DNA from: Amoebophrya sp. A120
Lineage: Eukaryota; Protista; Dinoflagellata
Length of the DNA stretch: 64,000 nucleotides
Assembly (NCBI GenBank): GCA_905178155.1
Contig: CAJINV010000014.1
Location: 1,629,984-1,693,983 of the forward strand
Reading direction: 5' to 3'
In this document: positions 1-64,000 of the stretch, piece by piece
Layout: the number at the start of each line of letters is the position of its first letter
Position numbering within the stretch: position 1 is the first letter of the stretch
Position numbers and translations under genes: made by a program
The notes under the pieces: model-generated
What the model was told of the DNA's origin: nothing
Database searches by the model: none
What the model saw: only the letters and a program-made list of their open reading frames with translations

Positions 1-423
1 ACGAATTTTGGAACTCCGTTGTATGAATTTTGGAAATCCGAAGTACCGAATTCAAAAAAAAAAATACCGAATTCAAAAAACATCACCATGACTCTCGCAA
101 AAACCGAAGATGATTTTTGATGAACTCGAAGGTGATTTTTGATGAACTTGGTCATGATTATTTTGATGAACCCTAAAACCTAAAGTCATGATCCACCTTC
201 CGAAAGCCATGATCCACCTTCCTGAAAGCGCCCTACGACATATCACCGATCACTTGAGTTCCAAAATTAGTACATCTGAATTCTTTGCACCGATACATAC
301 CTTGGTGACCGACAACGACCTTTCTTCTCACCACGACCGACGACGCAAATTCCGCGGAATTGGTCAAATCTGACCAATTTGAATAGTTGTGGTTTAAAGC
401 AAAACCACAACTATTCGCATTTT
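1..423 (+). repeat. Left inverted repeat (possibly truncated by the window edge)
   Basis: Matches the reverse complement of 15764-16186. Sub-repeats: TACCGAATTCAAAAAA x2, TGATTTTTGATGAACT x2 (111-126, 133-148) plus a variant, CATGATCCACCTTCC x2 (187-201, 208-222). Confidence 0.97.
381..416 (+). other. Putative YR crossover site (lox/FRT-like), left copy
   Basis: GAATAGTTGTGGTTT-AAAGCA-AAACCACAACTATTC: perfect 15-bp inverted arms and an asymmetric 6-bp spacer, at the inner edge of the repeat. Function is inferred. Confidence 0.6.
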
Positions 424-1843
424 TGATCCTCTTTTACATTTTCAACTACCAACAGTACCAGTGGCAGTGACACCTTAAAACCAAAATAACAAGAGAAACC
501 AAATCAAGATGTAGCGGTCGCCCGTACTCAACTCCCACGCTAAGGTTGAAGCGCGTTCGCATTGTGTGGACATGATTAGACGACGAAGGCAGACAGCAAA
601 AATCGGCGCGGGGCTACTGCTACAGGTTATGCGTTTGCTCTTTTTTACTTTTGTTTTCCTTCTCCATTCCCATCTGCTTTTGCATTTGCAAACACAGCTA
701 TTAATATTGTGATACTTTTGATATTGCAATTGCATTTGCAACTGAATTTGAAATTGATGAGAGCACCATCTCCGCCTCGCTGCAAAGTTTTTTTTGTACT
801 GATCAAGATCATCGGGATCGACTACTGCTACTACTACTTCTTCATGCCTCAATATGTTGATCAAAACGAAGCTCATGACTTATGACCAACGCAATCAGGT
901 ACTCCTGCATGGCGCGCGTTCTGGATGGTGCAGCTGGTGTTGGTCGTGGTGTACTTGGGCCAAATCTTCGGCGCAGTTGAACTATCTCGATGGCATGACT
1001 CGCTTCCGCTGGGATGTTGCCACGGTGTTTGCGCGTTTACTTTTCAGATGTCGGGAAGTGAGGTGGATGATGATGTAGATGAGGCGTTGTTGTCTTTAGC
1101 ACAACCTTGACGCCAAGAGTTTTTTGTTTGATGTGAGTGAGAGCACCGCCACACACTGCGACGTGGTGGTGATAGATTGCAGCGCGTGCGCGACGGCTAC
1201 CACTATATTTATTAGACTTTGAGCGCTAGCATGATCCTCTCCCTTAGACCATGGGCCCGTGAGGTATTGCTAGCGTGGTCGCGTTTATCGGTTTTTATTT
1301 GATCTCGATTTGCGTCATAGTCTTGGAGCTGTGCTGGTGTGGCTGGGGCGAGAGAGGATTTTTTGAGTGAGAGTCTGAGTCAGCGTCTACGTGTACGTCG
1401 AGCAGCATGATATTATTTCCCGTAAGCACAGCCGGAAGATGTTGTGCCGAGAGAACAGAGGATGAGGGAAGAGTCACACTGGCCTCGCACGTGTTGGCTA
1501 ATGTCGCGCGAGCTGCCGCTGCAGAGCGCAGCAGAAGAGAGCAGTAAAATCAACACAGCCAAGGAGTTGCTGGCGTCAGCTTTATGAGCGGGTAGTTTTT
1601 TAGTTGCGGCTGGTGATGTAGATTTTGGATCTTATGACGATGAGCGTGTTGCTGTGTTTGAGTGTGAGAGGAACGTGAAGATTGAGAGGTTATGCTGCCC
1701 TCAGCTGGACGCTTCGTCTCGTCAGTACTCGGCGTCTTTTCGTCGTCTACGTTTAGGCTTATGATGAACATGAGCATCAACACCAAGACCAATAGCGAGA
1801 ACTAAACGTAAAAGAATAAGCGTCAATATGTAAACGCACTACC

Positions 1844-4800
1844 ATGCCGCCCAAGAAAAAAGTCAAGCCGCCGGAGCGGCTTCTCCCTCCTGATTCTCCG
1901 AGTGCAGAAGAGGGCAACTTCCACAACGACATGGAGGAGCAGCAAAACCAAGGCGGAACTCAAATGCGAAACAACAACATCAACAACATGAGTCTGAACC
2001 TGAACATCGAGCCCAACATTCCTAACCACAACGACAACCAGAACCAGAGCCAGTACATGGCTGCGCGTTACACTTGTTGCAAACTTTTAAAAGGAGCAAA
2101 AAAATTAGCGGACGTGCTGGAGGTGCTTGACTTCGCGCAGCGTGACCTCCTCGGCTTCGAGGTCGGCGCATCTTCTTCGTCGAAGTTTCACAATTGGCAC
2201 AGGACCGCACCCCTTCCGAAAGACGAGTCCCTCAGGAAAGCGTTCGTGCGCGAGTACGGCCATTCGGAAAGTAAGGGGTCGCGCAGTGAAGTTATCCGGA
2301 TGGGGTTTTTGGAGTTGAAGAAGCGGTACGACGTTTCCCGATTGCAGCTCGCGGAGTACATCGGACTCGGCCCCGACGGCATGGTCCACGTAGAGGATGA
2401 ACTGGAGGACATCGCAGGGGAGGCTGCGGTGCGGCGAAGCATTCGAGAGGAATGGAAGGAGCACTGTCGCTGGTCATATTATGACTCGCTAAAGACAGTG
2501 GAGGAGAAGGTAAAATACATCGAGTACGTGTTGGGCTGCTCGCGGGCAACTAGCGCGAAGAAGGTATTTTTTCTAACTCTATGAGAATTGTGCTTGTGGT
2601 TGTGCATAAGCATTAGCATTAAGCATTTCAATGCCGGTGCCGGTTACTATTGTATTAGTATTTTTTTTCCATTTCCTTTTCCATTTCCATATTCTAATTC
2701 TTTTTTGCTCATGACGATCGCCATGAGGAACAGGAGCACGAACCTGTCATGCAAGTATGAGTGCGCTAAGCTGGTAGTGCCCCTCAAGCTCATGCCAGCA
2801 CAGCATGGCTCAAAACCAGAGCCCGAGCATTGACCTACGCGTACATCTTCAACATCCTTAGACTTTACGCATCCTGAGGCGATGACTCGGGCTCGCTGAA
2901 GAGCGACGAATGAGTCTGATTCTGCCGCACATCTTGCGCTGCCTTTTGGCGATGGCTCTTGCAGGCCCACACTTGGCCTGAGAGTTAGACCCAGAGATAA
3001 GCATAGAGCTCCGAGGGGCTGGGGATGGGGTCTGGCAGTGTAACTGCGCTGCCAGTCATAGATATGCAGGCCTGCATGACTCTGGTTGCGCTCCTATGGT
3101 GGATGAAACTTGAAACACAAAACGGAACGCCATCAACATCAACTTGACTCGTAATCTGAAACCTCCTCCCTAATGATAATCAGGTGGCCCTGTTGCAGCA
3201 CCTTTTCGGCTGCGCTGACGTCTACAACCACCTATCTCGATTCGATAATGCCAAGCCAACCGCCGGAGAAACGACTTCCTCGAAGAGGAGAAAAGTAGTG
3301 CAGGTAGAAAATAATGTTTCCAAGGCGAAGATCGAGGACGAGGTGGAAAAGAATAAAAAAGCGAAGGCCAAGGACCAGGATGGGCATCGAAAATTTGCCG
3401 AGCGGGCGGAGGAGAAGATGCTGCGTGCGGTCAAACTGGAAGCAAGGGATGACTTCAGCTACATCATGGGTACTACCTTATCTCCTAGATGCTCATGTTA
3501 GTTTGTATCTCACTTCGCCGCTAGTGCCGCCGTGCTACCACATCAAGGCGAGGCATGCCTTTTGTCACACATTGCGTCGCGACCCACGTATTGATACTGC
3601 GCAGTGAGGGTGCCGGTCCGCCAAAAAAGACTGGGCGTGAGTGCTCAAGTCCACGTCCACGCCCGGGTCCGCCGCTATTGCATTAGAAATATTTTGTATT
3701 GCAGCTGTGCATGCCGATGCCCATACAAATGCATATGCATGATGTCGCCTGCACTTGGATGTATGAGTGGAAGATGGTGGTGCGGTAGTGGTGGCAAAGT
3801 TGCTGGCGGTTTATTGTGTTGTAGATGCAGAGTTTGACTTTCGCTTTGGTTCTGATGCTTTCGGTGATGCAAATCTTCAACCACATCTTAGCCTACTCCT
3901 CCGCTATACGAAAAAAAAATCTATTTCGCGCTCGCAGGTGACAGCGAGGCACGCGCAGAAAGCTCCACCACGCGGATGCATCAGTTTCTGAATCCGGGGC
4001 TACAGATGGGTGCAGCGGCTAACACATCCTCATCCAGCAGTAGCAGCACTCCCTTTCCGGCCCGCCCCGCGCGGTTGCGTCCAATAGTATTTTGCCGGAT
4101 CGGGCCAGACAATACAAACTTTCGCTCCGGCGACCTGATGAGTCTAGATCTGATGATGGCGCGGGGAGTTGCGAACCCAAAGACGAAAAAGCGGACAGTG
4201 ATGTTCCGCGGCTTCGCTCCGCCGTCGATAACAAGTGATCTGGGATGGAAGCAGGTTTTAGATCGTGTGTACCTGATGACCGGCTCGCTAGTGCCGCTGC
4301 CGGGAAGCACAACCAATCAGTTTCCCGGTGACCCCGTGTCAGTCATCAATGCGATAATCGACGCTGGCCCCGACATTTTGAAGTGCTTCAGAATGTTGAA
4401 GTACTACAGTGCCGCCTGCAATCAAATACGGAAGCAGCAGATAGCGGAAGGGCGGGAGGAAGTGTACGTGGAAACGTACGTGAGTGTCTATCTCTGCATA
4501 GCGCACCAATATCATTTGTTGACCGGTGAGCTGATCAAACAGCTTGAGCAGATATACCCGGGCTTCATCGAGGGCGTCCATGCAATCGAGAAATGCGCGA
4601 CGCTCTGGTGGAATGAAAAGGGCATCAAGATCAGCAGGACGCTGGAACACCGACGGATGTCGTTGCAGCCGTCGCTGGAGAGCATGTTGGCGCAAAAGGA
4701 TCAAGTGCAAGCAGCACTGAAGGAGTTGCGCCTGGACAAGCGGAAGGACAGTACCCGCGCGACAGCTGAAAAAGGACACAATCATGGGGAGAGTGAGGAG

Positions 4801-7134
4801 TTTTGGAAGGTGTGTGAACTAGCAGCAAAAGCAGTGCAGCCCGTGCATCACGCATCCGCCCGCGTGATGCGCGACGTCCAGGTCTCCACCAGCAACATGG
4901 AGCTCAGCCAGATGTTCCGCTTGCGGGCACGCGGAACAACAAGTAGTGATCAAAAACAACTCCTCCAGAGCTTTATCCTCTCGTACCCGACCGACATCCA
5001 GGGACTGAGTTTGATCTTAGTCTCGTGCTTCCGCTTACCGCGCCGCGAAGTCCAGTTGTACGTGTTTCCGTGGTTACTGAACTGGTTCACTTCTCCTCTG
5101 CACATAAAACCAGTTGCGAAAGCCCTTCTTGCAGCTGACCTCTCCCAGCAGTGCGAATTTTTGAAGTTCATAATCGACAACTTCGGCTCTGATTTGGTTG
5201 TGGCCGCGAACACCGGCGTTATCACGGACGAGCTGTACCCGGTTATAGCGGGGAACAATGCAACAAACAGTCCGAACGCAGTCGTGCAAGAGAGCTACCA
5301 CAGCACAACGCAGAACCACCGCAACAACGCGCCGGCAATGCAGCAGTTCCGTAGCGGCGTGCGGACATGCCTTACCCGCACAGAACTGCCCGATTACGAG
5401 GAATACAAAAGTCAGATCGAGCGACGGCATGAGCAGTATGACGCGCGGCGCAACACCTGTAAGGAGTACTGGGCGGGCGAGGGGGAAAAAGATTTTTTGT
5501 TTCACGAACCTCCAGAAGGCAGTCTCCACCCGTACCTGGAAGCAGCAGCAATTGAATTCAAACGGCACCCGGATAAGAAGGAGATCAAGAAATCCGTCCG
5601 CAGTGCCAGGAACTTCAAGCTCGGCGTTCCGTTTTTTACCAATCGCGAGGAAGGCTGTGTTGATCCAGCCATTGAAGACGTTTTTGAGGAGGAGGCGCCG
5701 TCGATGTACAAGTACTTCCTCGGCGAAAAAACAACAATGTTCGACCTGGATTACTTGCAACTCGGCGACCTGGTGCAGAAGAAGATACCAGTTGCGTCGT
5801 TGGATACAAGCAGAAAGAAAGAAAAAGCGAAAGAGAAGGAGGGCTGGGATGATGTGCGGTTCGTGTACCAGCAGCGTGACATGAAGGGGAACTTGCAGAA
5901 GTGTTTTCCGATCGCGTTTACGTATGAAGGACCACAGCCCGGAAGTGCGGAATGGTTGAAGAAGTATCCGGACCCGACGTTGCGTCCGGGAGTGACAACT
6001 GTGTCTGGATTCAGCGTCGGGCGTACGACCACCGTAGCAGCAGCCCGTGCTTCTGGGCGCGCCGAGCAGCAGCAGTCAGGCGGTGCAGGAGCAAGTGGCT
6101 CTGCAGCAGCGAAAAACGGAAAGAATGGGGTTAAGAAAAAAGCACAGGGCTCGGCTCCAGGTGCTAGCGCGACCGCGCAGTCTGCGTCGAGCTCCAGTTC
6201 GGCCGCGAAGAAGGCCGCATCAGGTACAGGAGCGGACATTCCGACCAGACTACTTTACCCCGACCTCGAGGCATACGCCTTGTCGATGGACGCCACATTG
6301 ATCCGCAGTGTGAGCCATTGGTCTACGCGCAGCAACGGCGATGCGCTCGCCATGACGTCGTACCTGACGATGAGGTCCAACAAGGTGGCTCGCGCGTACT
6401 GGTACAGTAACCACGTGGTGCTCTTTGTGCAGAAAGGCGACTGGGTCGAGAAGCGTGTCCAGCGCGCAAAACTCATCTCCGCGAAAGCCATCGCTGACGT
6501 GGATGTCATGAAGATCAATCTGCGAAAGCAGCACAAAAAGGGAGAAAGAGAAACCCGGGAAGATGCTTGGTTGTCGTACAATCAAGACATCGCTGTTCCA
6601 GAACGGCGGTACAGTGAAAAGATCGGCCGCGTGTATTTTATCCTGCGACCGGAGAACGGGACGTGGCACGCGCGGATCAAGCCGGACGATTTAACGGACG
6701 ACCCGCTGATGTTGAGCTTGCCGATGGTGAACGAGGAGTGGGATGAGGAAGTTGAAGAGGAGATGGAGGAGCCGGTTGTTGTGGATGCTGATCTGGATGA
6801 GGCGGGACTCGCTGCAAGCCCAAGGGCTAAAGCGAAGGCGCAGGCGAAGAAAAAAGCAAAGCACTTTGGTGCGACTTGCAGCGGGCGGGTGATCAGCCAG
6901 GTAAGCGTGAAGGAAGCCCGGGTGCGACTAGTGAAGAAGGTTTGCAAGCGGTTGTTCGAAACCTACCCGAAGGGAAAGGTAACGGATGAGGATGAGAACC
7001 GTGCGTGGGCGCACGTGATCCCATACGTGCGATCAACGCGGAAGTACGAGAAGCTTGCGGAAGATTCTTCTAGCGATGAAGATGAGCGGGAGTATCATGA
7101 AGAAGATCGCGCGAGACAGGTGCGAGCGGCGTAG
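1844..7134 (+). CDS. Element gene A, hypothetical ~1400-aa protein; exons 1844-2563, 3184-3469, 3938-7134
   Basis: Three ORF-track segments join in frame through two GT-AG introns (phase 0: AAG|gtat...atcag|GTG; phase 1: ATGG|gtac...cgcag|GTGAC). Basic NLS-like start MPPKKK. No family recognised. Confidence 0.75.
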
Positions 7135-8001
7135 GGTGTTGTTTGTATGCCGTAAGATAGTGACAAATATACGTCTGCAACAGTTTGTCTATGTCCTATC
7201 ATTTCTGTTTGTATACAGTCCAAGACTACCTTGAAGAACTACCCCTTCTACATGTGTAACATGAAAATGAATCCATCCCATAGTGTATAGCCTTCTATGT
7301 GGCACGTAGCTGCGTTTGTATTCACAGCTTTGATTGATATCTAGATTAGCGCTTTGTATTTGTGTCTGTGCTCAGCCTTAGCCTTGTATGATTGTGCTGA
7401 GGAAATAGAAAACAAAATATGAAAAAGATGATCATCAGCTTCAACCTAGAAGCTGGAGCAGTGCTCCTGTGTTTACGTGCGGCACCTGCACTACGCGTTT
7501 GCTGTCGGTAATTTGCAAGTGTATGGCTGCGTCAGCAAATGCAAGTGTGAGAGAATGAGGTAGCGTTGTGATCAGCTGCACTCAGTCGAGAAATTGAAGA
7601 AAACTACAACACGAAGCTCGCCCCCGCAGTTCGGAAATAGCGACAAATGTATTTGCACCCAACCCATTTCACTTTGTTAATCAGCATTGAAATTCGTATG
7701 ATCTGCAGTGAGAGAAGTGAAGTTCAAAGCTCCCCCTGATGCTTTCTGGCAGACAATCTGCAGTGAAAAGCCCATCCGTGAAAAAGAAAAATGCCCAGGA
7801 TTTCAATACAAGCTCGTCCCCAAATCAGGAGAAATTCCCCTCGTGATCACTTCCCAGATCCTGCAGCACAGCCTTCTTTTCCTCTAGGTTCATCTCGAAA
7901 TTGCACAAGAAATACAAGCACATCATCAGTAAATTCAACAAAATCATGAAGAAATACACAATGATCACAACGAAAAAATGATAACTTTTCATTGAAGAAT
8001 A

Positions 8002-8202
8002 GTGAAAATTTACTTGATTTTGGCAATGTCAGAAATCCGCGAAATCGAAACTTTCTACTTTCTATCAAATATTCTTGACTTTTCCTTGATTTTTCTATTT
8101 TGCATGATGTGATTTCTAGAAAATCAAAGGAAAATCAAAGGAAAAATCGAAAGTTTCGATTTCGTTGATTTTTGCATCATCAAAAACAACTTGAATTCTT
8201 CA
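8002..8202. repeat. AT-rich imperfect palindrome at the element midpoint
   Basis: Perfect 16-bp arms CGAAATCGAAACTTTC (8040-8055) and GAAAGTTTCGATTTCG (8149-8164), with further imperfect pairing inside and outside; centre ~8102. Confidence 0.8.
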
Positions 8203-8307
8203 TATTTTTCCTGTAAATCATCATCTTTTCTTTGTTGAATTTTCCCAAACTACAGGTCGTGTGACAGTTGAGAGAGTAGTTTTCGAACCTCGCATTCCAA
8301 ACAAAAA

Positions 8308-10178
8308 ATGACGCAACCCACTCATCACGCTGATGGTGGTGTCCTGCGCCAACAGCTGGACGACATGATCAACCTCATGGAAAATGTGCCTACGCAGGCC
8401 GAAGTTGCTCAAATGCAACGGAACTGGCGCGAGGGAAACGTCACGAAAGGTACTAATGATTGTGATGCTTTTTTCTACATTGCGTCTATCGAAACACAAT
8501 GCTTTCGCTATAGTAGTAATGTATTTTCAATGTAAAATAAGCTTTTTTCTATAGAAATTTTGTTGCAAAAGTCGCGTTCTTGTATAGAAACTCATGGCAA
8601 TTCATTGTATTTTTCTTCAAAACAGCCGCATACATGCGCTTTTGTCATCGGTTTCGTGACCATCGTTTTGCCGAGGCGTACCGGATGCTGGGGTCGATGC
8701 TCGCCACCTTCACCGAATCGGAATTCAACGTCCTCCGATCGGTGCAGCATAAAAATTTTTTGCTGCAGGCCATGCGGGAAGGATCGTTTATTTTCCGGCA
8801 GGGTATTGAGACTACTTTTCCCAAATGCTTTTACACACTCGAATGCGTAATCGTTCCGGTTGCTAGTCCGCTGTTCCCCGCCGGTGGCTGCTTCATCTTC
8901 ACTTCCTCCCGCCCCCGTGTGCTGGCTTGGAAGACAATGCAGTACAACATCCCCGGCAGCACCATCTACGGCAGACGGTGGCTGTTTCCGGGCGACCAGT
9001 TTGCCGTCTCGTTCCAGCGGGTTCCGAAGAAATCTTGGTGTCCGCAGCGCATGCGCAATGCTGCGAAGCCGCGGCGAAAGGCGCGATCCTTCATCGACAC
9101 CTTGGAGTTGCTGACCAAGCAGTTCCCGATGGAGAACATCTTCGGCCCGCTTGAGACGAAGCCTAACTCCCCGGCTGCTGAAAACGAGCGCCTGCTGCGG
9201 AGCATGAGCACCATGTTGGAGGTGCAGCTGTCTGCTGCCATCGGTGTTCCTCCTTCTTCCATCACCGCGCAAAAGGGATTGCAGTACAAGAGCAACATGG
9301 GCGTCAAGAACAACATGGGCGTGCACCGCGCCCATCTGATCATGGTGAAAAGCCTAGCTCGCGACTTGATTCTTGGGCGGCATCGCTGCGTCCCCCGGGA
9401 ACAGCGGGATAGTTACGAAGCCCTAGCAACCGGAATATTTCCTGATGTAGCAGAAGAAAAATTTGACTGGATTCCAGTGCATCCCGATACCTTCAAAAAA
9501 ACAGCTGTCGTCGCGGTTTCGACGTCCAAGGGTTTGGAGGTGATTTCGGGTTGGCATCAGTGCTCCGCCGCGAAAGAGTTCTGTGTGGAGAACAGGGCTG
9601 CGTACGAACAATTGGGCTTTGCGTACTAATACAAATATTTTTTTTATACATCTTCGTATACAAAAACAAATTCGCATACAAATACAAATACTTTTTTTCA
9701 AGCAGAACCAGACACAAGTGCACTCTCATGCAAAGAGTAACTTTGGTGTGCAAGCACAAGCAGCATGTACATGCAGAGTAAGAATATGAATAGCAACCAC
9801 CTACAACAACATCAACATCAACATATACATCACAGAGCGGAGATTTTGCTGGAAGATTTTTACCAGTACCAAGAATTGGTCCAGACCTACGTGAGGCTCG
9901 CAAACGAGGGCACTGCCCATACCCTCAGTACCACGTTTGCCGAAAAGTGCCAGACCGTGTACAACCAGGTGCCGAGACAGTTTGAAGTTAATGATTTTTA
10001 TCGACAGGCTGAGCGCTATACTAATGATGACATTGGGCAATTTGTGAACCGATTTGCAGGAGGGCAGCGTGCCACGCTGGACCCGAACGATATCGAAATG
10101 TTTACTGAGCGGCCCACTATCGGGCCCGCGACAGCGCACGCAGAACAACTTATGAGAAACATGATGCGTCGCTTCTAG
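8308..10178 (+). CDS. Element gene B, hypothetical ~493-aa protein; exons 8308-8449, 8626-9622, 9836-10178
   Basis: Both introns begin GTACTAAT and end ACAG; phases 1 and 2 join ORFs 8308, 8580 and 9765 in frame. No family recognised. Confidence 0.75.
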
Positions 10179-10548
10179 GCTGTCTCAATGTCATCTGCAG
10201 CAACGAAGTAGAGACAAGCGCAACTATTCCAAGAAGCAACTTCATCTTTCACTACAGAGCTTACAGCCTCGCATTCAGAATTATCACTGTCAATACGATG
10301 TAGCGACGACGTAGATTGCGAGCACTTTGATTTGATTATGATAATGCTTATGATTTTGACTACAGTTACATTTACAGTAGCGTTTACGTAGATACTTCTG
10401 ATGGAACAGTCGCTGTCGCTTTCCAAACTTTTATTTTAGTTTGCGTATTCCTTGGGGGGCAAAGTCAAAGACATCACAACCACAACAAAGTCCTTCTGTG
10501 ATAATACAAGAACGAACGATGCCAAAGATGGTGATGAAATAGACATTG

Positions 10549-11451
10549 TTATAGCTTCAGCTTTGAAGCGGCTTCCTTTTGAAAGCTGAAGTCATTTGCG
10601 ATGTATCTTGACAATGTCTCCAGGCTGCAGTGCCCCGTAAGTGCCATAATTGTCGCAAGGGGAACGCCCTTGTTGCAAAGGTCCGTTGTTAGCGACCTTC
10701 GTGGGGTATGCGAAGTAATAAGCTCACGCGGGCAAGATTTTTTACATCGTGGCGCGAAGTCTTTTCTGACTGCGCGAATTTTTTTTTCGAAGTTCTCGTA
10801 CCCGAACGAGAACACCGGATCGTCGTCGCTCTTTTGCTTTTGAAGAAGGGCAATCATCTCCTGCAGAAACTGCTTTGTTTCTCCAGTGGGGGATATTGCG
10901 ACGTTCTTCAGCTTGCCGCGCGAGCTGTCTTGTGTGGCCAGCTTGGAGTTCCCCACTCTTACTCGATCGATCGCGAGGTCGCCTCGCGTTATCGATCGAA
11001 TATCCATGCCGCGCCTACCTGTCAAGCACTGCAGCACCCAACACAATCGAAAGTACTTCCCCGCGTTTGCTTTTCTCCCCGTGCTCTCCTGTAGTGCCTT
11101 GCCGAAGCGGGCGCAGTCCTCGATCTCAAGCGAGCCTGATCGCTCTTCCCCGTCTGATAGCAGAACGTCTTTCTCCTTCTTCTTGTGGGTAACCGACTTG
11201 ACCACGTGTTTCGTCGGTCGGCTCGCTTTCCCTACTTTTGCTTTCGCCTTCGGACTGGCCTTCCCTGTTTGTAGTGCCTTTCGCGAGCGAAGCGGTAAAG
11301 AGGCCTTCTTCATTGCACGGTCACGGAGGCGCATTGCTGTAAAATAAAACTTCTTGTTTGTCCTACCACTCCCACGCGCGCTTTTCGATTTCAGCTTCCG
11401 CTTCGCGACAGGTCGTGCGCGACTTTGGGGTTGTGCCTTTCGGGTTGGCAT
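10549..11451 (-). CDS. Tyrosine recombinase (phage integrase family), ~300 aa, intronless
   Basis: Catalytic motifs in order: LTGRRGMDI (Arg), NSK (candidate Lys), HTPRRS (HxxR), GVPLATIMALTGH (His), SLETLSRY (Tyr). Probable ATG at 11451 (MPTRKAQ); Lys/Arg-rich N-terminus. Confidence 0.93.
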   Translation of the reverse strand: MPTRKAQPQSRARPVAKRKLKSKSARGSGRTNKKFYFTAMRLRDRAMKKASLPLRSRKALQTGKASPKAKAKVGKASRPTKHVVKSVTHKKKEKDVLLSDGEERSGSLEIEDCARFGKALQESTGRKANAGKYFRLCWVLQCLTGRRGMDIRSITRGDLAIDRVRVGNSKLATQDSSRGKLKNVAISPTGETKQFLQEMIALLQKQKSDDDPVFSFGYENFEKKIRAVRKDFAPRCKKSCPRELITSHTPRRSLTTDLCNKGVPLATIMALTGHCSLETLSRYIANDFSFQKEAASKLKL

Positions 11452-11677
11452 GTTGCTCGTGCTTCCAGCCGTGAGAAGCGAGTGGGCATTTATACTTGCT
11501 TTGATGAAGGGGAAGGTTTGGCAAAGGTCTGTGTAGTGATGTCTTTGGAAGAGCAGGAATAGTTGCGATTGTAGCTGCGCCACTACACCATCACCAATAC
11601 CCTAAACTAATTCAAACAAAACTAAAACCTTCAACACGAAAATAAAAACATAACAGTTGTGGACTGAGTATTTGGAC

Positions 11678-14425
11678 ATGAAGCGCTCGTATGGGACCAC
11701 CGGGCAGACTATGCCGTCGGAGTTTGAGTTTTTCCAGGTATGTTTTTTGTTGAATAGCAGTAGCTGTAGCACAAATAATAATTATAATAAACAAGCGACC
11801 TTTCCGTTTCCAATATGCACGTGTACTTAGATGCAGCAGTGTCTCTGAGAATTTTTTGCAAGATGGAGTCAAAATCTAAATCATGAACATGATGTTCATC
11901 TTTTACAATTATGTCTCTTCTACATCAAAAAACAGAGCCGGTGCGAGTCGTGCAAAACCGCCACGGAGCCCCAGATCATCCTGCAAGCGAAGCGCGAGTG
12001 GGGTATGGCGTCCAGCCACTGGCTAACGACGATTCGCCATCACGGCACGCAGGAGCATGAGGGAAAATACGCTTCCTTCTGCAAGTATTAAAACTAAAGT
12101 GCTTTGATTTTGCAGTACTATCTTGCGGCCCTGCGATAGACGTTTGTGTTTTTATTTGGCATAAAGCACACAAGCACAACTCTATCGCAGGCCCGACGCG
12201 ATCGAGACACCACACGGATCCGTGACTTATGTAGCGACATTTTACTGCCGGAGGTGCCACATCTTGTCCTCAGAAGAGTTTCACAAGCCGTTGTACTTGG
12301 AAAACTACTCCAGGTCCAAACTGTTTGCCGCCGGTTTGCGCTTTGTCCGTGCGACGGCGCGCGACTTGATCCTGCAGGCCTGCTTCAAGTTCATGCTGGA
12401 GTACAACATCTCCCTGACCCTGCGCCAGATCGAATCGTTGAAGGCCTTCGTGAAGATGAACCACTACCGCGACCAGGCGGCCAACCACAACGCCAACAAA
12501 CTGATGCTGCATGTCTTGTGCCAGACCGCCAAGAACGCGCTCCGCGGGCGCGTCCCGACTTTGGAGGCCGGACAGACCGGCGTCACGATCGAGGTAAAAT
12601 TACGATTAGATGTTTATGTAGATGTGAGTGTGGGTTTGAATTTGAATTTGAGTTTGTGAGTGGAGGTTAAAATGTGAGTTTGTATGTGGAAGTGAATGTG
12701 AGTCTCCGTGTGATTCTGAATTCAAAGAACACGATGATCCGCTACCGACTCTACCTCCAACTAGTGCCGTTGCATCATGATGTCCTTACGTTTTTTCATT
12801 CAGCAAGAAGATCATGATCAGCACTTGTTGTTCATGTGCGTGTTTATGTTTGAATCATAACACTATGATCACTCACAACAGACCTGCCAATCCACCGAGG
12901 ACATTGTCGTCGCCACGACCCCCGAGCAGGCCGGCTTGAAGGACTCCGACCCGAGTGCGTGGTGCTTCGGGCGACTCGAGATGTTGGAAGAGCGGCGGAT
13001 CAACAGATTCGTCAAACTCCTCGAGTCGATGATCTTTTTCCGCATCGCCACCATGAAGGGTGAGTTGGCGGGGCAGATGAATGTGATCCAGGGTTCCGGT
13101 GTGGTCACCCCCAAGATCAACCCGTCCGAAGGTCTGCGCTGCATCCTCGACGGGGACGGTTTGGGCGTGCTCGACGGATTGGCGTGCATTGTCATGGGCA
13201 AGAAGACCTCCCCGGAGGTGGCGACGATCAAGCAGGAGATCAAGACGTTCACCGAGCGGAAGGCGCAGGACAAGAAAGACATCTTGAAGAAAGCGAAGAT
13301 GGATGCGCAGGCGTTGAAGACGCAGAGTCAGCGCGCCGCGAGAGTCAACGTGGCCGTCGGGTTGGACCAGCAACTCGAAAACCTCGAGGACGAAACGCAC
13401 CGCAAGCTCGTGCAGCACGACGCGGAAGTGAAGGAGTCCACCCTGCTGATGACGGACCGGCTAAAACAGGCCGAGGAGACCAAATACTTCCAAGTGAAGT
13501 GCCGGGGACAAACGCCGACCGTACGTTTTTTAATTAGAACTTTCTGTCCGGACACGATTAATGGAAACATTGGACTCATCGTATATTCTACACATTTCGT
13601 GTTCAAGTAAATCGTCCTCAACGTAGTTTTTCTTCCCGCGTAATAGCTGTGCATGTAGTTGTAGACTTACAGATCTTCATGTTCATGTAACAGCCATCAT
13701 CTGAGAATGTATCATCGTGCTTTGCTTTGGCTTTTCAATTTTAAAATAAAACTTATCAGTTACCGGGGGAATGCCTCAGCTTGGACACCGCGTACTACAA
13801 CTGGCTGGACGAGTTGTACTACAGCTCCAAGACGGAGTGCGAAGAGCCGGACGTCAAAAAAATGATGATCATCCCCGGCCGCTCCAAGATCCACATCATT
13901 CTGAAGAACAAAAAGAAAGAAATGGATGAGTGGTTCACTAAGGTGGTCGAAAAAGAGTTTTGGGTGACCTGCAAGGCCGGTAAGAAGATCAAGAAGATCA
14001 TCTGGTTTCCCCAGGAGTTCACCATCAACGAGGGGAACATCATCATCCGCTTCAAGGTCCCGATGGCCGTCGACACGGGCTCGGACTCGAACAGCGAGGA
14101 GGAGGAGTACAACCTGCAGATGCGGGGCAATAAGAAGAAGGCGATGGACAAGTTGTTGAAGACCGGTGCGCTTTTGTACAGTACCACCGACGAGGAGGTG
14201 ATCACCGGTGCCAACGCGCAGGCAAGCAGTTCTTCTTCGTCCTCTTCCTCCTCCGGTGCCAACGCGTCTTCGTTCAACCTGCTGCCGAAGAAGCACAAGC
14301 GCAAGGAGGACGAGGGCCGGTTGTTGGACGACGACTCCGAGAATGACAAGGAGAACAAGTCCCCGAAGAACAACAACACCAAGCGCAGGAAGTCTACGGA
14401 TGATATTGATGAGAGCCTGTTGTAA
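11678..14425 (+). CDS. Element gene C, hypothetical ~638-aa protein with two CxxC motifs, coiled coil and charged tail; exons 11678-11737, 11936-12084, 12191-12593, 12882-13520, 13760-14425
   Basis: Four GT-AG introns (phases 0, 2, 0, 0) all join in frame; CESC and CRRC motifs. An in-frame acceptor at 11656 suggests a possible further upstream exon. Divergent from the YR gene. Confidence 0.72.
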
Positions 14426-14756
14426 TTGTAAAACACATCTTCATCGGTTATTCTGATCATAGTTGTGGATGTGGTTGTCGTTATGTCTCGGTCTACCTAG
14501 TCTTAGCCATAGCCACAGCTTCCTCCCTGCAGCTGATGTGCGCGAGGTTCTTCTAGTTTCTCGTATGGAAAAATAACAACTCTAATTCGAACAACAGCAA
14601 CAACGCGAAGGCGAAGCTTGTCGGTACTACAATAAGCGCTGCTACTTAAAGGAAGACAAGCAAGTTTATTTGTCACGCATCACCACCTCCTCCTTTATAT
14701 CTCCATGTTGCGCGAGAGCTACTCGTAGTTCAAGTTGCAGCGTGGAGATGATTCGT

Positions 14757-14868
14757 TTTATATCGAGCTCATGCCAAGAGGCGACGGCGAGCTCATGGTC
14801 ATGCCAAGAGGCGACGGCAATTTATATCGAGCTCTCTTTCATACAAGCTCACGCCAAGAGGTGACGGC
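14757..14868 (+). repeat. Three ~20-bp direct repeats (TCATGCCAAGAGGCGACGGC) plus TTTATATCGAGCTC x2
   Basis: Copies at 14769-14788, 14799-14818 and 14849-14868 (last with 2 mismatches). Confidence 0.85.
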
Positions 14869-15763
14869 GTGAGTTTGATTCTTCTGTCGAGCACGTCAGC
14901 ATGATTTTTTTGTTTCGCACTACCACGGACTATTTTTGGAGGATCGCGCGTCCGTCTTTAGAAATTGTTTTCTATTTCTTTTAGACAGATGATAATAGGG
15001 CGACGCTACCTCTCCTGCGGATTCGAAGGCAATGCTTCCCTTCGTTCCAAGAAACTTTTTCATCAGATAATGAATATCTTTAACATCATGCGACGTGCTC
15101 AAAGTACAAAAATAAAAATACAGAACTTTATATTTGATAAATTAATATCTACATCGAGATCTTTCTCCGCCGGTGTTCGCGCCGGTTTTCTTTTTATGAG
15201 CACTACACGTAGAGGTAATAATATTATAATTATATTTCTTATCAGACATTCGAATCACCAATTTTTATCCCGCCACTTATAGTGGTGGGCTTGACGACAC
15301 GACTTGCTTCGCGAAGCCAGCAGAGACGAAAGACTCGTCCTAGTCTCTCCTGGTCTTTGCAACTACGATTTATACCCATCCGTTGAGTGAGAGACTTGTT
15401 GTTTATCCACTGTAGTGCCCGCACGATGAAAAACGACGCTACGAAGAAGACGGCAAAACAGACGATGTAGAACAATCATCCTCCTCTTCGGTATTAGAGT
15501 TAGACTATGAATAAAAATGTATGTGCAGTGACAGGTGGTGCCTACCTGCCGTGAGAGCGCACCTGTAGGAGGCGGTTGCTGCTTTTGATTCTCAAGGAGA
15601 CGCTGTTTAACAAACCATTTGTTTTACAAACAAGAACGAGAATCCTTCTGCTGGCTTGTATAGCAGCAGACTTGTATCAACGTGTCGATGAAATTAAAAA
15701 AAACCGAATCATCACATCGGTCACTCGCGCCGTGGCATGCGAGCCTATGTTCTTTTTAGCACG

Positions 15764-16186
15764 AAAATGCGAATAGTTGTGGTTTTGCTTTAAACCACAA
15801 CTATTCAAATTGGTCAGATTTGACCAATTCCGCGGAATTTGCGTCGTCGGTCGTGGTGAGAAGAAAGGTCGTTGTCGGTCACCAAGGTATGTATCGGTGC
15901 AAAGAATTCAGATGTACTAATTTTGGAACTCAAGTGATCGGTGATATGTCGTAGGGCGCTTTCAGGAAGGTGGATCATGGCTTTCGGAAGGTGGATCATG
16001 ACTTTAGGTTTTAGGGTTCATCAAAATAATCATGACCAAGTTCATCAAAAATCACCTTCGAGTTCATCAAAAATCATCTTCGGTTTTTGCGAGAGTCATG
16101 GTGATGTTTTTTGAATTCGGTATTTTTTTTTTTGAATTCGGTACTTCGGATTTCCAAAATTCATACAACGGAGTTCCAAAATTCGT
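15764..16186 (-). repeat. Right inverted repeat
   Basis: Reverse complement of 1-423; identity ends at AAAATGC (15764) on the inner side. Confidence 0.97.
15771..15806 (-). other. Putative YR crossover site, right copy in opposite orientation
   Basis: GAATAGTTGTGGTTT-TGCTTT-AAACCACAACTATTC; the spacer is the reverse complement of the left spacer. Confidence 0.6.
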
Positions 16187-16358
16187 ACACCGAATACCTT
16201 TGCATAATCGCCAACTTAGCACTTTCTGATGTCCAGGTTTCTATATTTTGTCCCTTCATATACTATGTGGTCCACCAACATAATTCTACTTCAAACGTCG
16301 AGGTCTACTACTTCTTCACCCGTCGGAAAAGAAAACGCCGTGGAGCTGTGCTGTCGAG

Positions 16359-19300
16359 ATGAACCGGAAGACTGTTCATTTCGGCTTGCCGTTGCCCTAC
16401 TCAACCGCCCTGCTGCGGATATTGATATTTTATTCCGGTCCACGTGGGTCACCGACGTTTTTCTTGAGGAGTTCGGAGGTGTTGATAACCACACTAGCCA
16501 CTTCACCACCACTTTCCCGACGAGAAGTATTGGAAGCAACTTCAGTATTGGAAGCAACTTCGAGAATGTCGTCTGAAGACGGTTCTGAGGCTGCCACTTC
16601 AACCACGACCGGGGAGCAGCACATCACCGCAACGACCCGTGCAGCTGGCAGGCTGTTGTTAAGGGTTGAAAAAATTAAGGTTTACATCAGGGTTTTGGTT
16701 CGTTGTTTCATAGATTTCGCAGCCCCCGCCTTTGTCCCTCTTCGCACCGCCCGGCAGTTGTCCAGGTGGTGCCTTGGTTCGTATTTCGTCTGGCTGGCAA
16801 AACCAAAGCCGCCGGGCCTTCAGAGCTGAAGGCCCTTCTGCCTTGATGCCGATCCAGATTTTGTGCGAGGTGTCGCCACAATTCTGACGAGCGCACGCTG
16901 GCTGATTTGGGGGTCAGCATTTCCCTCGAGATCTAGGCTGGCATCTACGCCAGGCAAGCCGCCTCGCCTCGCGCGTTACTTGGTACGCGGAGCAGGCTGC
17001 CCGGCTTTTCTGCCTCTGGATCTCGTTCCGCAATCTTGCGGGACAACGTTCGGAGGCAGAGGTAGATCACCACCCTGGCCAGCCAAAGAGATGCGTGCCC
17101 CTGTGATGGCTGCCGCCAAAGCGGCAGGGTTTTGGTCAGGGTTTTGCTCCGAAAAGGCTCACCGCAATCGAAGCAAAAGCTTATTTTTTTCGGGAGCTTC
17201 CCCCGAGCTAATAAAATCAGTTTTTGCTTTCGCTTTGCTCTCCTTTTTGTCGCCGAAAGTGTGGAGTTGTTCTGGGCGGGTTTGTTCGCCCATATCGTGC
17301 CCAGGCAACCTGCCTGGCCTTGCAAGTTACTTGGGGCGAGTGACAGGGCGCCCGGTTGCTCTGCCTCCGGATCTCGCTCCGCAATCTTGCGGGACAACGT
17401 TCGGAGGGAGAGGTAGATCACCATCCTGGCCAGCCACAGAGATGCTTGGCTCTGAGGTGTCCGCCGTCGACCTCATCTTCAAACCAAAACAGCACAACAC
17501 CTCATCTTCAAACCATCCGGGGAGCAGCACGTCACCGCGACGACCCGTGCAGCTGGCAGGCTGTTGCAAAAGGAACCCGGACCACGGCACGCGGACGGAA
17601 TGGTTCTCGTACATAGAAGTAGAACTACATCAGATGACTACGACATCAATGCGGATGGTGCTGATGAGCCACGAAGCGGAACAAACACCAGGGGTAGTAT
17701 TAGTAACATCAACAGAGGGAGAATACGTGCGACCAGAGAAGCAAGAAGTGGAAGTGCTGCGGCTGACTCGGTGGTCTTTTTGGACGAATCTACTACTCCG
17801 CAAAAACTGCGAGGGCAGCAGCAGAGGGTGCAGGTGGTCATGGATGATCACGATCAGATCAAATATGTACTCAATTATCCTGAGCAGGAGGTATGAATTG
17901 CAAATATGTCTGGGTCTGGAAGAGCCATGCTGTTTTTGCATGACGCAGAAGGTCTGGCATGCAAGCTCTAGCATCACAGGTTTCGAGAAGCTTCCGCAAT
18001 GCCGAATCCGCATGACAAGTCCCCCGCTTTGGGGACAGAAAGTGGGCAGCTTTTGCCACCTATGCATGAGAGATTTTTCTGTGTTCGGAAATGCGCATCA
18101 CAAGTTTGTATTCTTCCAGACCCAGACATATTTGCAATGCATAGGAGGCGGAAAAAAACGATCCTCATCGCGGGCCCCCTACAACGACGACACGGACAAC
18201 GGAAACCACAAGGAGAACCCCCTCGCCCGAGATGAAAATAACGCATGCCCGGCGCGGCACTAGCAGCACTACCACCACCAGATCTCGAGCAGCCGCAGCC
18301 CAACTCGGCTTGCCCGCACCATCTCCGACTCCCGTTGTCTTGTTCGAACCCCCGCCGCCGCCAGCGCCCGGCCCCGCTCCCGCCGTGGCTCCCGGCAAAG
18401 CCGCGGGCTACGACTACAAGGGGAACGCCTTTTGCATGTGTGGTGGCGATTGGCTGAACTGCAGGGGTCCCCCCCGACACCCTTACTTTTCGCAGCACGC
18501 CGACGCTAAAGTACCCTCCGCAACTACGGTGCAGGCCTGCGGTGATGCGTGTGACGCGAAAGTGGATAACTGTGCCGCCTTTTCCTTCGCGCAGTCTCCC
18601 TTCAACACCCACTGGCAGGACACGCCATGCATTCTCTTTCTCACCGACGGAGCAATGATAGCGCGCGTGGACGACTCAAGCGTGTACATATCCATTGAAA
18701 ATATCTCTGGGTCTGGAAGACTCATCTTCCAGAACTCTTAGAGTTCGGCTTTGTCATTCTAGGTCCTCTGGCTGAAGAGCAAGTAGAGAGACACAAAAGC
18801 GTGAGCTTTTGCATGAGCAGCAAAAGCCGCCCACTTCTGGACTACGGCACTATTTTTCATTTTCGTACAGGATAGGCATAGGCATTGCGGGCCCCTCTCA
18901 ATAAAACTTGTGATGCCACAGCTCGCACCAGTTCAGGCCTTGGCTCGAGGTGATGATGCGAAGCCTGCAAGCATGTTGGCAGATCTTGACGTGACCTTCC
19001 GGACGCAGAGGTATTATTTGCGCTGGATACTAGTCCAGTGCGAACGCTGTGCACTGCTTCCGGAGGAGAGATAAGTGCTACAAAATGAACGTTGACATCA
19101 CCGTCGATAGCAACACTGCTAGTCGGTACGCCAAAGCTTCTGGATACCAAGGGCAGACTCTGCCCTATTACGTCGCCACGACTCACACCACGCTGTCGTA
19201 TCCTGCCAACTACGGTGGTTGCCACCGCCTGTGCATTGAGCAACCCGAAGTGACACACAACAAGCTTCTCGTCTCGGACATCAGCGATAACGCGATTCGC

Positions 19301-22300
19301 AGCCGAGACATGGACTTTATGCTACGACAGAAATGCACATGAAGAACTCGGCTGTCTCCCGTTCCCCCTCTTGATTTGTTGTGCAAAATGTTGATCCGTA
19401 GGCCCTTGTTACCCTTTGTCACAAGCGAAACTGGAGGTGGAGTTGTTTGCATAACTTAACAGCAGGCTGAGGCTCCTTCAGATGACACAAGGCGAGACGA
19501 GTGATCCTTCGGAAATTTGTCATGCAAGGGGAGCGGCAAGAATGAACGCGCTTTCGCTTTGTTTGTTTCTGCGAAAACTGCCCTCCAGGTCCAGACGAGG
19601 TGCGGGAGTTGAGCGAGCGTCTGAGCACTCTCATACATCAAGGCCACCTTCGATGAAGCGACGAAAAACTGCAAGTGCCATAATTAGAGTGTTTTACAAC
19701 ACAGATGACAGATGAAACAGATGACACAGATGATACAGATGACCAACTTTGCGAATTTTGTTGAGGGGCTTTTTTTGGTCATCTGTGTTCACAGATGACG
19801 AGCATTCGAACAGCGAAAACCGGAGCCCCAAAATCCAAAACAGCCCTTTGTCGCCGAAAACAAAACAAAAAAGAGAGCCGGCTCTCCATTGTCGCCGAGA
19901 AAGTGCGAGCAGATAGAGCAGCAGCACCTCCACAGGCCCCACCCGGTGGGCCGATGCGCCAGCATTCCCAATGGCAAAGGCACGAGCACGACGATGCTGC
20001 GCAGATACGCCGATAGCTAGGCGGTGCTGTGCACTACACCTTCCCGCCTCGAAGAGATTCAGGCAAGGAATAGGGTAGATAGACCGACGACGTTCCGCTT
20101 CCTTCCAAATCTCTGGCTCCGCCCAAAAAATGGAGATTGAAGTGCGGGCTGTCATCTGTCATCTGTGCCTTTTCTTTTGCTTCCCGTCGAAACTTCGTCA
20201 TCTGTGTCATCTGTTCATCTGTACCTTCGTCATCTGTGCCAGCCCCCCCTTATACAACAGCCTACCATATGTACACAGCCAGATACGACCACGCCAGCCT
20301 GGCTGGCGGCGCACTCACGGTGGCTGCCAACGCTATTCCCTGAAAATTAAACATCTTCATGATCCAGTTTGTCACGCAAAACACGCAGCAAACAAAGACA
20401 AAGTCGAGTTTATGGGTCATGCAGAAAGTGGATCATGGTGATGGCGGTTAATTTGCAGGGAATAAACGCGATCGAGGAGTATCAAACGACCTGCCGGGAG
20501 CACTTCGCGAAAACCTGTCTCGGTAGCGGCGTCATGTTATCAACAGCGAATATCTCTGGGTCTTCATACTGGAACAAAAAACTACACTTGCCATGCAACA
20601 TTTTTTTGACATGCAAGAATGTCTGGAGTGCACGACGCAGAGCATGACAAGATCCGCTGAGTCTTCTCGATGCTAGCCTTCATGAGAAGCGCCCTCTTCG
20701 GCAAACAAGAAGCGCGCTCTTACTTAATTCCTTTTGCTGACTTCTATGCAACTTCGATTTTATATTTTGTGACTGTCTTTGTCTACTCCAGTTTCAGCAA
20801 CACTAATCGGGATGTTTCCAGATCCAAACTCAGGCGTGCTTGTTGCCCTGCATATATATACGCCACATATGTTGCGACCCCGAGGAACTGCCGCGTATTG
20901 TGAGGAAATATACCTGTTCCTCCCCATATCCAATTTTGAAGCGGTATGCTTCCAGAAATTTGCGATGCTGATTTGCGGCCACAAGTCGCGTTTGTCCTGC
21001 AAGAAGGCAAATCCATATGGCCCGTCGCACTACTTATATTCGTCGGGCGATTTGTGACGCTATCATGGTGCCTAGGCCTACAGGGAAGGCGTCTGGTATA
21101 CCAAGCGCCTCCAATGCCAACACATTCCCGCCCAGCAAGTGCAGAGTCTGCCTGGATGCCCTCGCTGCAAGACAGCGCTTAATATCCGTGTGCAAAAATT
21201 GCGCGCCATAGATTTCTATCTGAATATGTGGACGAGGGGGGACGTTTCATCGTGATACCGTGCGACCTCGCACAACGGCAAGTACGCAGAAAACGAACAC
21301 TCGAAGTCCGTTTTAAAAGACACGGTACGCAAAACACAAGCTCACCTTCGCGTTCGCACACATACAAAACGCATGACAAAGTCTCCCTAAACGGGTAGAG
21401 GTCGACATCACTTGTGGTCATGTCAAGTCCCAATATACTGGCGGAAACTTGAACTTCGCATCATGATCACGCAAGAAAATAAAGATATACAAGTCCAACT
21501 TCTATGACTATGTAGTATGTAGTATGTGTGCAGTAGCAGTTGTAAACTTACTGTGGACACAGGAAGTGCCTGCCCTACCAGTATCCCCCATCCGCCGCCT
21601 GCAATGCCGAAGTCTGCTGCGTGCCGCTCCGCGCATGTAAATTGCTGACGTGCTCGGGTCCGAAACTGAAGGACATGTCGAATAAAGATTCCCTGTACTG
21701 CAACCCAAGCGACGCTGCGTTCTGCAATACCAATGACTGTTGCGACGGGAAGTGCTACGAAGCTCTCTGTCCAATGCGCGAAGAGATATCCGATTTCGCC
21801 ACGAAAACGTGCCCGGCCAGAGAATGCGTCACTGCGGACTGCTGCCCCGATGGGAAGTGCTACGATGCTCTCTGTCCAGCCGCGACGCACGAAAAGAAAT
21901 CCGATTTCGCCACGAAAACGTGCCCGGACCGAGAATGCGCTGCTGCGGACTGTTGCCGGCAGAAGTGCACACAGGGCTTCTGCGACGAGGTGAAGCAACC
22001 GCCGCCGGGGGAGAAAAAACGAATGAAAGTCATACAAAACGCCGTCTGCAGCGGAAACACGTGCGACGCTTCCAGCCAAAACGATGTTGCTCTCTGTTGC
22101 GAACTATCCACCTGCTGTGTACACGTATCGTGCATGTGCTTGTTCTTGCGAGACTTGCATAGAAAATAACTCATCTCTCCTCCCAGGGCAATTTTTTTTG
22201 GAAATCCAAACTTAACTTTTACTTTTCATGTTGAAAAAATTCGTATATGTTGTTTGTAGCTAGTACGACTACGATACTTGTTTTGCAAGGCATACGAACC

Positions 22301-23405
22301 CACCTGCGAGTCCGATTTCGACGGGGCGGCCGAGTGTCCAACGGGCTACCTGCCAAGGCCCGATCCGCAGCTGATCGCTTTATTGACCAGCGGCAGTGCA
22401 GCGCCCTCCTTGCCCGAAAAGCAGTCCCGCTGCTGCTTCGAAAAACAGTGCGCGTGCCGGTATCAAAAGTATGGCGTCGCTGCGGGCTGGCTAACTTCCA
22501 CATCCGTCTCCGAACCCGAGAAGGCGGCGGTGGGAGAGCAGTGCCCAGTGCAGGGAAGTAATCACTGCGCCATGTGCGACGATGGGTACCATCTAGAGCC
22601 GACTGTTACCGCCGCGCCGGACGCGGAAACGCGAATTTGTGTGGTGAATCGCTGCACGTTATCGGGTGGAAAATAAAACGTACGAGCCCAGGCTTGTCAT
22701 GCAAATCTGCAAATCCCAACACCAGTTGTTTCTCAACATCATCAAGTTTACTAGCCCCATGAGGAGCATACATCAGCATTTTCCAATGGTGTCTGGCAGT
22801 TTATTGTCGCACTGCCACTGATGAAATAGAAATCAGGACAAGACGATTGTCGATCTGCGATGCGGTTTCACAGGCTAAAGTGGATTACACTACGAGCCCA
22901 GGCTTGTCATGCGCAACGCGCAAAACTTGCTCGCTTGTGTAGCAAAATGCCCGTCTTAGCCCTGGGGAGGTTGTCACGTTTTTACACAGGACACACGTGC
23001 GACGATAGCGCGGTACAAGATGAACGCGGTGAAGATGTTGGCATCACTTCATCGCAAGTAAAGAACGTAACCCGCATCGGGGAGCCTGTGGTGGGCGACA
23101 TGCGGGATACGCGCGGCTTGGTCTGCGCGGAGAACGGGGCGCAAATGTGCTACATCTGCCTGTCTGGGTACGTTCTCGACAATACCACACATAACTGTCT
23201 ATCAGAAGAAGACCTAGCCAGCGGGAATAATACACGCCGGACGACCTCCGATCATGATGCTGCAAAGCCAACGGATTTGCGGAATACTATGCTGCTTGCA
23301 TGTGGAGCGTATGCAAATAAAAATGACTGGCTGGTGCGCAGGTGGAGTACTAGCTGCCGTGGCCTATCAAACAACTCATCGTCTAAAAACTACAAAAATA
23401 TATGA
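16359..23405 (+). CDS. Multi-exon Cys-rich, probably secreted or surface protein with a PAN/apple-like module and CC-type repeats (3' end approximate)
   Basis: ORFs 16359, 17564, 18232 and 19049 join in frame after removing inserts. PAN-like ACGDACDAKVDNCAAFSF...CILF; tandem repeat CCDGKCYEALCP..SDFATKTCP.REC..ADCC at 21621-22169; further Cys-rich exons to ~23400. Confidence 0.65.
16609..17566. mobile_element. ~860-bp insert flanked by a 50-bp duplication of exon sequence
   Basis: 16609-16658 matches 17517-17566 (2 mismatches). Internal ~144-bp direct repeat (16951-17094 / 17302-17445). Removing the insert plus one copy restores the reading frame. Confidence 0.7.
17892..18143. mobile_element. 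Introner, family A (TIR core ATGTCTGGGTCTGGAAGA), TSD GGAGG; predicted intron 17891-18144 GT-AG
   Basis: ~32-bp TIR; splicing joins ORF 17564 to the frame of ORF 18232. Confidence 0.9.
18689..19032. mobile_element. Introner, family A (diverged), TSD GTACA/GTCCA
   Basis: ATCTCTGGGTCTGGAAG pairs imperfectly with CTTCCGGACGCAGAG; removal joins ORF 18232 to the frame of ORF 19049. Confidence 0.7.
19695..20259. mobile_element. MITE-like intronic insert with inverted arrays of ACAGATG / CATCTGT
   Basis: Five CAGATG units at 19701-19741 and about six CATCTG units at 20152-20237; TACAACA at both flanks (19695, 20253). Confidence 0.6.
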
Positions 23406-24231
23406 AACTTGCATTGATTCGCACAAAAAGCATAAACAAGAACAACATTTATTACGACGACTTTCAGTATGAAATTGAAAATCCGGGTACTGAGTAATTA
23501 CTAACGCGTGTCAGGTTTCAGGATCGAGAACTGCAGGAGTGCGCCACGAAAATCCAAGACATAATCATAAACATGAGTTGCAGTTGGAGTTTGTACATAA
23601 CACAGCTAGTCGATTCTTGCTGCAGTCGATACGATTATAGTCCTGGGGTACGGCTCGTTTACCATTTGGACAATGGCGCAAGAAGACCAAGGCTTCGTCG
23701 CCTGAAGCTGAAGCTAATTCTAATTCAAACTCTTGAACCGCAGCACTGGCACACGAACGACACGAAACAGCAAGGGCATGATCAAGATCGAGTAACAAGT
23801 AAGAGAATTTGAACTGAGCTTTCGTCTCTACTTCCGCCGCTTCCTTGTCGCGGTGGGGCGGCGTTCTTCAGCTCGTTTGTGTTCTTCGAGATCGAGTGTG
23901 CCAGTCTCACGAAACCACGTTGCTCTTCCTTGTTCTTCACGAATCACGACCTTCATCCTGATCATCTTCCGAATCAACATCATCTTCAGGCATCGGTAAT
24001 ACAGCGGCGCTGGCAGCAAGAGCAACGAGCACTTCGAGTTGTTCCCGAACAATTCTACAGTTGTAGATGAAGAAGCCAAAGCGTCGATCAACAAGAGCAA
24101 AGGGATGATAAGGAAAATCGCTCGTCACTCACACTCCTGCTGAAGAGTCGTCGTAATTTCACGTAGTTGGAATATCGCATTAGGAGTAGTTGTCTATCGA
24201 GCTCGAGGTAGACACTCCATTTTTAACAAAA

Positions 24232-27200
24232 ATGTTGGTATCTCTGAACCAAAGCACCACGACCGCGGAGCGCTCTCTCGCGGCAACCACATCACCCGCT
24301 ACGACATCACCCTCGTCCACGTTCCTCCCCTACCTGTTCCTCACCCTTTTTCTCCACCTGGCTTTCGGCCTTTTCCAGGTTGCTGGCCGGTATTTGCAAA
24401 CAGTCGCTGGGCTGCAGGCGTTTTACCTGCTGGGTGGATTGAATTTTGTCAGCTGGACCCTCATATTTCTGAGTTGCTGTGTACCGTCTTCGTGTCTTCT
24501 AAGTGGGAAAAATAAAGCAGATGTAACTTCGCAAGAACCGCAAGCAGCACAGACGATCGTGACCACCACCTCCACTAGTACAGGACTGCGACTTTCAGGA
24601 ACGCATCTCACATTTTCCGGTCCACCAGCTCGTCGGGGCAGCAGTAGGAGTGGTTCTGCTTCTATCTTCCGGAACAAAAAATCAATGTCCACCAAATCGG
24701 TTTGGTCCAGAAGAAGTGGCTCGGGGCGCGTGGACGTACACAGATATTCATATTCTGTGCAGCGGGACGTCGAGGAAGATCTTCGAGATGTAGAAGAAGT
24801 AAATGACCCTTGCGTGGTGGTTGACGTTGAGGACCACGGAGGTGCTGATGCGTCTCAAGCTGCAAGTGCAAATATCGGAAAAATGCTTGATGTTCCCGTC
24901 GTTCCTACGGCGAAGAACAAGATGAAGCGTTTGAATTTGACAAGTTACTCCAGTAACGGGCCCCCAAAACAGGAGCAGAAGAAACTTGAAAAAAACCTTA
25001 AAAAAACTTGAGCATTTTTGATTTATAACAATTTAAAAAGCAAAAACCAAGAGGGGCAGCCGGAGGAGAAAAAAAACGCACGGAACGGACGCGATTTCCG
25101 GTTTCTGGAAATCGCAATCGCGCCGGCGATTTTGAAAAACTAAGCGAGGTGAACGGCTGGCGCAGATTCAAAATCAAAGGACTCGAACGGGAGGAATTTT
25201 TTTCATTTTATGGCGCGCCAAAATCCACATCTGTGCTGCAGGAATAGCCATCCATAATTTTCGCGCGAAGGCGCGCCACTTTCAAAAGTTTACGAGTGCG
25301 ACCCGGGGCAGATATTTTCCGCAGACATGGGGCAGCATTTCGCACGAACTTGACGGCCGCGGGGCGCGGTTCTTCTTCATTTAGGTGGGGGTCGCCTCGA
25401 TGCATTCACTGCGCCGCGTGCGGGGGTGTTCAAAGTCCCTGCCTCGCACGGGCGCCGGCTGCCGGGGTGCCCGAGCTTGGCGGGCGGTGGGGCTCTGGCC
25501 CTTGCGAGGCCTTTTTGTAGTGCCGAAGCGGCCCCACTCAGAAGGCTTGCCGGCACAAAGGGCGGGCGCAGCGGGCCGTCCTTCCCGGGCCCCCCCGGAG
25601 GCCCTTTCATAATACACAAAGCCCCGCGGCCAGCGGGACTCTGCGCAAGCAGCTTCTGGCCCCCTAGGCTTGTACGCTGAGGGGCGCCCACGCGCGTGGG
25701 CAGGCGGCCTCTTTGTTCCCCGCGCCGTGTTTGCGCGGGTGCGATCCGGCCCGGAAAATGAAGAAAATCAAAAGTGCCACACCATCGGTCGGAGGGTGTG
25801 ATACTTTTTGCCGCGGTGCTGTCATGCATGCAAAAAAACACGCAAAACCCGCGTCGACCATGCCATTGGCTCTGGGGTGTGATACTTTTTGGCAGGATGA
25901 GTTCACGGAGGCCGAAAATGATGAAAGCGACGCCGGCCATGCCGTGGGCTCTAGGTTGTGATACTTTTTGCCAGGCTGCTACGGCGTTCAAACTTGCAAC
26001 CCGGCGAAAGTGTTGGCGAAAATGCGTCACCTCCGCCGAAGCATCTCGGCAGCAGACGAAAAAAACTTGGATCTGCCGACGTTTTTGGGCCAAAATCTGA
26101 AGGGCTCCGCCCACCATACCATTGGGGCTAGCTTGCGATGGCTTCCAAGCACGCGACCCGGCTTGCAAGTCTATTCCAAGTTTATTTCACGTTTTTGCTG
26201 CGATTTCGGCCGCCCGCGGGCGTGCCCAATTTTGGGCTACTTCCTGAGGCCTGTCCACGGGCTGACGGAGCCGATTTGCGAGTCGCAAAAGCGGCGGCGC
26301 CTTCCGAAGGCGCCGGCCGAACTTGGGAAGGGGGGTAAAATCCTGACTTTTGCTGGTTTTCTTCGCCAATGGTGCCGCCGTGGTAAAAAGTATCACACCC
26401 TGGCGCCGCTTGCATGGCGAACGCAGGTTGCCGCGATGGCGAAAGCGAAAACCTTCGCCCGCGTGCCCGCCCTGCGAAAAAGTATCACGCCCCAGCGCCC
26501 ATGGTATGGTCGGTCGGGCTTTCCGCCATGCCCCCCGGCTGCTTGCTAAGCACGCCGCGCCCGCTGGCGCCGCCAGCCTGGGCGCGGCCGGCCCCCTCGC
26601 TCGCCCCGGCGGCCCACGGTGTCCCTTCGTGATTTCTACCGGCGCGCCGCGGCCGCCCCCGGCCCATCGATCGGCAGGCTGCGCCGGCCATCCGCCAGGG
26701 GCGGGCACCGACAAGCCCGGCGCACGCGGGTGCGCTGGGCTATTCTCAACAAAGAAGAGGACGGACCAGCGCGCCACCCCTAGCGCCCACCGTCGCCCGC
26801 CCGGGCGGGCGCGCCCCCTCCGTGTGGCCTGCCGGCCTTTTTGGGGCATCAGGCGGGCCCGGCGTTCTTTTCGGCATTGGCGGCGTGGGGCCAGCTTCTC
26901 GCCAGTGATCGGGCGGATTGATTAGTGGCGGGCGCGTTCTGCTTTTTCTAGGTATAACGAAAAAGCAGCGAAGGCGGCACCCAAAACAGTCCGCGCCCGG
27001 TCTAAATCTCGACAATAGGCAGTTTTGGCTGGAGCGGCCAATTGTCCGGATTCAGATCGTGTTTTGATTTCAAAGCAAAGCGGCTGGGGTTCCTGGCATA
27101 TTTCGCGAAAAACAGTACGAAGAGGCACAGAAAGCGTCGCGCCGTGCCATAGCTTGTCCTCCTGTTGCTGGTTTCAAAGTTGGGCGCGTCACAGGTGCGC

Positions 27201-29556
27201 TCACAGAACAGCTCACTTTGAAGCCGTCGCGACCCTCTCGAATATGGGTCGCGCAAGTCTTTGGCAACTTGGTTGCAAGTTTCGATCTCCATAAAATTGG
27301 GGGTCCGTTCCACCAGTAAACAAGTAAGTCGAGTCCAGCACAGGAGCATTGGACGAGGACCTCGCCAGGAAAGAAGATGAACCCGAACCGCCGGCACTTG
27401 GTCACTGCCTCCGGGATAAAACTGGTGGAGGCGGCAATGCGACTGTAAGGCCGAACAACATCTTCGGCGTAGAAGTACTACTTCCGGGAGGAACTTCAGC
27501 GGAGGTGGAAGCAGCTGCATCCTCATCAAGGGACGACGGCGCTAGAAGTCGTGTAGTCGACAACGATAGCAAAGACGAAGAGGAGGTACTAGACCTGCAA
27601 GATGACTCCTCTCCTGAAAGACGAGCTGGTGCGCCATCTTCATCCTCAAATCCTGGAGCCGCGGAAGTAGATGAGCTAGACCCCAGCGACGTCGTCCCCA
27701 CGTCCTCGAAGAAGAAAAACAAGTTTCTGATCGGCACCACTTACGGCGCAGTCACGGTCTTCCGCGCCCTAAGCAATCTGCTCTCCACGTCCGTAACCCT
27801 GGCCTACTACCTCCAAAGCGTCGCCCAGCTCGCGCCCTTTGTCGTCGCGTTTCTCGCATTTTTGTTCCTCAACGAGCGAGATGCATTGCAAAAGCTGTAA
27901 TACCATGCCAGTACTAGTAGTTGCATTTGCATGTTGTGCTTGTGAGTCACACCATCAATAACATGAAATATGGAGCCTGTAAGGCTGATTTACGTTATCC
28001 TTAGGAAGTGGACTCATCTATCACATAAGTAATTCCAGATTCCACAACTTATAGAACAACAACAAGTGCGATATAAATTACTTTTGCAGAGCATAAGGGA
28101 ACGAGGCCGAAGGGGTTCTGGATCGCGTGCGTGTTGTGCGTGGTCAGTTCCGGACTCGTGATTCTCGGAAAGCACATTACGGAAGCGAATTCTAGCACGT
28201 CGGCACAGGGAGAGGCGGACCCTAGTACCGCTGCGTCAAAGCCTGCCGCTGTTGTGACACACTCACACCATGAGGACCACCTGCTGGCAAAGATAAACCC
28301 ACTCCCAGCTGCCCCGGCATTACAACATGATCTACTGCGTGACGGTCACCAGCGGAGAACAACAGCGCATCAAAAGATGTTGGGCCAAGAAGTAGAGCAA
28401 GAAGGACTACTTGTTTCAGTTGCCCGTCGGCCTCAACACGTATTTCACGAACAGCAGAAAGATAATTTTTACCCGGCCGACACAGGCACTCCTCGAGATC
28501 TATCACCGCAGAAAACGCAACGCCTCCCCCCCCTCCCCGCCGACCCGACCGCGCCGGCGAACATCGCGCTTGGCGTCTTTCTGCAAATTATCTGCATTTT
28601 CCTCCTGTCCTCCACCCGAATTGCGATGAAGCAGACGGCCAGGGTCGGGCTCACACCCCGGGAACTGGCCACGTACCAGTATGGAATGAACATCACGTTG
28701 CTGCTCGTGGTAACGTATTGGTACGAAGAGGGGTCTTTCGCAAATTGGTGGAAACTGTATTCCAATCTCTCTACCTTTGACTATGCGCTGTTTTTCTTCG
28801 TCGCCATCGTCATCACGTTTTACGCAAACCAGAAGCAGTATGAACGCGTCAGAATCGAAATTCACAAAGTTGAAGTTGTATTTTTCGGCGACGCATAAAC
28901 AAATGCAAGGCACAAGATACCTGCCGTACTGCGGGTGTCAGCTGCCCGTTGTTCGGGGTTGGAGATATTAGAGCTGCTAACCTATCGCTTGGTTCTTTTG
29001 GTGCCCACATATTCCTATTAGCGCGACAAATTGTAGACCGTTTTGCACATGACTTCAACACTATCGATTTCAATTCTGACATCCTCATAAGCAAATCGAA
29101 GCCGTGCGGATTCTTGGGCCCACACTGTACAGCAGTTTTCAGCCCCTCCGGCTGGTGAGTTCCGTCTGTGGCAGTTATTTTCTGTTGCGCGAGCCGGTGG
29201 AGTCAGCGGTGTCTTGGGTCGGAATTTTTCTCTTGTGCTGCACATTGTGGGTGTACTTCGGAATGCAGCTGTGGGAGAAGAAAAAAATGGACATGGTGGA
29301 AGGTGCGAAGTTGATGAGCTCTACTGAAGCAGATCTAGAGAAATACGAACGCTGCACGAAAACCGAGCTAAAACTTGTGTCCGGGCATGGACATTTTGCG
29401 GCCAACACCGATGAAGAAACGACAAGAACAACGAAAAAAAACAAACATCCCGATGATGAAGACGAAGATGAAACATTCGAAATAAAGATTGACAACAAGA
29501 TAAAAACAATTGGAAAGAACACCAGAGAGGTCAATAGAGTCGGAATGATGGAATGA
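24232..29556 (+). CDS. EamA/DMT-superfamily-like multi-pass transporter, multi-exon
   Basis: Hydrophobic helices in ORFs 24190, 27349, 28131 and 29104. DMT-like signatures QLAPFVVAFLAFLFLNE and LGPTLYSSFQPLRLVSSVCGSYFLLREPV...WVGIFLL. Confidence 0.75.
24946..27318. mobile_element. ~2.4-kb GC-rich, probably non-coding insert with short imperfect TIRs and facing internal repeats
   Basis: TACTCCAGTAACGGGCCCCCAA (24946-24967) pairs imperfectly with TTGGGGGTCCGTTCCACCAGTA (27297-27318); it interrupts the transporter gene. Confidence 0.6.
28839..29089. mobile_element. Introner, family B (TIR core CAGRATCGAAAT), TSD AGCAG/AGCAA
   Basis: TATG...CATA termini; removing 28838-29090 gives in-frame NQKQQIEAVRILGP. 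Confidence 0.8.
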
Positions 29557-31691
29557 CATTGTCACTGACACAACATTGAGATTGACAATGTAGGTCTATG
29601 TGTATCTGCGAAGGATGTACTTACGAGTTCGACCAATTGGAATCATTATTATCCATCATGATGGGTTAACGCCTGAACAAAACACCACATAGATTATCTT
29701 CGTGAAAGGAAACCAAATCGACCACGAGCACACGCTGAACCCGAGCCGACAATACCCATCCAGACAAACTTTGTGATCCGACTAGCAGGAGCGGAAGCCG
29801 ACTGCCAGTGTGGTGATGTTTACCTATCTCACGGCCGGGGTAGAAGATGTAGCCAGCGCTTGCACTGAACGCGAAACGTCGGGACTGGGTTGCGCCCTCC
29901 TTCAGGGAGACATCGAAGGGGGCGCACCCTTCAGGTACTCTGTTATGCGTTCCACCCGTCTTCCTGGCCATCGAAAATTCGTGATGCAGATTGTTTTGAT
30001 TTTGAGGAACTATTGTGTGTGCCGCCCCTGTCTCGTCCCTGCTGTCACATCGCAGGTTCCCTGTCCTACGGCCGCTACCTCGTGTTCGCCCTGCTCAGCA
30101 TGCCCAAGACCGAGACATGACACTAGCACCCTTGCCAGCTGCACACATCCCTCCTCGTGTAACGGCCGCCGGAGGAGCGCAGCCTACCAGCAATGCAGAA
30201 CACCCGCGCAGGCCACGAACGCGGGAACGGGCTGCATCTTTCCCCTCGAGGCGGGGAGAGGTGCACCCACCAGGTACTCTGTACTGTTGAACGTTCCGAC
30301 TACATGCTGATGATGATGCTGATGATTTTACTGGTGGCAGTGTGCTTCTGCTTGCATGGAATTCTGTCGCGGCCTGTCCTGCTTCCGCCCACACACAACC
30401 CACAGGTATGTGGGCCCCGAGCTGTTGCGCCCCCCGCAACCCCAGTTACGAACCTGCGCACGCTGGCCGATAGCGATAACTAGGGACGAACGGTGGCACA
30501 TCCATGGGCCGGGGCGGCGGCGAAGCAAGGCGCGCTGCAGCGGGACCGTCGGTGGGGGAAAAATCCGGCAGCCTGCGAGAGAGGAAATGTCCACTGAGCA
30601 GCTCAATGCAGTGTGTGCCGTAGCTCCGTTGTAGTGCCGTGACTTTGAAAAAATGGAAAAAACACAGAAAGGGCTACTCCATTTTTACTCGAACCAATAG
30701 TACTGCAACTCCTACTTCCTGTACGTAACTTTCAGAAAAACTTGTAATCGGAACGACTTTGGAAAACAGTGTAAGTCCAGAAAACTTGTATCTCATTCGA
30801 AAACTTTCCACAACGAAAGCAAGCTTTAGGATCGAAATTCAACTATAGACTTTGCGACTTGTAGACCTTAAATTTGAAACTTTAAACTCGACAACAGTAG
30901 TGAAAACTTTTTGGTTGAGCAACAACAGCAGCACGAGAAAGGACGAGGTAGAGAGTAGTAAGCGGAAACGATCAAAGCATCGCAGTTCAAGTTAGTTTCA
31001 GCGTAGGAATAGCTTTTATTTTAGCGTAAGAGTTGGTCTTTTCGGTAGCAAGCAGAGGTAGGAAAAGAGGTTTTAGTTGTTGTCTTTTTTCACAGGCTTT
31101 CGATGAAGCAGGGATTTTTCTTGAAATAGCGCTAGAGAGAAAAGGTGTGTAAACGCGTTCCCACCTTCTCGCATGAGCACAAACAAACAAACAATTATCT
31201 TCGTCTTTTCTGACAACTTCAATATGACCGATCCATCATTTTTTTTTTCGTCGATATTATCATTGTATTTAATTTCCTAGATATCATCCTTGGAATCAGA
31301 TATCCAAATCCATAATCCATATCCTGAATCAAATTGAATCAATCTGGAAAAAAATTATTCTTGATATCCGAATTCTGAATTTCGATCGAGATATATCTGG
31401 AGAAGATCGTAATTCATATCCAAGCTACAACTACATCTCAAATTGAAAGGAGAAAAAGAACAGATTTATTTTTCAACAGATGCAGACCAAAATTAAATTT
31501 AAATTTTTATGGAAGTAGTCGTTGCAAAATCATGAATTTATTGTTGATTGTTGGTTGAAGATTTAGATCCGGAAATTGTTACAATAGAAATCCTGAAGGT
31601 TGTCGTAGTTTTATTTTAGTTAGTCTCAGTTTGAAGGTGACAGGGAAGAATTGATGTGAGAACTGAACATTGGATATTTTCGGGCCTCGAA

Positions 31692-32960
31692 AAATTGTCA
31701 GGTTGCCGGCCCCGGGCAAGCTGCCCGGTTTGAAATTGGTGTAAAAAAGCATTAATGTAAAAGCAGAAAGGTGGGCAAGGAAATACGCAAAAGCGACGGT
31801 GGGAAAGCCCAGAGAGAAGACACGGCACATGGCCCAAACAACCAGGGGGCGAACACAGGAAGGGGCCGCGGGCGCGCGAGGGCAACCGGGCCCGGCTGCC
31901 CCCGGTCCCATCGCGCCCCTGCCTTCTGCGCCAGATCGCGAAGCGGAACCGGGGCCCGAAGCGGAATGGGTGGAGCCAGGGCGCCCCAATGGCCCGGGCA
32001 AACATAGGCAACCCCGGGGGCGACGCTGGCACAACGCTGCCCGGGAATCAGAGGCAAACTCCGCCAATGACCAAGAGGAGACAACGCGAGGGCCCCGCGG
32101 GCTGCGCCGAAAAACCTAGATCGCAAAAACGGCGCCCAAAACGAAAAACCACGGCCCCCCCGGATGCTGCCCAAACCATCCCCAAAAAGTTGCAGCTTTT
32201 TCTGCTTTCTCCAGCTTGGGTTTCGGGTGTGGTTAGTGCTTTAATTCATGTTTAATTTTTTTTTAGTTGGTTGTTTAATTTTGCATTAAAATTTGCATTA
32301 ATTTGCTTCCAAGGCGTTTCCTTAGGGAAAACGCCTATGAAGCAAATTAGTGCAATTTTATTGCATGAATTATTGCACCAATTAATGTGATCATTAATCC
32401 GCGACCATCCTCTGCGGACAGTCGCGGACTAATCCGGAAAAGGTGGGACTCTGGTTGACGACAAGAACTGGAGTCCGGGCGGAACCTCGCGGATCGAAGA
32501 CTCGGGGCCCTACACATGACCGACCGGCAAAGGAAGCCCGATAATGTTGCACGGCCCCACCAAGCCAAAGGGAGAGAACAACCAACCCAACCGCCACCCA
32601 AAGGACAACCAGGCGGCAGAACAACTCGAAAAGGAGCAAGGCGGCCCGGGAGGGAGTTGCGCCGCCAAAGCGGCGTGTCCTTCTGTTGGACAACACACGA
32701 AGCGGCGCCCATGTTGGGAAAATAGGGAAACATATACAAAGGACCCGGTGGGTGGGGGGCCAAAAACACGAACACCGAACACACCACCTCCCCCGGGGAA
32801 ACCGAGGCCGGGGCGCTTTTTCAGGCTACCGAACACAAAAAGGCCCGGGCAGACCAAGAAAAAGGACCCAGGCCAAAAAGTCCGCGCGCTTTGAGCTTCA
32901 TGCTTTTTCATGCCGATTTTAATCATCGAAATTTGCCAGGGCCTGGCTGCCTGAAAATTG
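31692..32960. mobile_element. ~1.27-kb symmetric non-coding element with diverged ~60-bp terminal inverted repeats and a central hairpin
   Basis: 31692-31753 aligns without gaps, with many mismatches, to the reverse complement of 32899-32960; hairpin at 32282-32365. Confidence 0.5.
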
Positions 32961-33510
32961 ATGCCATGGCCAGACATGGAAAGAAAGAAAGAAAGATGGT
33001 TGATTTTTTCTCATAAAAAAATAAATTATAGAATTTCTAGGATTTGGATCGATGGATGATTTTGAAAATTGAAAATCATGATAATAGAAAATTTCGAAAA
33101 GAAATTATCATCAAGATTTATTTCCATTCTGAGTTTCGATTTTCCGAAAAAAAATTAAATTCCGATATCAATCCAGATCTTGAATAGAATTCCAGAAAAG
33201 AATCCAAATTTGCCTCGATTCTTGAAAAATCAATGAAGATTCGAAGAATCTCGATCGAGAATGAAAGACAAAAGAAATAAAATTGATTTTTTCTTTCTTT
33301 CTTTCTCTCTCTCATGTCTGGATATGATGACAAATGTTCAAACCCCTAAAAAATCCATCATTTTCATCTCATATAGGTCGACATGGAAATTCATGGATTT
33401 TACCATTCAAATAATGATTTTTTTATCCTTATATTCTATTGAATATTCATATCATTGATTCGATGAGAATCTCGATAGAAATTGAAAAATCTCGATGATG
33501 ATCTTTAGAA

Positions 33511-33655
33511 TTTCGATGGGGAATTGATGAATCTCGATGGAGAATTGATGAATCTCGATGGAGAATTCAATTTGAGTTGAAGAATCTCGATGGAAAATTA
33601 AAGATTATCGATGGGAAATTGAAGAATTGATGAATTTCGATGGAGAATTGAAGAT
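33511..33655 (+). repeat. Degenerate ~21-bp tandem repeat (GAATTGATGAATCTCGATGGA)
   Basis: About 5-6 degenerate units in AT-rich sequence. Confidence 0.8.
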
Positions 33656-33859
33656 TTCCGAATGTATCGATTCATGATTCGATTAATTTTCATGTTGTTG
33701 TTATTTTCAAACTTGAAATTTTTCGGTTTGTGCAGCCGATTAAATCATTTTTTGTGTTTTTCAATAATTGAGGTAGAGGTCACGTTCTGTCATGATTCAT
33801 CTGTTCTCGCAGTTCGTGCATGCATTTCCATGTTGATCGATGGAGATGGTCTAGTATCA

Positions 33860-36566
33860 TCAATGTCGATAGCCCATTCCTCCCCAGAGTGTGACCAGTG
33901 TCACGCATGCGCGCAGACCAAATTTGAGCAATATCATCACAAAATTTTTGAAATCGCCGCAGTTGTCCCATCCTCCTTTCCTTGCCTGTGGGGCGAATTG
34001 GGGGCCCTTTCCATTGGTGCTCGACATTGGCATTGCAAGATGAGTTGCAGTGGGTGTCATCGCGCCGCCGGTGTTTTTCATGTGTGTGTCCTTCGGCCTC
34101 GACTGCTGGCTGCTTTCTTGGAAATCATCTTGTCCAGTCGCAGGACTCTCGTCAACAGCAGCCACCTCTAATGGAGATCTTGATTTTTCTTTCGCAAAAT
34201 CAAAATTCTTTACCGGCCACCGCCACTGCCACAAATCTTCCACCAGAGCCGGCCCGGGCGAACTGAAGAACATCCCGAAAATATTCTGCGTCAAAACGTC
34301 ATTGCCCCACACTCAAGTAGACGGGCAAATTGATACACAAACGAACAATTTTGGGTTGTCGCACCTGACAACTCTGGGGGCGCAGCGCATGACATCATAC
34401 ATTTGAGCCATGCAGATTTTCATAACAAATCTTGGGTGGGAAGAACAGTACAGGCGTTTTTCTCAGGATAGAAGAAAATGAAAGACCACACCTGCGTCAT
34501 CGCGCCGGCTAGAATGGACATCTGGCAGATCGGAATCCAAACCAAGTAGCAGACTTTCCGCCTGTGGACCCGGTTTAGTTCGTCCGTTTTCAAGACCATG
34601 TGCCCCGTGATTTCAAACGCGGACTTCAGCCTTTCCGCCACGCCGTAGTCGTAGGTGTAGTTGTCTATTTCTAACAGGAACAAAACCGCAATCGCGTTTA
34701 AGCAGATGGAGAGTGCGTCCCTGCCCCGAAAGATAATCAGCATCGGGATGACGACGATAATGATCGGAATCAACATGAACTGGCGCACGAAGGAGAAAAG
34801 TTTCAGGAGGCGCAGAACAAACCGGCGGCGGACTGACAGCTTTAGACTCGTTATGAAAATTTTCTCGATCATTTTTACAATTTTTTCTTCGTCTCGCCTC
34901 CTCGTCCTCCCAGCGCTCCAACGCGAAGTCGCACAGTTGAATATCCCTCAATTCCCGGCAGATCGCCAGACCGATGATGAAGCTGGAAAAAAGGGTGACG
35001 TAAACGTCGCTCAAGCTCAGTTCCAGGGTCGTCAACGCCATCCCGAACATATGCAAGAAAACAATTGCGGAAGTGTAGTAAGTTTATACACCTGCGAAGC
35101 ATCATGATGCAAAACTGTAGTATACGGGTGCTAGTGTAGTTATGCTACACAGCGGCCATAAGCATAACCATATTAGAGTCCCTGTCATCTTTCATATCTG
35201 TTTCCCCGTATAACGAGCTGTGCGTGACAAGGCTTCCTCTGCCATGCAGAAGGAATTTGTCATGCTGTCACAACTCCAAGAAGAAGAGCCTTCACTAAAG
35301 CAGTTTTTTTCTTGAATACACAGACCAGTCAATGTATCGGTACAGACCCGGGTAGAGCCGCGTTTCTTCTTTCTTCGATTTTTCCACTTGGCCCACCATG
35401 GAGGCAAAATCTACGTCTCCGTCGGACAAAGCGGCGATGGTTTTTTTCTCCTCGACGTCTCTTCGATTCGCCAGCTGCGCCTGAAAATCCCCCTTTATGC
35501 TGCATCTCTCGCACAGCACCGGGTAGATTTTCAGCTCATACCGGGATATCAAGGGGTTGTTCTCTTGATTAAATTCTGCGTTCGCGACCTTCACCCTGGG
35601 TTGCCAGTACTGCCGAAGTACCTCCTCCGTGGAAGTGGTGTTCGCTGCTGACGCGACGTGATTCGTCCAGTGATCGGTGTTCAGAAATTCCTCGCACAGG
35701 TCCCGGTACCACAGATTACAGTCCACGCAAAACCCCGCTTCCGGGTAGCACCAGTGCCCCGCGGCGCAAATCGTTTCGGAAAAAAGCCCGCACGTTGGCC
35801 GGGGGCACGCGCCGGCGATCATGGCGGAGAGGATCAGCTGAGTGAAAATCATGAGACAGGAGGCGGCGATCCAATAGTTACCGCGGCCGAAGGACTCTTG
35901 GAGTAGGACGGTGTGTATGCATTGAAAAAGTATCGGATTCGTAGGAATCGTAAGCTGATGCATGAAGACAAATGTCATTGTTCCAAACCCGCATAGTCCA
36001 CTTTTGTACTTGCAAAAATTTGTGATGCATTTCATACTAGGAGGAGGAGGATCCTTCACACCTGTTTTTAGCTATACATATTGCTATCAAGTGGAACATG
36101 ATGTCGCAGACCACCCGGAGGAAACGAGCAGGGAGGCATACTAGTAATACGATACTACTTTATTTACAAAATGCATAGTGTGGGCGTTTTTGTAAGCAGC
36201 GAGGGCATTGATCTCGTCGTCGGGGCTTGTTGCAGCACTTTGGGAGCAGTTACTTCTGGGAGCAGGGTTAGTTGGCGGGCTGGCGTCTTGTCCTTTAGGC
36301 TCTTTCTCGTCGTCGTGGTCGACACCTCGTGTCGCGAGGAGCTCTTGCTCGTCTGGTGCATCTTCGTCGGGAAACGAGGATGCCCTACATAACCACAAAT
36401 GTAGCGTCAACTGGTGGAAGTTCAGGGGCGTCTCTTGCAATCTTCGCTGAAATGCGAAGAAAAAGTCGCGGTCGGTAGGTTGACCCGAGGCTTGGAGGTC
36501 GAGACGGACATCTGCCGTGGCGCCGTTCACGGGCTCGACGGCTGTTGCGCTCATCGCGGGGTCCAT
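33860..36566 (-). CDS. Hypothetical multi-pass membrane protein, multi-exon (3' end uncertain)
   Basis: Collinear minus-strand ORFs 36141-36566, 35295-36059, 34613-35056 and 34420-34872 with TM helices, a Cys-rich loop and the motif DALSICLNAIAVLFLLEIDN. Confidence 0.6.
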
Positions 36567-37554
36567 CTTGTTTTTCCGCGGCTGCTACGCACGGACGGTA
36601 AAGCGAACGCAATACCTAAACCTATGGTATGACGATAGAGCAAAAAGCAAGTAGCTTCTGCTCGTTTTTCTGCGAGTACGAAAGTAAGTAGCATTGCAAC
36701 ACTATCGATTCTGAATTTGCCCTGTCTACTCGGCAAGTTAAACCACAGCAAGAAACTCGCCCAGGTCGCTCAGAAAAACTGCACGCTCGTCCAAAACCGA
36801 CCGCGATCACCTGGCACTCGCTGTAGTCGACGAGTGGTCATCACAGTTGCTTCCTATAGATTATGAACACTCAGGTAAGGACGCCTGCTGCCAAAATGAA
36901 TCTAGCAACCTTTCTGTGTCTCCATGTAGCACCTCCAGGACAATATAGAAATTGGTTAATAACGATCTCATCAGACAGAAGATTACTAAGAATGGGTGTC
37001 ATAAAAAGTCTGCTTGAACAAATCCTAGAAAATATTTTTCTATGGATTCTCGCCTTGGTTCCACACTTTCTGAAAAAGCAACTTTGTATAAATATTTTGA
37101 ATGAGTAGATTAGGGCTTACTTCTTCCTCGGCGGACACGATCTCGAGGATACGCTGAGTCTTTTTTTTGTATCAACATAATTGCGAGAAGAATGAGGAAT
37201 TTGATATGTTTCGACTTGTTCGGATGAGCCATCAACGAGGATGGAATTGACAGAAAGTATCTGTGTACATCTTAGTTTTTGTAGTTTGAGGTTGCGACAA
37301 GAATATTTTTGATGTTGAACATATTGCTGCTATCATCTCAATCTCATCGGTATGAACTGCATGATATGATTTCTGGACGTCGACATTATATGCTATCTTA
37401 AACAAGTTTTGAGTATCTACAAGCACGACTCGCGGCTGAGTTTTCCACTTCAGCTCGTTGTATTTGAATCACAAGGAGCATCACATTGGCATATAGTGAC
37501 CCCAGCAGGATATTGGACACTGGTGTTAATACAAAAGTTAAAAGATGCAACTCT

Positions 37555-40500
37555 CTAGGCAGCGGTGGACTGGAGAATCGTATAGGCGCGCTTCAACTTC
37601 GCAAAGGCGTCTTTGCAACCCGTCGGGAAGCGCGGATCCAGTTCCTTCTCTTTCCTGTTGTATGCATTCTTGATGTCGCGCTGCGACGCACTGGACGTCA
37701 CCCCCAGAAACATTCGGGCCCAGTTTTCACGCACGGCGGGATCGCTGGAATCTTGAGGCTTGAGTGAGTTGGCTAGGACCATCACCTGTGTGGTTACAGA
37801 AAAAAGACACAGAGTCTTTGGAACAGTTGCAGTTGGCATTCTTTTTTATTTGCTTACTCGCAATAAAATTATTTTGTCAACATTTCCAATTTTCCGAACC
37901 TCCTCGGAGGTGCTATGCAAGGCGGTTCTTGCGGTGAAAAAAAATTTGCCTGAATATTTGAGGCAAAAATGTTGCCTCCTCCGTGCTATATGAGACGAAA
38001 ATTTCGCCTCAATATAGCTTTAGATACCCACGTAAAATCGCAACACATATAATCAATTATCACCGCAGACACTAGCAAGTAGCAGATCATGAAGGAAACA
38101 AGTCATGCAGTTGTTATTTTGTACCCGCTTTTCCATTTCAGCTTTCATATCGTTCAGCTCGCGACGGCTTTCTATGGAAGAGGCGTCAGCAGCTAGTGCT
38201 TCAATGTGAAGCGCAACCAAATCAATTTGGCGCTGCAAGACCTTCAGGAAGTTTCGCGACATTGCAAGGTTCTGGAAGGCGTCCACGTTGATCAAGAGCT
38301 GTTCCTTCAAGAGCTTTAATCTTGCTTCAGTGGTTCTTTTTTCATGCGCGAGAGACTCCAACAAGATGCGTTTCTGCTGCTCGAAAGTGCTCGCCTGATC
38401 AAATGCCCTGTTTAGTTTTTGCAATTCCTTCACCTGCAACATCGATTCACAAGAAGATGAAGAAAAGCTACAACGAACATGGCGCGATGAGTGAAAAAGT
38501 ATCACGATACAATACAAATTTGAATAATATGCGAGCGTGCTCGTACCAGGAGAAGATTACAATAACATTGACACCGCAAAGAACCAAAGGTAGACCAGCT
38601 GGAAGTTGTGTTTTGTTACATAAGTAGTTGCACCAGATACAGCAAGGGTAAAGCGCGTACTTCTTTTTCGTATCGTTGAGTCGGTGGATCGTTTTCTCCT
38701 TCTCCTCCCACTTGACTTCATTATGGTAGTGATAGCTGTAAGCATGACCACATTCTGCACAGTGATCTTTCCGCGTGAAGCCGTGGCCGCTATCTGTGCA
38801 GGGATGGCACATCGCCGCGCATCCGCGAAACACTTCGGGGTCAAACGATTTGCACAAAGTGCAATTTAAATGGCAGTTGCAATGACAGCCAGGGTAATTG
38901 CAAAGCGTGTTGTGGCTTGCGGTTGCCGTTGTCACCCACTGTTTTTGCTTCTTGGCGACCATGTAGTTTTCGTTGAGCTGCTTTTTGTTCGAAGCAGCCT
39001 CGAGATCCTTTCGCGCTTTGTCCAATTGTGTGTCGAGGTCTTGCTCTGCTCGGTATTGTGCCAAAATGTCGACGAAGTTCTTATCGATTTGCTGTTTCTT
39101 GGCATGTAAATCCAGAAACTTGTTTGTGTGAATGGGAATTTGAAATTTCGGCTTTTGCAGCACGTCAAAGAGATCCTCCAAGCGGCGGGCGCCCTGCTCG
39201 AAAGCGATTTTCAAGCCCGAAGATATCATGTCGTTGTTGTAGTAGGAGGCATTGTATCTTCCAGATAGGTTCTTTGCTTTTTCCACGCGGGCATACGGAT
39301 TTTCGATAAATGTCCAGTTTAGTTTTGGCGTTGATGTAGCTGCACTTACAGATGCCATCAGCAGATTGCTCTCGAGCTCGGCCATGTCGAAGTTCAGGTC
39401 GAGACCATCGTTGGCATTTGTGAACAACACAAACACATTGTTGATCACTCCAGCGGGCATTATCGAAGAAATCTGCGAAAGGACATACTTCAACATCGGA
39501 TTCATGCGCGATTCCCGCCCATTAATGACCAAGCAAATGGCATTAATGAAGTTGACGCCTTCGATCGCCTCCAGAATCTTACTGACGTGCCGCTTGTCGT
39601 GTTCAAATCCACGACTATCACCAAAGCCGGGGGTGTCGATGACTCGAAGCTTGGAGCCTTATAAATATATGTGTCATTCAAATCTATTTGGCGAATCTTG
39701 TTTAGAGATAGTTAAGCGGCGCAGAACGGTCCCAAGGAATGTTCGTTTTAAAAGGGCTAGGGTCGAGGTCAATCATGTTCATGGGAAATCTTGCTTGTTT
39801 TTGACAACGACAAGAAAACAAAAGTGACAAAAATCCTATCAGGCAAGAAGTGAAAGTGTTTGTGTTCATCAGGATGAAAACATAACAAGTTGACTCGTCC
39901 TGTTCACATAGTCATTTCTATATTTTTCAACTGCATATTGGTATTACCTGTAACGTTGGCGTGATACAACTCGGGACTTGGCGTCCGGCAGGTCGGGCAC
40001 TCGTTCCTCTGTTGTAGCCAAGCTGCGATAAATTCATTGACATTTTTGCATCTAGTACTTATTCATCGACACCGGGATATCCATATCGGTGTCCTGTAAA
40101 TTGAAAATGCAATGTGGTCGAGTCGTGTCTCACAGGGCGTATTGAACCGATTGAGTCCACGGGGGCACCGGGCCGCAGGCACTGCAACCGAGGTTCGGGT
40201 CGAACATAACTAGAAGTTCAAAATAATCAAAATGTAGACGTTTTAATACGAGCAAGGCAGCTGCGATGGAAAAAATGAGGCTTCGGACATCCGTGAGTTT
40301 GAACCCAGGTAGCATGAGGATCGTCTGAAGCAAAGCCCTGGCAAATCCCGCACTGCTTGTCGCCAAAGGATACATCATACACTTTTGCGCCGCTTGTCTT
40401 GCTGGCCATGCGATCCTCCAACGAGTTTTCCAGCGTGATTTCGTTGAAGTTGCGGAATTGTTCGATTTTCATTTCGCTGTGCTCCACCACCGCATCCATG

Positions 40501-40795
40501 TTGCACAGAAGGTTCAGGAAGGACGTCTTACCTATCGATGCATCGAATGTGAAATTTCGGCATGAAGGGAGAGCATGAGCAGTCCAAAGCTAATACAGAA
40601 AAATCACAGACATCGTGCAGTCCGCCTCGGCGGTGGGAGGCATCTCTTTTTATTGAGTTCTTCTGTACCTGAGCCGGTCGGACCAAGCAGCAAGAGATGG
40701 AATGGGCCTTGTCCTTGTTTCTGTTCTTGTGCTGTTCGAGAAAACAAGCGATGCCAGGCATCCCTGAATTGCTTCTTGATACTTGACTCACTCAT
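37555..40795 (-). CDS. P-loop GTPase (AIG1/septin-like) with Cys/His-rich region, coiled coil and a possible C-terminal J-like domain
   Basis: The GT-AG intron 40532-40668 reconstitutes GPTGSGKTS; G3 motif VIDTPGFGD near 39620-39645; HNTLC...CHCNCHLNC...CGH..YHYH. J-like exon at 37555-37790; its linkage to the gene is inferred. Confidence 0.75.
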
Positions 40796-41665
40796 TCTGG
40801 TATCGTCGCCGTCTACTTGGCAGTTCTACTTAGTTGCGAAGAAAAAAATTCCACGACGACAATGTGTGAATGATATTGAAGTGGAAGGTACTTTGTACCG
40901 CGCTCCAGTGGAACAAAAACCCGAACAAAATAATTGAGTAGTGTCACGCTTTCTAACGAAGGTAAAATAAATGGTAAAAATGTCCCTCAATAACTTACTT
41001 CTCCCTGGAGGAGTTCGGCGAAAATGTCCACTCATCATGAAGATCTCCCCTAAATGCGTCGGGATCCGATTTCTGATCATGATCAGGCTGCGTTGCCAGA
41101 GCCAAGGAAGTCTGACAATAGACTCGTAGATGTGGATGTCGACGAAAACCCATTGAGGTACCTACACGTACATGGCGCAGGAAGATCGAGTTCAACATGA
41201 AACATGTTGGTTACTTTTTGGCACTAGAAATGAGATCGCGATCATCTGGCTGCACCACAATCCGTGTGCTACTATCTATCAGGCCTTCTAAAGAAGGAGT
41301 TCATTCGCCAGCGTATTGCTATTGGCATCTGTTGTATCGAAACAAGCTCAGCTTCTAAATCAGTACTTTTTCCGTCGAGGCCGAGGGCGTTTCTACTTCA
41401 TCTCATTACAATTACTCATCACACAATAACGCAAAATCATAGAAGAAGGAGAATACGAATAGAAAGAGGAATCTACTTTTCGTAGAGGGTAGATCACGGT
41501 GTACGTGTATCTCGTCGTCATATCACTTTAGTTATAGTTATTTATCAGATTTCGATTTGTCCGCCTTTGGCTGTGCGCTTTTTGTTCTTGTTTTACTCAA
41601 GGCGTAGATCGAAAAGCGCGTCGACAAGAAATGGAGCAAAATTGACACATGTTCGTGTTGGCTGC

Positions 41666-42391
41666 CTAGTGAGAGTTTGTTACGCGTTGCCGCTTTAGAA
41701 GCCCCTCCTGCCCCGCTGCAGCATTCTCTTTCACGACCGTCGATTCGTCCGTCCCTCTTTCTCCCCCTTCTTCCGCCTTCCGCTTGCGTTGTTCCTGCCG
41801 GCGTTCGAACTTGCAGCGCGGACAGGCATTTTTGTTCGGCAAGCGATCGTCCTCCATGGCTTTGCACTTGGGGTGGCCACAGTCGGGAAAAACGGCATTG
41901 CACACGTGCTGCCCATTCTCCGCGTCGACGTGGAGGAAGCCAAGACAGCCGAAAAGGAGGAACTCCTGGCCGCAGCGGAGACACATCACCTCCGAGTCCT
42001 CCATGTCGAACTGGGCACGGAATTCGCCGACGAGCGGACAAAACGGTCCCATGGGACACAGCTGGTCCAGATTGATGACTTCCTCGCACTCGGTGCACGA
42101 GCCTTGTTCTTCGTCGTGGCAAAATCTGCATCTGGTTTTCATCAGGGTTTGCAAGCATTCGGCACACACGTTCGCGTAACACCCGCACGGCGACTGTGTG
42201 ACCGGTTCGTGCTTGATGTTGTCCTGCGAGGCAGTGATATTGCAGATGTCACAGACGCCGGTTGTTGTGCCGCCGCCGGCGTCGTCACTTGATTCGCCGT
42301 AGTAACCACTGCTTTCCTCCTCCTCTTCGTCATCGCTGTTCCACGGTGGGGGACCAGCGCCAAAATGACCTCGGAATGCCTTTGTTTTCAT
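41666..42391 (-). CDS. Cys-rich RING-like / Zn-finger protein, paralog 1
   Basis: CDIC...PCGC...CAEC...CRFC followed by CTEC...CPMGPFCPL...CLRC...HVC...CGHPKC. Confidence 0.75.
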   Translation of the reverse strand: MKTKAFRGHFGAGPPPWNSDDEEEEESSGYYGESSDDAGGGTTTGVCDICNITASQDNIKHEPVTQSPCGCYANVCAECLQTLMKTRCRFCHDEEQGSCTECEEVINLDQLCPMGPFCPLVGEFRAQFDMEDSEVMCLRCGQEFLLFGCLGFLHVDAENGQHVCNAVFPDCGHPKCKAMEDDRLPNKNACPRCKFERRQEQRKRKAEEGGERGTDESTVVKENAAAGQEGLLKRQRVTNSH

Positions 42392-43025
42392 TTTCTACTT
42401 CGATGAGGGGCCTCGTTTTCTAAACCAAACGAGCGCAAAAAGAACAAAAAAGCTGCGCGTCTTCGTGTTGTACTTTATAAATAGGGGAGGTCGAGGTGCC
42501 ATATCTGGCGAAGAGAGAAAACAACGAAATACACGAGAACGACGAGATTCAAGACGATATCGATGCTTGCGTGTTTCTACCGTAGCTCGTTGCGGAACTG
42601 GAACAACAACTACTGCACCCCATTTTTACAACACGAAACATTCGGAAACGAAAAATGCTTTGCCTCTCGAACGATTTGCTTTTTTATTTTTTGGCGATCG
42701 GCTGTTGGTTTTGAATTTGAAGACAAAACTAGAACGCCATCGACGAGACATTTCTCATGCATTATGATCGGAGAATCCTCTCCTGTTGTACAAGCGGCGC
42801 TGCCGTGTCTGCAACTTGGCCCTGCAGCCAAGGACTTCAGAGCCAGCAAAGTTCAATTTTGTTGATGCACATTGCACACTAAAAACGGAAGGCGAACCAA
42901 GAATAGGAGTTGAAAATTGCCTTTCATTCGTGTGGTGTCTGCATCACATCAGAGTCTTTGGCGGCGCCATATTGGCCACACAGGTTTTATATTTCGTTCT
43001 CGTGCGCGAGCGTTTGCTCCTGCTC

Positions 43026-44252
43026 TTACTTTCTCTGTTCAATTTTCTGGCGCTTCAAGGTGGAGGTGTCATCGGTTGCCCCCTCTTCATCCTCCGCTAG
43101 TAGAGTGAGACGGTCGCTTTCGTCGATGCCCCTCTTGGTCTCCGCGTGCAGCGCGGCATTTGTTGTATCTCCGATTTCCGCTACTTTTGATGATTTGGCG
43201 ACCTCTAGTACGATTCTCCCATCGTCGTCGTCCTCTTTGTTGTCTTCTTCGTGCGTCTGCCGAGCCCGCTCGCGCCCCTTTTCCGCGGACTTTCGCGTCT
43301 TCTCGTTTTCCCACTCCAGATGCGCGCAGACACCGCATACAGTGTCCTCTGGATTCTCCTCATCCTCAACGAGGCAGCACCTCGGGTGGCCGCACTTCTC
43401 GAATTTGTCCAGGCACTCGTGTTCGCCGGTGCACTCGTCGATCAAGTCGGCGTGGCGACCTCGGAAAAAGCCGTAGCGGTCCGCATGGATAAAACAAATG
43501 TGCTCCACCTCATGGCCATCGCCCATCGTCAGATCCCGGATCTCGGAGACAAGCGGGCACCCCTCGCCCATCGGACACAGATTCGTCAAGTCGACCAGGG
43601 CCTCGCAATGAATACAGCAATCTGGTGGTGGAAATGATAATAGATATTAAGTGAGTTGATGACTGTAGTCCATTTGACTTCTTCTCTAAGTCTTAGACTG
43701 TTCCGCGACCTAGTACAACTTCTGTTGTTTTTCGTTCCTGTAAAAATCTTCTTACCTGCTGAGTCGTCACGCATCAAGTGGCATGTAGATCTATTAGTAC
43801 AGGCTGGTTCTACTACGAAAATAAAGTATACCTCTTTCTAAGCTGTCCCTCCAGGCGAATGAGTTGCAGAATGTGCACTTCTATCCTGTGCAAAAGTGTC
43901 GCATTGCTGCTACTTGTTGTAATGCAGCGTGACAGATCCGGTTCCGGTTCCTGTTTTCTCTTTCTGCCTGATTCAGCATCAAAAATACAGCTTCGCTTGG
44001 TGGCAGATTTGTCATGAAGTGTGAATGCTCACCACCACTAGTGTAGTGCGATACTTTTGCAATGCAAAGCTTCATGTCGGTAAGTTCCTCATAGCATCCG
44101 TTGCAGAGATAGTCCCATGCGCCATCCTCTGTATGTCGGCATTCACAATAGAGATAATGGCACACAGAATTCGAGTGAAGCTCCACTTCGTCGCAATACT
44201 CGCAGAAAAGAGGTCGATCTTCACGCACCATGATCGTGCTTCTGTGCACCAA
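43026..44252 (-). CDS. Cys-rich Zn-finger protein, paralog 2 (at least 2 exons; start uncertain)
   Basis: CEYC...CEC...CNGC in ORF 43881-44252; CIHC...CPMGEGCPL...HEC...CGHPRC in and just upstream of ORF 43026-43589. Confidence 0.65.
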
Positions 44253-45177
44253 GGGTAATATGAAAGAAGTAGGATATCTACTCGTGTGCCATCAATGAAG
44301 GGCTTGAGGTTGTATTTTTCAGAGTCTACTACTACTGTTGGGGTTGATCTTGTTGACGCATGGCAGACGCACAGCACTCTATCACTATCTGTGTTAGTAC
44401 AACACCAAAAATAAAAAAAAAAATAGAGAACGAATAGGACACAGGTTGCGTGGGAGACACCGATACCCTACCCAAGTGAATTTCGAGCCAGCCAGGTGCT
44501 GAAAAAAAGTACAAAAATGTAGCGAATAAGCCCTGACTCCCTTACCACGACGAAGCCCTGAATGCATCCACGATGACGATGGTAATGGTCCTCAATGACC
44601 ACTGCAGTGTCGTTTCGTTCGGCAGTGAGGTACGAAAAGCTGGTGTGTTGTTTTGATGGCGAAGCCAGGACGATGGCGATGTCGCGGCATTGTGCAAACC
44701 CGAAGCAAAAAAAGCTTCGCAGGCTGATTAGCGACTGTGCATTTCCTTTTCCTGACAACTGCTGGCGCCACAGAGTTTTGCATCAATTTGCACTTCAGTA
44801 GTTCCAATATTCAAAAATGAAAATCTTCGTTTCCAGGAGATCCGCAGTCCGAAAATATTTGTGGTTCGTTATTTTGTTGTCAAAGAAGGCGCTCACTCAG
44901 TTCGTGACTGAGATAAAGCAGTAAAAATGCTGGGGCGGCGCCAAAAAGTAAAAGTTGAAGTTCAGGTTGGAAGCTCTGGCTCATCTGCCATGCCAATTAT
45001 TTCGCTAGTAGCACTACATTTTAGACAGCGATGAAGTATTGTCAGAAAAGCCATGAAGTCGATCTATATCGTACATGAGAGAGACAGAGATTCTTGTTGA
45101 GAAAGGAACGAAGAAACTTGGAGAAAAAGACCTCCGCACGCCCTCCGAACCGACTTTCCACCCGCCGTCCGCCGCCT

Positions 45178-46255
45178 TCACTTTTTCACTTTCTGCCGCT
45201 TGACAAAATCCGCGAACGTTTGACTTTTGACCCCCGCCCGCTCCAGCGTATCCAGATCGGCAAGGATCGCCTGCTCTTCGCAGGACGACCGTGGACACTG
45301 GTCCTTCTTGTACAGACTGCACCTCGCGTGTCCACACGGCTGGAAAAACTTTTCCCCTGCGAAGCGCGGAGTCGTGTCGTCGCCGACCTCGTAGCACAAC
45401 TTCAGCTCCTCTTCCTCCTTCAGTGTGATGTAGCAGTCGTGCTTAAAGTGAAGCGAAAACTCACGCTCAAAACATGTGCGACATAGGCATTGGATATCAT
45501 CCACACAAAGCTCCTCGTAAAGGATTTTCTGAATCAGCGGACAGTCTTCTCCCATGCGACAAACTTGTTTCGGATTCTTGAGCAGCTTCTCGCACTTGGT
45601 ACAGGAACCTGTTTCGATATATGGCTCTGTAGAAGTTGAAATTTCAACAATAAAAAAACCGGCGAAATCAAAGTCATTAGGTCATACATATGCTAAAAGG
45701 AGATTGCACCACGGTGGGCAACAGCAGGTTAAGTCCATCAAAACCACTTTTCGACGAGCAAGCAGTCGATATACCTCCACAGTCTTTGTTGTTGTCGTCC
45801 TGGCCACATATGAAACAGTGATTCATTTTCACACTCCTCCCGCAGTCAAAGCAGAGCTTTCTGTAGCACCTGCACGGCAACTCCGGGTCACACAGTAAAA
45901 ACTCAGGTCCGCCGTAGCGTTTCCGCGGATCTTCGCCACATTGTTCGCAGAAGTACTGGTCATCATCGTCATCGACCGGCCATTCCAAATCTGGCCCTTG
46001 AGCTTCCAGAATGTCACGTATAAGCTGCGAGTCGACTGCGGAGTCATGCTGTTCCTCTGCCTCTTCGTCAGAGTAACAGTCGAGTTCAGATAGATAGGCA
46101 GAAAGGTCGTCGCTATCACACCCGGTCTCCTTTTTTGCCTCCTCCCACTCCTCGGCGGTGTACAATCGATGCCGCTTCGGAACTAGGCTGTGGGGACTCA
46201 CCAAGTCTTGGAGGTGCGGATTTTCTTCAGTGCCCGGCATGCTGACGTGTTGCAA
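45178..46255 (-). CDS. Cys-rich Zn-finger protein, paralog 3 (at least 2 exons)
   Basis: CEQC...PCRC...CFDC...CFIC in ORF 45677-46255; CTKC...CRMGEDCPL...CRTC...HDC...CGHARC in 45178-45605. Confidence 0.7.
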
Positions 46256-46681
46256 AATTTCGAATTGATCTTAGCAAGTAGAAAAGAACTCGACCAAAAC
46301 ATATCCTATGAAATAAATGGGTGCTCGGCCCGAATATAACAAGAAACTAACAAGCATATTAGCACTCATAAACATGGTTTTATTGTTGAATAATTTGTCG
46401 CGACTGTAAATGAAAGAGCCTCGTCTCCATGATTTGGCGCTCAGTAGACTTGTTCCCTCCGGTTGCACTCATAGTCAGTCCTCCGACAAATACGAATCAA
46501 GACGAATCGCTGTGCTTGTGAGAACACAAATCTCACAGGAGCTATACGAGGACCACAAGCAGGCACACACAAAACGAAGATTAGCATGGCCACGGCTAAG
46601 CTCAAGAAGGCGCATCGTACCTACACGACTGCGCAACCTCTAATGGATCTGGATCATGAAGATGTCGTGCACTTCTTCTGT

Positions 46682-49600
46682 TCAATCCAAAACATCCATC
46701 ACATCCAACTCGAGCATTTCCAACTCCAACGGCCCACTTTGCACTTCTTGCAAAAACCGTCTCAACTTTAATTCCTGCTCAAGCTTTTCAACCTCCATTT
46801 CCTGTTCGTCGAGGGGCAGGTGGTCGATTGTGGTACTACGCGGTGGACCCGCGCCTGCTATACTTTCTACTTCCTGGTGCTGGTGCCCGGGGCGGGCCTG
46901 AAAAGATCCATCGTTCTTGCGCTGTTGGTCCTCGTCGTCCTGGCTGCCGCCCCCATTCTTGGTAGTGTCGCGGCCGCCCGTCTCCGTTACAACACCTGCA
47001 TGAAACAGCCCGCTTTGGTTCATCAAATCTTTCAAACTTGGACTCGTCCGTCCGTAGTCGCCATTCACCAGCTCCTTGATGTAGCACCCGGCATCCGCGT
47101 GTACCATCAGCCAGAAGGTTGTGTCGTTGACAAATTTCACGTGGGAAATGTTCAAAATCTTCTTCTCGCGGACAATGTTCGACCGCCTATGCACGACTCG
47201 AAACGGGGTTTGCTGCTTCAAGGCGATCGGAAACAGGGAAGTTTTTTGGCTGTCATAATTCCTGGGATCTTCATCTTCAATATGATTTTGGTCATGATTT
47301 TGTTGTAAAAATTTCTTCCCGAACTCTTCCTCCAAGAGATTCTTGTCCAACTTCCGACTGCTTCTGACCAGACAGCCGTAGATTTTCGTGTGTTTCTCCG
47401 CGTTTTGCTGCAAAAGTTGGACAAACTGCTTGATTATGCATCGCAAATTTGTCTGGGCCTGGATGTTAAAGGCACTCGTTTTTTTGCCATGCTAAGTCGT
47501 GCATGACTACGGGGCGGTCTTTTGTACGTACTCAAGACACGGAGGTACCACACGTTTATTTGTAGGCCTCAGTGCGAATTCGACTGTATTTCGCATCACA
47601 CATCACTAACGAGGAGCTTCGAGCATGACAAAAAATGAACCAATCGTGGCTGTTGTCGTCGTGCTTCACCTCACATGTTGCTGTTGCATGACAAGAATTC
47701 CAGACCCAGACATAATTTTTGCAATTCATATTGGTCGTCGGTTTGAAATCGTGCACCGCAATGTGCTGCTCTTCCTTCACCAATTCCTCCTCCGTTTTCA
47801 GTTTGTGGAACAAGGTTTTGTGAGTTGCCGGTAGGTTCGCATACCAGTGCCAATGGTACAGGTTGTAGTCATATGGATTGTAAAAGTGTCTGGGTCTGGA
47901 AGAATGCAACTTGTGATGCTGCATTTGGATTCCAAAAAAATCTGTATTGCATGAGTAGCAAAAGGAGTATAATTCTTGCTACAAGGATAGGGCATTTGTC
48001 ATGCGAAATAGGCATCAAGATGCCCTCAAAAAATATGTGATGCTAGGGCGTGCATCACAGACATCACGGCTCATGCAAGACGTGCATCACAAGTCTCAGA
48101 ATCTTCCAGACCCAGACATTTTTACATTTGATAAGTCATCCTTCTCGGTTTTCTTGCTCTTCGCCAGCTCCACCGCTTGCACCATGAAGTGTGTTGTTGT
48201 TCTTGATGGTAGTTGTACGGAAAAATCTTGTTCAACAAGGCCTGTTGAAGAAGGCTGCCCCAAGCAGGTCAACATTTGCATCGGTCTTTTCCGCGCGTCA
48301 AAGATTTCCAACACAAACGGCCGGCCATTTTTCCCCAACATTCGCACGTCCACGTCCTCGCGGCCCGCGGCGTGGAATTTTATCTGAGAATTGGCTGCTT
48401 GTTTTCCTTTTTCTCCAGGAATTATTCCGAACCTTTCCGCGACAGGCGCAATGATCAAGTCTTCCACCGAGTACTTGGCTTTCATCTGGTCTTTCTCTTC
48501 CTCATTCGACGCGCCGCCCCCGCCTCCGAGGTGCCAGGGCGTTTGACTCAATTCCCGACTGTACTTGTTATAGCGCCCCTGGTAGAAGAGCGAGGATCGC
48601 TTGACGGAGATGATCTTGGGCTTCAAGACGATAGAGGCATTCATTTTAGCATTAGCTGGTCGTGCGGTTTTCGTTTTTGATTCAAATTGAGCATCTCCTT
48701 CTTCTTCTTCTTCTTCTAATAGGTTGATGTCTTGATTTGCAGTTCTGTTCGCCGGGTCCTTGACGTACCGGTAGATTTCTTGACACAAGTCCCGGAACAG
48801 GACTTCTTGGGTGTCAAAATTCTCATACTTCAAACGCAGCTTCGCGATTTTCGTTTCTCCAGCAGTTGTGGTAGCAGCCTGGTGCTGCAGGTGTTCTGCT
48901 TCTGGTGCATCAGCTCCTTCGGAGATCAGGATTTTAGCGTTGTTTTTTCCACCCTCCTGGTTCGAGTCGCTTGCCTTCCCTCGTCGCTTGCCTTCACTCA
49001 TGCCTTTCCCTTTCCCTTTCCTCCTTCGCTTCGCCGCCCGAGCGCCGGACTTAGTCGAGTTCAAAATTGTCTCGATTTTGCTGAGCGCGAGGAGTGCGTG
49101 CTCTGACATCTCGAAGCCTAACTTGACTTCCAATTTACCTTGTCGTTGCTCTAGTTCGGCTTGCAATTGTAATTGCTGTGCGAGTGAAGAGCGTTTGTCA
49201 TCAGCACCATCTTTGTCGGCTGCGGCTCCTGCTGCTGGCGCTGGGGGTTTGACAGCGTTGTTGTGGTTATTAGAAGCCACTTGTTGCCGCTGCTGGTCCG
49301 TTACTTGGATCACGACGTTTTCGACTCTGACCTGAGAAAAATGCGTTCTACTGCTTGATGTTGCGTATCCGGGCCTCTTTTGATTCTTTGCAGCCCCAGC
49401 CCCTGCCCCGCCGGCAATGATTGTACTAGATGCAGCAAAAGAGGTACTAGAGGTCGTCGGGGCATCAACCTCTTGGTCAGCAGCTGTCGCAAGAGAAAGC
49501 GCTCCTTCTATGCAAGACTTCGTTGCGTCGGTCAAGTTGTCCATTAGGTTCCGCGTCGTCATGGCTGTCGTGTGATTTGTTCCAGCCTTGTTGGCAACAT

Positions 49601-50105
49601 CCTTGTCATCCAGTAGGACAGGTTCGTTCAACACGAGTTCCTGCCAGAGCAACAGTGGGTGGGGTTCCGGCGTTGTCAACAGGACTATCGGTTCGTACTG
49701 GACATCTTGCTGTGCCCCCTCGGAACAAAGAAGTGCAGCAGAGCTCGAAGAGGCACTGCTTGTTGTTCCGGTTGAACTAGTAGCGACTGGGAACAACGTC
49801 GCCGTGACTGGATTTTTAATTGTGACCGAAGTTGTCGAGGTGAACCCTTCGTCTTGGTTGAGGCGGGTGGTCAAGGGCTGCAGGAAGTCACTGGTAGTCG
49901 TGTCGTTGAGGATGCCTTCGACGGTGACTACAACGCTGCTGGTGGAGTTTGTGGGATTCAAATTTGAATTGGAAAAATTCGACCCCTGCGCGACCTTGTG
50001 GTCCGGTTCCTCTCCGACGGCATTCGTGGCAGCTGCCGGAAGTACAGGCACTACTGCTGGTGCAATTGGCGTCGTCATCTTCTCGGCTGGCTGCGGAGGG
50101 GGCAT
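46682..50105 (-). CDS. PUS10: tRNA pseudouridine synthase Pus10, three exons separated by two introners
   Basis: GRYNKYSRELSQTPW, KFHAAGREDVDVRMLG..GRPFVLEI, QQTPFRVVHRR, AGCYIKELVNGDYGRTSPSL, LELDVMDV. Confidence 0.95.
47435..47730. mobile_element. Introner, family A, TSD TTGAT/TTGGT
   Basis: TATGCATCGCAAATTTGTCTGGG ... CCCAGACATAATTTTTGCAATTCATA; removal restores the PUS10 frame; no GT-AG at its ends. Confidence 0.85.
47872..48133. mobile_element. Introner, family A, TSD AGTCA
   Basis: TIR core TGTCTGGGTCTGGAAGA / TCTTCCAGACCCAGACA; perfect 5-bp TSD; removal restores the PUS10 frame; no GT-AG at its ends. Confidence 0.88.
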
Positions 50106-51182
50106 GGTTTCTTTCTGTAGAGACTGAATGTAGTGGTCGCAGCTGCAGCGAGCAGCGGGCTGAAATCTGTTGTACTAGACGAGGACAGAAATACCTCGAG
50201 GAAAAATACGTAGTTGATGAAACAGAAGCCGAAAAACACTGGGAATGTCGCCGACCTGTGAGGAACAAAAATAAAAGCTAGCTTGAGGCTGGAGCAACAA
50301 CATTCAAGATGTTTGAATCATCTGTCATGCTCATACATCAGGTGGAATTATTGTGATCTGGCAAAAGCTAGAGCTTGAATCTCATCGACATGCTGCATCT
50401 TCTGTGTCTACAAAGTAAATATCATCAGCGATGGGGATCTGCTGAACCTCGGCTAATGCGCTAGATATAGATCTTTTGTTGCGCGACCACAGGAGGGTTC
50501 AGACCTCAGATCTCCATGTAGGATCACAAGAACTTGCTCTTCATCTCCTTGTCGAGATCCAAGATCCACTTATTTGCTTTTCTGAAGCCTAGCACTCCGT
50601 TGTACTTGAGTACTCGATCTTCGTCCACTGTAGCAAAAAAATGCGATGAGTTTCCAGCTTGGCGGACGCTGCTCTCGACCACTGCCACGGAAGGACCACT
50701 GTCATGGGTGGAAACAAATATCCAGGGGCTACTAGATTCATACATAAATCAGAATCAGGTTGAGGTTGGGAACCGCCGACGTGGCATTCCTTTTTGTTGA
50801 TTTCTTTTTTCTCGTAGGTACATCTACGCTCGCTGGTCAAAGACGTTTAGTAAACTGCGAGGACTGCGTGCTCAAAGTTTCTTTTTCATCAGACGATAGT
50901 TTACACTAGTCACCACGACAAAAAATCGCTTCGGCTTTTTTTCGATTCGTCTCTGCGACTGCGGCACCGCATGATCACAAGGAACGACCTTGCAGCGTTC
51001 CGTTCAATACTTAGCAAAAGATAAGAATGGTCATCAAAACTTCAAGCGCGCTACGCACAAAATTTGTAGCGAACAACATTTCATCATTATGGACTTGATT
51101 CTATCTTCGAACATGGAATTGAATCTTCATTTATCAAAAACTACGCCTCCTTCAACATTTTAATTTTTTCAACTTTTTCCCC

Positions 51183-54100
51183 TCATCCGCCTATCACCAT
51201 TCTCGCCTTCTGATGCAGGCTCATCGGGACATTTTTCTCCGTGGCGTTCACCGTCAGTTCAAACTTCCCCTCCACTGCGGCAGTCAACTCGACGGACAAC
51301 GTGGCCAAAGTGTTCCCGATCAGCTGCTGCAACACTTTCCCGCAGGTGATCGGGTGCGTCACGCACTCTTGCAGCAAAATTTGGCCCCAAATCGGATCTG
51401 ACGTCGCGTTTTTCTTCGCTGGGATGTACCAACCGGCTGAGGTCGCGTTCACGAAGGACACGTTGACGCTCCCGAACAGGAGGTCCTGGGTGTCCCCCAC
51501 ATACACCAAGCCGTACGCATTCTTCACTACCAGCGCCGAAGAGAACGTGTTTTCTATCGTCAGTAACGCCTGCAACTTCAGGAAAATGACCTGCGGACCT
51601 AAGAGAACTTGAATCCAGGAGAGCAAATTTTTCTCATGCCCGGGAACGGAAACCGAGATATCGGTGAGTTTTTTCGTGACCGGTTGCAGGAAGGTGAGAT
51701 TTTGCCACAGTTTCTCGTAGGCGCCGCAGGCGAAGGCGTTGGTCACGGTTCTGTTGCTCAGGTGCATGCCAAGCATCTTTTCGAGGACCGGGGTAATCAC
51801 GTCTTTGGATCTTGTTGATAGTGGCTTGCTATTGCTATTTCCATTCGAAATAATACCTCCAATGTTGGAGGCCGAGGCGGAGGCCGCCGGAAGCGCTGTC
51901 GCTGAAGGTGGAGGCAATCTACTCCGGTGATACTCCGACGCCGCAGCGGCCGGAGCTTCTGCAAAAGCCGACGTGGACGAGGGAAGAAGTTGACCGCCCT
52001 CAGCTCCTGTGTGGTCAGCAGAAACAGGCCCACTTAAGGTCGTGGGTGTCGGAGGCAGGAACATCCTCGGAATAGACTGTAGCTGCAGAGCTTGCGCTGG
52101 TCCTCCCGTTTCCAGTACTCCTGTGTTCTGCAGTGCTGTTTTGACCAGGTTCTGCACGTGGTCACGCAGCATGAGATTTCGATTTTCATGACCTTGTTGA
52201 TAAACGTCGAAGCCGGGTCGTGGAGCTGTGATGCTCCTCATGCTAGCGCTAGGTCGTGTTCTCTCGTCGACGCCGTGTGGCCACGTTCCATTCGATCTTT
52301 TGTCCACGACAATATTGCCCCGGATCCTGTTCAGTGACCAACTCTTCAATCCGACCTCGTACGCCTGCACGGTGCCCAGCGAGACACTTCCGTCTTTCAA
52401 CGGATAGTCCTCATTCGTCACGATCAAATGCGCGGGGAGAAACCCGAGTTTCGCAGACAGCGGCGTTTGGTTCTCCAATTCGATGGTCGCCGCGACGTTC
52501 ACGTTGTGCTCATCAGTGAACTCGGGCAGGATGTCGATGTCTTTCACTTTGATCCCCCCATTCCCCGCGAACCGGTTCCACCCCTGAATTTTTGTTTGCA
52601 CGAGAAGCGGAATGCTGTGCAGCTGCCACTTGCTGCTCAAGCAGGAGCTCATGGTGGCGGACCCGACGCCGCCCAACTCCAACTCGACAGATTTCTCGTT
52701 GTAGATGCTGTAGATGAGATTGTTGAACGCCGTGACGTTCTGCAGTTGCACCTTCGAGGACGGCATTTTTATCTTCAGGACCCCGCTATGATCGGTTTTG
52801 TTTGGAAGGTACTCGATTTTCGTCAGGGGCATTTCCGCGACCGCGTTGACCGCGTCCGATTTCAGCCGCACCGTCATGTTCGCGCCGAGGTTGGTGATGG
52901 CGTAGTCGAACTTGGCGAAGGGAATTTTGAAGTTGATTTGCAACTCTCCAAAAGCGGACAAGTTGTCCACCCCACCCGGCACGTTGAACCCGATTTCGGT
53001 TATGTTCACGCCCTGCACAAACTCGCGCCCGTTCACCTTTGTTAAGCCCGTGGAACTCGTCATGGATTCTACGAGTTTTGAAAACCAGGGAATTTTATAC
53101 TCCGGGTCTTTTCCTATTTTCGCCGCAGTTTCGTTGTAAAAGGTGATCGAATATCCTGTGCAAAAGTATCGTACGGCACTCGTATTGCAATCATGCATTA
53201 CTTTTTTCTTGAGGTAAATCAGCATTACAAATTTTATTTCTCGCGCTGAGGAAATTTGTCATGCATTTATACGAGCAGTGCGATGCTTTTGCGCTGCATA
53301 TCGAAACGCCCTTCGCATCGAGGAAGACCTTGCTTTCGCTCGGATCAGCGTCTAGCTGGTGGCCTGCTGGTCCTTGAAGTTGTTGTCCTGCACCTGACGT
53401 GCTTCTTCGCGGGGGCAACGCACGGGCTTGGCTATGCATCTTTTCTGCGTCGGGGTCGGCCACAAGATTAAGGTCTGCCTCGTGATGACGATCATCACTC
53501 GAAGATGAAGCAATACCCCCTCCAGGAGTGCTACTAGTCGTCTCCTTACCAGTCCCGTTCACAAACTCGGCTAGAAAATCCGCCGCGACGTCTAGATTTT
53601 CCGGGTTGAAGATTCCGGTCACGGTCACGTTCTTGGTGATACCGGGGGTCAGGGTGAAGTTCTCCAATTCCACATAAGACATGGACGTATTCTTGTACAA
53701 GCACTGCAGCTTCAGCTTGTATCCGAGCGCCAAGGTGTAATTCGTTGGGTTGTTGATGTCCGCGGAGGCTTTCACGGAGAGCACCTTTTTTTTCTTTTTC
53801 TTGCTCCTCGTCCCCCGACTTGAACTTGTTGATGCTGAGCTAGAACTTGTTGCACTTGTATCATCTTCCCCATCATTATCCACAGAAAAAAACCCAACCA
53901 CATCCATTTTTTGCATGACAAGCACATGATTTTATACGTGTTTTGCATGACAAATTGGATGTGGATGGTTTTTTTTCTGTGGATAATCATCGATCTCTAC
54001 CTCCCCGGGCAACTCGAAGGTTTTCAAATCGATCACGTTTTTCAAGTGATTCAGCCCGACAAGCTCCACAGTTTGGTCGATATGGAAGCGCCAGGATCGA

Positions 54101-56298
54101 AATCGTCAGAGTTGAAATAACTTGTATATGCATAAAATACATGACGCGAAGCGCGTGTGTTGCAGAGCAGGCAGCAGAGGCCGATTGAGAGCCTGTTTGG
54201 GGCTAGAGCTCGAGCTGCTAAAGCAGCATGAAAGAATCAATCTCCTTTGCCTCAAGAGCATTACAGACTGGATTTAGGCACCGCCAAAATTTGTCATGCG
54301 CCACTTGGAAACTGGGCTCCATATGGTATCCATTCTATACATGGCAAATCATTTCAACTTTGTCGATTTCGATCCTGACAGTTCCATAGTCGAACGCGAC
54401 ACCGTAATTCACCCAGCCGTTGAACTTTTTTACTCTCGTATCACGAGAAAAAAGTGTTACAGTCACACATTTGCTGGAGTTTCTGCATCACAAATTTCCT
54501 CTGTGTGGCAAGGAAAGCTTGTAATGCGAAGACCATAAGGGAAAACAGGAAGGAGACGAGGCTCCCAAGCATTTCCTGCATGAGAAAGGTTATCTGTGTT
54601 GCCGGTCTTGCAACACAATGTGTAACTGTAACACTTTTTTCTTCCGATATCTCGTCGCCCCGGTGACCCGGATTTTCAGTCGTTTCGAGGCCAAAAGCAA
54701 CGCGCCGAGTTTCACCATGTTCTCCTGGTTGGTAATCGTGAAGTTGGATTCCACTGGAACCTCGATTGCCCCCGGGCCGCCGGAGAGGTAGATGGACGGC
54801 TGTTGAAACGTACCGATGGCGTCGCTTTCGTCCTTGTCGTCTTTTGGCGTGGTTGTCCTCCTGTTTATCTTTTCCGATAATTGCTGCGAGCTCCCGCGTT
54901 CGTTCCTCGCAAGCCGCATGGTCACTTCAAATCCGTCCAGCGTCGCGGACTATCAAATGTAAAAATGTCTGGGTCTGGAAGATTGCCAGGTTTGTCATGA
55001 ACATTTTGCATGACTCCTGATGTCTGTGATGCATGCCCTAGCATCACAGATTTTGTGAGGGTTCCCAATGCCTACACCGCATGACAAATGCTCTTTCCGT
55101 GTAGCAAAACTTGGACTCTCCTTGTTGCTCATGCAATACAGACTTTTTTGGAATCCAAAATCAGCATGACAAGTTGGATTCTTCCAGACCCAGACATTTT
55201 TACAGTTGATACGGACAAGCCACTGACAGAGGGGTGCAGTTGCATCACAGACGCGAGCTTCATCGTGGTCAGCGAGGGGGAGGTCAACGACATGCTGAGG
55301 ATGGAAACGCTAGACCGGTTCACCACCTGCTGAATCCCGAGCGGGATAAACAAAACGACGGAGAGGAGCGCGAGGATGCAGAGGATGCTGGAGATTAGTA
55401 GATAATTTTGCACTTCGATGATTTTCACTTCCCTTCTCGGTCGAGTCTGTGAAGAAGTGCTAGAGGATGTAGTTGAACTAGAACCGTCCTCCTGGTGTTC
55501 TTGTCCCTCTGCGGTAGTTGTACTACCGCCGACCCGACTTTTTCTGAAACCGAAGCAGGTCCTCTTCCTCCCGTCGTACAGTGTCCAGGTTGTGTAGCGG
55601 AAACACCAACAGCGGTTTTTGTTGTACTCAGCGATCCGCTGCCTGTAGTGGTAGGCTTCGGATTGCGTATAGTGCGGGCCGGGATTTGTGGTGACTGTTG
55701 GCGCAGCAGCAGCTGAGGTGCCAGTCGGTGCACTGGACACAACACTGTTTAACGCGGTTCTTGTGACTACACCTACCGCATCGTCTACTTCGAGTCGCTG
55801 CTCTTGCTGTTCGAGGCTCTGCATATTGGGGTCCGTGGCTGTCTTGTTTGATGTTGTACTCGGACCGATTACAACAGCGTTATTCTTCCTCAGTTCAGCA
55901 CTTCTCGAACAGCTGATCGCCTCGTTGCTGGTCACGTTGTTTGCCAAAATGCTTGTGGACGTGGTTTTAATTGCCTGCATACTAAGCAAATCAAGATTTA
56001 CGTCGGAGGAGGAAGTCGGCGCAGTCGTTCCTGCTTGCTGGAAATCAACCTCAGACGGCATTTTCGAGGTCTCCCGCAAGGCTTGTAGATCTCCTTCCTT
56101 CAGATCATGGCCGTTCTCGTGGCTATCGCGAGCGACAGCGGAAATAGTTGTCGTGGTGGTTGCAGCACTGGTAGTGGTACTAGGTGAGGGTTGTGGCAGC
56201 TGCTCTCCTGTTCTTTCATCTGCTTCCGGTTCCGCGCCCGCGGGCGGCTTCTTCGTCATTTGTCGACGATCTGATGAGGACTTTGACTTCGGGGACAT
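51183..56298 (-). CDS. Membrane-anchored protein with repeated DUF3712/LEA_2-like beta domains; six exons separated by five introners
   Basis: A single TM (LLISSILCILALLSVVLFIPLGIQ) is followed by repeats such as VELVGLNHLK..FELPG, INNPTNYTLALG, LENQTPLSAKLG and IENTFSSAL. All exons join in frame. Confidence 0.75.
53152..53300. mobile_element. Introner, TSD TCGAA
   Basis: TATCCTGTGCAAAAGTATCG ... CGATGCTTTTGCGCTGCATA; perfect TSD; frame restored. Confidence 0.85.
53877..53985. mobile_element. Introner, TSD ATCAT
   Basis: TATCCACAGAAAAAAA ... TTTTTTTCTGTGGATA; perfect TSD; frame restored. Confidence 0.88.
54081..54388. mobile_element. Introner, family B, TSD GTCGA
   Basis: TATGGAAGCGCCAGGATCGAAATCG ... 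CGATTTCGATCCTGACAGTTCCATA; perfect TSD; frame restored. Confidence 0.9.
54439..54649. mobile_element. Introner, TSD TCTCG
   Basis: TATC..GAAAAAAGTGTTACAGT ... ACTGTAACACTTTTTTC..GATA; perfect TSD; frame restored. Confidence 0.9.
54951..55211. mobile_element. Introner, family A, TSD CGGAC; predicted minus-strand intron 55212-54950 GT-AG
   Basis: 32-bp TIR with one mismatch; perfect TSD; frame restored. Interior resembles 47872-48133 in inverted orientation. Confidence 0.92.
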
Positions 56299-57951
56299 GA
56301 TTTGTTAGAAAACGACAAATCAACACGAATATGTTGGATACGGAACAAAAATTCGGTTACGAGTATGATCAAGTTCTGACTTCTGCATTAAAGCTTTTGT
56401 CTTCAAGGTTACGAGCGTTTTGGATCATTCTGATGCTCACGGGAAAGGAAGTGCGATGCATATTTTTCGACGATCTAGTCAAGAGAATCCACTCCGTGCT
56501 GTACAAACGAATATTATTCGTTTGTACAGCACGGAGCGGAACGAAAGACAATGAACAAGAAAGGAGCATGATAAAGAAGCTATCGACAACAACGACGACA
56601 CGCAATGACACAACGAACCCGGCCAAACACCACGGAAAGCAAATTATGAACTGAGACCAGAACGAACTGAGAAGGAAAGACGAGAGGTATCGCTGAACAA
56701 ATGTCACGATCATGGCAGTTGCCGACAGAGCGGCGACTCTCATGCAAGAAGCAGGCCATGGCTCCTCGCACTTTCGTGGAATCTTCTAAATGCTTCCGCT
56801 ATTCTTGTTTTCGTTTAAGAGGTCAAGTTCTGTTCTTTAGTAGTGGTCTCGTGGTGGAGTACTGGTGCAGCGGCTCCGTTTGTTATTAACTTCAAAACGT
56901 CAAGTAGTGTGTTGACGCTTCCGATGTAGTTGCACTGCTAATAATTCCACTGTAGTACATCTTCATGTATACTAGGATAAGCCAACATCATACAAGGAAG
57001 CATAGGGGGTGTTCTAAATTGAGAACTACGGGCTTCTGGAGTCAGCAGCAAGAGCAGGTCATTGGTGTGAAAGGAAAACTACATTTTGTTCTCCAAAAGA
57101 CCAGAACGGCTCGTGCACTTGTTGCTTTCATCACATCCTTTGTCTTTCAGTTTCATTCTAGGAAAAAATAAAGCAGGTCCTGGTTACGACAAGAAGGGGG
57201 AGAGCTTTGTACTCGACTAATCCATGATAATAACAACAGAGAGGGGTCTTTCTCTCTTTTCCTGGGGAGGTCTTTTTACGAAGGGTTTCTCAATCAAACG
57301 TAATTCCAGATCCCGTCGTGCGAAGCTCTGACCGAGAGGACCGTCAGAAAAATGCATCAAACCAAGTTACTATTCGACCGACCTGAATTTTTCAGTTCTC
57401 GGATCGCGGCCGACTGTCGTGATCTATGATCATACTGTTAATACTGCTGCCTCCAGTTTTTTTTCCATTGGCGTGAGTGAGTTTTCTCATAATTTTTCGT
57501 CATTTATTTCAAAGATGAAGCACGGCTACTCTCGTTTGAGTAATTGGTGATGAACCGATCGAAATTACCAATATTCATGTTGACCGACACAATCACGACG
57601 TTCAAAACTTCTTCCCCCATCTTGGTCTCTTGGTTACGCTCCCGAATTCTTTGTGTGCTCCTGCTCGTGCCTTTATCGCCTTTTCAGGCGAACAACTTCT
57701 AGTGATTTGATATGTCTCAGACAGCAGAGTACTAACCAGTAAAGATGTTTCTTTTACTACAACACAACATTATGTTCAAACAACTACATGTAGTGAGTTT
57801 TGTCGTCGTGATGTGCGGACTCAGATCTCGTCATCATCGTCAAGTGCGTCGGCGTTGCTTGCGTCTCGCTATCCATGGCAAAAGTATTACGCTATGCGTG
57901 GCGGAAATGGCACTCCAAGTTTGCGCAGCATGATTGTACAAAAGTTGTAGA

Positions 57952-60900
57952 TCATCTGTCATGCATGGTCATGGGTTCAATTTTTATTTTTCCTACCAGT
58001 GTGCGTCGTGATACTTTTGCCGAGGATAGTACTCCCCCGGCCGCTCCTGATGTAACGCTCGGAACACCAAGTGGCGGCTTCGTTATTTCCACAGGCTTGG
58101 CGTTGGTAGCAGTACTCGAGGCCGCTAGTACTTGCTGAGCTTGTTTCCACTCCGGAAGTTTTGCAAAGTACTCTTCCAGGGCTGGTTTTGGTAGTATTTT
58201 ATGAAGAACTTTTTGGTCCTCCGTTGTCGTTGCAGGTTTTGAGCAGGTGTAATATGAAGCGGATGCTGAGAAAAGCTTGACAAGCCCCAGCAGCGGTGCG
58301 GCAATGGAAGTAGTACCGGAAGAAGAACCTCCCGCGACTTGTTCTTGCTGGTTCAGCAGTTCCCAGTTTGGACTTTTTTCTCTGCGGAGCCACTTGAAAT
58401 CTTTCACGTCGGACCACATGTTCACTTTTGCAGACGGTGTAGTACTGTGCGTCGTCGAAGTGTCTTCAGAGTTGTCGTTTTTATTTACGTCAACTTCGAC
58501 ATAAGGTGCGAAGAGCATTTCCGTGCAGTCTTCGATGATCGGCCCAGAGTGGATATTCACCGCGAACAGCGTCTTTTTCGAAGTGTGTATCCGAAGCTGT
58601 TGCAGGTTTGGAAAGAGCAGAATTGAATTTTCCACGTCATGGAGCAAGCAGCTACCTCGGATCCTGTCCGTCTTCACGACGCAGTTCTGCAAGCCGCGCA
58701 CCTAAGTGTCAGGTTTATATTTTTCTTCTTGCAGGAGCGATATCTTCTAAGATGAGCATCGTGCTGCGTTTGTACGTACGGAACGAAACTGTAGTTCGAA
58801 GTAATTACGACCTCAGCAACCTTCTTTACTGATGTAGAAAAGTAGGTACCAATTTATCTGGTACGTGCAGAGTAGAAAAGTAGCATACAATTTATCTGGT
58901 AGAAAAGTAGCATACAAGTAGAAACCAATTTATCTGGTACGTGCAGAACGCCCGTCGTTCCTTCCAATCGCACAACGCAATAGCATATACTTTGCAAATG
59001 TGTCTGGTTCCGGAATAGTGAAGAGCTGAGGTTCATCTACTTGTGATGCTCCGTTAGAATCAACATAAAGGGTTGAAATTCATCATCTGTCTTGCTTGTT
59101 TTGGTTTGCTACAGAAATCAATAGCAAAATGCTTTTCGTGTTCGTGGTCTTCCACATCCAAGAGAGGCATGACAAACATGCTCGCTGCTCCCCTCGAGGA
59201 CCCAGACACTTTTGCTGTGGATATCGGCCAAGTCGCAAAGTTCCACGTCTGCCTCTTCCTCGATATGCAATGCAAAAGTTGCCGCGTGCAGGTAGCATAA
59301 ATCGCATGACAAATATATTTTTCCAAATGTAAATGCTGACAACTCAGGTTACAGAAGAAATCACTTCTCATGCAACAAGATTGCAGTCGCTACGAGTGGT
59401 GCGGTAAAAACTTTGCAATGCATACTGGACCTTGATCGACACATCTTCCCCGGTTCTTTTTTGGACGATAACCGATTTCGTATCCACCTCGAGAAGGGGA
59501 TTCGGTTTCGAGGTGCATATTGAAGACGGGTCCTGCTGTACGACCTCCTGTCTGCTTTTTTTGCCCGCTTCAGTTTGTGGTCCTGTCTCCACCGTCGAGA
59601 GATGTGGCGGAGTTTCAACAAGAACTACATCGGCATGTTTTTTCCGCACGAATTTAAACTTCTCACACGGTCGCTTACTCCGTACCTGCAACATATGGGA
59701 GTGTCAGGATTGAAATCGACAAAATCGAAAAACTTGCGATGCACAAAATCGATGCACGTTACACCCACAGTTTGTAGTCGGCGCATGACAAATTTCCCAC
59801 GTCCTGGAAGCGAGTCTGTCATGCAGTTTAGGGCAAAAGCCCTCCCCTCTGTCATGCTAGCCACCAACCCAATTCGTGACCCTTAGCAGGGCTACAATCT
59901 GCCTCCTTTGCGTCCTCTGCAATAGAGTCACTTTTTGTGTCGCATTTTCTGCATGACAGTTTATTTCGACTTTGTCGATTTCGATCCTGACGCTTCCATA
60001 CAGCAGCAAAATATGGCGGGATGTTCAGGGCGGGGAATAAATTCATCAAAATTTTTAATCGCAAACATTCGAGGACTGTTTTCAGTTAAGCTCGCCATTT
60101 TCATGTAAACGCACATGACACTGTTTTTGCTGAGGACAACATGCAGAGCGCATCCGTCAAGCTCCTCGGAGCTTTCAAAAGAGGCTGCTCGCATAGCATG
60201 CTAGCTCCTCTTCAGCTGGTGCAGCGTCATCCTTGCCTCTAGACAGGCCGCTACCGCTTACACCTCGACACGACCTCATTCGAATCTGCCTGCTCATAGT
60301 GCAGATGCCCTCCGAGGTGCGACGGGTTTGTGCGCAGTACAATTTCTACTTCACGCGAGGCATGCTACATTTCATTTTCACGACGCGTTCCCACCTGACA
60401 TTCTCATACAGTGCCCGAGCTCGTCTGGAGTGCCGCTCAAATTCGTATTTGCCGAGCAGATTCTGTTTCTTACGCGATATTGCAGAAGTCACGGTTCTTG
60501 TAGTGGTACTTGGATTTGTAGCATCGTCGTTACAGAAATCTTCCCCGGAAGACATGATCATGGTCTGCAACTCCAAAATTCGTATCCTGTGCAAACGTTG
60601 ACGTACTATCGCAGTACTAGTGGTAAAAAGTGCATCATGACAAGAATTTCCTTCCACCTCAGCATGCAAAATGTTGGAATTCGAAATGCCGAATGATCTG
60701 GCACTAGGCCGCGTCCAGAAGCGAGATCTTCGGCGCACCATGATTGCCATTACTACGAGTACGAGTACGCTACAACTTTTGCAATGCGTAATTCGTTTCT
60801 CCAGGGAATCGATGTCGTTTCTTTTCACTCTTTTGGACAGAACGGCTTCGATTATGCTTCGCAAATATGTCATCAAGGGGTCTGGATTTGTGATGCGAGA

Positions 60901-61330
60901 TGTGAACGGAGGGCGGCAATTTATGACCATGTATGCGATTGGCCAGTTTATTTTTTGTCGTGCTGGAACTTCCAGCATGGAAGTCATTTTGTCGGGCGTC
61001 TTGCGCATGAATCTGCAACAAGCTTCGAAAAATCGAAATTCCTCATGCTTTTTGTGAGTTTCCCCGTACATCTACGCAAGCATTTATTCTTCATCTGCGA
61101 TGCGAGCTTCACCAGCAAGGCAAAATTATTCCAGATAATTCAGGTCTATATTTGCAGCGCATACCGATGTCGTCCAGTTCAGTTTGCAGGTTGAAAGCTT
61201 GAGTAGGGCCAGTACTTGCAGTCGTCGTCGTCCTCGTCGCCGGCGAGGATTGCGTGGGGAGATCAACTCGGACCAGGTTCGAGGGACCGCCGGTTGTACT
61301 TGCCGGAAGCACGGAGACCACGTCGGGCAT
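57952..61330 (-). CDS. TBCC: Tubulin-specific chaperone C (TBCC), multi-exon; 5' part approximate
   Basis: C-terminal TBCC domain GSCLLHDVENS...QQLRIHTSK...HSGPIIEDCTEMLFAPY...NMWSDVKDFKWLRREKSPNW; KFKF motif upstream. The start at 61330 is inferred. Confidence 0.85.
59694..60000. mobile_element. Introner, family B, TSD CAACA/CAGCA
   Basis: TATGGGAGTGTCAGGATTGAAATCGACAAA ... TTTGTCGATTTCGATCCTGACGCTTCCATA. Frame across it not fully resolved. Confidence 0.88.
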
Positions 61331-61988
61331 GTTTAGAAGATCGTCTTCTACTATAACAGGCTCAGCTGCACAAATTAAAGAACTTTTAAAAATCTCGACT
61401 AGCTGCGAAAACCTACCTCAAAAGCTATCTCCTGTTGTATTTAGTGCGATGATTAGCTAGCTAGTTGAAAAGTCGTGGGCTGCCTCGTCGCGGATGCGCG
61501 GAGGACTTCGCACAAGAGAAAATGAGCATCGTCAACCCGAACCCCAACCAGCCCTACCGCTAACTGATGGCCCGGGACATGGGCGCGAGCACCGTTTTGT
61601 GAAGCCCGGCTGGGTCGTATACCTCCCTGAAGTTTTTCTGTTCTAAAAGCAGCAGTCTGCCGCTCTCCCCTTGAAGAAAAGGAGAAAAAGAGTAGCACTC
61701 CTTGCGCGTTTTGTAGCTCCCCGGCCCTATGTCCGCATGATGTGCGGAACTCTAGGCGTGCGCTTTTTGCCCAAGAGGAGCTCAACCAAAAAGAAGGGCC
61801 CTTTTAGGCCTGCGCTAGGGGATCCCCCCTCGGGACCCCCCTAGTGAATCAAGGAGCAAATCGCCGTAGCGCGGGGATTGGCCTCAGGAAAGGGGCAAAA
61901 GAGTGCAGGGGAAATTCGAGGGACCGCCGGTTCTACTTGCCGGAAGCACGGAGACCACGTCGGGCATGTTTAGAAGATCGTCTTCTAC
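61278..61988. mobile_element. ~560-bp insert flanked by a 74-bp direct duplication
   Basis: 61278-61351 matches 61915-61988 (1 mismatch); the insert has a GC hairpin at ~61815-61844. Confidence 0.7.
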
Positions 61989-63203
61989 AAAAAAAAATGT
62001 AGTCACACAACAACGAATATGTTTTTCCACAGAACAAGAGAACAACTACGCCTACTCCCAACACAGAATTCTTCTAACGTTTTTTCGTATATTGATATTC
62101 GTAAAAGTTCATCCGCATGACCAGCACGCAGGACTACATGGTATGTATCAAAAGGCGAAGATTTAACGTATCGATCTTTGACGTCTCAAGGATGTTGACA
62201 AAACTGCATGCAGAGTTCAGAGTCAACCTAAATTCCAGGCCGACGACGTTCATCCCCTGCGCCATGCAAGAGGATGACGATGAGGTTGAAGGCGGTGCCT
62301 TTGGCAGGATCGCAACACTTGCTCTTCATAGAAGCAATCAATTTATATTTTTTCTTCATAGAAGCGATCTTCACCTGGTTTCGTTTCTAGCTACTCTTGT
62401 TTTCTCTTACCGCATACTAAAAATAATCATCCTTATTTTCTGAGAAAAACAAATTAACAGGCTAAAACTAAGTACTTCCTGCAGCACTCAGCCCAGGTAC
62501 AACCAGTAGAACAATCGAAGTCCAACAACAATTCTGCTTCTCGTCGTCGGTTCAATTTTTTCCAAAGAACAATGATACGCGGACGTGGCGCTGGCAAACC
62601 GAAACCAATCAGCGAAGCTGGAAAATTTAATCTTCCACGACCTGGCATAATATCATCTACCTTTGTGCCAGGAATCTATGGCCCGCCTCTTGTTTTACAA
62701 TCTATCATCTACTGCGGCATCTGTTTTATTAGTGCCCGTTGTGTCCCCTTGTTTTTCGTTTTCCAAAGAAAAAAAAAAGGGTGTGCTTTCTATTAAAGAT
62801 GAAACGCTACTGGTGCGCTACGGTCTGCAGTTTCAAGTTCTGCAGCGTCCAATTGACAAAGAAATTTCCAATTGATATAATAGGAACATATATCACCACC
62901 TCACAGTCAAAAGACTTCGCTTATTCGGGTGCGGCAAAATCGCATTCCATGACAATTTTCGTCGTCGTCTCTGTGTGCGTTTCGTAAAGTCAGCGTGAAG
63001 AAGACCGCAGGCAAGTGTAGATAAAGTCGGCTTCACCTAGGTTGCTGAAATTTGTCTATTGTGCGTCCACGTGTATGTGGACGGTAAAAATTACTTCGCT
63101 TTGTAAAATCAATGTCGCCTCCTGCAGAAGAAGTTCCTAAAATAAAATCGACTCTTTCTTTTTCCTCAACAGCAAAATTGTTGTCCAGAACATTAACAGG
63201 TAC

Positions 63204-63947
63204 TTAAACAACGGCACAGCTGCGGCTCTCCTCCGTGCAGCCCTGCCCCTGCTTGGAGCCCTCTACTACTTCTCGCGGCGTGGCAATGGAAAAGAGCTCC
63301 GGGCCCCCAGAGGTGCTGTGCCGTCGGGCAGCAGAAGACGAGGCCGAGGGAAAAGACGAGCCTTCATGGTTGTGATCTTCATTCGGTACTAGTAGATCAT
63401 GATGAGAAAGCTGCTGCTCCTGGGCCAGAGCCAAAGAGGTCGCGGTGCCAAGCAGCTCCGGCGCAACGTGCTGGTGCTGGGTGTGGTCTCGCTGCGCTTC
63501 CTGTGCTGCAAAGGCAAGGCAGCTGGTGCTTCCGATCAGAGCAGGGGCAGACGCACGTGTAGTAGTTTCTGTTCCTGCTTCGCATTCTGTTCCACGTCGC
63601 GTTTGGTCTGCATCTAGTACTGTAAGTGCTTCGGAAGGCGACGGAGCAGACCGACCGGCCACAAGCGACGATTTGGGATTATCATTTCCAAAGGTCGTTG
63701 TGCTTGTGGCCTTGAGAACCAGCTTTGCTTCGGCTATACCGGGGCCGCCGCTGATGATCAAAAGACCAAACGCGGCAACCACTGCGGCCGCATGACGCGA
63801 GCAGATATGCGAAGAGCTGGCGATTGTCTTCAACCCTCTGCGATGACCGGTGAAAGTAAGCGCAGCCATCTTGCAATGTGGGGTGGCTCCTGTTACGGAG
63901 GCTCCTACCACTAGAGTAGATCGACTTGTTCTCGCTTTGTTTCGCAC
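63204..63947 (-). CDS. Probable 5' exon of a secreted or membrane protein
   Basis: 247-codon ORF with the hydrophobic stretch AAAVVAAFGLLIISGGPGIAEA followed by low-complexity S/T/A sequence; downstream exons not resolved. Confidence 0.45.
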   Translation of the reverse strand: MRNKARTSRSTLVVGASVTGATPHCKMAALTFTGHRRGLKTIASSSHICSRHAAAVVAAFGLLIISGGPGIAEAKLVLKATSTTTFGNDNPKSSLVAGRSAPSPSEALTVLDADQTRRGTECEAGTETTTRASAPALIGSTSCLAFAAQEAQRDHTQHQHVAPELLGTATSLALAQEQQLSHHDLLVPNEDHNHEGSSFPSASSSAARRHSTSGGPELFSIATPREVVEGSKQGQGCTEESRSCAVV

Positions 63948-64000
63948 TTGCCAAAAGGAAAAGAACCGCTTGATTTTGTTGATGCCCCGAGCAGGAGGTT

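Follow-up and report, generated by a model that had tools for sequence, protein, structure and literature searches.

Introduction

The yeast 2-micron plasmid carries a Flp/FRT site in each of its inverted repeats together with a partition gene, and Flp acting between the inverted sites drives its amplification. Tyrosine recombinases (YRs) and long terminal inverted repeats (TIRs) are also combined in ciliate transposons. For Euplotes Tec1/Tec2 and Paramecium Sardine/Thon, TIRs of 425 to ~700 bp are described, palindromic in Sardine/Thon, and the YR is proposed as a resolver of transposition intermediates (PMC3464196, PMC3212892). In the hAT superfamily, the target-site duplication (TSD) is 8 bp, or 5-7 bp in hAT5/6/7; hAT5 families are described as making 5-bp TSDs and as nested among animal hATs (PMC12730594).

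A120-type introners of Amoebophrya have inverted repeats with TAT at the start and an A-run further in (Farhat et al. 2021; PMC12130899); those of strain A25 start with TTA. In all, 56 of the 58 A120 introner families are placed in an 'Unknown' superfamily (2025 table, PMC12130899). Farhat et al. found no transposase in A120 and took general transposase-mediated introner mobilisation to be ruled out (PMC7789003).

Here we describe a locus of Amoebophrya sp. A120 in a window of 64,000 nucleotides, the whole stretch of DNA that was analysed. The locus is probably a cut-and-paste DNA transposon with 497-bp TIRs, in which a predicted hAT-like gene (gene A) is the likely mobiliser and a YR likely acts on palindromes in the TIRs.

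Extent and integration of the element

1..423, + strand: left TIR, inner 423 of 497 bp (repeat comparison); the outer 74 bp precede the window
15764..16260, - strand: right TIR, complete, 497 bp, 2x depth (DNA-run unitigs)
16261..16265, + strand: first five flank bases, TACTA, the predicted TSD if the element makes 5-bp TSDs (judged from the short elements below)
7967..8235, no strand: AT-rich imperfect palindrome between genes A and B, 68% self-complementary over ~270 bp (sequence)

Sequence comparison within the window showed that the inverted arms 1-423 and 15764-16186 are 100% complementary across 423 nt. The perfect inverted repeat of at least 423 bp claimed by an earlier, sequence-only reading is thus borne out. 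The end that it placed at 16186 has to be moved. In unitigs from two DNA runs of one sample, the full TIR is 497 bp long (right copy, 15764-16260), the outer 74 bp of the left arm fall before the window, and the element, ~16,334 bp in size, ends at 16260. The right TIR reads TATGAAGGGACAAAA inward from its outer tip. Subterminal direct repeats are found in the left TIR: GAATTTTGGAA (twice), ACCGAATTCAAAAAA (twice), GATTTTTGATGAAC-like (three times), and CATGATCCACCTTCC (twice).

The contigs of one DNA sample have depths of 79 for the TIR, 41 for the interior, and 40 for the right flank; a second flank contig, with a depth of ~44, follows from bin arithmetic. The TIR unitig, at 2x depth, forks into two separate flanks of 1x each; a single 15.4-kb unitig covers the interior. 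Five further runs gave no coverage of the genes of the element, but four of them also miss or barely reach the flanks and so carry no information on expression. The DNA runs are possibly the source data of the window assembly and therefore test this assembly, not other isolates. Because the TIR is at 2x depth with two 1x flanks, the element (~16.3 kb) is integrated between two single-copy flanks and is single-copy in the sample, rather than a fold-back. Its description as an integrated mobile element with an intact YR and long perfect TIRs holds, and the element is probably young. An amplified, extrachromosomal plasmid form is not supported by the coverage of this sample (interior 41 versus flanks 40-44), and an amplified plasmid was rejected for it.

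Gene A, a predicted hAT-like transposase

1844..7134, + strand: gene A, predicted hAT-like DDE transposase, 1,400 aa (motifs, fold model); exons 1844-2563, 3184-3469, 3938-7134
4108, + strand: D393 of gene A (alignment)
4360, + strand: D477 (alignment)
4495-4506, + strand: C522xxH525 (alignment)
4654, + strand: R574 + R575 (alignment)
5290, + strand: E787 (alignment)

The three spliced genes that had been noticed could be modelled on the + strand with predicted GT-AG introns, giving products of 1,400 aa (A), 259 or 493 aa (B), and 638 aa (C). None of them gave a match in Pfam, NCBIfam, PHROGs, or PDB sequence searches. Exon 3 of gene A was searched against 1.84 billion representatives, which gave 13 homologues with a best E of 1.5e-62. 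Ten were looked up; nine are gene models of Amoebophrya AT5.2, and the cluster of the remaining one includes an AT5.2 member, which indicates a multi-copy, diverged family. The AT5.2 paralogues are 22-36% identical to gene A, and the long C-terminal region of gene A is kept across the family.

Eleven homologues, two of them members of the same 90% cluster, were aligned with gene A; 8 align at the first D, 10 at the second D, and 8 at the E motif. The CxxH motif, CIAH in gene A, is present in all 10 homologues covering that stretch; it is also common to MULE (PMC5225508). The spacing from its His to the downstream Trp position is 50, compared with 51 in Hermes (H268-W319; PMC4763223). This tryptophan of the RW position is found in 9 of 10 homologues, while R575 occupies its place in gene A and P0016 likewise has R. 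A W-to-A change abolished transposition of Hermes and Muta1 (PMC5225508), and a change of the W left part of the activity of Kat1 (PMC4763223). Because R replaces the conserved W, this copy of the element may be impaired in transposition.

The gene A core was modeled with AlphaFold (pLDDT 69.7). The top 8 Foldseek matches of the model are all Hermes chains (best E 2.5e-4, prob 1.00), and VIA aligned it with Hermes at Z 11.4 (298 aligned, rmsd 6.6), followed by the RIG-I helical domain (7.8), the P element (5.0), and ISCth4 (4.8). Residues 8..405 of the model match 171..566 of the Hermes chain, and by these range ends D393 would fall on residue 180 of Hermes and E787 on residue 572, which we take to be the catalytic D and E. 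The TM-scores against Hermes are 0.26-0.34 over the query with 8-11% identity and a high rmsd, in a comparison at the level of aligned ranges, and the catalytic E falls in a low-confidence segment of the model (405-444). In the predicted model the arrangement is of the hAT type: the DDE triad sits on an RNase-H fold, and the 310 aa from D477, the second D, to E787 hold a large helical insertion. As a lead, Atlas lists solely hAT/DUF659/ZBED1-type families for gene A (0.87-0.90).

Profile searches did not detect this relationship. No Pfam hAT match was obtained at E<=1 for exon 3 or the 13 homologues, or at E<=10 for the core; PF05699, DUF659, and the BED finger were not found in gene A with Pfam, a BED-type motif was absent by regex, and a PDB sequence search with gene A gave no match. 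Gene A is described as a predicted DDE transposase of hAT-like fold, and, with 8-11% identity to Hermes, we call it 'hAT-like' and not a member of the hAT superfamily. The earlier statement that no DDE enzyme is recognisable is true of the HMM libraries alone; its companion, that RT, pPolB, capsid, and packaging ATPase genes are missing, stands for the exons scanned with Pfam and PHROGs. The sequence-only reading had proposed a new, DDE-free class of element and had itself named a DDE protein among genes A-C as grounds against it. The D-D-CxxH-E motifs and the Hermes-like model make gene A a predicted protein of that kind, and the DDE-free class was rejected.

Genes B and C

8308..10178, + strand: gene B, predicted ParB/sulfiredoxin-fold, 259 aa (homologue model); exons 8308-8449, 8626-8802, 9505-9622, 9836-10178
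11678..14425, + strand: gene C, 638 aa, helical/coiled-coil (gene model); exons 11678-11737, 11936-12084, 12191-12593, 12882-13520, 13760-14425

The gene B segment 8803-9504 (702 nt) is open and in frame, and the product would have 493 aa if it were retained; homology suggests that it is an intron. The ParB-type fold of gene B is predicted by way of its AT5.2 homologue P0011, which is the protein that was modelled. The mean pLDDT of the P0011 model is 48, with ~70 within the B-like domain. For this domain, the top 11 Foldseek matches are ParB, Noc, and sulfiredoxin with E values of 0.008-0.19, all above 0.001, and VIA matched residues 1-118 to PadC (Z 8.6). The motif arginine is missing from gene B (GWHQ). 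Gene B is predicted to be ParB/Srx-like. VIA results for the B/C model are filled by coiled-coil matches, leaving gene C, whose model has low confidence, without a fold match. Thus, the earlier statement that genes A-C have no recognised family does not hold for A (predicted hAT-like) or B (predicted ParB/Srx-like), and it survives for C, which is mostly without assignment.

Neither exon 2 of gene B nor exon 4 of gene C (the latter at longer lengths) gave a match in word-based protein searches, and homologues of B and C surfaced solely as extensions of gene A matches. Against the C-terminal extensions of the AT5.2 transposase models, B scored 106 bits and C scored 70 bits, whereas the controls gave at most 29 bits with 200 shuffles of each and at most 27 bits with 162 ORFs of the flank. 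In the AT5.2 models P0011 and P0015, the C-like sequence runs straight on from the B-like domain. Because B- and C-like sequence follows the transposase in these models, the A-B-C order is, as far as automatic gene models can tell, a conserved module.

Tyrosine recombinase and its candidate sites

10549..11451, - strand: YR, 300 aa, intronless, antisense between genes B and C (PF00589)
381..416, no strand: perfect palindrome in the left TIR, at its inner end; arms of 15 bp, asymmetric spacer of 6 bp (sequence)
15771..15806, no strand: second 15-6-15 palindrome, inverted relative to the first (sequence, DNA-run unitigs)

The YR ORF matches PF00589 above the cutoff (E 1.1e-10). It consists of a basic, low-complexity N-terminal region of 100 aa and a catalytic domain with R-K-HxxR-H-Y. 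The residues R, K, HxxR, H, and Y are common to the YR and two homologues, and the claim of an intact YR is confirmed. Its profile matches assign it to the phage-integrase/Xer family; those to Xer/integron integrases are weak, and the top match, EGFR, is spurious. DUF3504 and DUF3435 gave no match for the YR, and no ciliate YR was among the matches of a word-limited protein search. In AT5.2, a single YR cluster was found by the word-limited search versus ~10 transposase paralogues, and the linkage of YR and transposase was seen in the Amoebophrya sp. A120 copy alone. Loci with the YR were not found in metagenome contigs or viral contigs.

The 15-6-15 palindrome in each TIR is the likely site of the YR. 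The TIR continues 454 bp outward of this site to the TAT tip. In one DNA sample, sites related to the palindrome add ~13 copies' worth of depth from elsewhere, and their flanks are unrelated; a search of viral contigs for the palindrome gave no match.

Short TAT...ATA elements and introners

17892..18143, no strand: short inverted-repeat element of the TAT...ATA type, outside the 16.3-kb element; exact 5-bp TSD GGAGG, copy number very high (sequence, DNA-run depth)
20334, 47872, 53152, 53877, 54081, 54439, 54951, no strand: other short TAT...ATA elements with an exact 5-bp TSD (sequence)

Exact 5-bp TSDs accompany 8 of 21 loose TAT...ATA pairs in the flank, and none of 140 pairs from shuffled sequence. 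The tip of the TIR is TAT-GAAGGGAC-AAAA. It has in common with the introners the initial TAT and a downstream A-run alone, the A-run being one base out of register, and no longer sequence identity was found between introners and the TIR. The short elements are candidate non-autonomous partners of the 16.3-kb element. Because the TIR starts with TAT like the introner-like elements of the window, the gene A family is a candidate mobiliser of introners; that it also moves the short TAT...ATA introners is a tentative proposal that we rate below even chances. A Ginger-like family with a 5-bp TSD and TA termini, already described in A120, competes for this role.

Mechanism and alternative explanations

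In the cut-and-paste scheme, gene A would bind the TIR ends and the subterminal repeats, excise the element in hAT fashion, and insert it with a short TSD, probably of 5 bp. The YR would recombine the two inverted 15-6-15 sites and flip the 15.3-kb interior; alternatively, it might resolve dimers and cointegrates between copies. It would be an accessory enzyme, as proposed for Tec, and the ParB-like B/C product may bind the element DNA as a helper. Since, to our knowledge, hAT-type excision makes no cointegrate, the use of a YR with a hAT-type enzyme is hard to place.

A composite origin is the strongest of the alternatives, although we consider it unlikely: a YR cassette was later inserted between B and C of an A-B-C transposon, and the YR and the palindromes would then be passengers or parts of a separate Crypton-like element. 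The antisense YR parts B from C in the A120 copy, whereas B-like and C-like sequences are contiguous in P0011 and P0015; the single YR cluster of AT5.2 fits as well, and the related palindromes with unrelated flanks could be small palindromic repeats. However, it is in the two TIRs that the palindromes lie symmetrically, the YR gene has neither palindromes nor any repeat on its flanks, the YR is intact, and the AT5.2 models, being automatic, could join exons across an antisense gene. Gene A would stay the transposase in this case, which overlaps with the cut-and-paste explanation.

A plasmid-like transposon, in which the transposase excises the element, the ends are joined, the YR amplifies the episome in the manner of Flp, and the ParB-like B/C product partitions it before reintegration, is improbable. 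It would follow the 2-micron logic of recombinase-type sites in long perfect inverted repeats with a YR and a ParB-fold gene, with the AT-rich palindrome at 7967-8235 as a possible origin or partition site. However, a search for a replication gene gave none. In the one DNA sample, the interior is as deep as the flank, the TIR is about as deep as both flanks together, and no tip-to-tip joint occurs among the listed contigs, contigs being prone to drop rare forms.

Even less probable is a mobilisation by the YR, in line with the sequence-only reading, with gene A as cargo or a decayed relic instead of a working transposase lineage. The intact YR beside a gene A with R at the conserved W, and the lack of a Pfam DDE match, speak for it, but the DDE, CxxH, and W motifs are kept across a diverged multi-copy family with a Hermes-like fold, and the repeat reaches 454 bp beyond the YR-type site to a TAT tip resembling those of TSD-making elements. 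An assembly fold-back artefact or single-copy host genes can be dismissed almost entirely. The single copy of the element and the start of the window within the left TIR would fit them, but the 2x TIR unitig, the two 1x flanks into which it branches, and the single 15.4-kb interior unitig speak against them.

The cut-and-paste explanation bears on the introners. With a predicted transposase family that profile searches missed and a TIR that starts like the introners, the argument against transposase-driven introners falls, and the origin of tens of thousands of non-canonical Amoebophrya introns becomes testable. A far-reaching version, to which we give a low probability, is a new, so far Amoebophrya-only lineage of large hAT-like transposons that combines an autonomous introner engine with a 2-micron-like module (YR sites in the TIRs and a ParB-fold protein) flipping or amplifying the element. 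The YR and the 15-6-15 site form a compact candidate for a eukaryotic site-specific recombination system.

Comparison with known systems

The element resembles hAT transposons (Hermes) in its predicted RNase-H DDE core with a helical insertion, the CxxH and RW positions at matching spacing, though with R in place of the W in this copy, and TIRs with subterminal repeats. It differs from them in having no hAT Pfam match or BED finger motif, a gene A product that reaches 1,400 aa and has an additional region at its C-terminus, 497-bp TIRs, a size of 16 kb, and YR and ParB-like genes.

Cryptons, DIRS/Ngaro/VIPER, and Starships are likewise eukaryotic elements with a YR. A Crypton (MarCry) with a second gene, a DDE ORF, is on record (PMC13465315). 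Cryptons have no TIRs, in contrast to the 497-bp TIRs here. Unlike DIRS/Ngaro/VIPER, the element gave no RT match in the exons scanned (Pfam, PHROGs). Genes of Polintons or PLVs were not matched in Pfam/PHROGs, and the gene A core had no viral fold match at E<=0.001, the gene C model being of low confidence. Amoebophrya introners are short and non-coding, while the element is coding and 16.3 kb long. No description of a hAT-plus-YR TIR element or of the Amoebophrya family of gene A was found in the literature searched, with Repbase outside the search.

The earlier analogies with Tec and the 2-micron plasmid are apt because a palindromic recombinase-type site lies inside each TIR. Like the 2-micron plasmid, the element combines a YR and a partition-type gene with such a site in both of its long inverted repeats; unlike it, the element is integrated at 1x depth and has a transposase, a free form was not seen, its YR is of the phage-integrase/Xer family, and its site is 15-6-15. 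With Tec1/Tec2 and Sardine/Thon, as described in the parts of the reports available, it shares a DDE transposase, a YR, ORFs without assignment, and long TIRs, including the combination of a YR with long TIRs that have an internal palindrome. In these parts, however, the ciliate transposases are of the IS630/Tc1 type with a short D-to-E spacer, versus 310 aa and a hAT-type insertion here; the host group is different, the genes are spliced, and a ParB-like gene is not mentioned for Tec/Sardine. We know of the layout of DDE transposase, YR, and site-in-TIR only with Tc1-type transposases, in ciliates. The architecture of the element parallels that of Tec/Sardine, with a predicted hAT-type transposase replacing the Tc1-type enzyme. 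That the layout occurs here with such an enzyme and with a gene of predicted ParB fold suggests a recurrent design.

Structure and integration of the element

The sequence-only reading had claimed an inverted repeat of at least 423 bp, and positions 1–423 and 15764–16186 are indeed perfect reverse complements. Contigs from two DNA runs (X1 and X2), which represent one DNA sample, possibly the source of the window itself, showed the full extent of this repeat. The interior (394–15793) forms one 15,400-base unitig with a depth of 41, the repeat forms a 497-base unitig with a depth of 79, and the right flank (16231–16686) has a depth of 40. The bin depths at the outer end require an additional overlapping contig with a depth of ~44 (28 in X2), which is the left flank, located outside the window. 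The unitig lengths and depths therefore define a TIR of 497 bp and an element of ~16.3 kb, integrated with a different single-copy flank on either side. The earlier outline of a 16-kb TIR element at 1–16186 is retained, with its right end shifted to 16260. The repeat depth and the two distinct flanks rule out the fold-back artefact that had been considered, and the repeat is genuine. An amplified element is ruled out by the matching depths of the interior and the right flank in this sample. The TIR tip, set by the unitig branch at 16260, is TATGAAGGGACAAAA.

Features of the element and its right flank
1–423: left TIR, part inside the window; reverse complement of 15764–16186
381–416: palindrome at the inner end of the left TIR; perfect, 15-bp arms, 6-bp asymmetric spacer
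11451–10549, minus strand: tyrosine recombinase (YR) ORF; PF00589 above cutoff
15764–16260: right TIR; 497-base unitig, depth 79
15771–15806: palindrome at the inner end of the right TIR; perfect, 15-bp arms, 6-bp asymmetric spacer
17892–18143, with seven more sites as far as 55211: short TAT...ATA elements, each with an exact 5-bp TSD

Several short open stretches with simple-repeat spacers lie on the minus strand between the left TIR and gene A (475–1800). They could form a fourth spliced gene and had no match among the fetched proteins. At 15629–15703, ~54 reads of the RNA run X4 represent a short plus-strand fragment with a template-switch oligo on its 5' side and an A-run on its 3' side. 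The fragment stops where the genomic sequence is A-rich, a short distance inward of the right TIR, and it may be a single amplified molecule or a product of internal priming.

Gene A

The three-exon model of gene A encodes 1,400 aa. A full HMMER scan found 13 homologues (seven with E < 1e-30), and Pfam gave no matches for any of these 13, nor for exon 3 of gene A or the core of that exon. Nine of the ten homologues looked up are gene models of Amoebophrya sp. AT5.2, and the tenth clusters with one. AT5.2 has ~10 diverged gene A paralogues (among the fetched proteins P0005–P0019) without informative Pfam matches. In an alignment of 11 homologues, of which P0006 and P0019 belong to one cluster, the first D, in an RxGPD motif, is aligned in eight, the second D in ten, and ExxxS in eight. 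CxxHQ is present in all ten homologues that cover it, and the RW position has W in 9/10.

In the model of the 527-aa core (mean pLDDT 69.7), the strands are ordered much as in RNase H, and a helical insertion comes after them. A Foldseek search, as the earlier reading had proposed, returned Hermes chains as the top eight matches (best E 2.5e-4, TM 0.26–0.34). VIA, an independent search, ranked Hermes first among 48,161 chains (Z 11.4, 298 aligned, rmsd 6.6), followed by unrelated helical matches (7.8), the P element (5.0), and ISCth4 (4.8). Judged by the ends of its aligned range, the VIA match would put D393 and E787 of gene A on Hermes 180 and 572, its catalytic residues. Atlas matched the core to hAT-type families alone (0.87–0.90, lead strength). 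The conserved motifs and the Hermes-like fold point to a DDE transposase of a hAT-like kind as the predicted product of gene A. The claim that no DDE protein is recognisable is thus withdrawn, and a DDE-free new class of element is ruled out by this predicted transposase. We use "hAT-like" instead of "hAT" because the domain HMMs fail and a motif scan found no BED motif in gene A.

This copy of gene A has R at the conserved W position (nt 4654). Passages in two reports describe the equivalent W as required for Hermes and Muta1 transposition (PMC5225508) and as partly dispensable in Kat1 (PMC4763223). By analogy, this copy of the element may be impaired.

Genes B and C

When genes B and C were themselves used as queries, no homologues were found. 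Both genes match C-terminal extensions of AT5.2 models that start with A-family sequence; gene B matches P0019, P0015, P0011, and P0009, and gene C has a match in P0011 and a weaker one in P0015. Without the in-frame GT-AG segment at 8803–9504, gene B is collinear with P0019 (106 bits), and gene C matches P0011 with 70 bits. Controls with the same 21-protein set stayed lower, with at most 29 bits for shuffled sequences (200 each) and 27 bits for 162 ORFs of the flank. The matches of genes B and C show that the A-B-C order is kept in a second Amoebophrya, and several AT5.2 A-family models are fused to ParB-like and C-like sequence. The 702-nt segment 8803–9504, which is missing in the homologues, is fully open and in frame. 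Either it is an intron that has coding potential of its own, or it represents a retained exon or a domain insertion.

For the B/C-like part of P0011, the structure model reaches good confidence in places only (mean pLDDT 48, ~70 over the first 110 residues). Its top 11 Foldseek matches are ParB, Noc, and sulfiredoxin (E 0.008–0.19), and VIA matched PadC (Z 8.6 over residues 1–118). On the basis of this homologue, gene B is predicted to encode a ParB/Srx-fold protein. Of the three spliced genes described earlier as of no recognised family, A and B have predicted folds and C is without assignment.

Tyrosine recombinase and possible mechanism

The YR was correctly described as intact. Its catalytic R, K, HxxR, H, and Y are all present and common to both homologues, and weaker matches include XerA/XerC and phage integrases. 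Apart from the catalytic domain, the protein has just a head that is basic and of low complexity. Only two relatives were found: a protein of AT5.2, with 51% identity, and a JGI/MMETSP cluster, with 49%. The 15-6-15 palindrome in each TIR has the layout of tyrosine recombinase sites; a scan of the window for perfect palindromes with arms of at least 13 bp and a 6–8-bp spacer yielded just one further case. At 80% likeness, other contigs of the DNA runs match the TIR at the palindrome alone, with an extra depth of ~13 copies' worth and unrelated flanks. This is read most simply as a site that sister elements have kept while their remaining sequence diverged. Alternatively, the related sequences are small palindromic repeats.

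Most likely, gene A would act on the TIR tips and move the element by cut-and-paste. As an accessory, the YR would act at the two palindromic sites, either to flip the interior or to resolve joined copies, and B/C may serve as a DNA-binding helper. We infer every activity in this scheme, on an anatomy, a family, and folds that are observed or predicted. In P0011 and P0015, the C-like part directly adjoins the B-like part, while in the element the antisense YR separates the two; either the YR lies within an intron of a single B-C gene, or it was inserted secondarily. As a rival reading, the YR itself would drive the mobility of the element. A 2-micron-like episomal cycle is a further rival, but no free form was seen in the one DNA sample.

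Flanking sequence and introners

A separate, moderately repeated element at 16681–17488 (depth ~200–1,800 vs 41) has an internal 166-nt duplication and is flanked by 57-nt repeats, 91% alike, at 16609 and 17517. A GC-rich island (25380–26921, up to 65%) contains direct repeats spaced by 80 bp and nested inverted repeats (25764–25978 vs 26361–26523), and a degenerate tandem array at 33217–33673, whose period is 21 nt, lies in AT-rich surroundings. By eye, the minus-strand ORFs at 38471–39658, 41669–42394, and 43029–43646 comprise a P-loop GTPase-like one whose tail is rich in Cys and His, and two related ones that are rich in Cys.

The flank is also crowded with short TAT...ATA inverted-repeat elements. 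A loose scan of 16301–64000 found 21 pairs vs 3–10 expected by chance; a scan of the element itself found none. An exact 5-bp TSD accompanies 8/21 pairs, and a one-mismatch TSD four more, vs 0/140 exact TSDs in shuffled matches. The summed depth of the family at 17892 exceeds 100,000. The relevant passages of Farhat et al. (PMC7789003) describe A120 introner repeats as a TAT start, seven variable bases, and then at least three As. Given these flank elements and the AT5.2 relatives of the YR and of gene A, an Amoebophrya with A120-type introners is the most probable host. They also report two putative transposases in A25 and zero in A120, counts taken to rule out general mobilisation by transposases. 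Introner direct repeats in published descriptions are 3–5 nt at a variable position. The table of the 2025 survey (PMC12130899) gives the superfamily as "Unknown" for 56 of the 58 A120 families (all 58 rows); the others are one Mutator and one Ginger with "5-bp TSD, TA/TA termini". This Ginger-like family is a real rival for the role of introner mobiliser. The TIR tip and the introners share a short motif whose register differs by one base. A link between the element family and A120-type introners is conceivable, and on balance we lean against it. The lineage gives a testable tie to the open question of introner mobilisation.

Comparison with known systems

As described in parts of PMC3464196 and PMC3212892, Euplotes Tec1/2 and Paramecium Sardine/Thon have the same layout, with palindrome-bearing long TIRs, a DDE transposase, a YR, and unknown ORFs. 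However, their transposase is of the IS630/Tc1 type, whereas that of this element is predicted to be hAT-like. A passage of PMC13465315 reports a Crypton that carries a DDE ORF, and hAT5 produces 5-bp TSDs according to a passage in PMC12730594. Our literature search, with Repbase and subscription papers outside its scope, found no hAT-plus-YR TIR element and no account of the gene A family. We conclude that the novelty here lies in a lineage of deeply divergent hAT-like transposons equipped with a recombinase module.

Follow-up and report, generated by a model that had tools for sequence, protein, structure and literature searches.

A hAT-like transposon of Amoebophrya with a tyrosine recombinase gene and a candidate recombinase site at the inner edge of each terminal inverted repeat

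Structure and gene content of the element

As shown in Table 1, the window (the whole 64-kb stretch of DNA that was analysed) opens within an element that carries a hAT-like transposase gene, a tyrosine recombinase (YR) gene and three further ORFs or genes between long terminal inverted repeats (TIRs). The element is about 16.3 kb in size, chromosomal and single-copy. Its interior (394–15793) was recovered as one contig in both X1 and X2, which are runs of public contigs from one sample that may be the source of the window. In X1, the depth of the interior was 41, compared with 40–44 for the flanking contigs and 79 for the TIR contig (15764–16260); the element is single-copy because the interior depth matches the flank depth. 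The outer 74 bp of the left TIR probably lie before the start of the window. The perfect TIRs and the perfect target-site duplication suggest that the insertion was recent. The X1 contigs break at the 497-bp TIR and none of them spans unique flank, TIR and interior, so the orientation of the interior is not readable from the contigs. Host genes for Pus10 and tubulin cofactor C, at 46682–50174 and 57952–58701, confirmed that the window is part of a eukaryotic nuclear chromosome.

Table 1. Features of the element, with positions in the window
Feature	Position	Strand	Evidence and remarks
Left TIR, inner 423 of 497 bp	1..423	+	100% inverted match to 15764-16186; 497-nt TIR contig at twice single-copy depth
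Two small palindromes on the outer side of the left site, possible accessory sites	348..379	.	Mirrored at 15808-15839
Left candidate YR crossover site, 15+6+15	381..416	+	Sequence; matched by five other contigs without further TIR similarity
Multi-exon hAT-like DDE transposase gene	1844..7134	+	Homologous to P0005 and P0159; exon limits predicted, first exon linked by eye only
331-aa ORF, probably with an upstream exon from 8309	8634..9629	+	No Pfam or usable atlas match
137-aa ORF, convergent with the YR gene	9765..10178	+	No significant Pfam match
Lone half-site, downstream of the YR gene	10215..10229	-	12/15 match to arm; identical over its outer 9 bp
YR of 300 aa, with a catalytic domain behind ~104 basic, non-conserved N-terminal aa	10549..11451	-	PF00589, E 7e-11
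Lone half-site, ~106 bp before the start codon of the YR gene	11557..11571	+	Arm match
Multi-exon gene, divergent from the YR gene	11678..14425	+	Exon 11933-12079 matches P0159; exon structure predicted
Right TIR, 497 bp	15764..16260	-	497-nt contig; subterminal direct repeats of 11-15 bp, in twos or threes, ~21-24 bp apart
Right candidate YR crossover site, opposite in orientation to the left one	15771..15806	-	Sequence
8-bp target-site duplication TACTATGT	16261..16268	+	Reverse complement of the same 8 bp opens the other flank of the TIR contig

The main exon ORF of the transposase gene, 3976–7134 on the plus strand, likely encodes a DDE transposase, judging from its sequence; upstream exons were placed near 1844–2560 and 3181–3470. 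Its relatives are P0005 from Amoebophrya AT5.2 and P0159 from EukProt. The D (IGPD), D (DAG/DCG) and CxxH motifs were found in all three sequences and the E motif in two of the three. The motif names D-D-CxxH-RW-E follow Hermes. The RW motif was present in two of the three sequences, and the present element has RR: at 4654–4656, an R stands in place of the W found in both relatives. The transposase of the present copy may be impaired, because a conserved W is replaced. The atlas neighbours of the transposase were mostly hAT families (0.87–0.89), and eight of ten family matches were concordant, which we treat as a lead only. A Pfam scan of the ORF gave no match, and nothing significant came up when the PDB was searched by sequence with the alignment of the transposase. 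The structural model had a pLDDT of 41; Hermes appeared at Foldseek ranks 13, 19 and 32, none of them significant, and VIA was uninformative. We call the transposase hAT-like because of the 8-bp duplication together with the motifs and the atlas neighbours. P0159 also has a long C-terminal extension at about residues 1525–1600, which has no Pfam match and may belong to a fused gene model; it contains a GNHR motif that recalls ParB/sulfiredoxin-like domains.

In the alignment of the YR with its relatives, the catalytic set RKHRHY was intact (R147, K170, H248, R251, H274 and Y283). All six catalytic residues were found here and in 9 of the 13 aligned sequences; the other four comprised two truncated records, one Y-to-C variant and one H-to-W variant. 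The close family is small, with 12 of 1.84 billion representatives reaching E 1e-10. By sequence comparison, the closest relatives of the YR are from Amoebophrya, with six from Amoebophrya sp. AT5.2 (one of two in one look-up and five of ten in another), so that a syndinian dinoflagellate is the likely host. The N-terminal ~104 aa contain 33% K/R and are unconserved, and the homologs carry 0–137 aa in this region. No core-binding domain was recognisable N-terminal to the catalytic domain in a sequence test across the family alignment, and a simple YR of the Cre/Xer type was rejected on this ground. The core-binding domain is what YRs generally bind their site with, according to the relevant passage of PMC8138268. 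The catalytic box matched Cre weakly (E ~1e-4), and the single-sequence fold had a pLDDT of 35, too low for use. The first-pass annotation had seen in this YR a possible new Cre-like tool, an idea that is weakened because the family has just a catalytic domain, preceded by a basic tail that varies. No second YR gene was found at 80% identity among the X1 contigs matching 1–16680, and metagenome scans with the YR and a scan of viral contigs yielded no related locus.

Exon 11933–12079 of the multi-exon gene matched the C-terminal half of P0159 (E 9e-6). P0159 also contains the transposase homolog, and the transposase and the 11678–14425 gene are probably linked in this relative, because both match the same record. 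No Pfam match to pPolB, capsid or packaging ATPase genes was obtained in 30 interior frames scanned of 96 listed, and no relative was found in viral contigs. The interior genes were uncovered in RNA runs X4, X5 and X7, which says nothing on their expression.

The candidate recombinase site and its recurrence

In the candidate YR site at 381–416, the core AAAGCA separates a 15-bp arm from its perfect reverse complement, and the second copy, at 15771–15806, is the exact reverse complement of the whole site. The first-pass annotation had described these perfect arms around an AAAGCA spacer and their inverted copy, and had stated that identity between the TIRs stops 7 bp inward of the site. Both observations were confirmed, the latter by an alignment identical at 423 of 423 positions (1–423 against 15764–16186, inverted). 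The core is asymmetric and not self-complementary. YR sites have arms of 11–13 bp and a core of 6–8 bp in the description given in PMC3212892, and the site has this geometry of inverted arms around a 6–8 bp asymmetric core, with 15-bp arms slightly above the usual length. On its outer side, the left site is adjoined by palindromes at 348–361 (7+0+7) and 358–379 (9+4+9).

Perfect arms of at least 15 bp occurred in 0 of 300 block-wise shuffles of the 64-kb window when spacers of 4–8 were allowed and perfect arms were counted; the longest arms per shuffle were 7–14 bp. The two site copies count as one event and are not independent, because both sit within one TIR of 100% identity. Another, longer perfect palindrome lies in the window at 56492–56536 (22+1+22), and long hairpins are therefore not rare in this repeat-rich genome. 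The TIR itself is also partly palindromic, as a nested 34-bp inverted repeat (79%) was found within it at 15898–15931 and 16171–16204 (fold z -4.9), loosely like the TIRs of the Paramecium elements Sardine and Thon.

Two lone half-sites lie on either side of the YR gene (Table 1). They were rejected as full sites since the partner arm is absent at 6-bp spacing. When the interior was shuffled 1000 times in a post hoc test, two or more additional exact 9-bp cores turned up in 5 of the shuffles. The half-site at 11557–11571 might conceivably be an autoregulatory operator of the YR gene.

At 80% identity, 11 X1 contigs were matched to 1–16680, two of which were not among the matches listed. Three of the 11 were the element with its flank and one was a flank repeat. 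Among the eight non-self contigs, five matched at the site only (four listed and one inferred). The four listed contigs match just 376–426, with 2, 8, 4 (plus 2 gaps) and 5 differences. The fifth is implied by a joint of 416 to 15771, whose depth makes up what is missing from the total of 615.3 at position 394. By depth, about 14 further copies of the site are present in X1, which is a rough estimate. Three multi-copy site contigs end 1–2 nt past the site edge, a single-copy contig of 7,831 nt starts at the site, as the interior of the element does, and in one contig two sites are linked as an inverted pair. In at least one site variant, indels fall at 394 and 399, within the core or close to it, and a site variant was also present in run X7, which comes from another study. 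In a 119-nt X1 contig matching 376–412, the terminal 8 bp of a site arm recur 27 nt upstream of the matched site, which suggests two sites close together.

The site is thus kept across contigs in which the neighbouring TIR DNA differs. From these matches, we infer that the site marks the boundary between repeat and unique DNA in several related elements with differing outer TIRs. A relaxed site pattern gave 11 matches in viral contigs; none was 15+6+15 on inspection, and they were taken as unrelated.

Comparison with known systems

According to the relevant part of PMC3464196, Sardine and Thon of Paramecium, like Tec1 and Tec2 of Euplotes, have long TIRs and encode both a YR and a DDE transposase of the Tc1 type. 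The present element resembles them in being a DNA transposon of an alveolate and in its long TIRs, its YR, its likely DDE transposase and its additional ORFs (compared with the descriptions in PMC3464196 and PMC3212892). A likely DDE transposase and a YR were found here between long TIRs, but the IS630/Tc1 transposase and TA duplication of the ciliate elements were not; in their place are a hAT-like transposase and an 8-bp duplication. The ciliate elements are ~6.7 kb in size, compared with 16.3 kb here, and the host relatives are syndinian dinoflagellates rather than ciliates. Sardine has two motifs per palindromic TIR and a YR of ~410 aa, whereas the present element has one site at the inner TIR edge and a YR of 300 aa without a conserved N-domain. 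The element is a variant of the Tec/Sardine/Thon design with a hAT-like transposase, placed outside the Tec group by transposase type and duplication. In how it works, it resembles these elements and possibly Flp/FRT.

Read by eye in Text S1 of PMC3464196, the TIRs of Sardine and Thon each contain a 17+6+17 arm-core-arm motif. It is in register and its arms agree at 15 of 17 positions; the outer bases of the Sardine core are able to pair too. The relevant passages of PMC3464196 term these motifs palindromic subsequences and make no connection between them and the YR; target sites or a role like that of Flp may be treated in Doak et al. 2003.

With hAT elements such as Hermes and Ac, the element shares the 8-bp target-site duplication, subterminal repeats and probably the D-D-CxxH-RW-E order (with RR for RW), and its atlas neighbours are mostly hAT families. 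It differs from them in its long perfect TIRs, its YR, several cargo genes and the lack of a Pfam hAT match. With the 2-micron Flp/FRT system, it shares a YR site in each of two long inverted repeats, a layout in which inversion matters solely when coupled to replication. However, the 2-micron exists as a free circle that has an origin and partition genes of its own, whereas the present element is chromosomal and encodes a transposase, and no replication origin was identified in it. Flp differs in its N-terminal domain and in a core of 8 bp. The site resembles loxP in its perfect arms and asymmetric core, but Cre sites are 13+8+13 rather than 15+6+15, and Cre has a core-binding domain while the present YR family shows none. 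Cryptons are likewise eukaryotic DNA elements encoding a YR; they are without TIRs and have terminal direct repeats of 4–6 bp in the account given in PMC3212892, and a Crypton identity was ruled out by the 497-bp TIRs, the 8-bp duplication and the DDE-type ORF. No YR-bearing hAT element, and no YR element in Amoebophrya, was reported in the literature searched, including the portions covered of PMC12130899, PMC7789003 and PMC6431247; the words 'recombinase' and 'hAT' are absent from the main text of PMC7789003.

Proposed role of the recombinase and surroundings of the element

The 36-bp site is probably the target of the element's own YR. This view is supported indirectly by the YR-site geometry, the six catalytic residues, the position of the site at repeat edges and the motifs of Sardine and Thon. 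The first-pass annotation had reached the same view of the target, which gains indirect support from these points and from the recurrence of the site in five contigs. The element is not YR-only but a hAT-like cut-and-paste transposon. The first-pass annotation had also proposed that the YR flips the ~15.3-kb interior or resolves replication intermediates at the site. Recombination between the two cores was computed, and the product was the exact reverse complement of the element. Inversion alone is thus not a function, as flipping yields the same element reversed, and phase variation by inversion was rejected for the same reason. Since inversion is silent within the element, the benefit must be replication-coupled or intermolecular.

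We favour replication-coupled copy gain of the Flp type, mediated by the YR at the inner-TIR sites, with a probability of about 0.45. The hAT-like transposase would cut and paste the element at the outer TIR ends. The YR would probably bind one monomer per arm and exchange strands across the 6-bp core. If the YR does use the site, the chances are slightly better than even that the selected reaction takes place between one replicated and one unreplicated site, as with Flp; the fork would be turned round and the interior copied again, either within the chromosome or on an excised circle. The lone half-sites by the YR gene might also let the YR limit its own expression. Recombination of replicated with unreplicated lox DNA leads to re-copying in yeast and CHO chromosomes, and this is the principle of 2-micron amplification, in the relevant part of PMC3167607. 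The copy-gain role is favoured because a cut-and-paste element profits from extra copies and because an inverted pair in long repeats fits it. Against copy gain, the element is single-copy, with an interior depth of 41 compared with 40–44 in the flanks and no sign of amplification in this sample, no recombination product was observed among the contigs, which break at the TIR, and the YR, lacking a recognisable core-binding domain, may need a binding partner. Further points against this explanation are the 22-bp-arm palindrome elsewhere in the window and the R that replaces the conserved W of the transposase.

The same site evidence would apply if the YR served resolution, recombining equivalent sites of two copies and so taking apart dimeric excised circles, tandem copies or the fusions that faulty transposition of a long element produces. 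This role has been proposed for the Tec YRs, in the relevant passage of PMC3212892, and the single copy number would suit a housekeeping function. We nevertheless consider it unlikely. One site per element suffices for resolution, as in Tn3-type res, whereas here a symmetric inverted pair occupies both TIR edges; moreover, we know of no hAT transposase that produces cointegrates, these enzymes being cut-and-paste. The site might instead be a palindrome unrelated to the YR. It would then be bound by a host factor, by the transposase or by a different protein of the element, or else form a hairpin that serves as an origin, insulator or terminator. The missing core-binding domain, the richness of the genome in inverted repeats and three further ORFs whose products could bind a palindrome leave this reading some weight, and we rate it as a minority view. 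Typical subterminal direct repeats already lie further out in the TIR and are absent from the other site-bearing contigs, the arm-core-arm design recurs in unrelated Tc1-type elements whose common feature is a YR, and the half-sites flank the YR gene itself, all of which argue against a role apart from the YR.

The recurrence of the site bears on another reading, in which the site is a module junction. Elements whose outer TIRs differ would trade the interiors bounded by the site through the action of the YR, a cassette exchange by which cargo and ends would evolve separately. Site variants edge several repeats that share nothing else with the TIR at 80%, and repeat contigs of 4–6x depth end at the site, so that several different interiors may share one end. 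However, YRs need matching cores, and the indels at 394 and 399 of at least one variant lie within the core or close to it; nor did the contigs show any chimeric element, and we regard such swapping as distinctly improbable. Least credible is a telomere resolvase that makes hairpin ends of a linear replicon at the site. A long palindrome inside long inverted repeats and an enzyme of the YR superfamily would suit it, but hairpin formation by TelN/ResT requires a symmetric centre and the core AAAGCA is not self-complementary. The element is also found integrated, next to an 8-bp duplication and with the depth of a single copy, and Pfam detected no polymerase or capsid gene in the interior frames scanned.

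Why some eukaryotic cut-and-paste transposons carry a YR has been a standing question since the Tec elements. The literature covered offers no more than a probable resolution of transposition intermediates for such YRs and does not name the target. The present element makes the question directly testable, as it provides a defined enzyme, a defined 36-bp candidate substrate and a matching motif in Sardine and Thon. It extends the DDE and YR design from ciliate Tc1-type elements to a hAT-like element of a dinoflagellate relative, which suggests that the design arose repeatedly. As a tentative generalisation, which we hold possible rather than probable, large hAT-like transposons of parasitic dinoflagellates may have independently gained a 2-micron-style amplifier, with a catalytic-domain-only YR, 15+6+15 sites at the inner TIR edge and an interior that is re-replicated and possibly swapped; the Sardine/Thon motif would then be the target of the ciliate YR, and 'DDE for integration, YR for copy gain' would be recurrent in eukaryotes. 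If this is true of the Sardine/Thon motif, a set of natural YR/site pairs would result. Finally, if the ~200-aa catalytic domain alone recombines sites, several Amoebophrya paralogs would be compact eukaryote-derived recombinases, which is the least certain point.

Several minor observations concern the right end of the element and the DNA beyond it. Rfam gave nothing significant on 14400–16700. In RNA run X4, which has the same species label and is otherwise nearly without coverage of 1–19000, reads match a 75-nt stretch at 15629–15703 and have an adapter-like start and a poly(A) end. This stretch folds as a small hairpin by eye. It may represent a short RNA with a poly(A) tail, or the reads may stem from another locus and match by chance. 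Another repeat family, at a depth of ~5–15 times single copy, occupies 16600–17500, a few hundred bases from the element. At 17891–18144 lies a very high-copy element of ~250 bp with inverted ends of ~32 bp and many different flanks, which is MITE- or introner-like.
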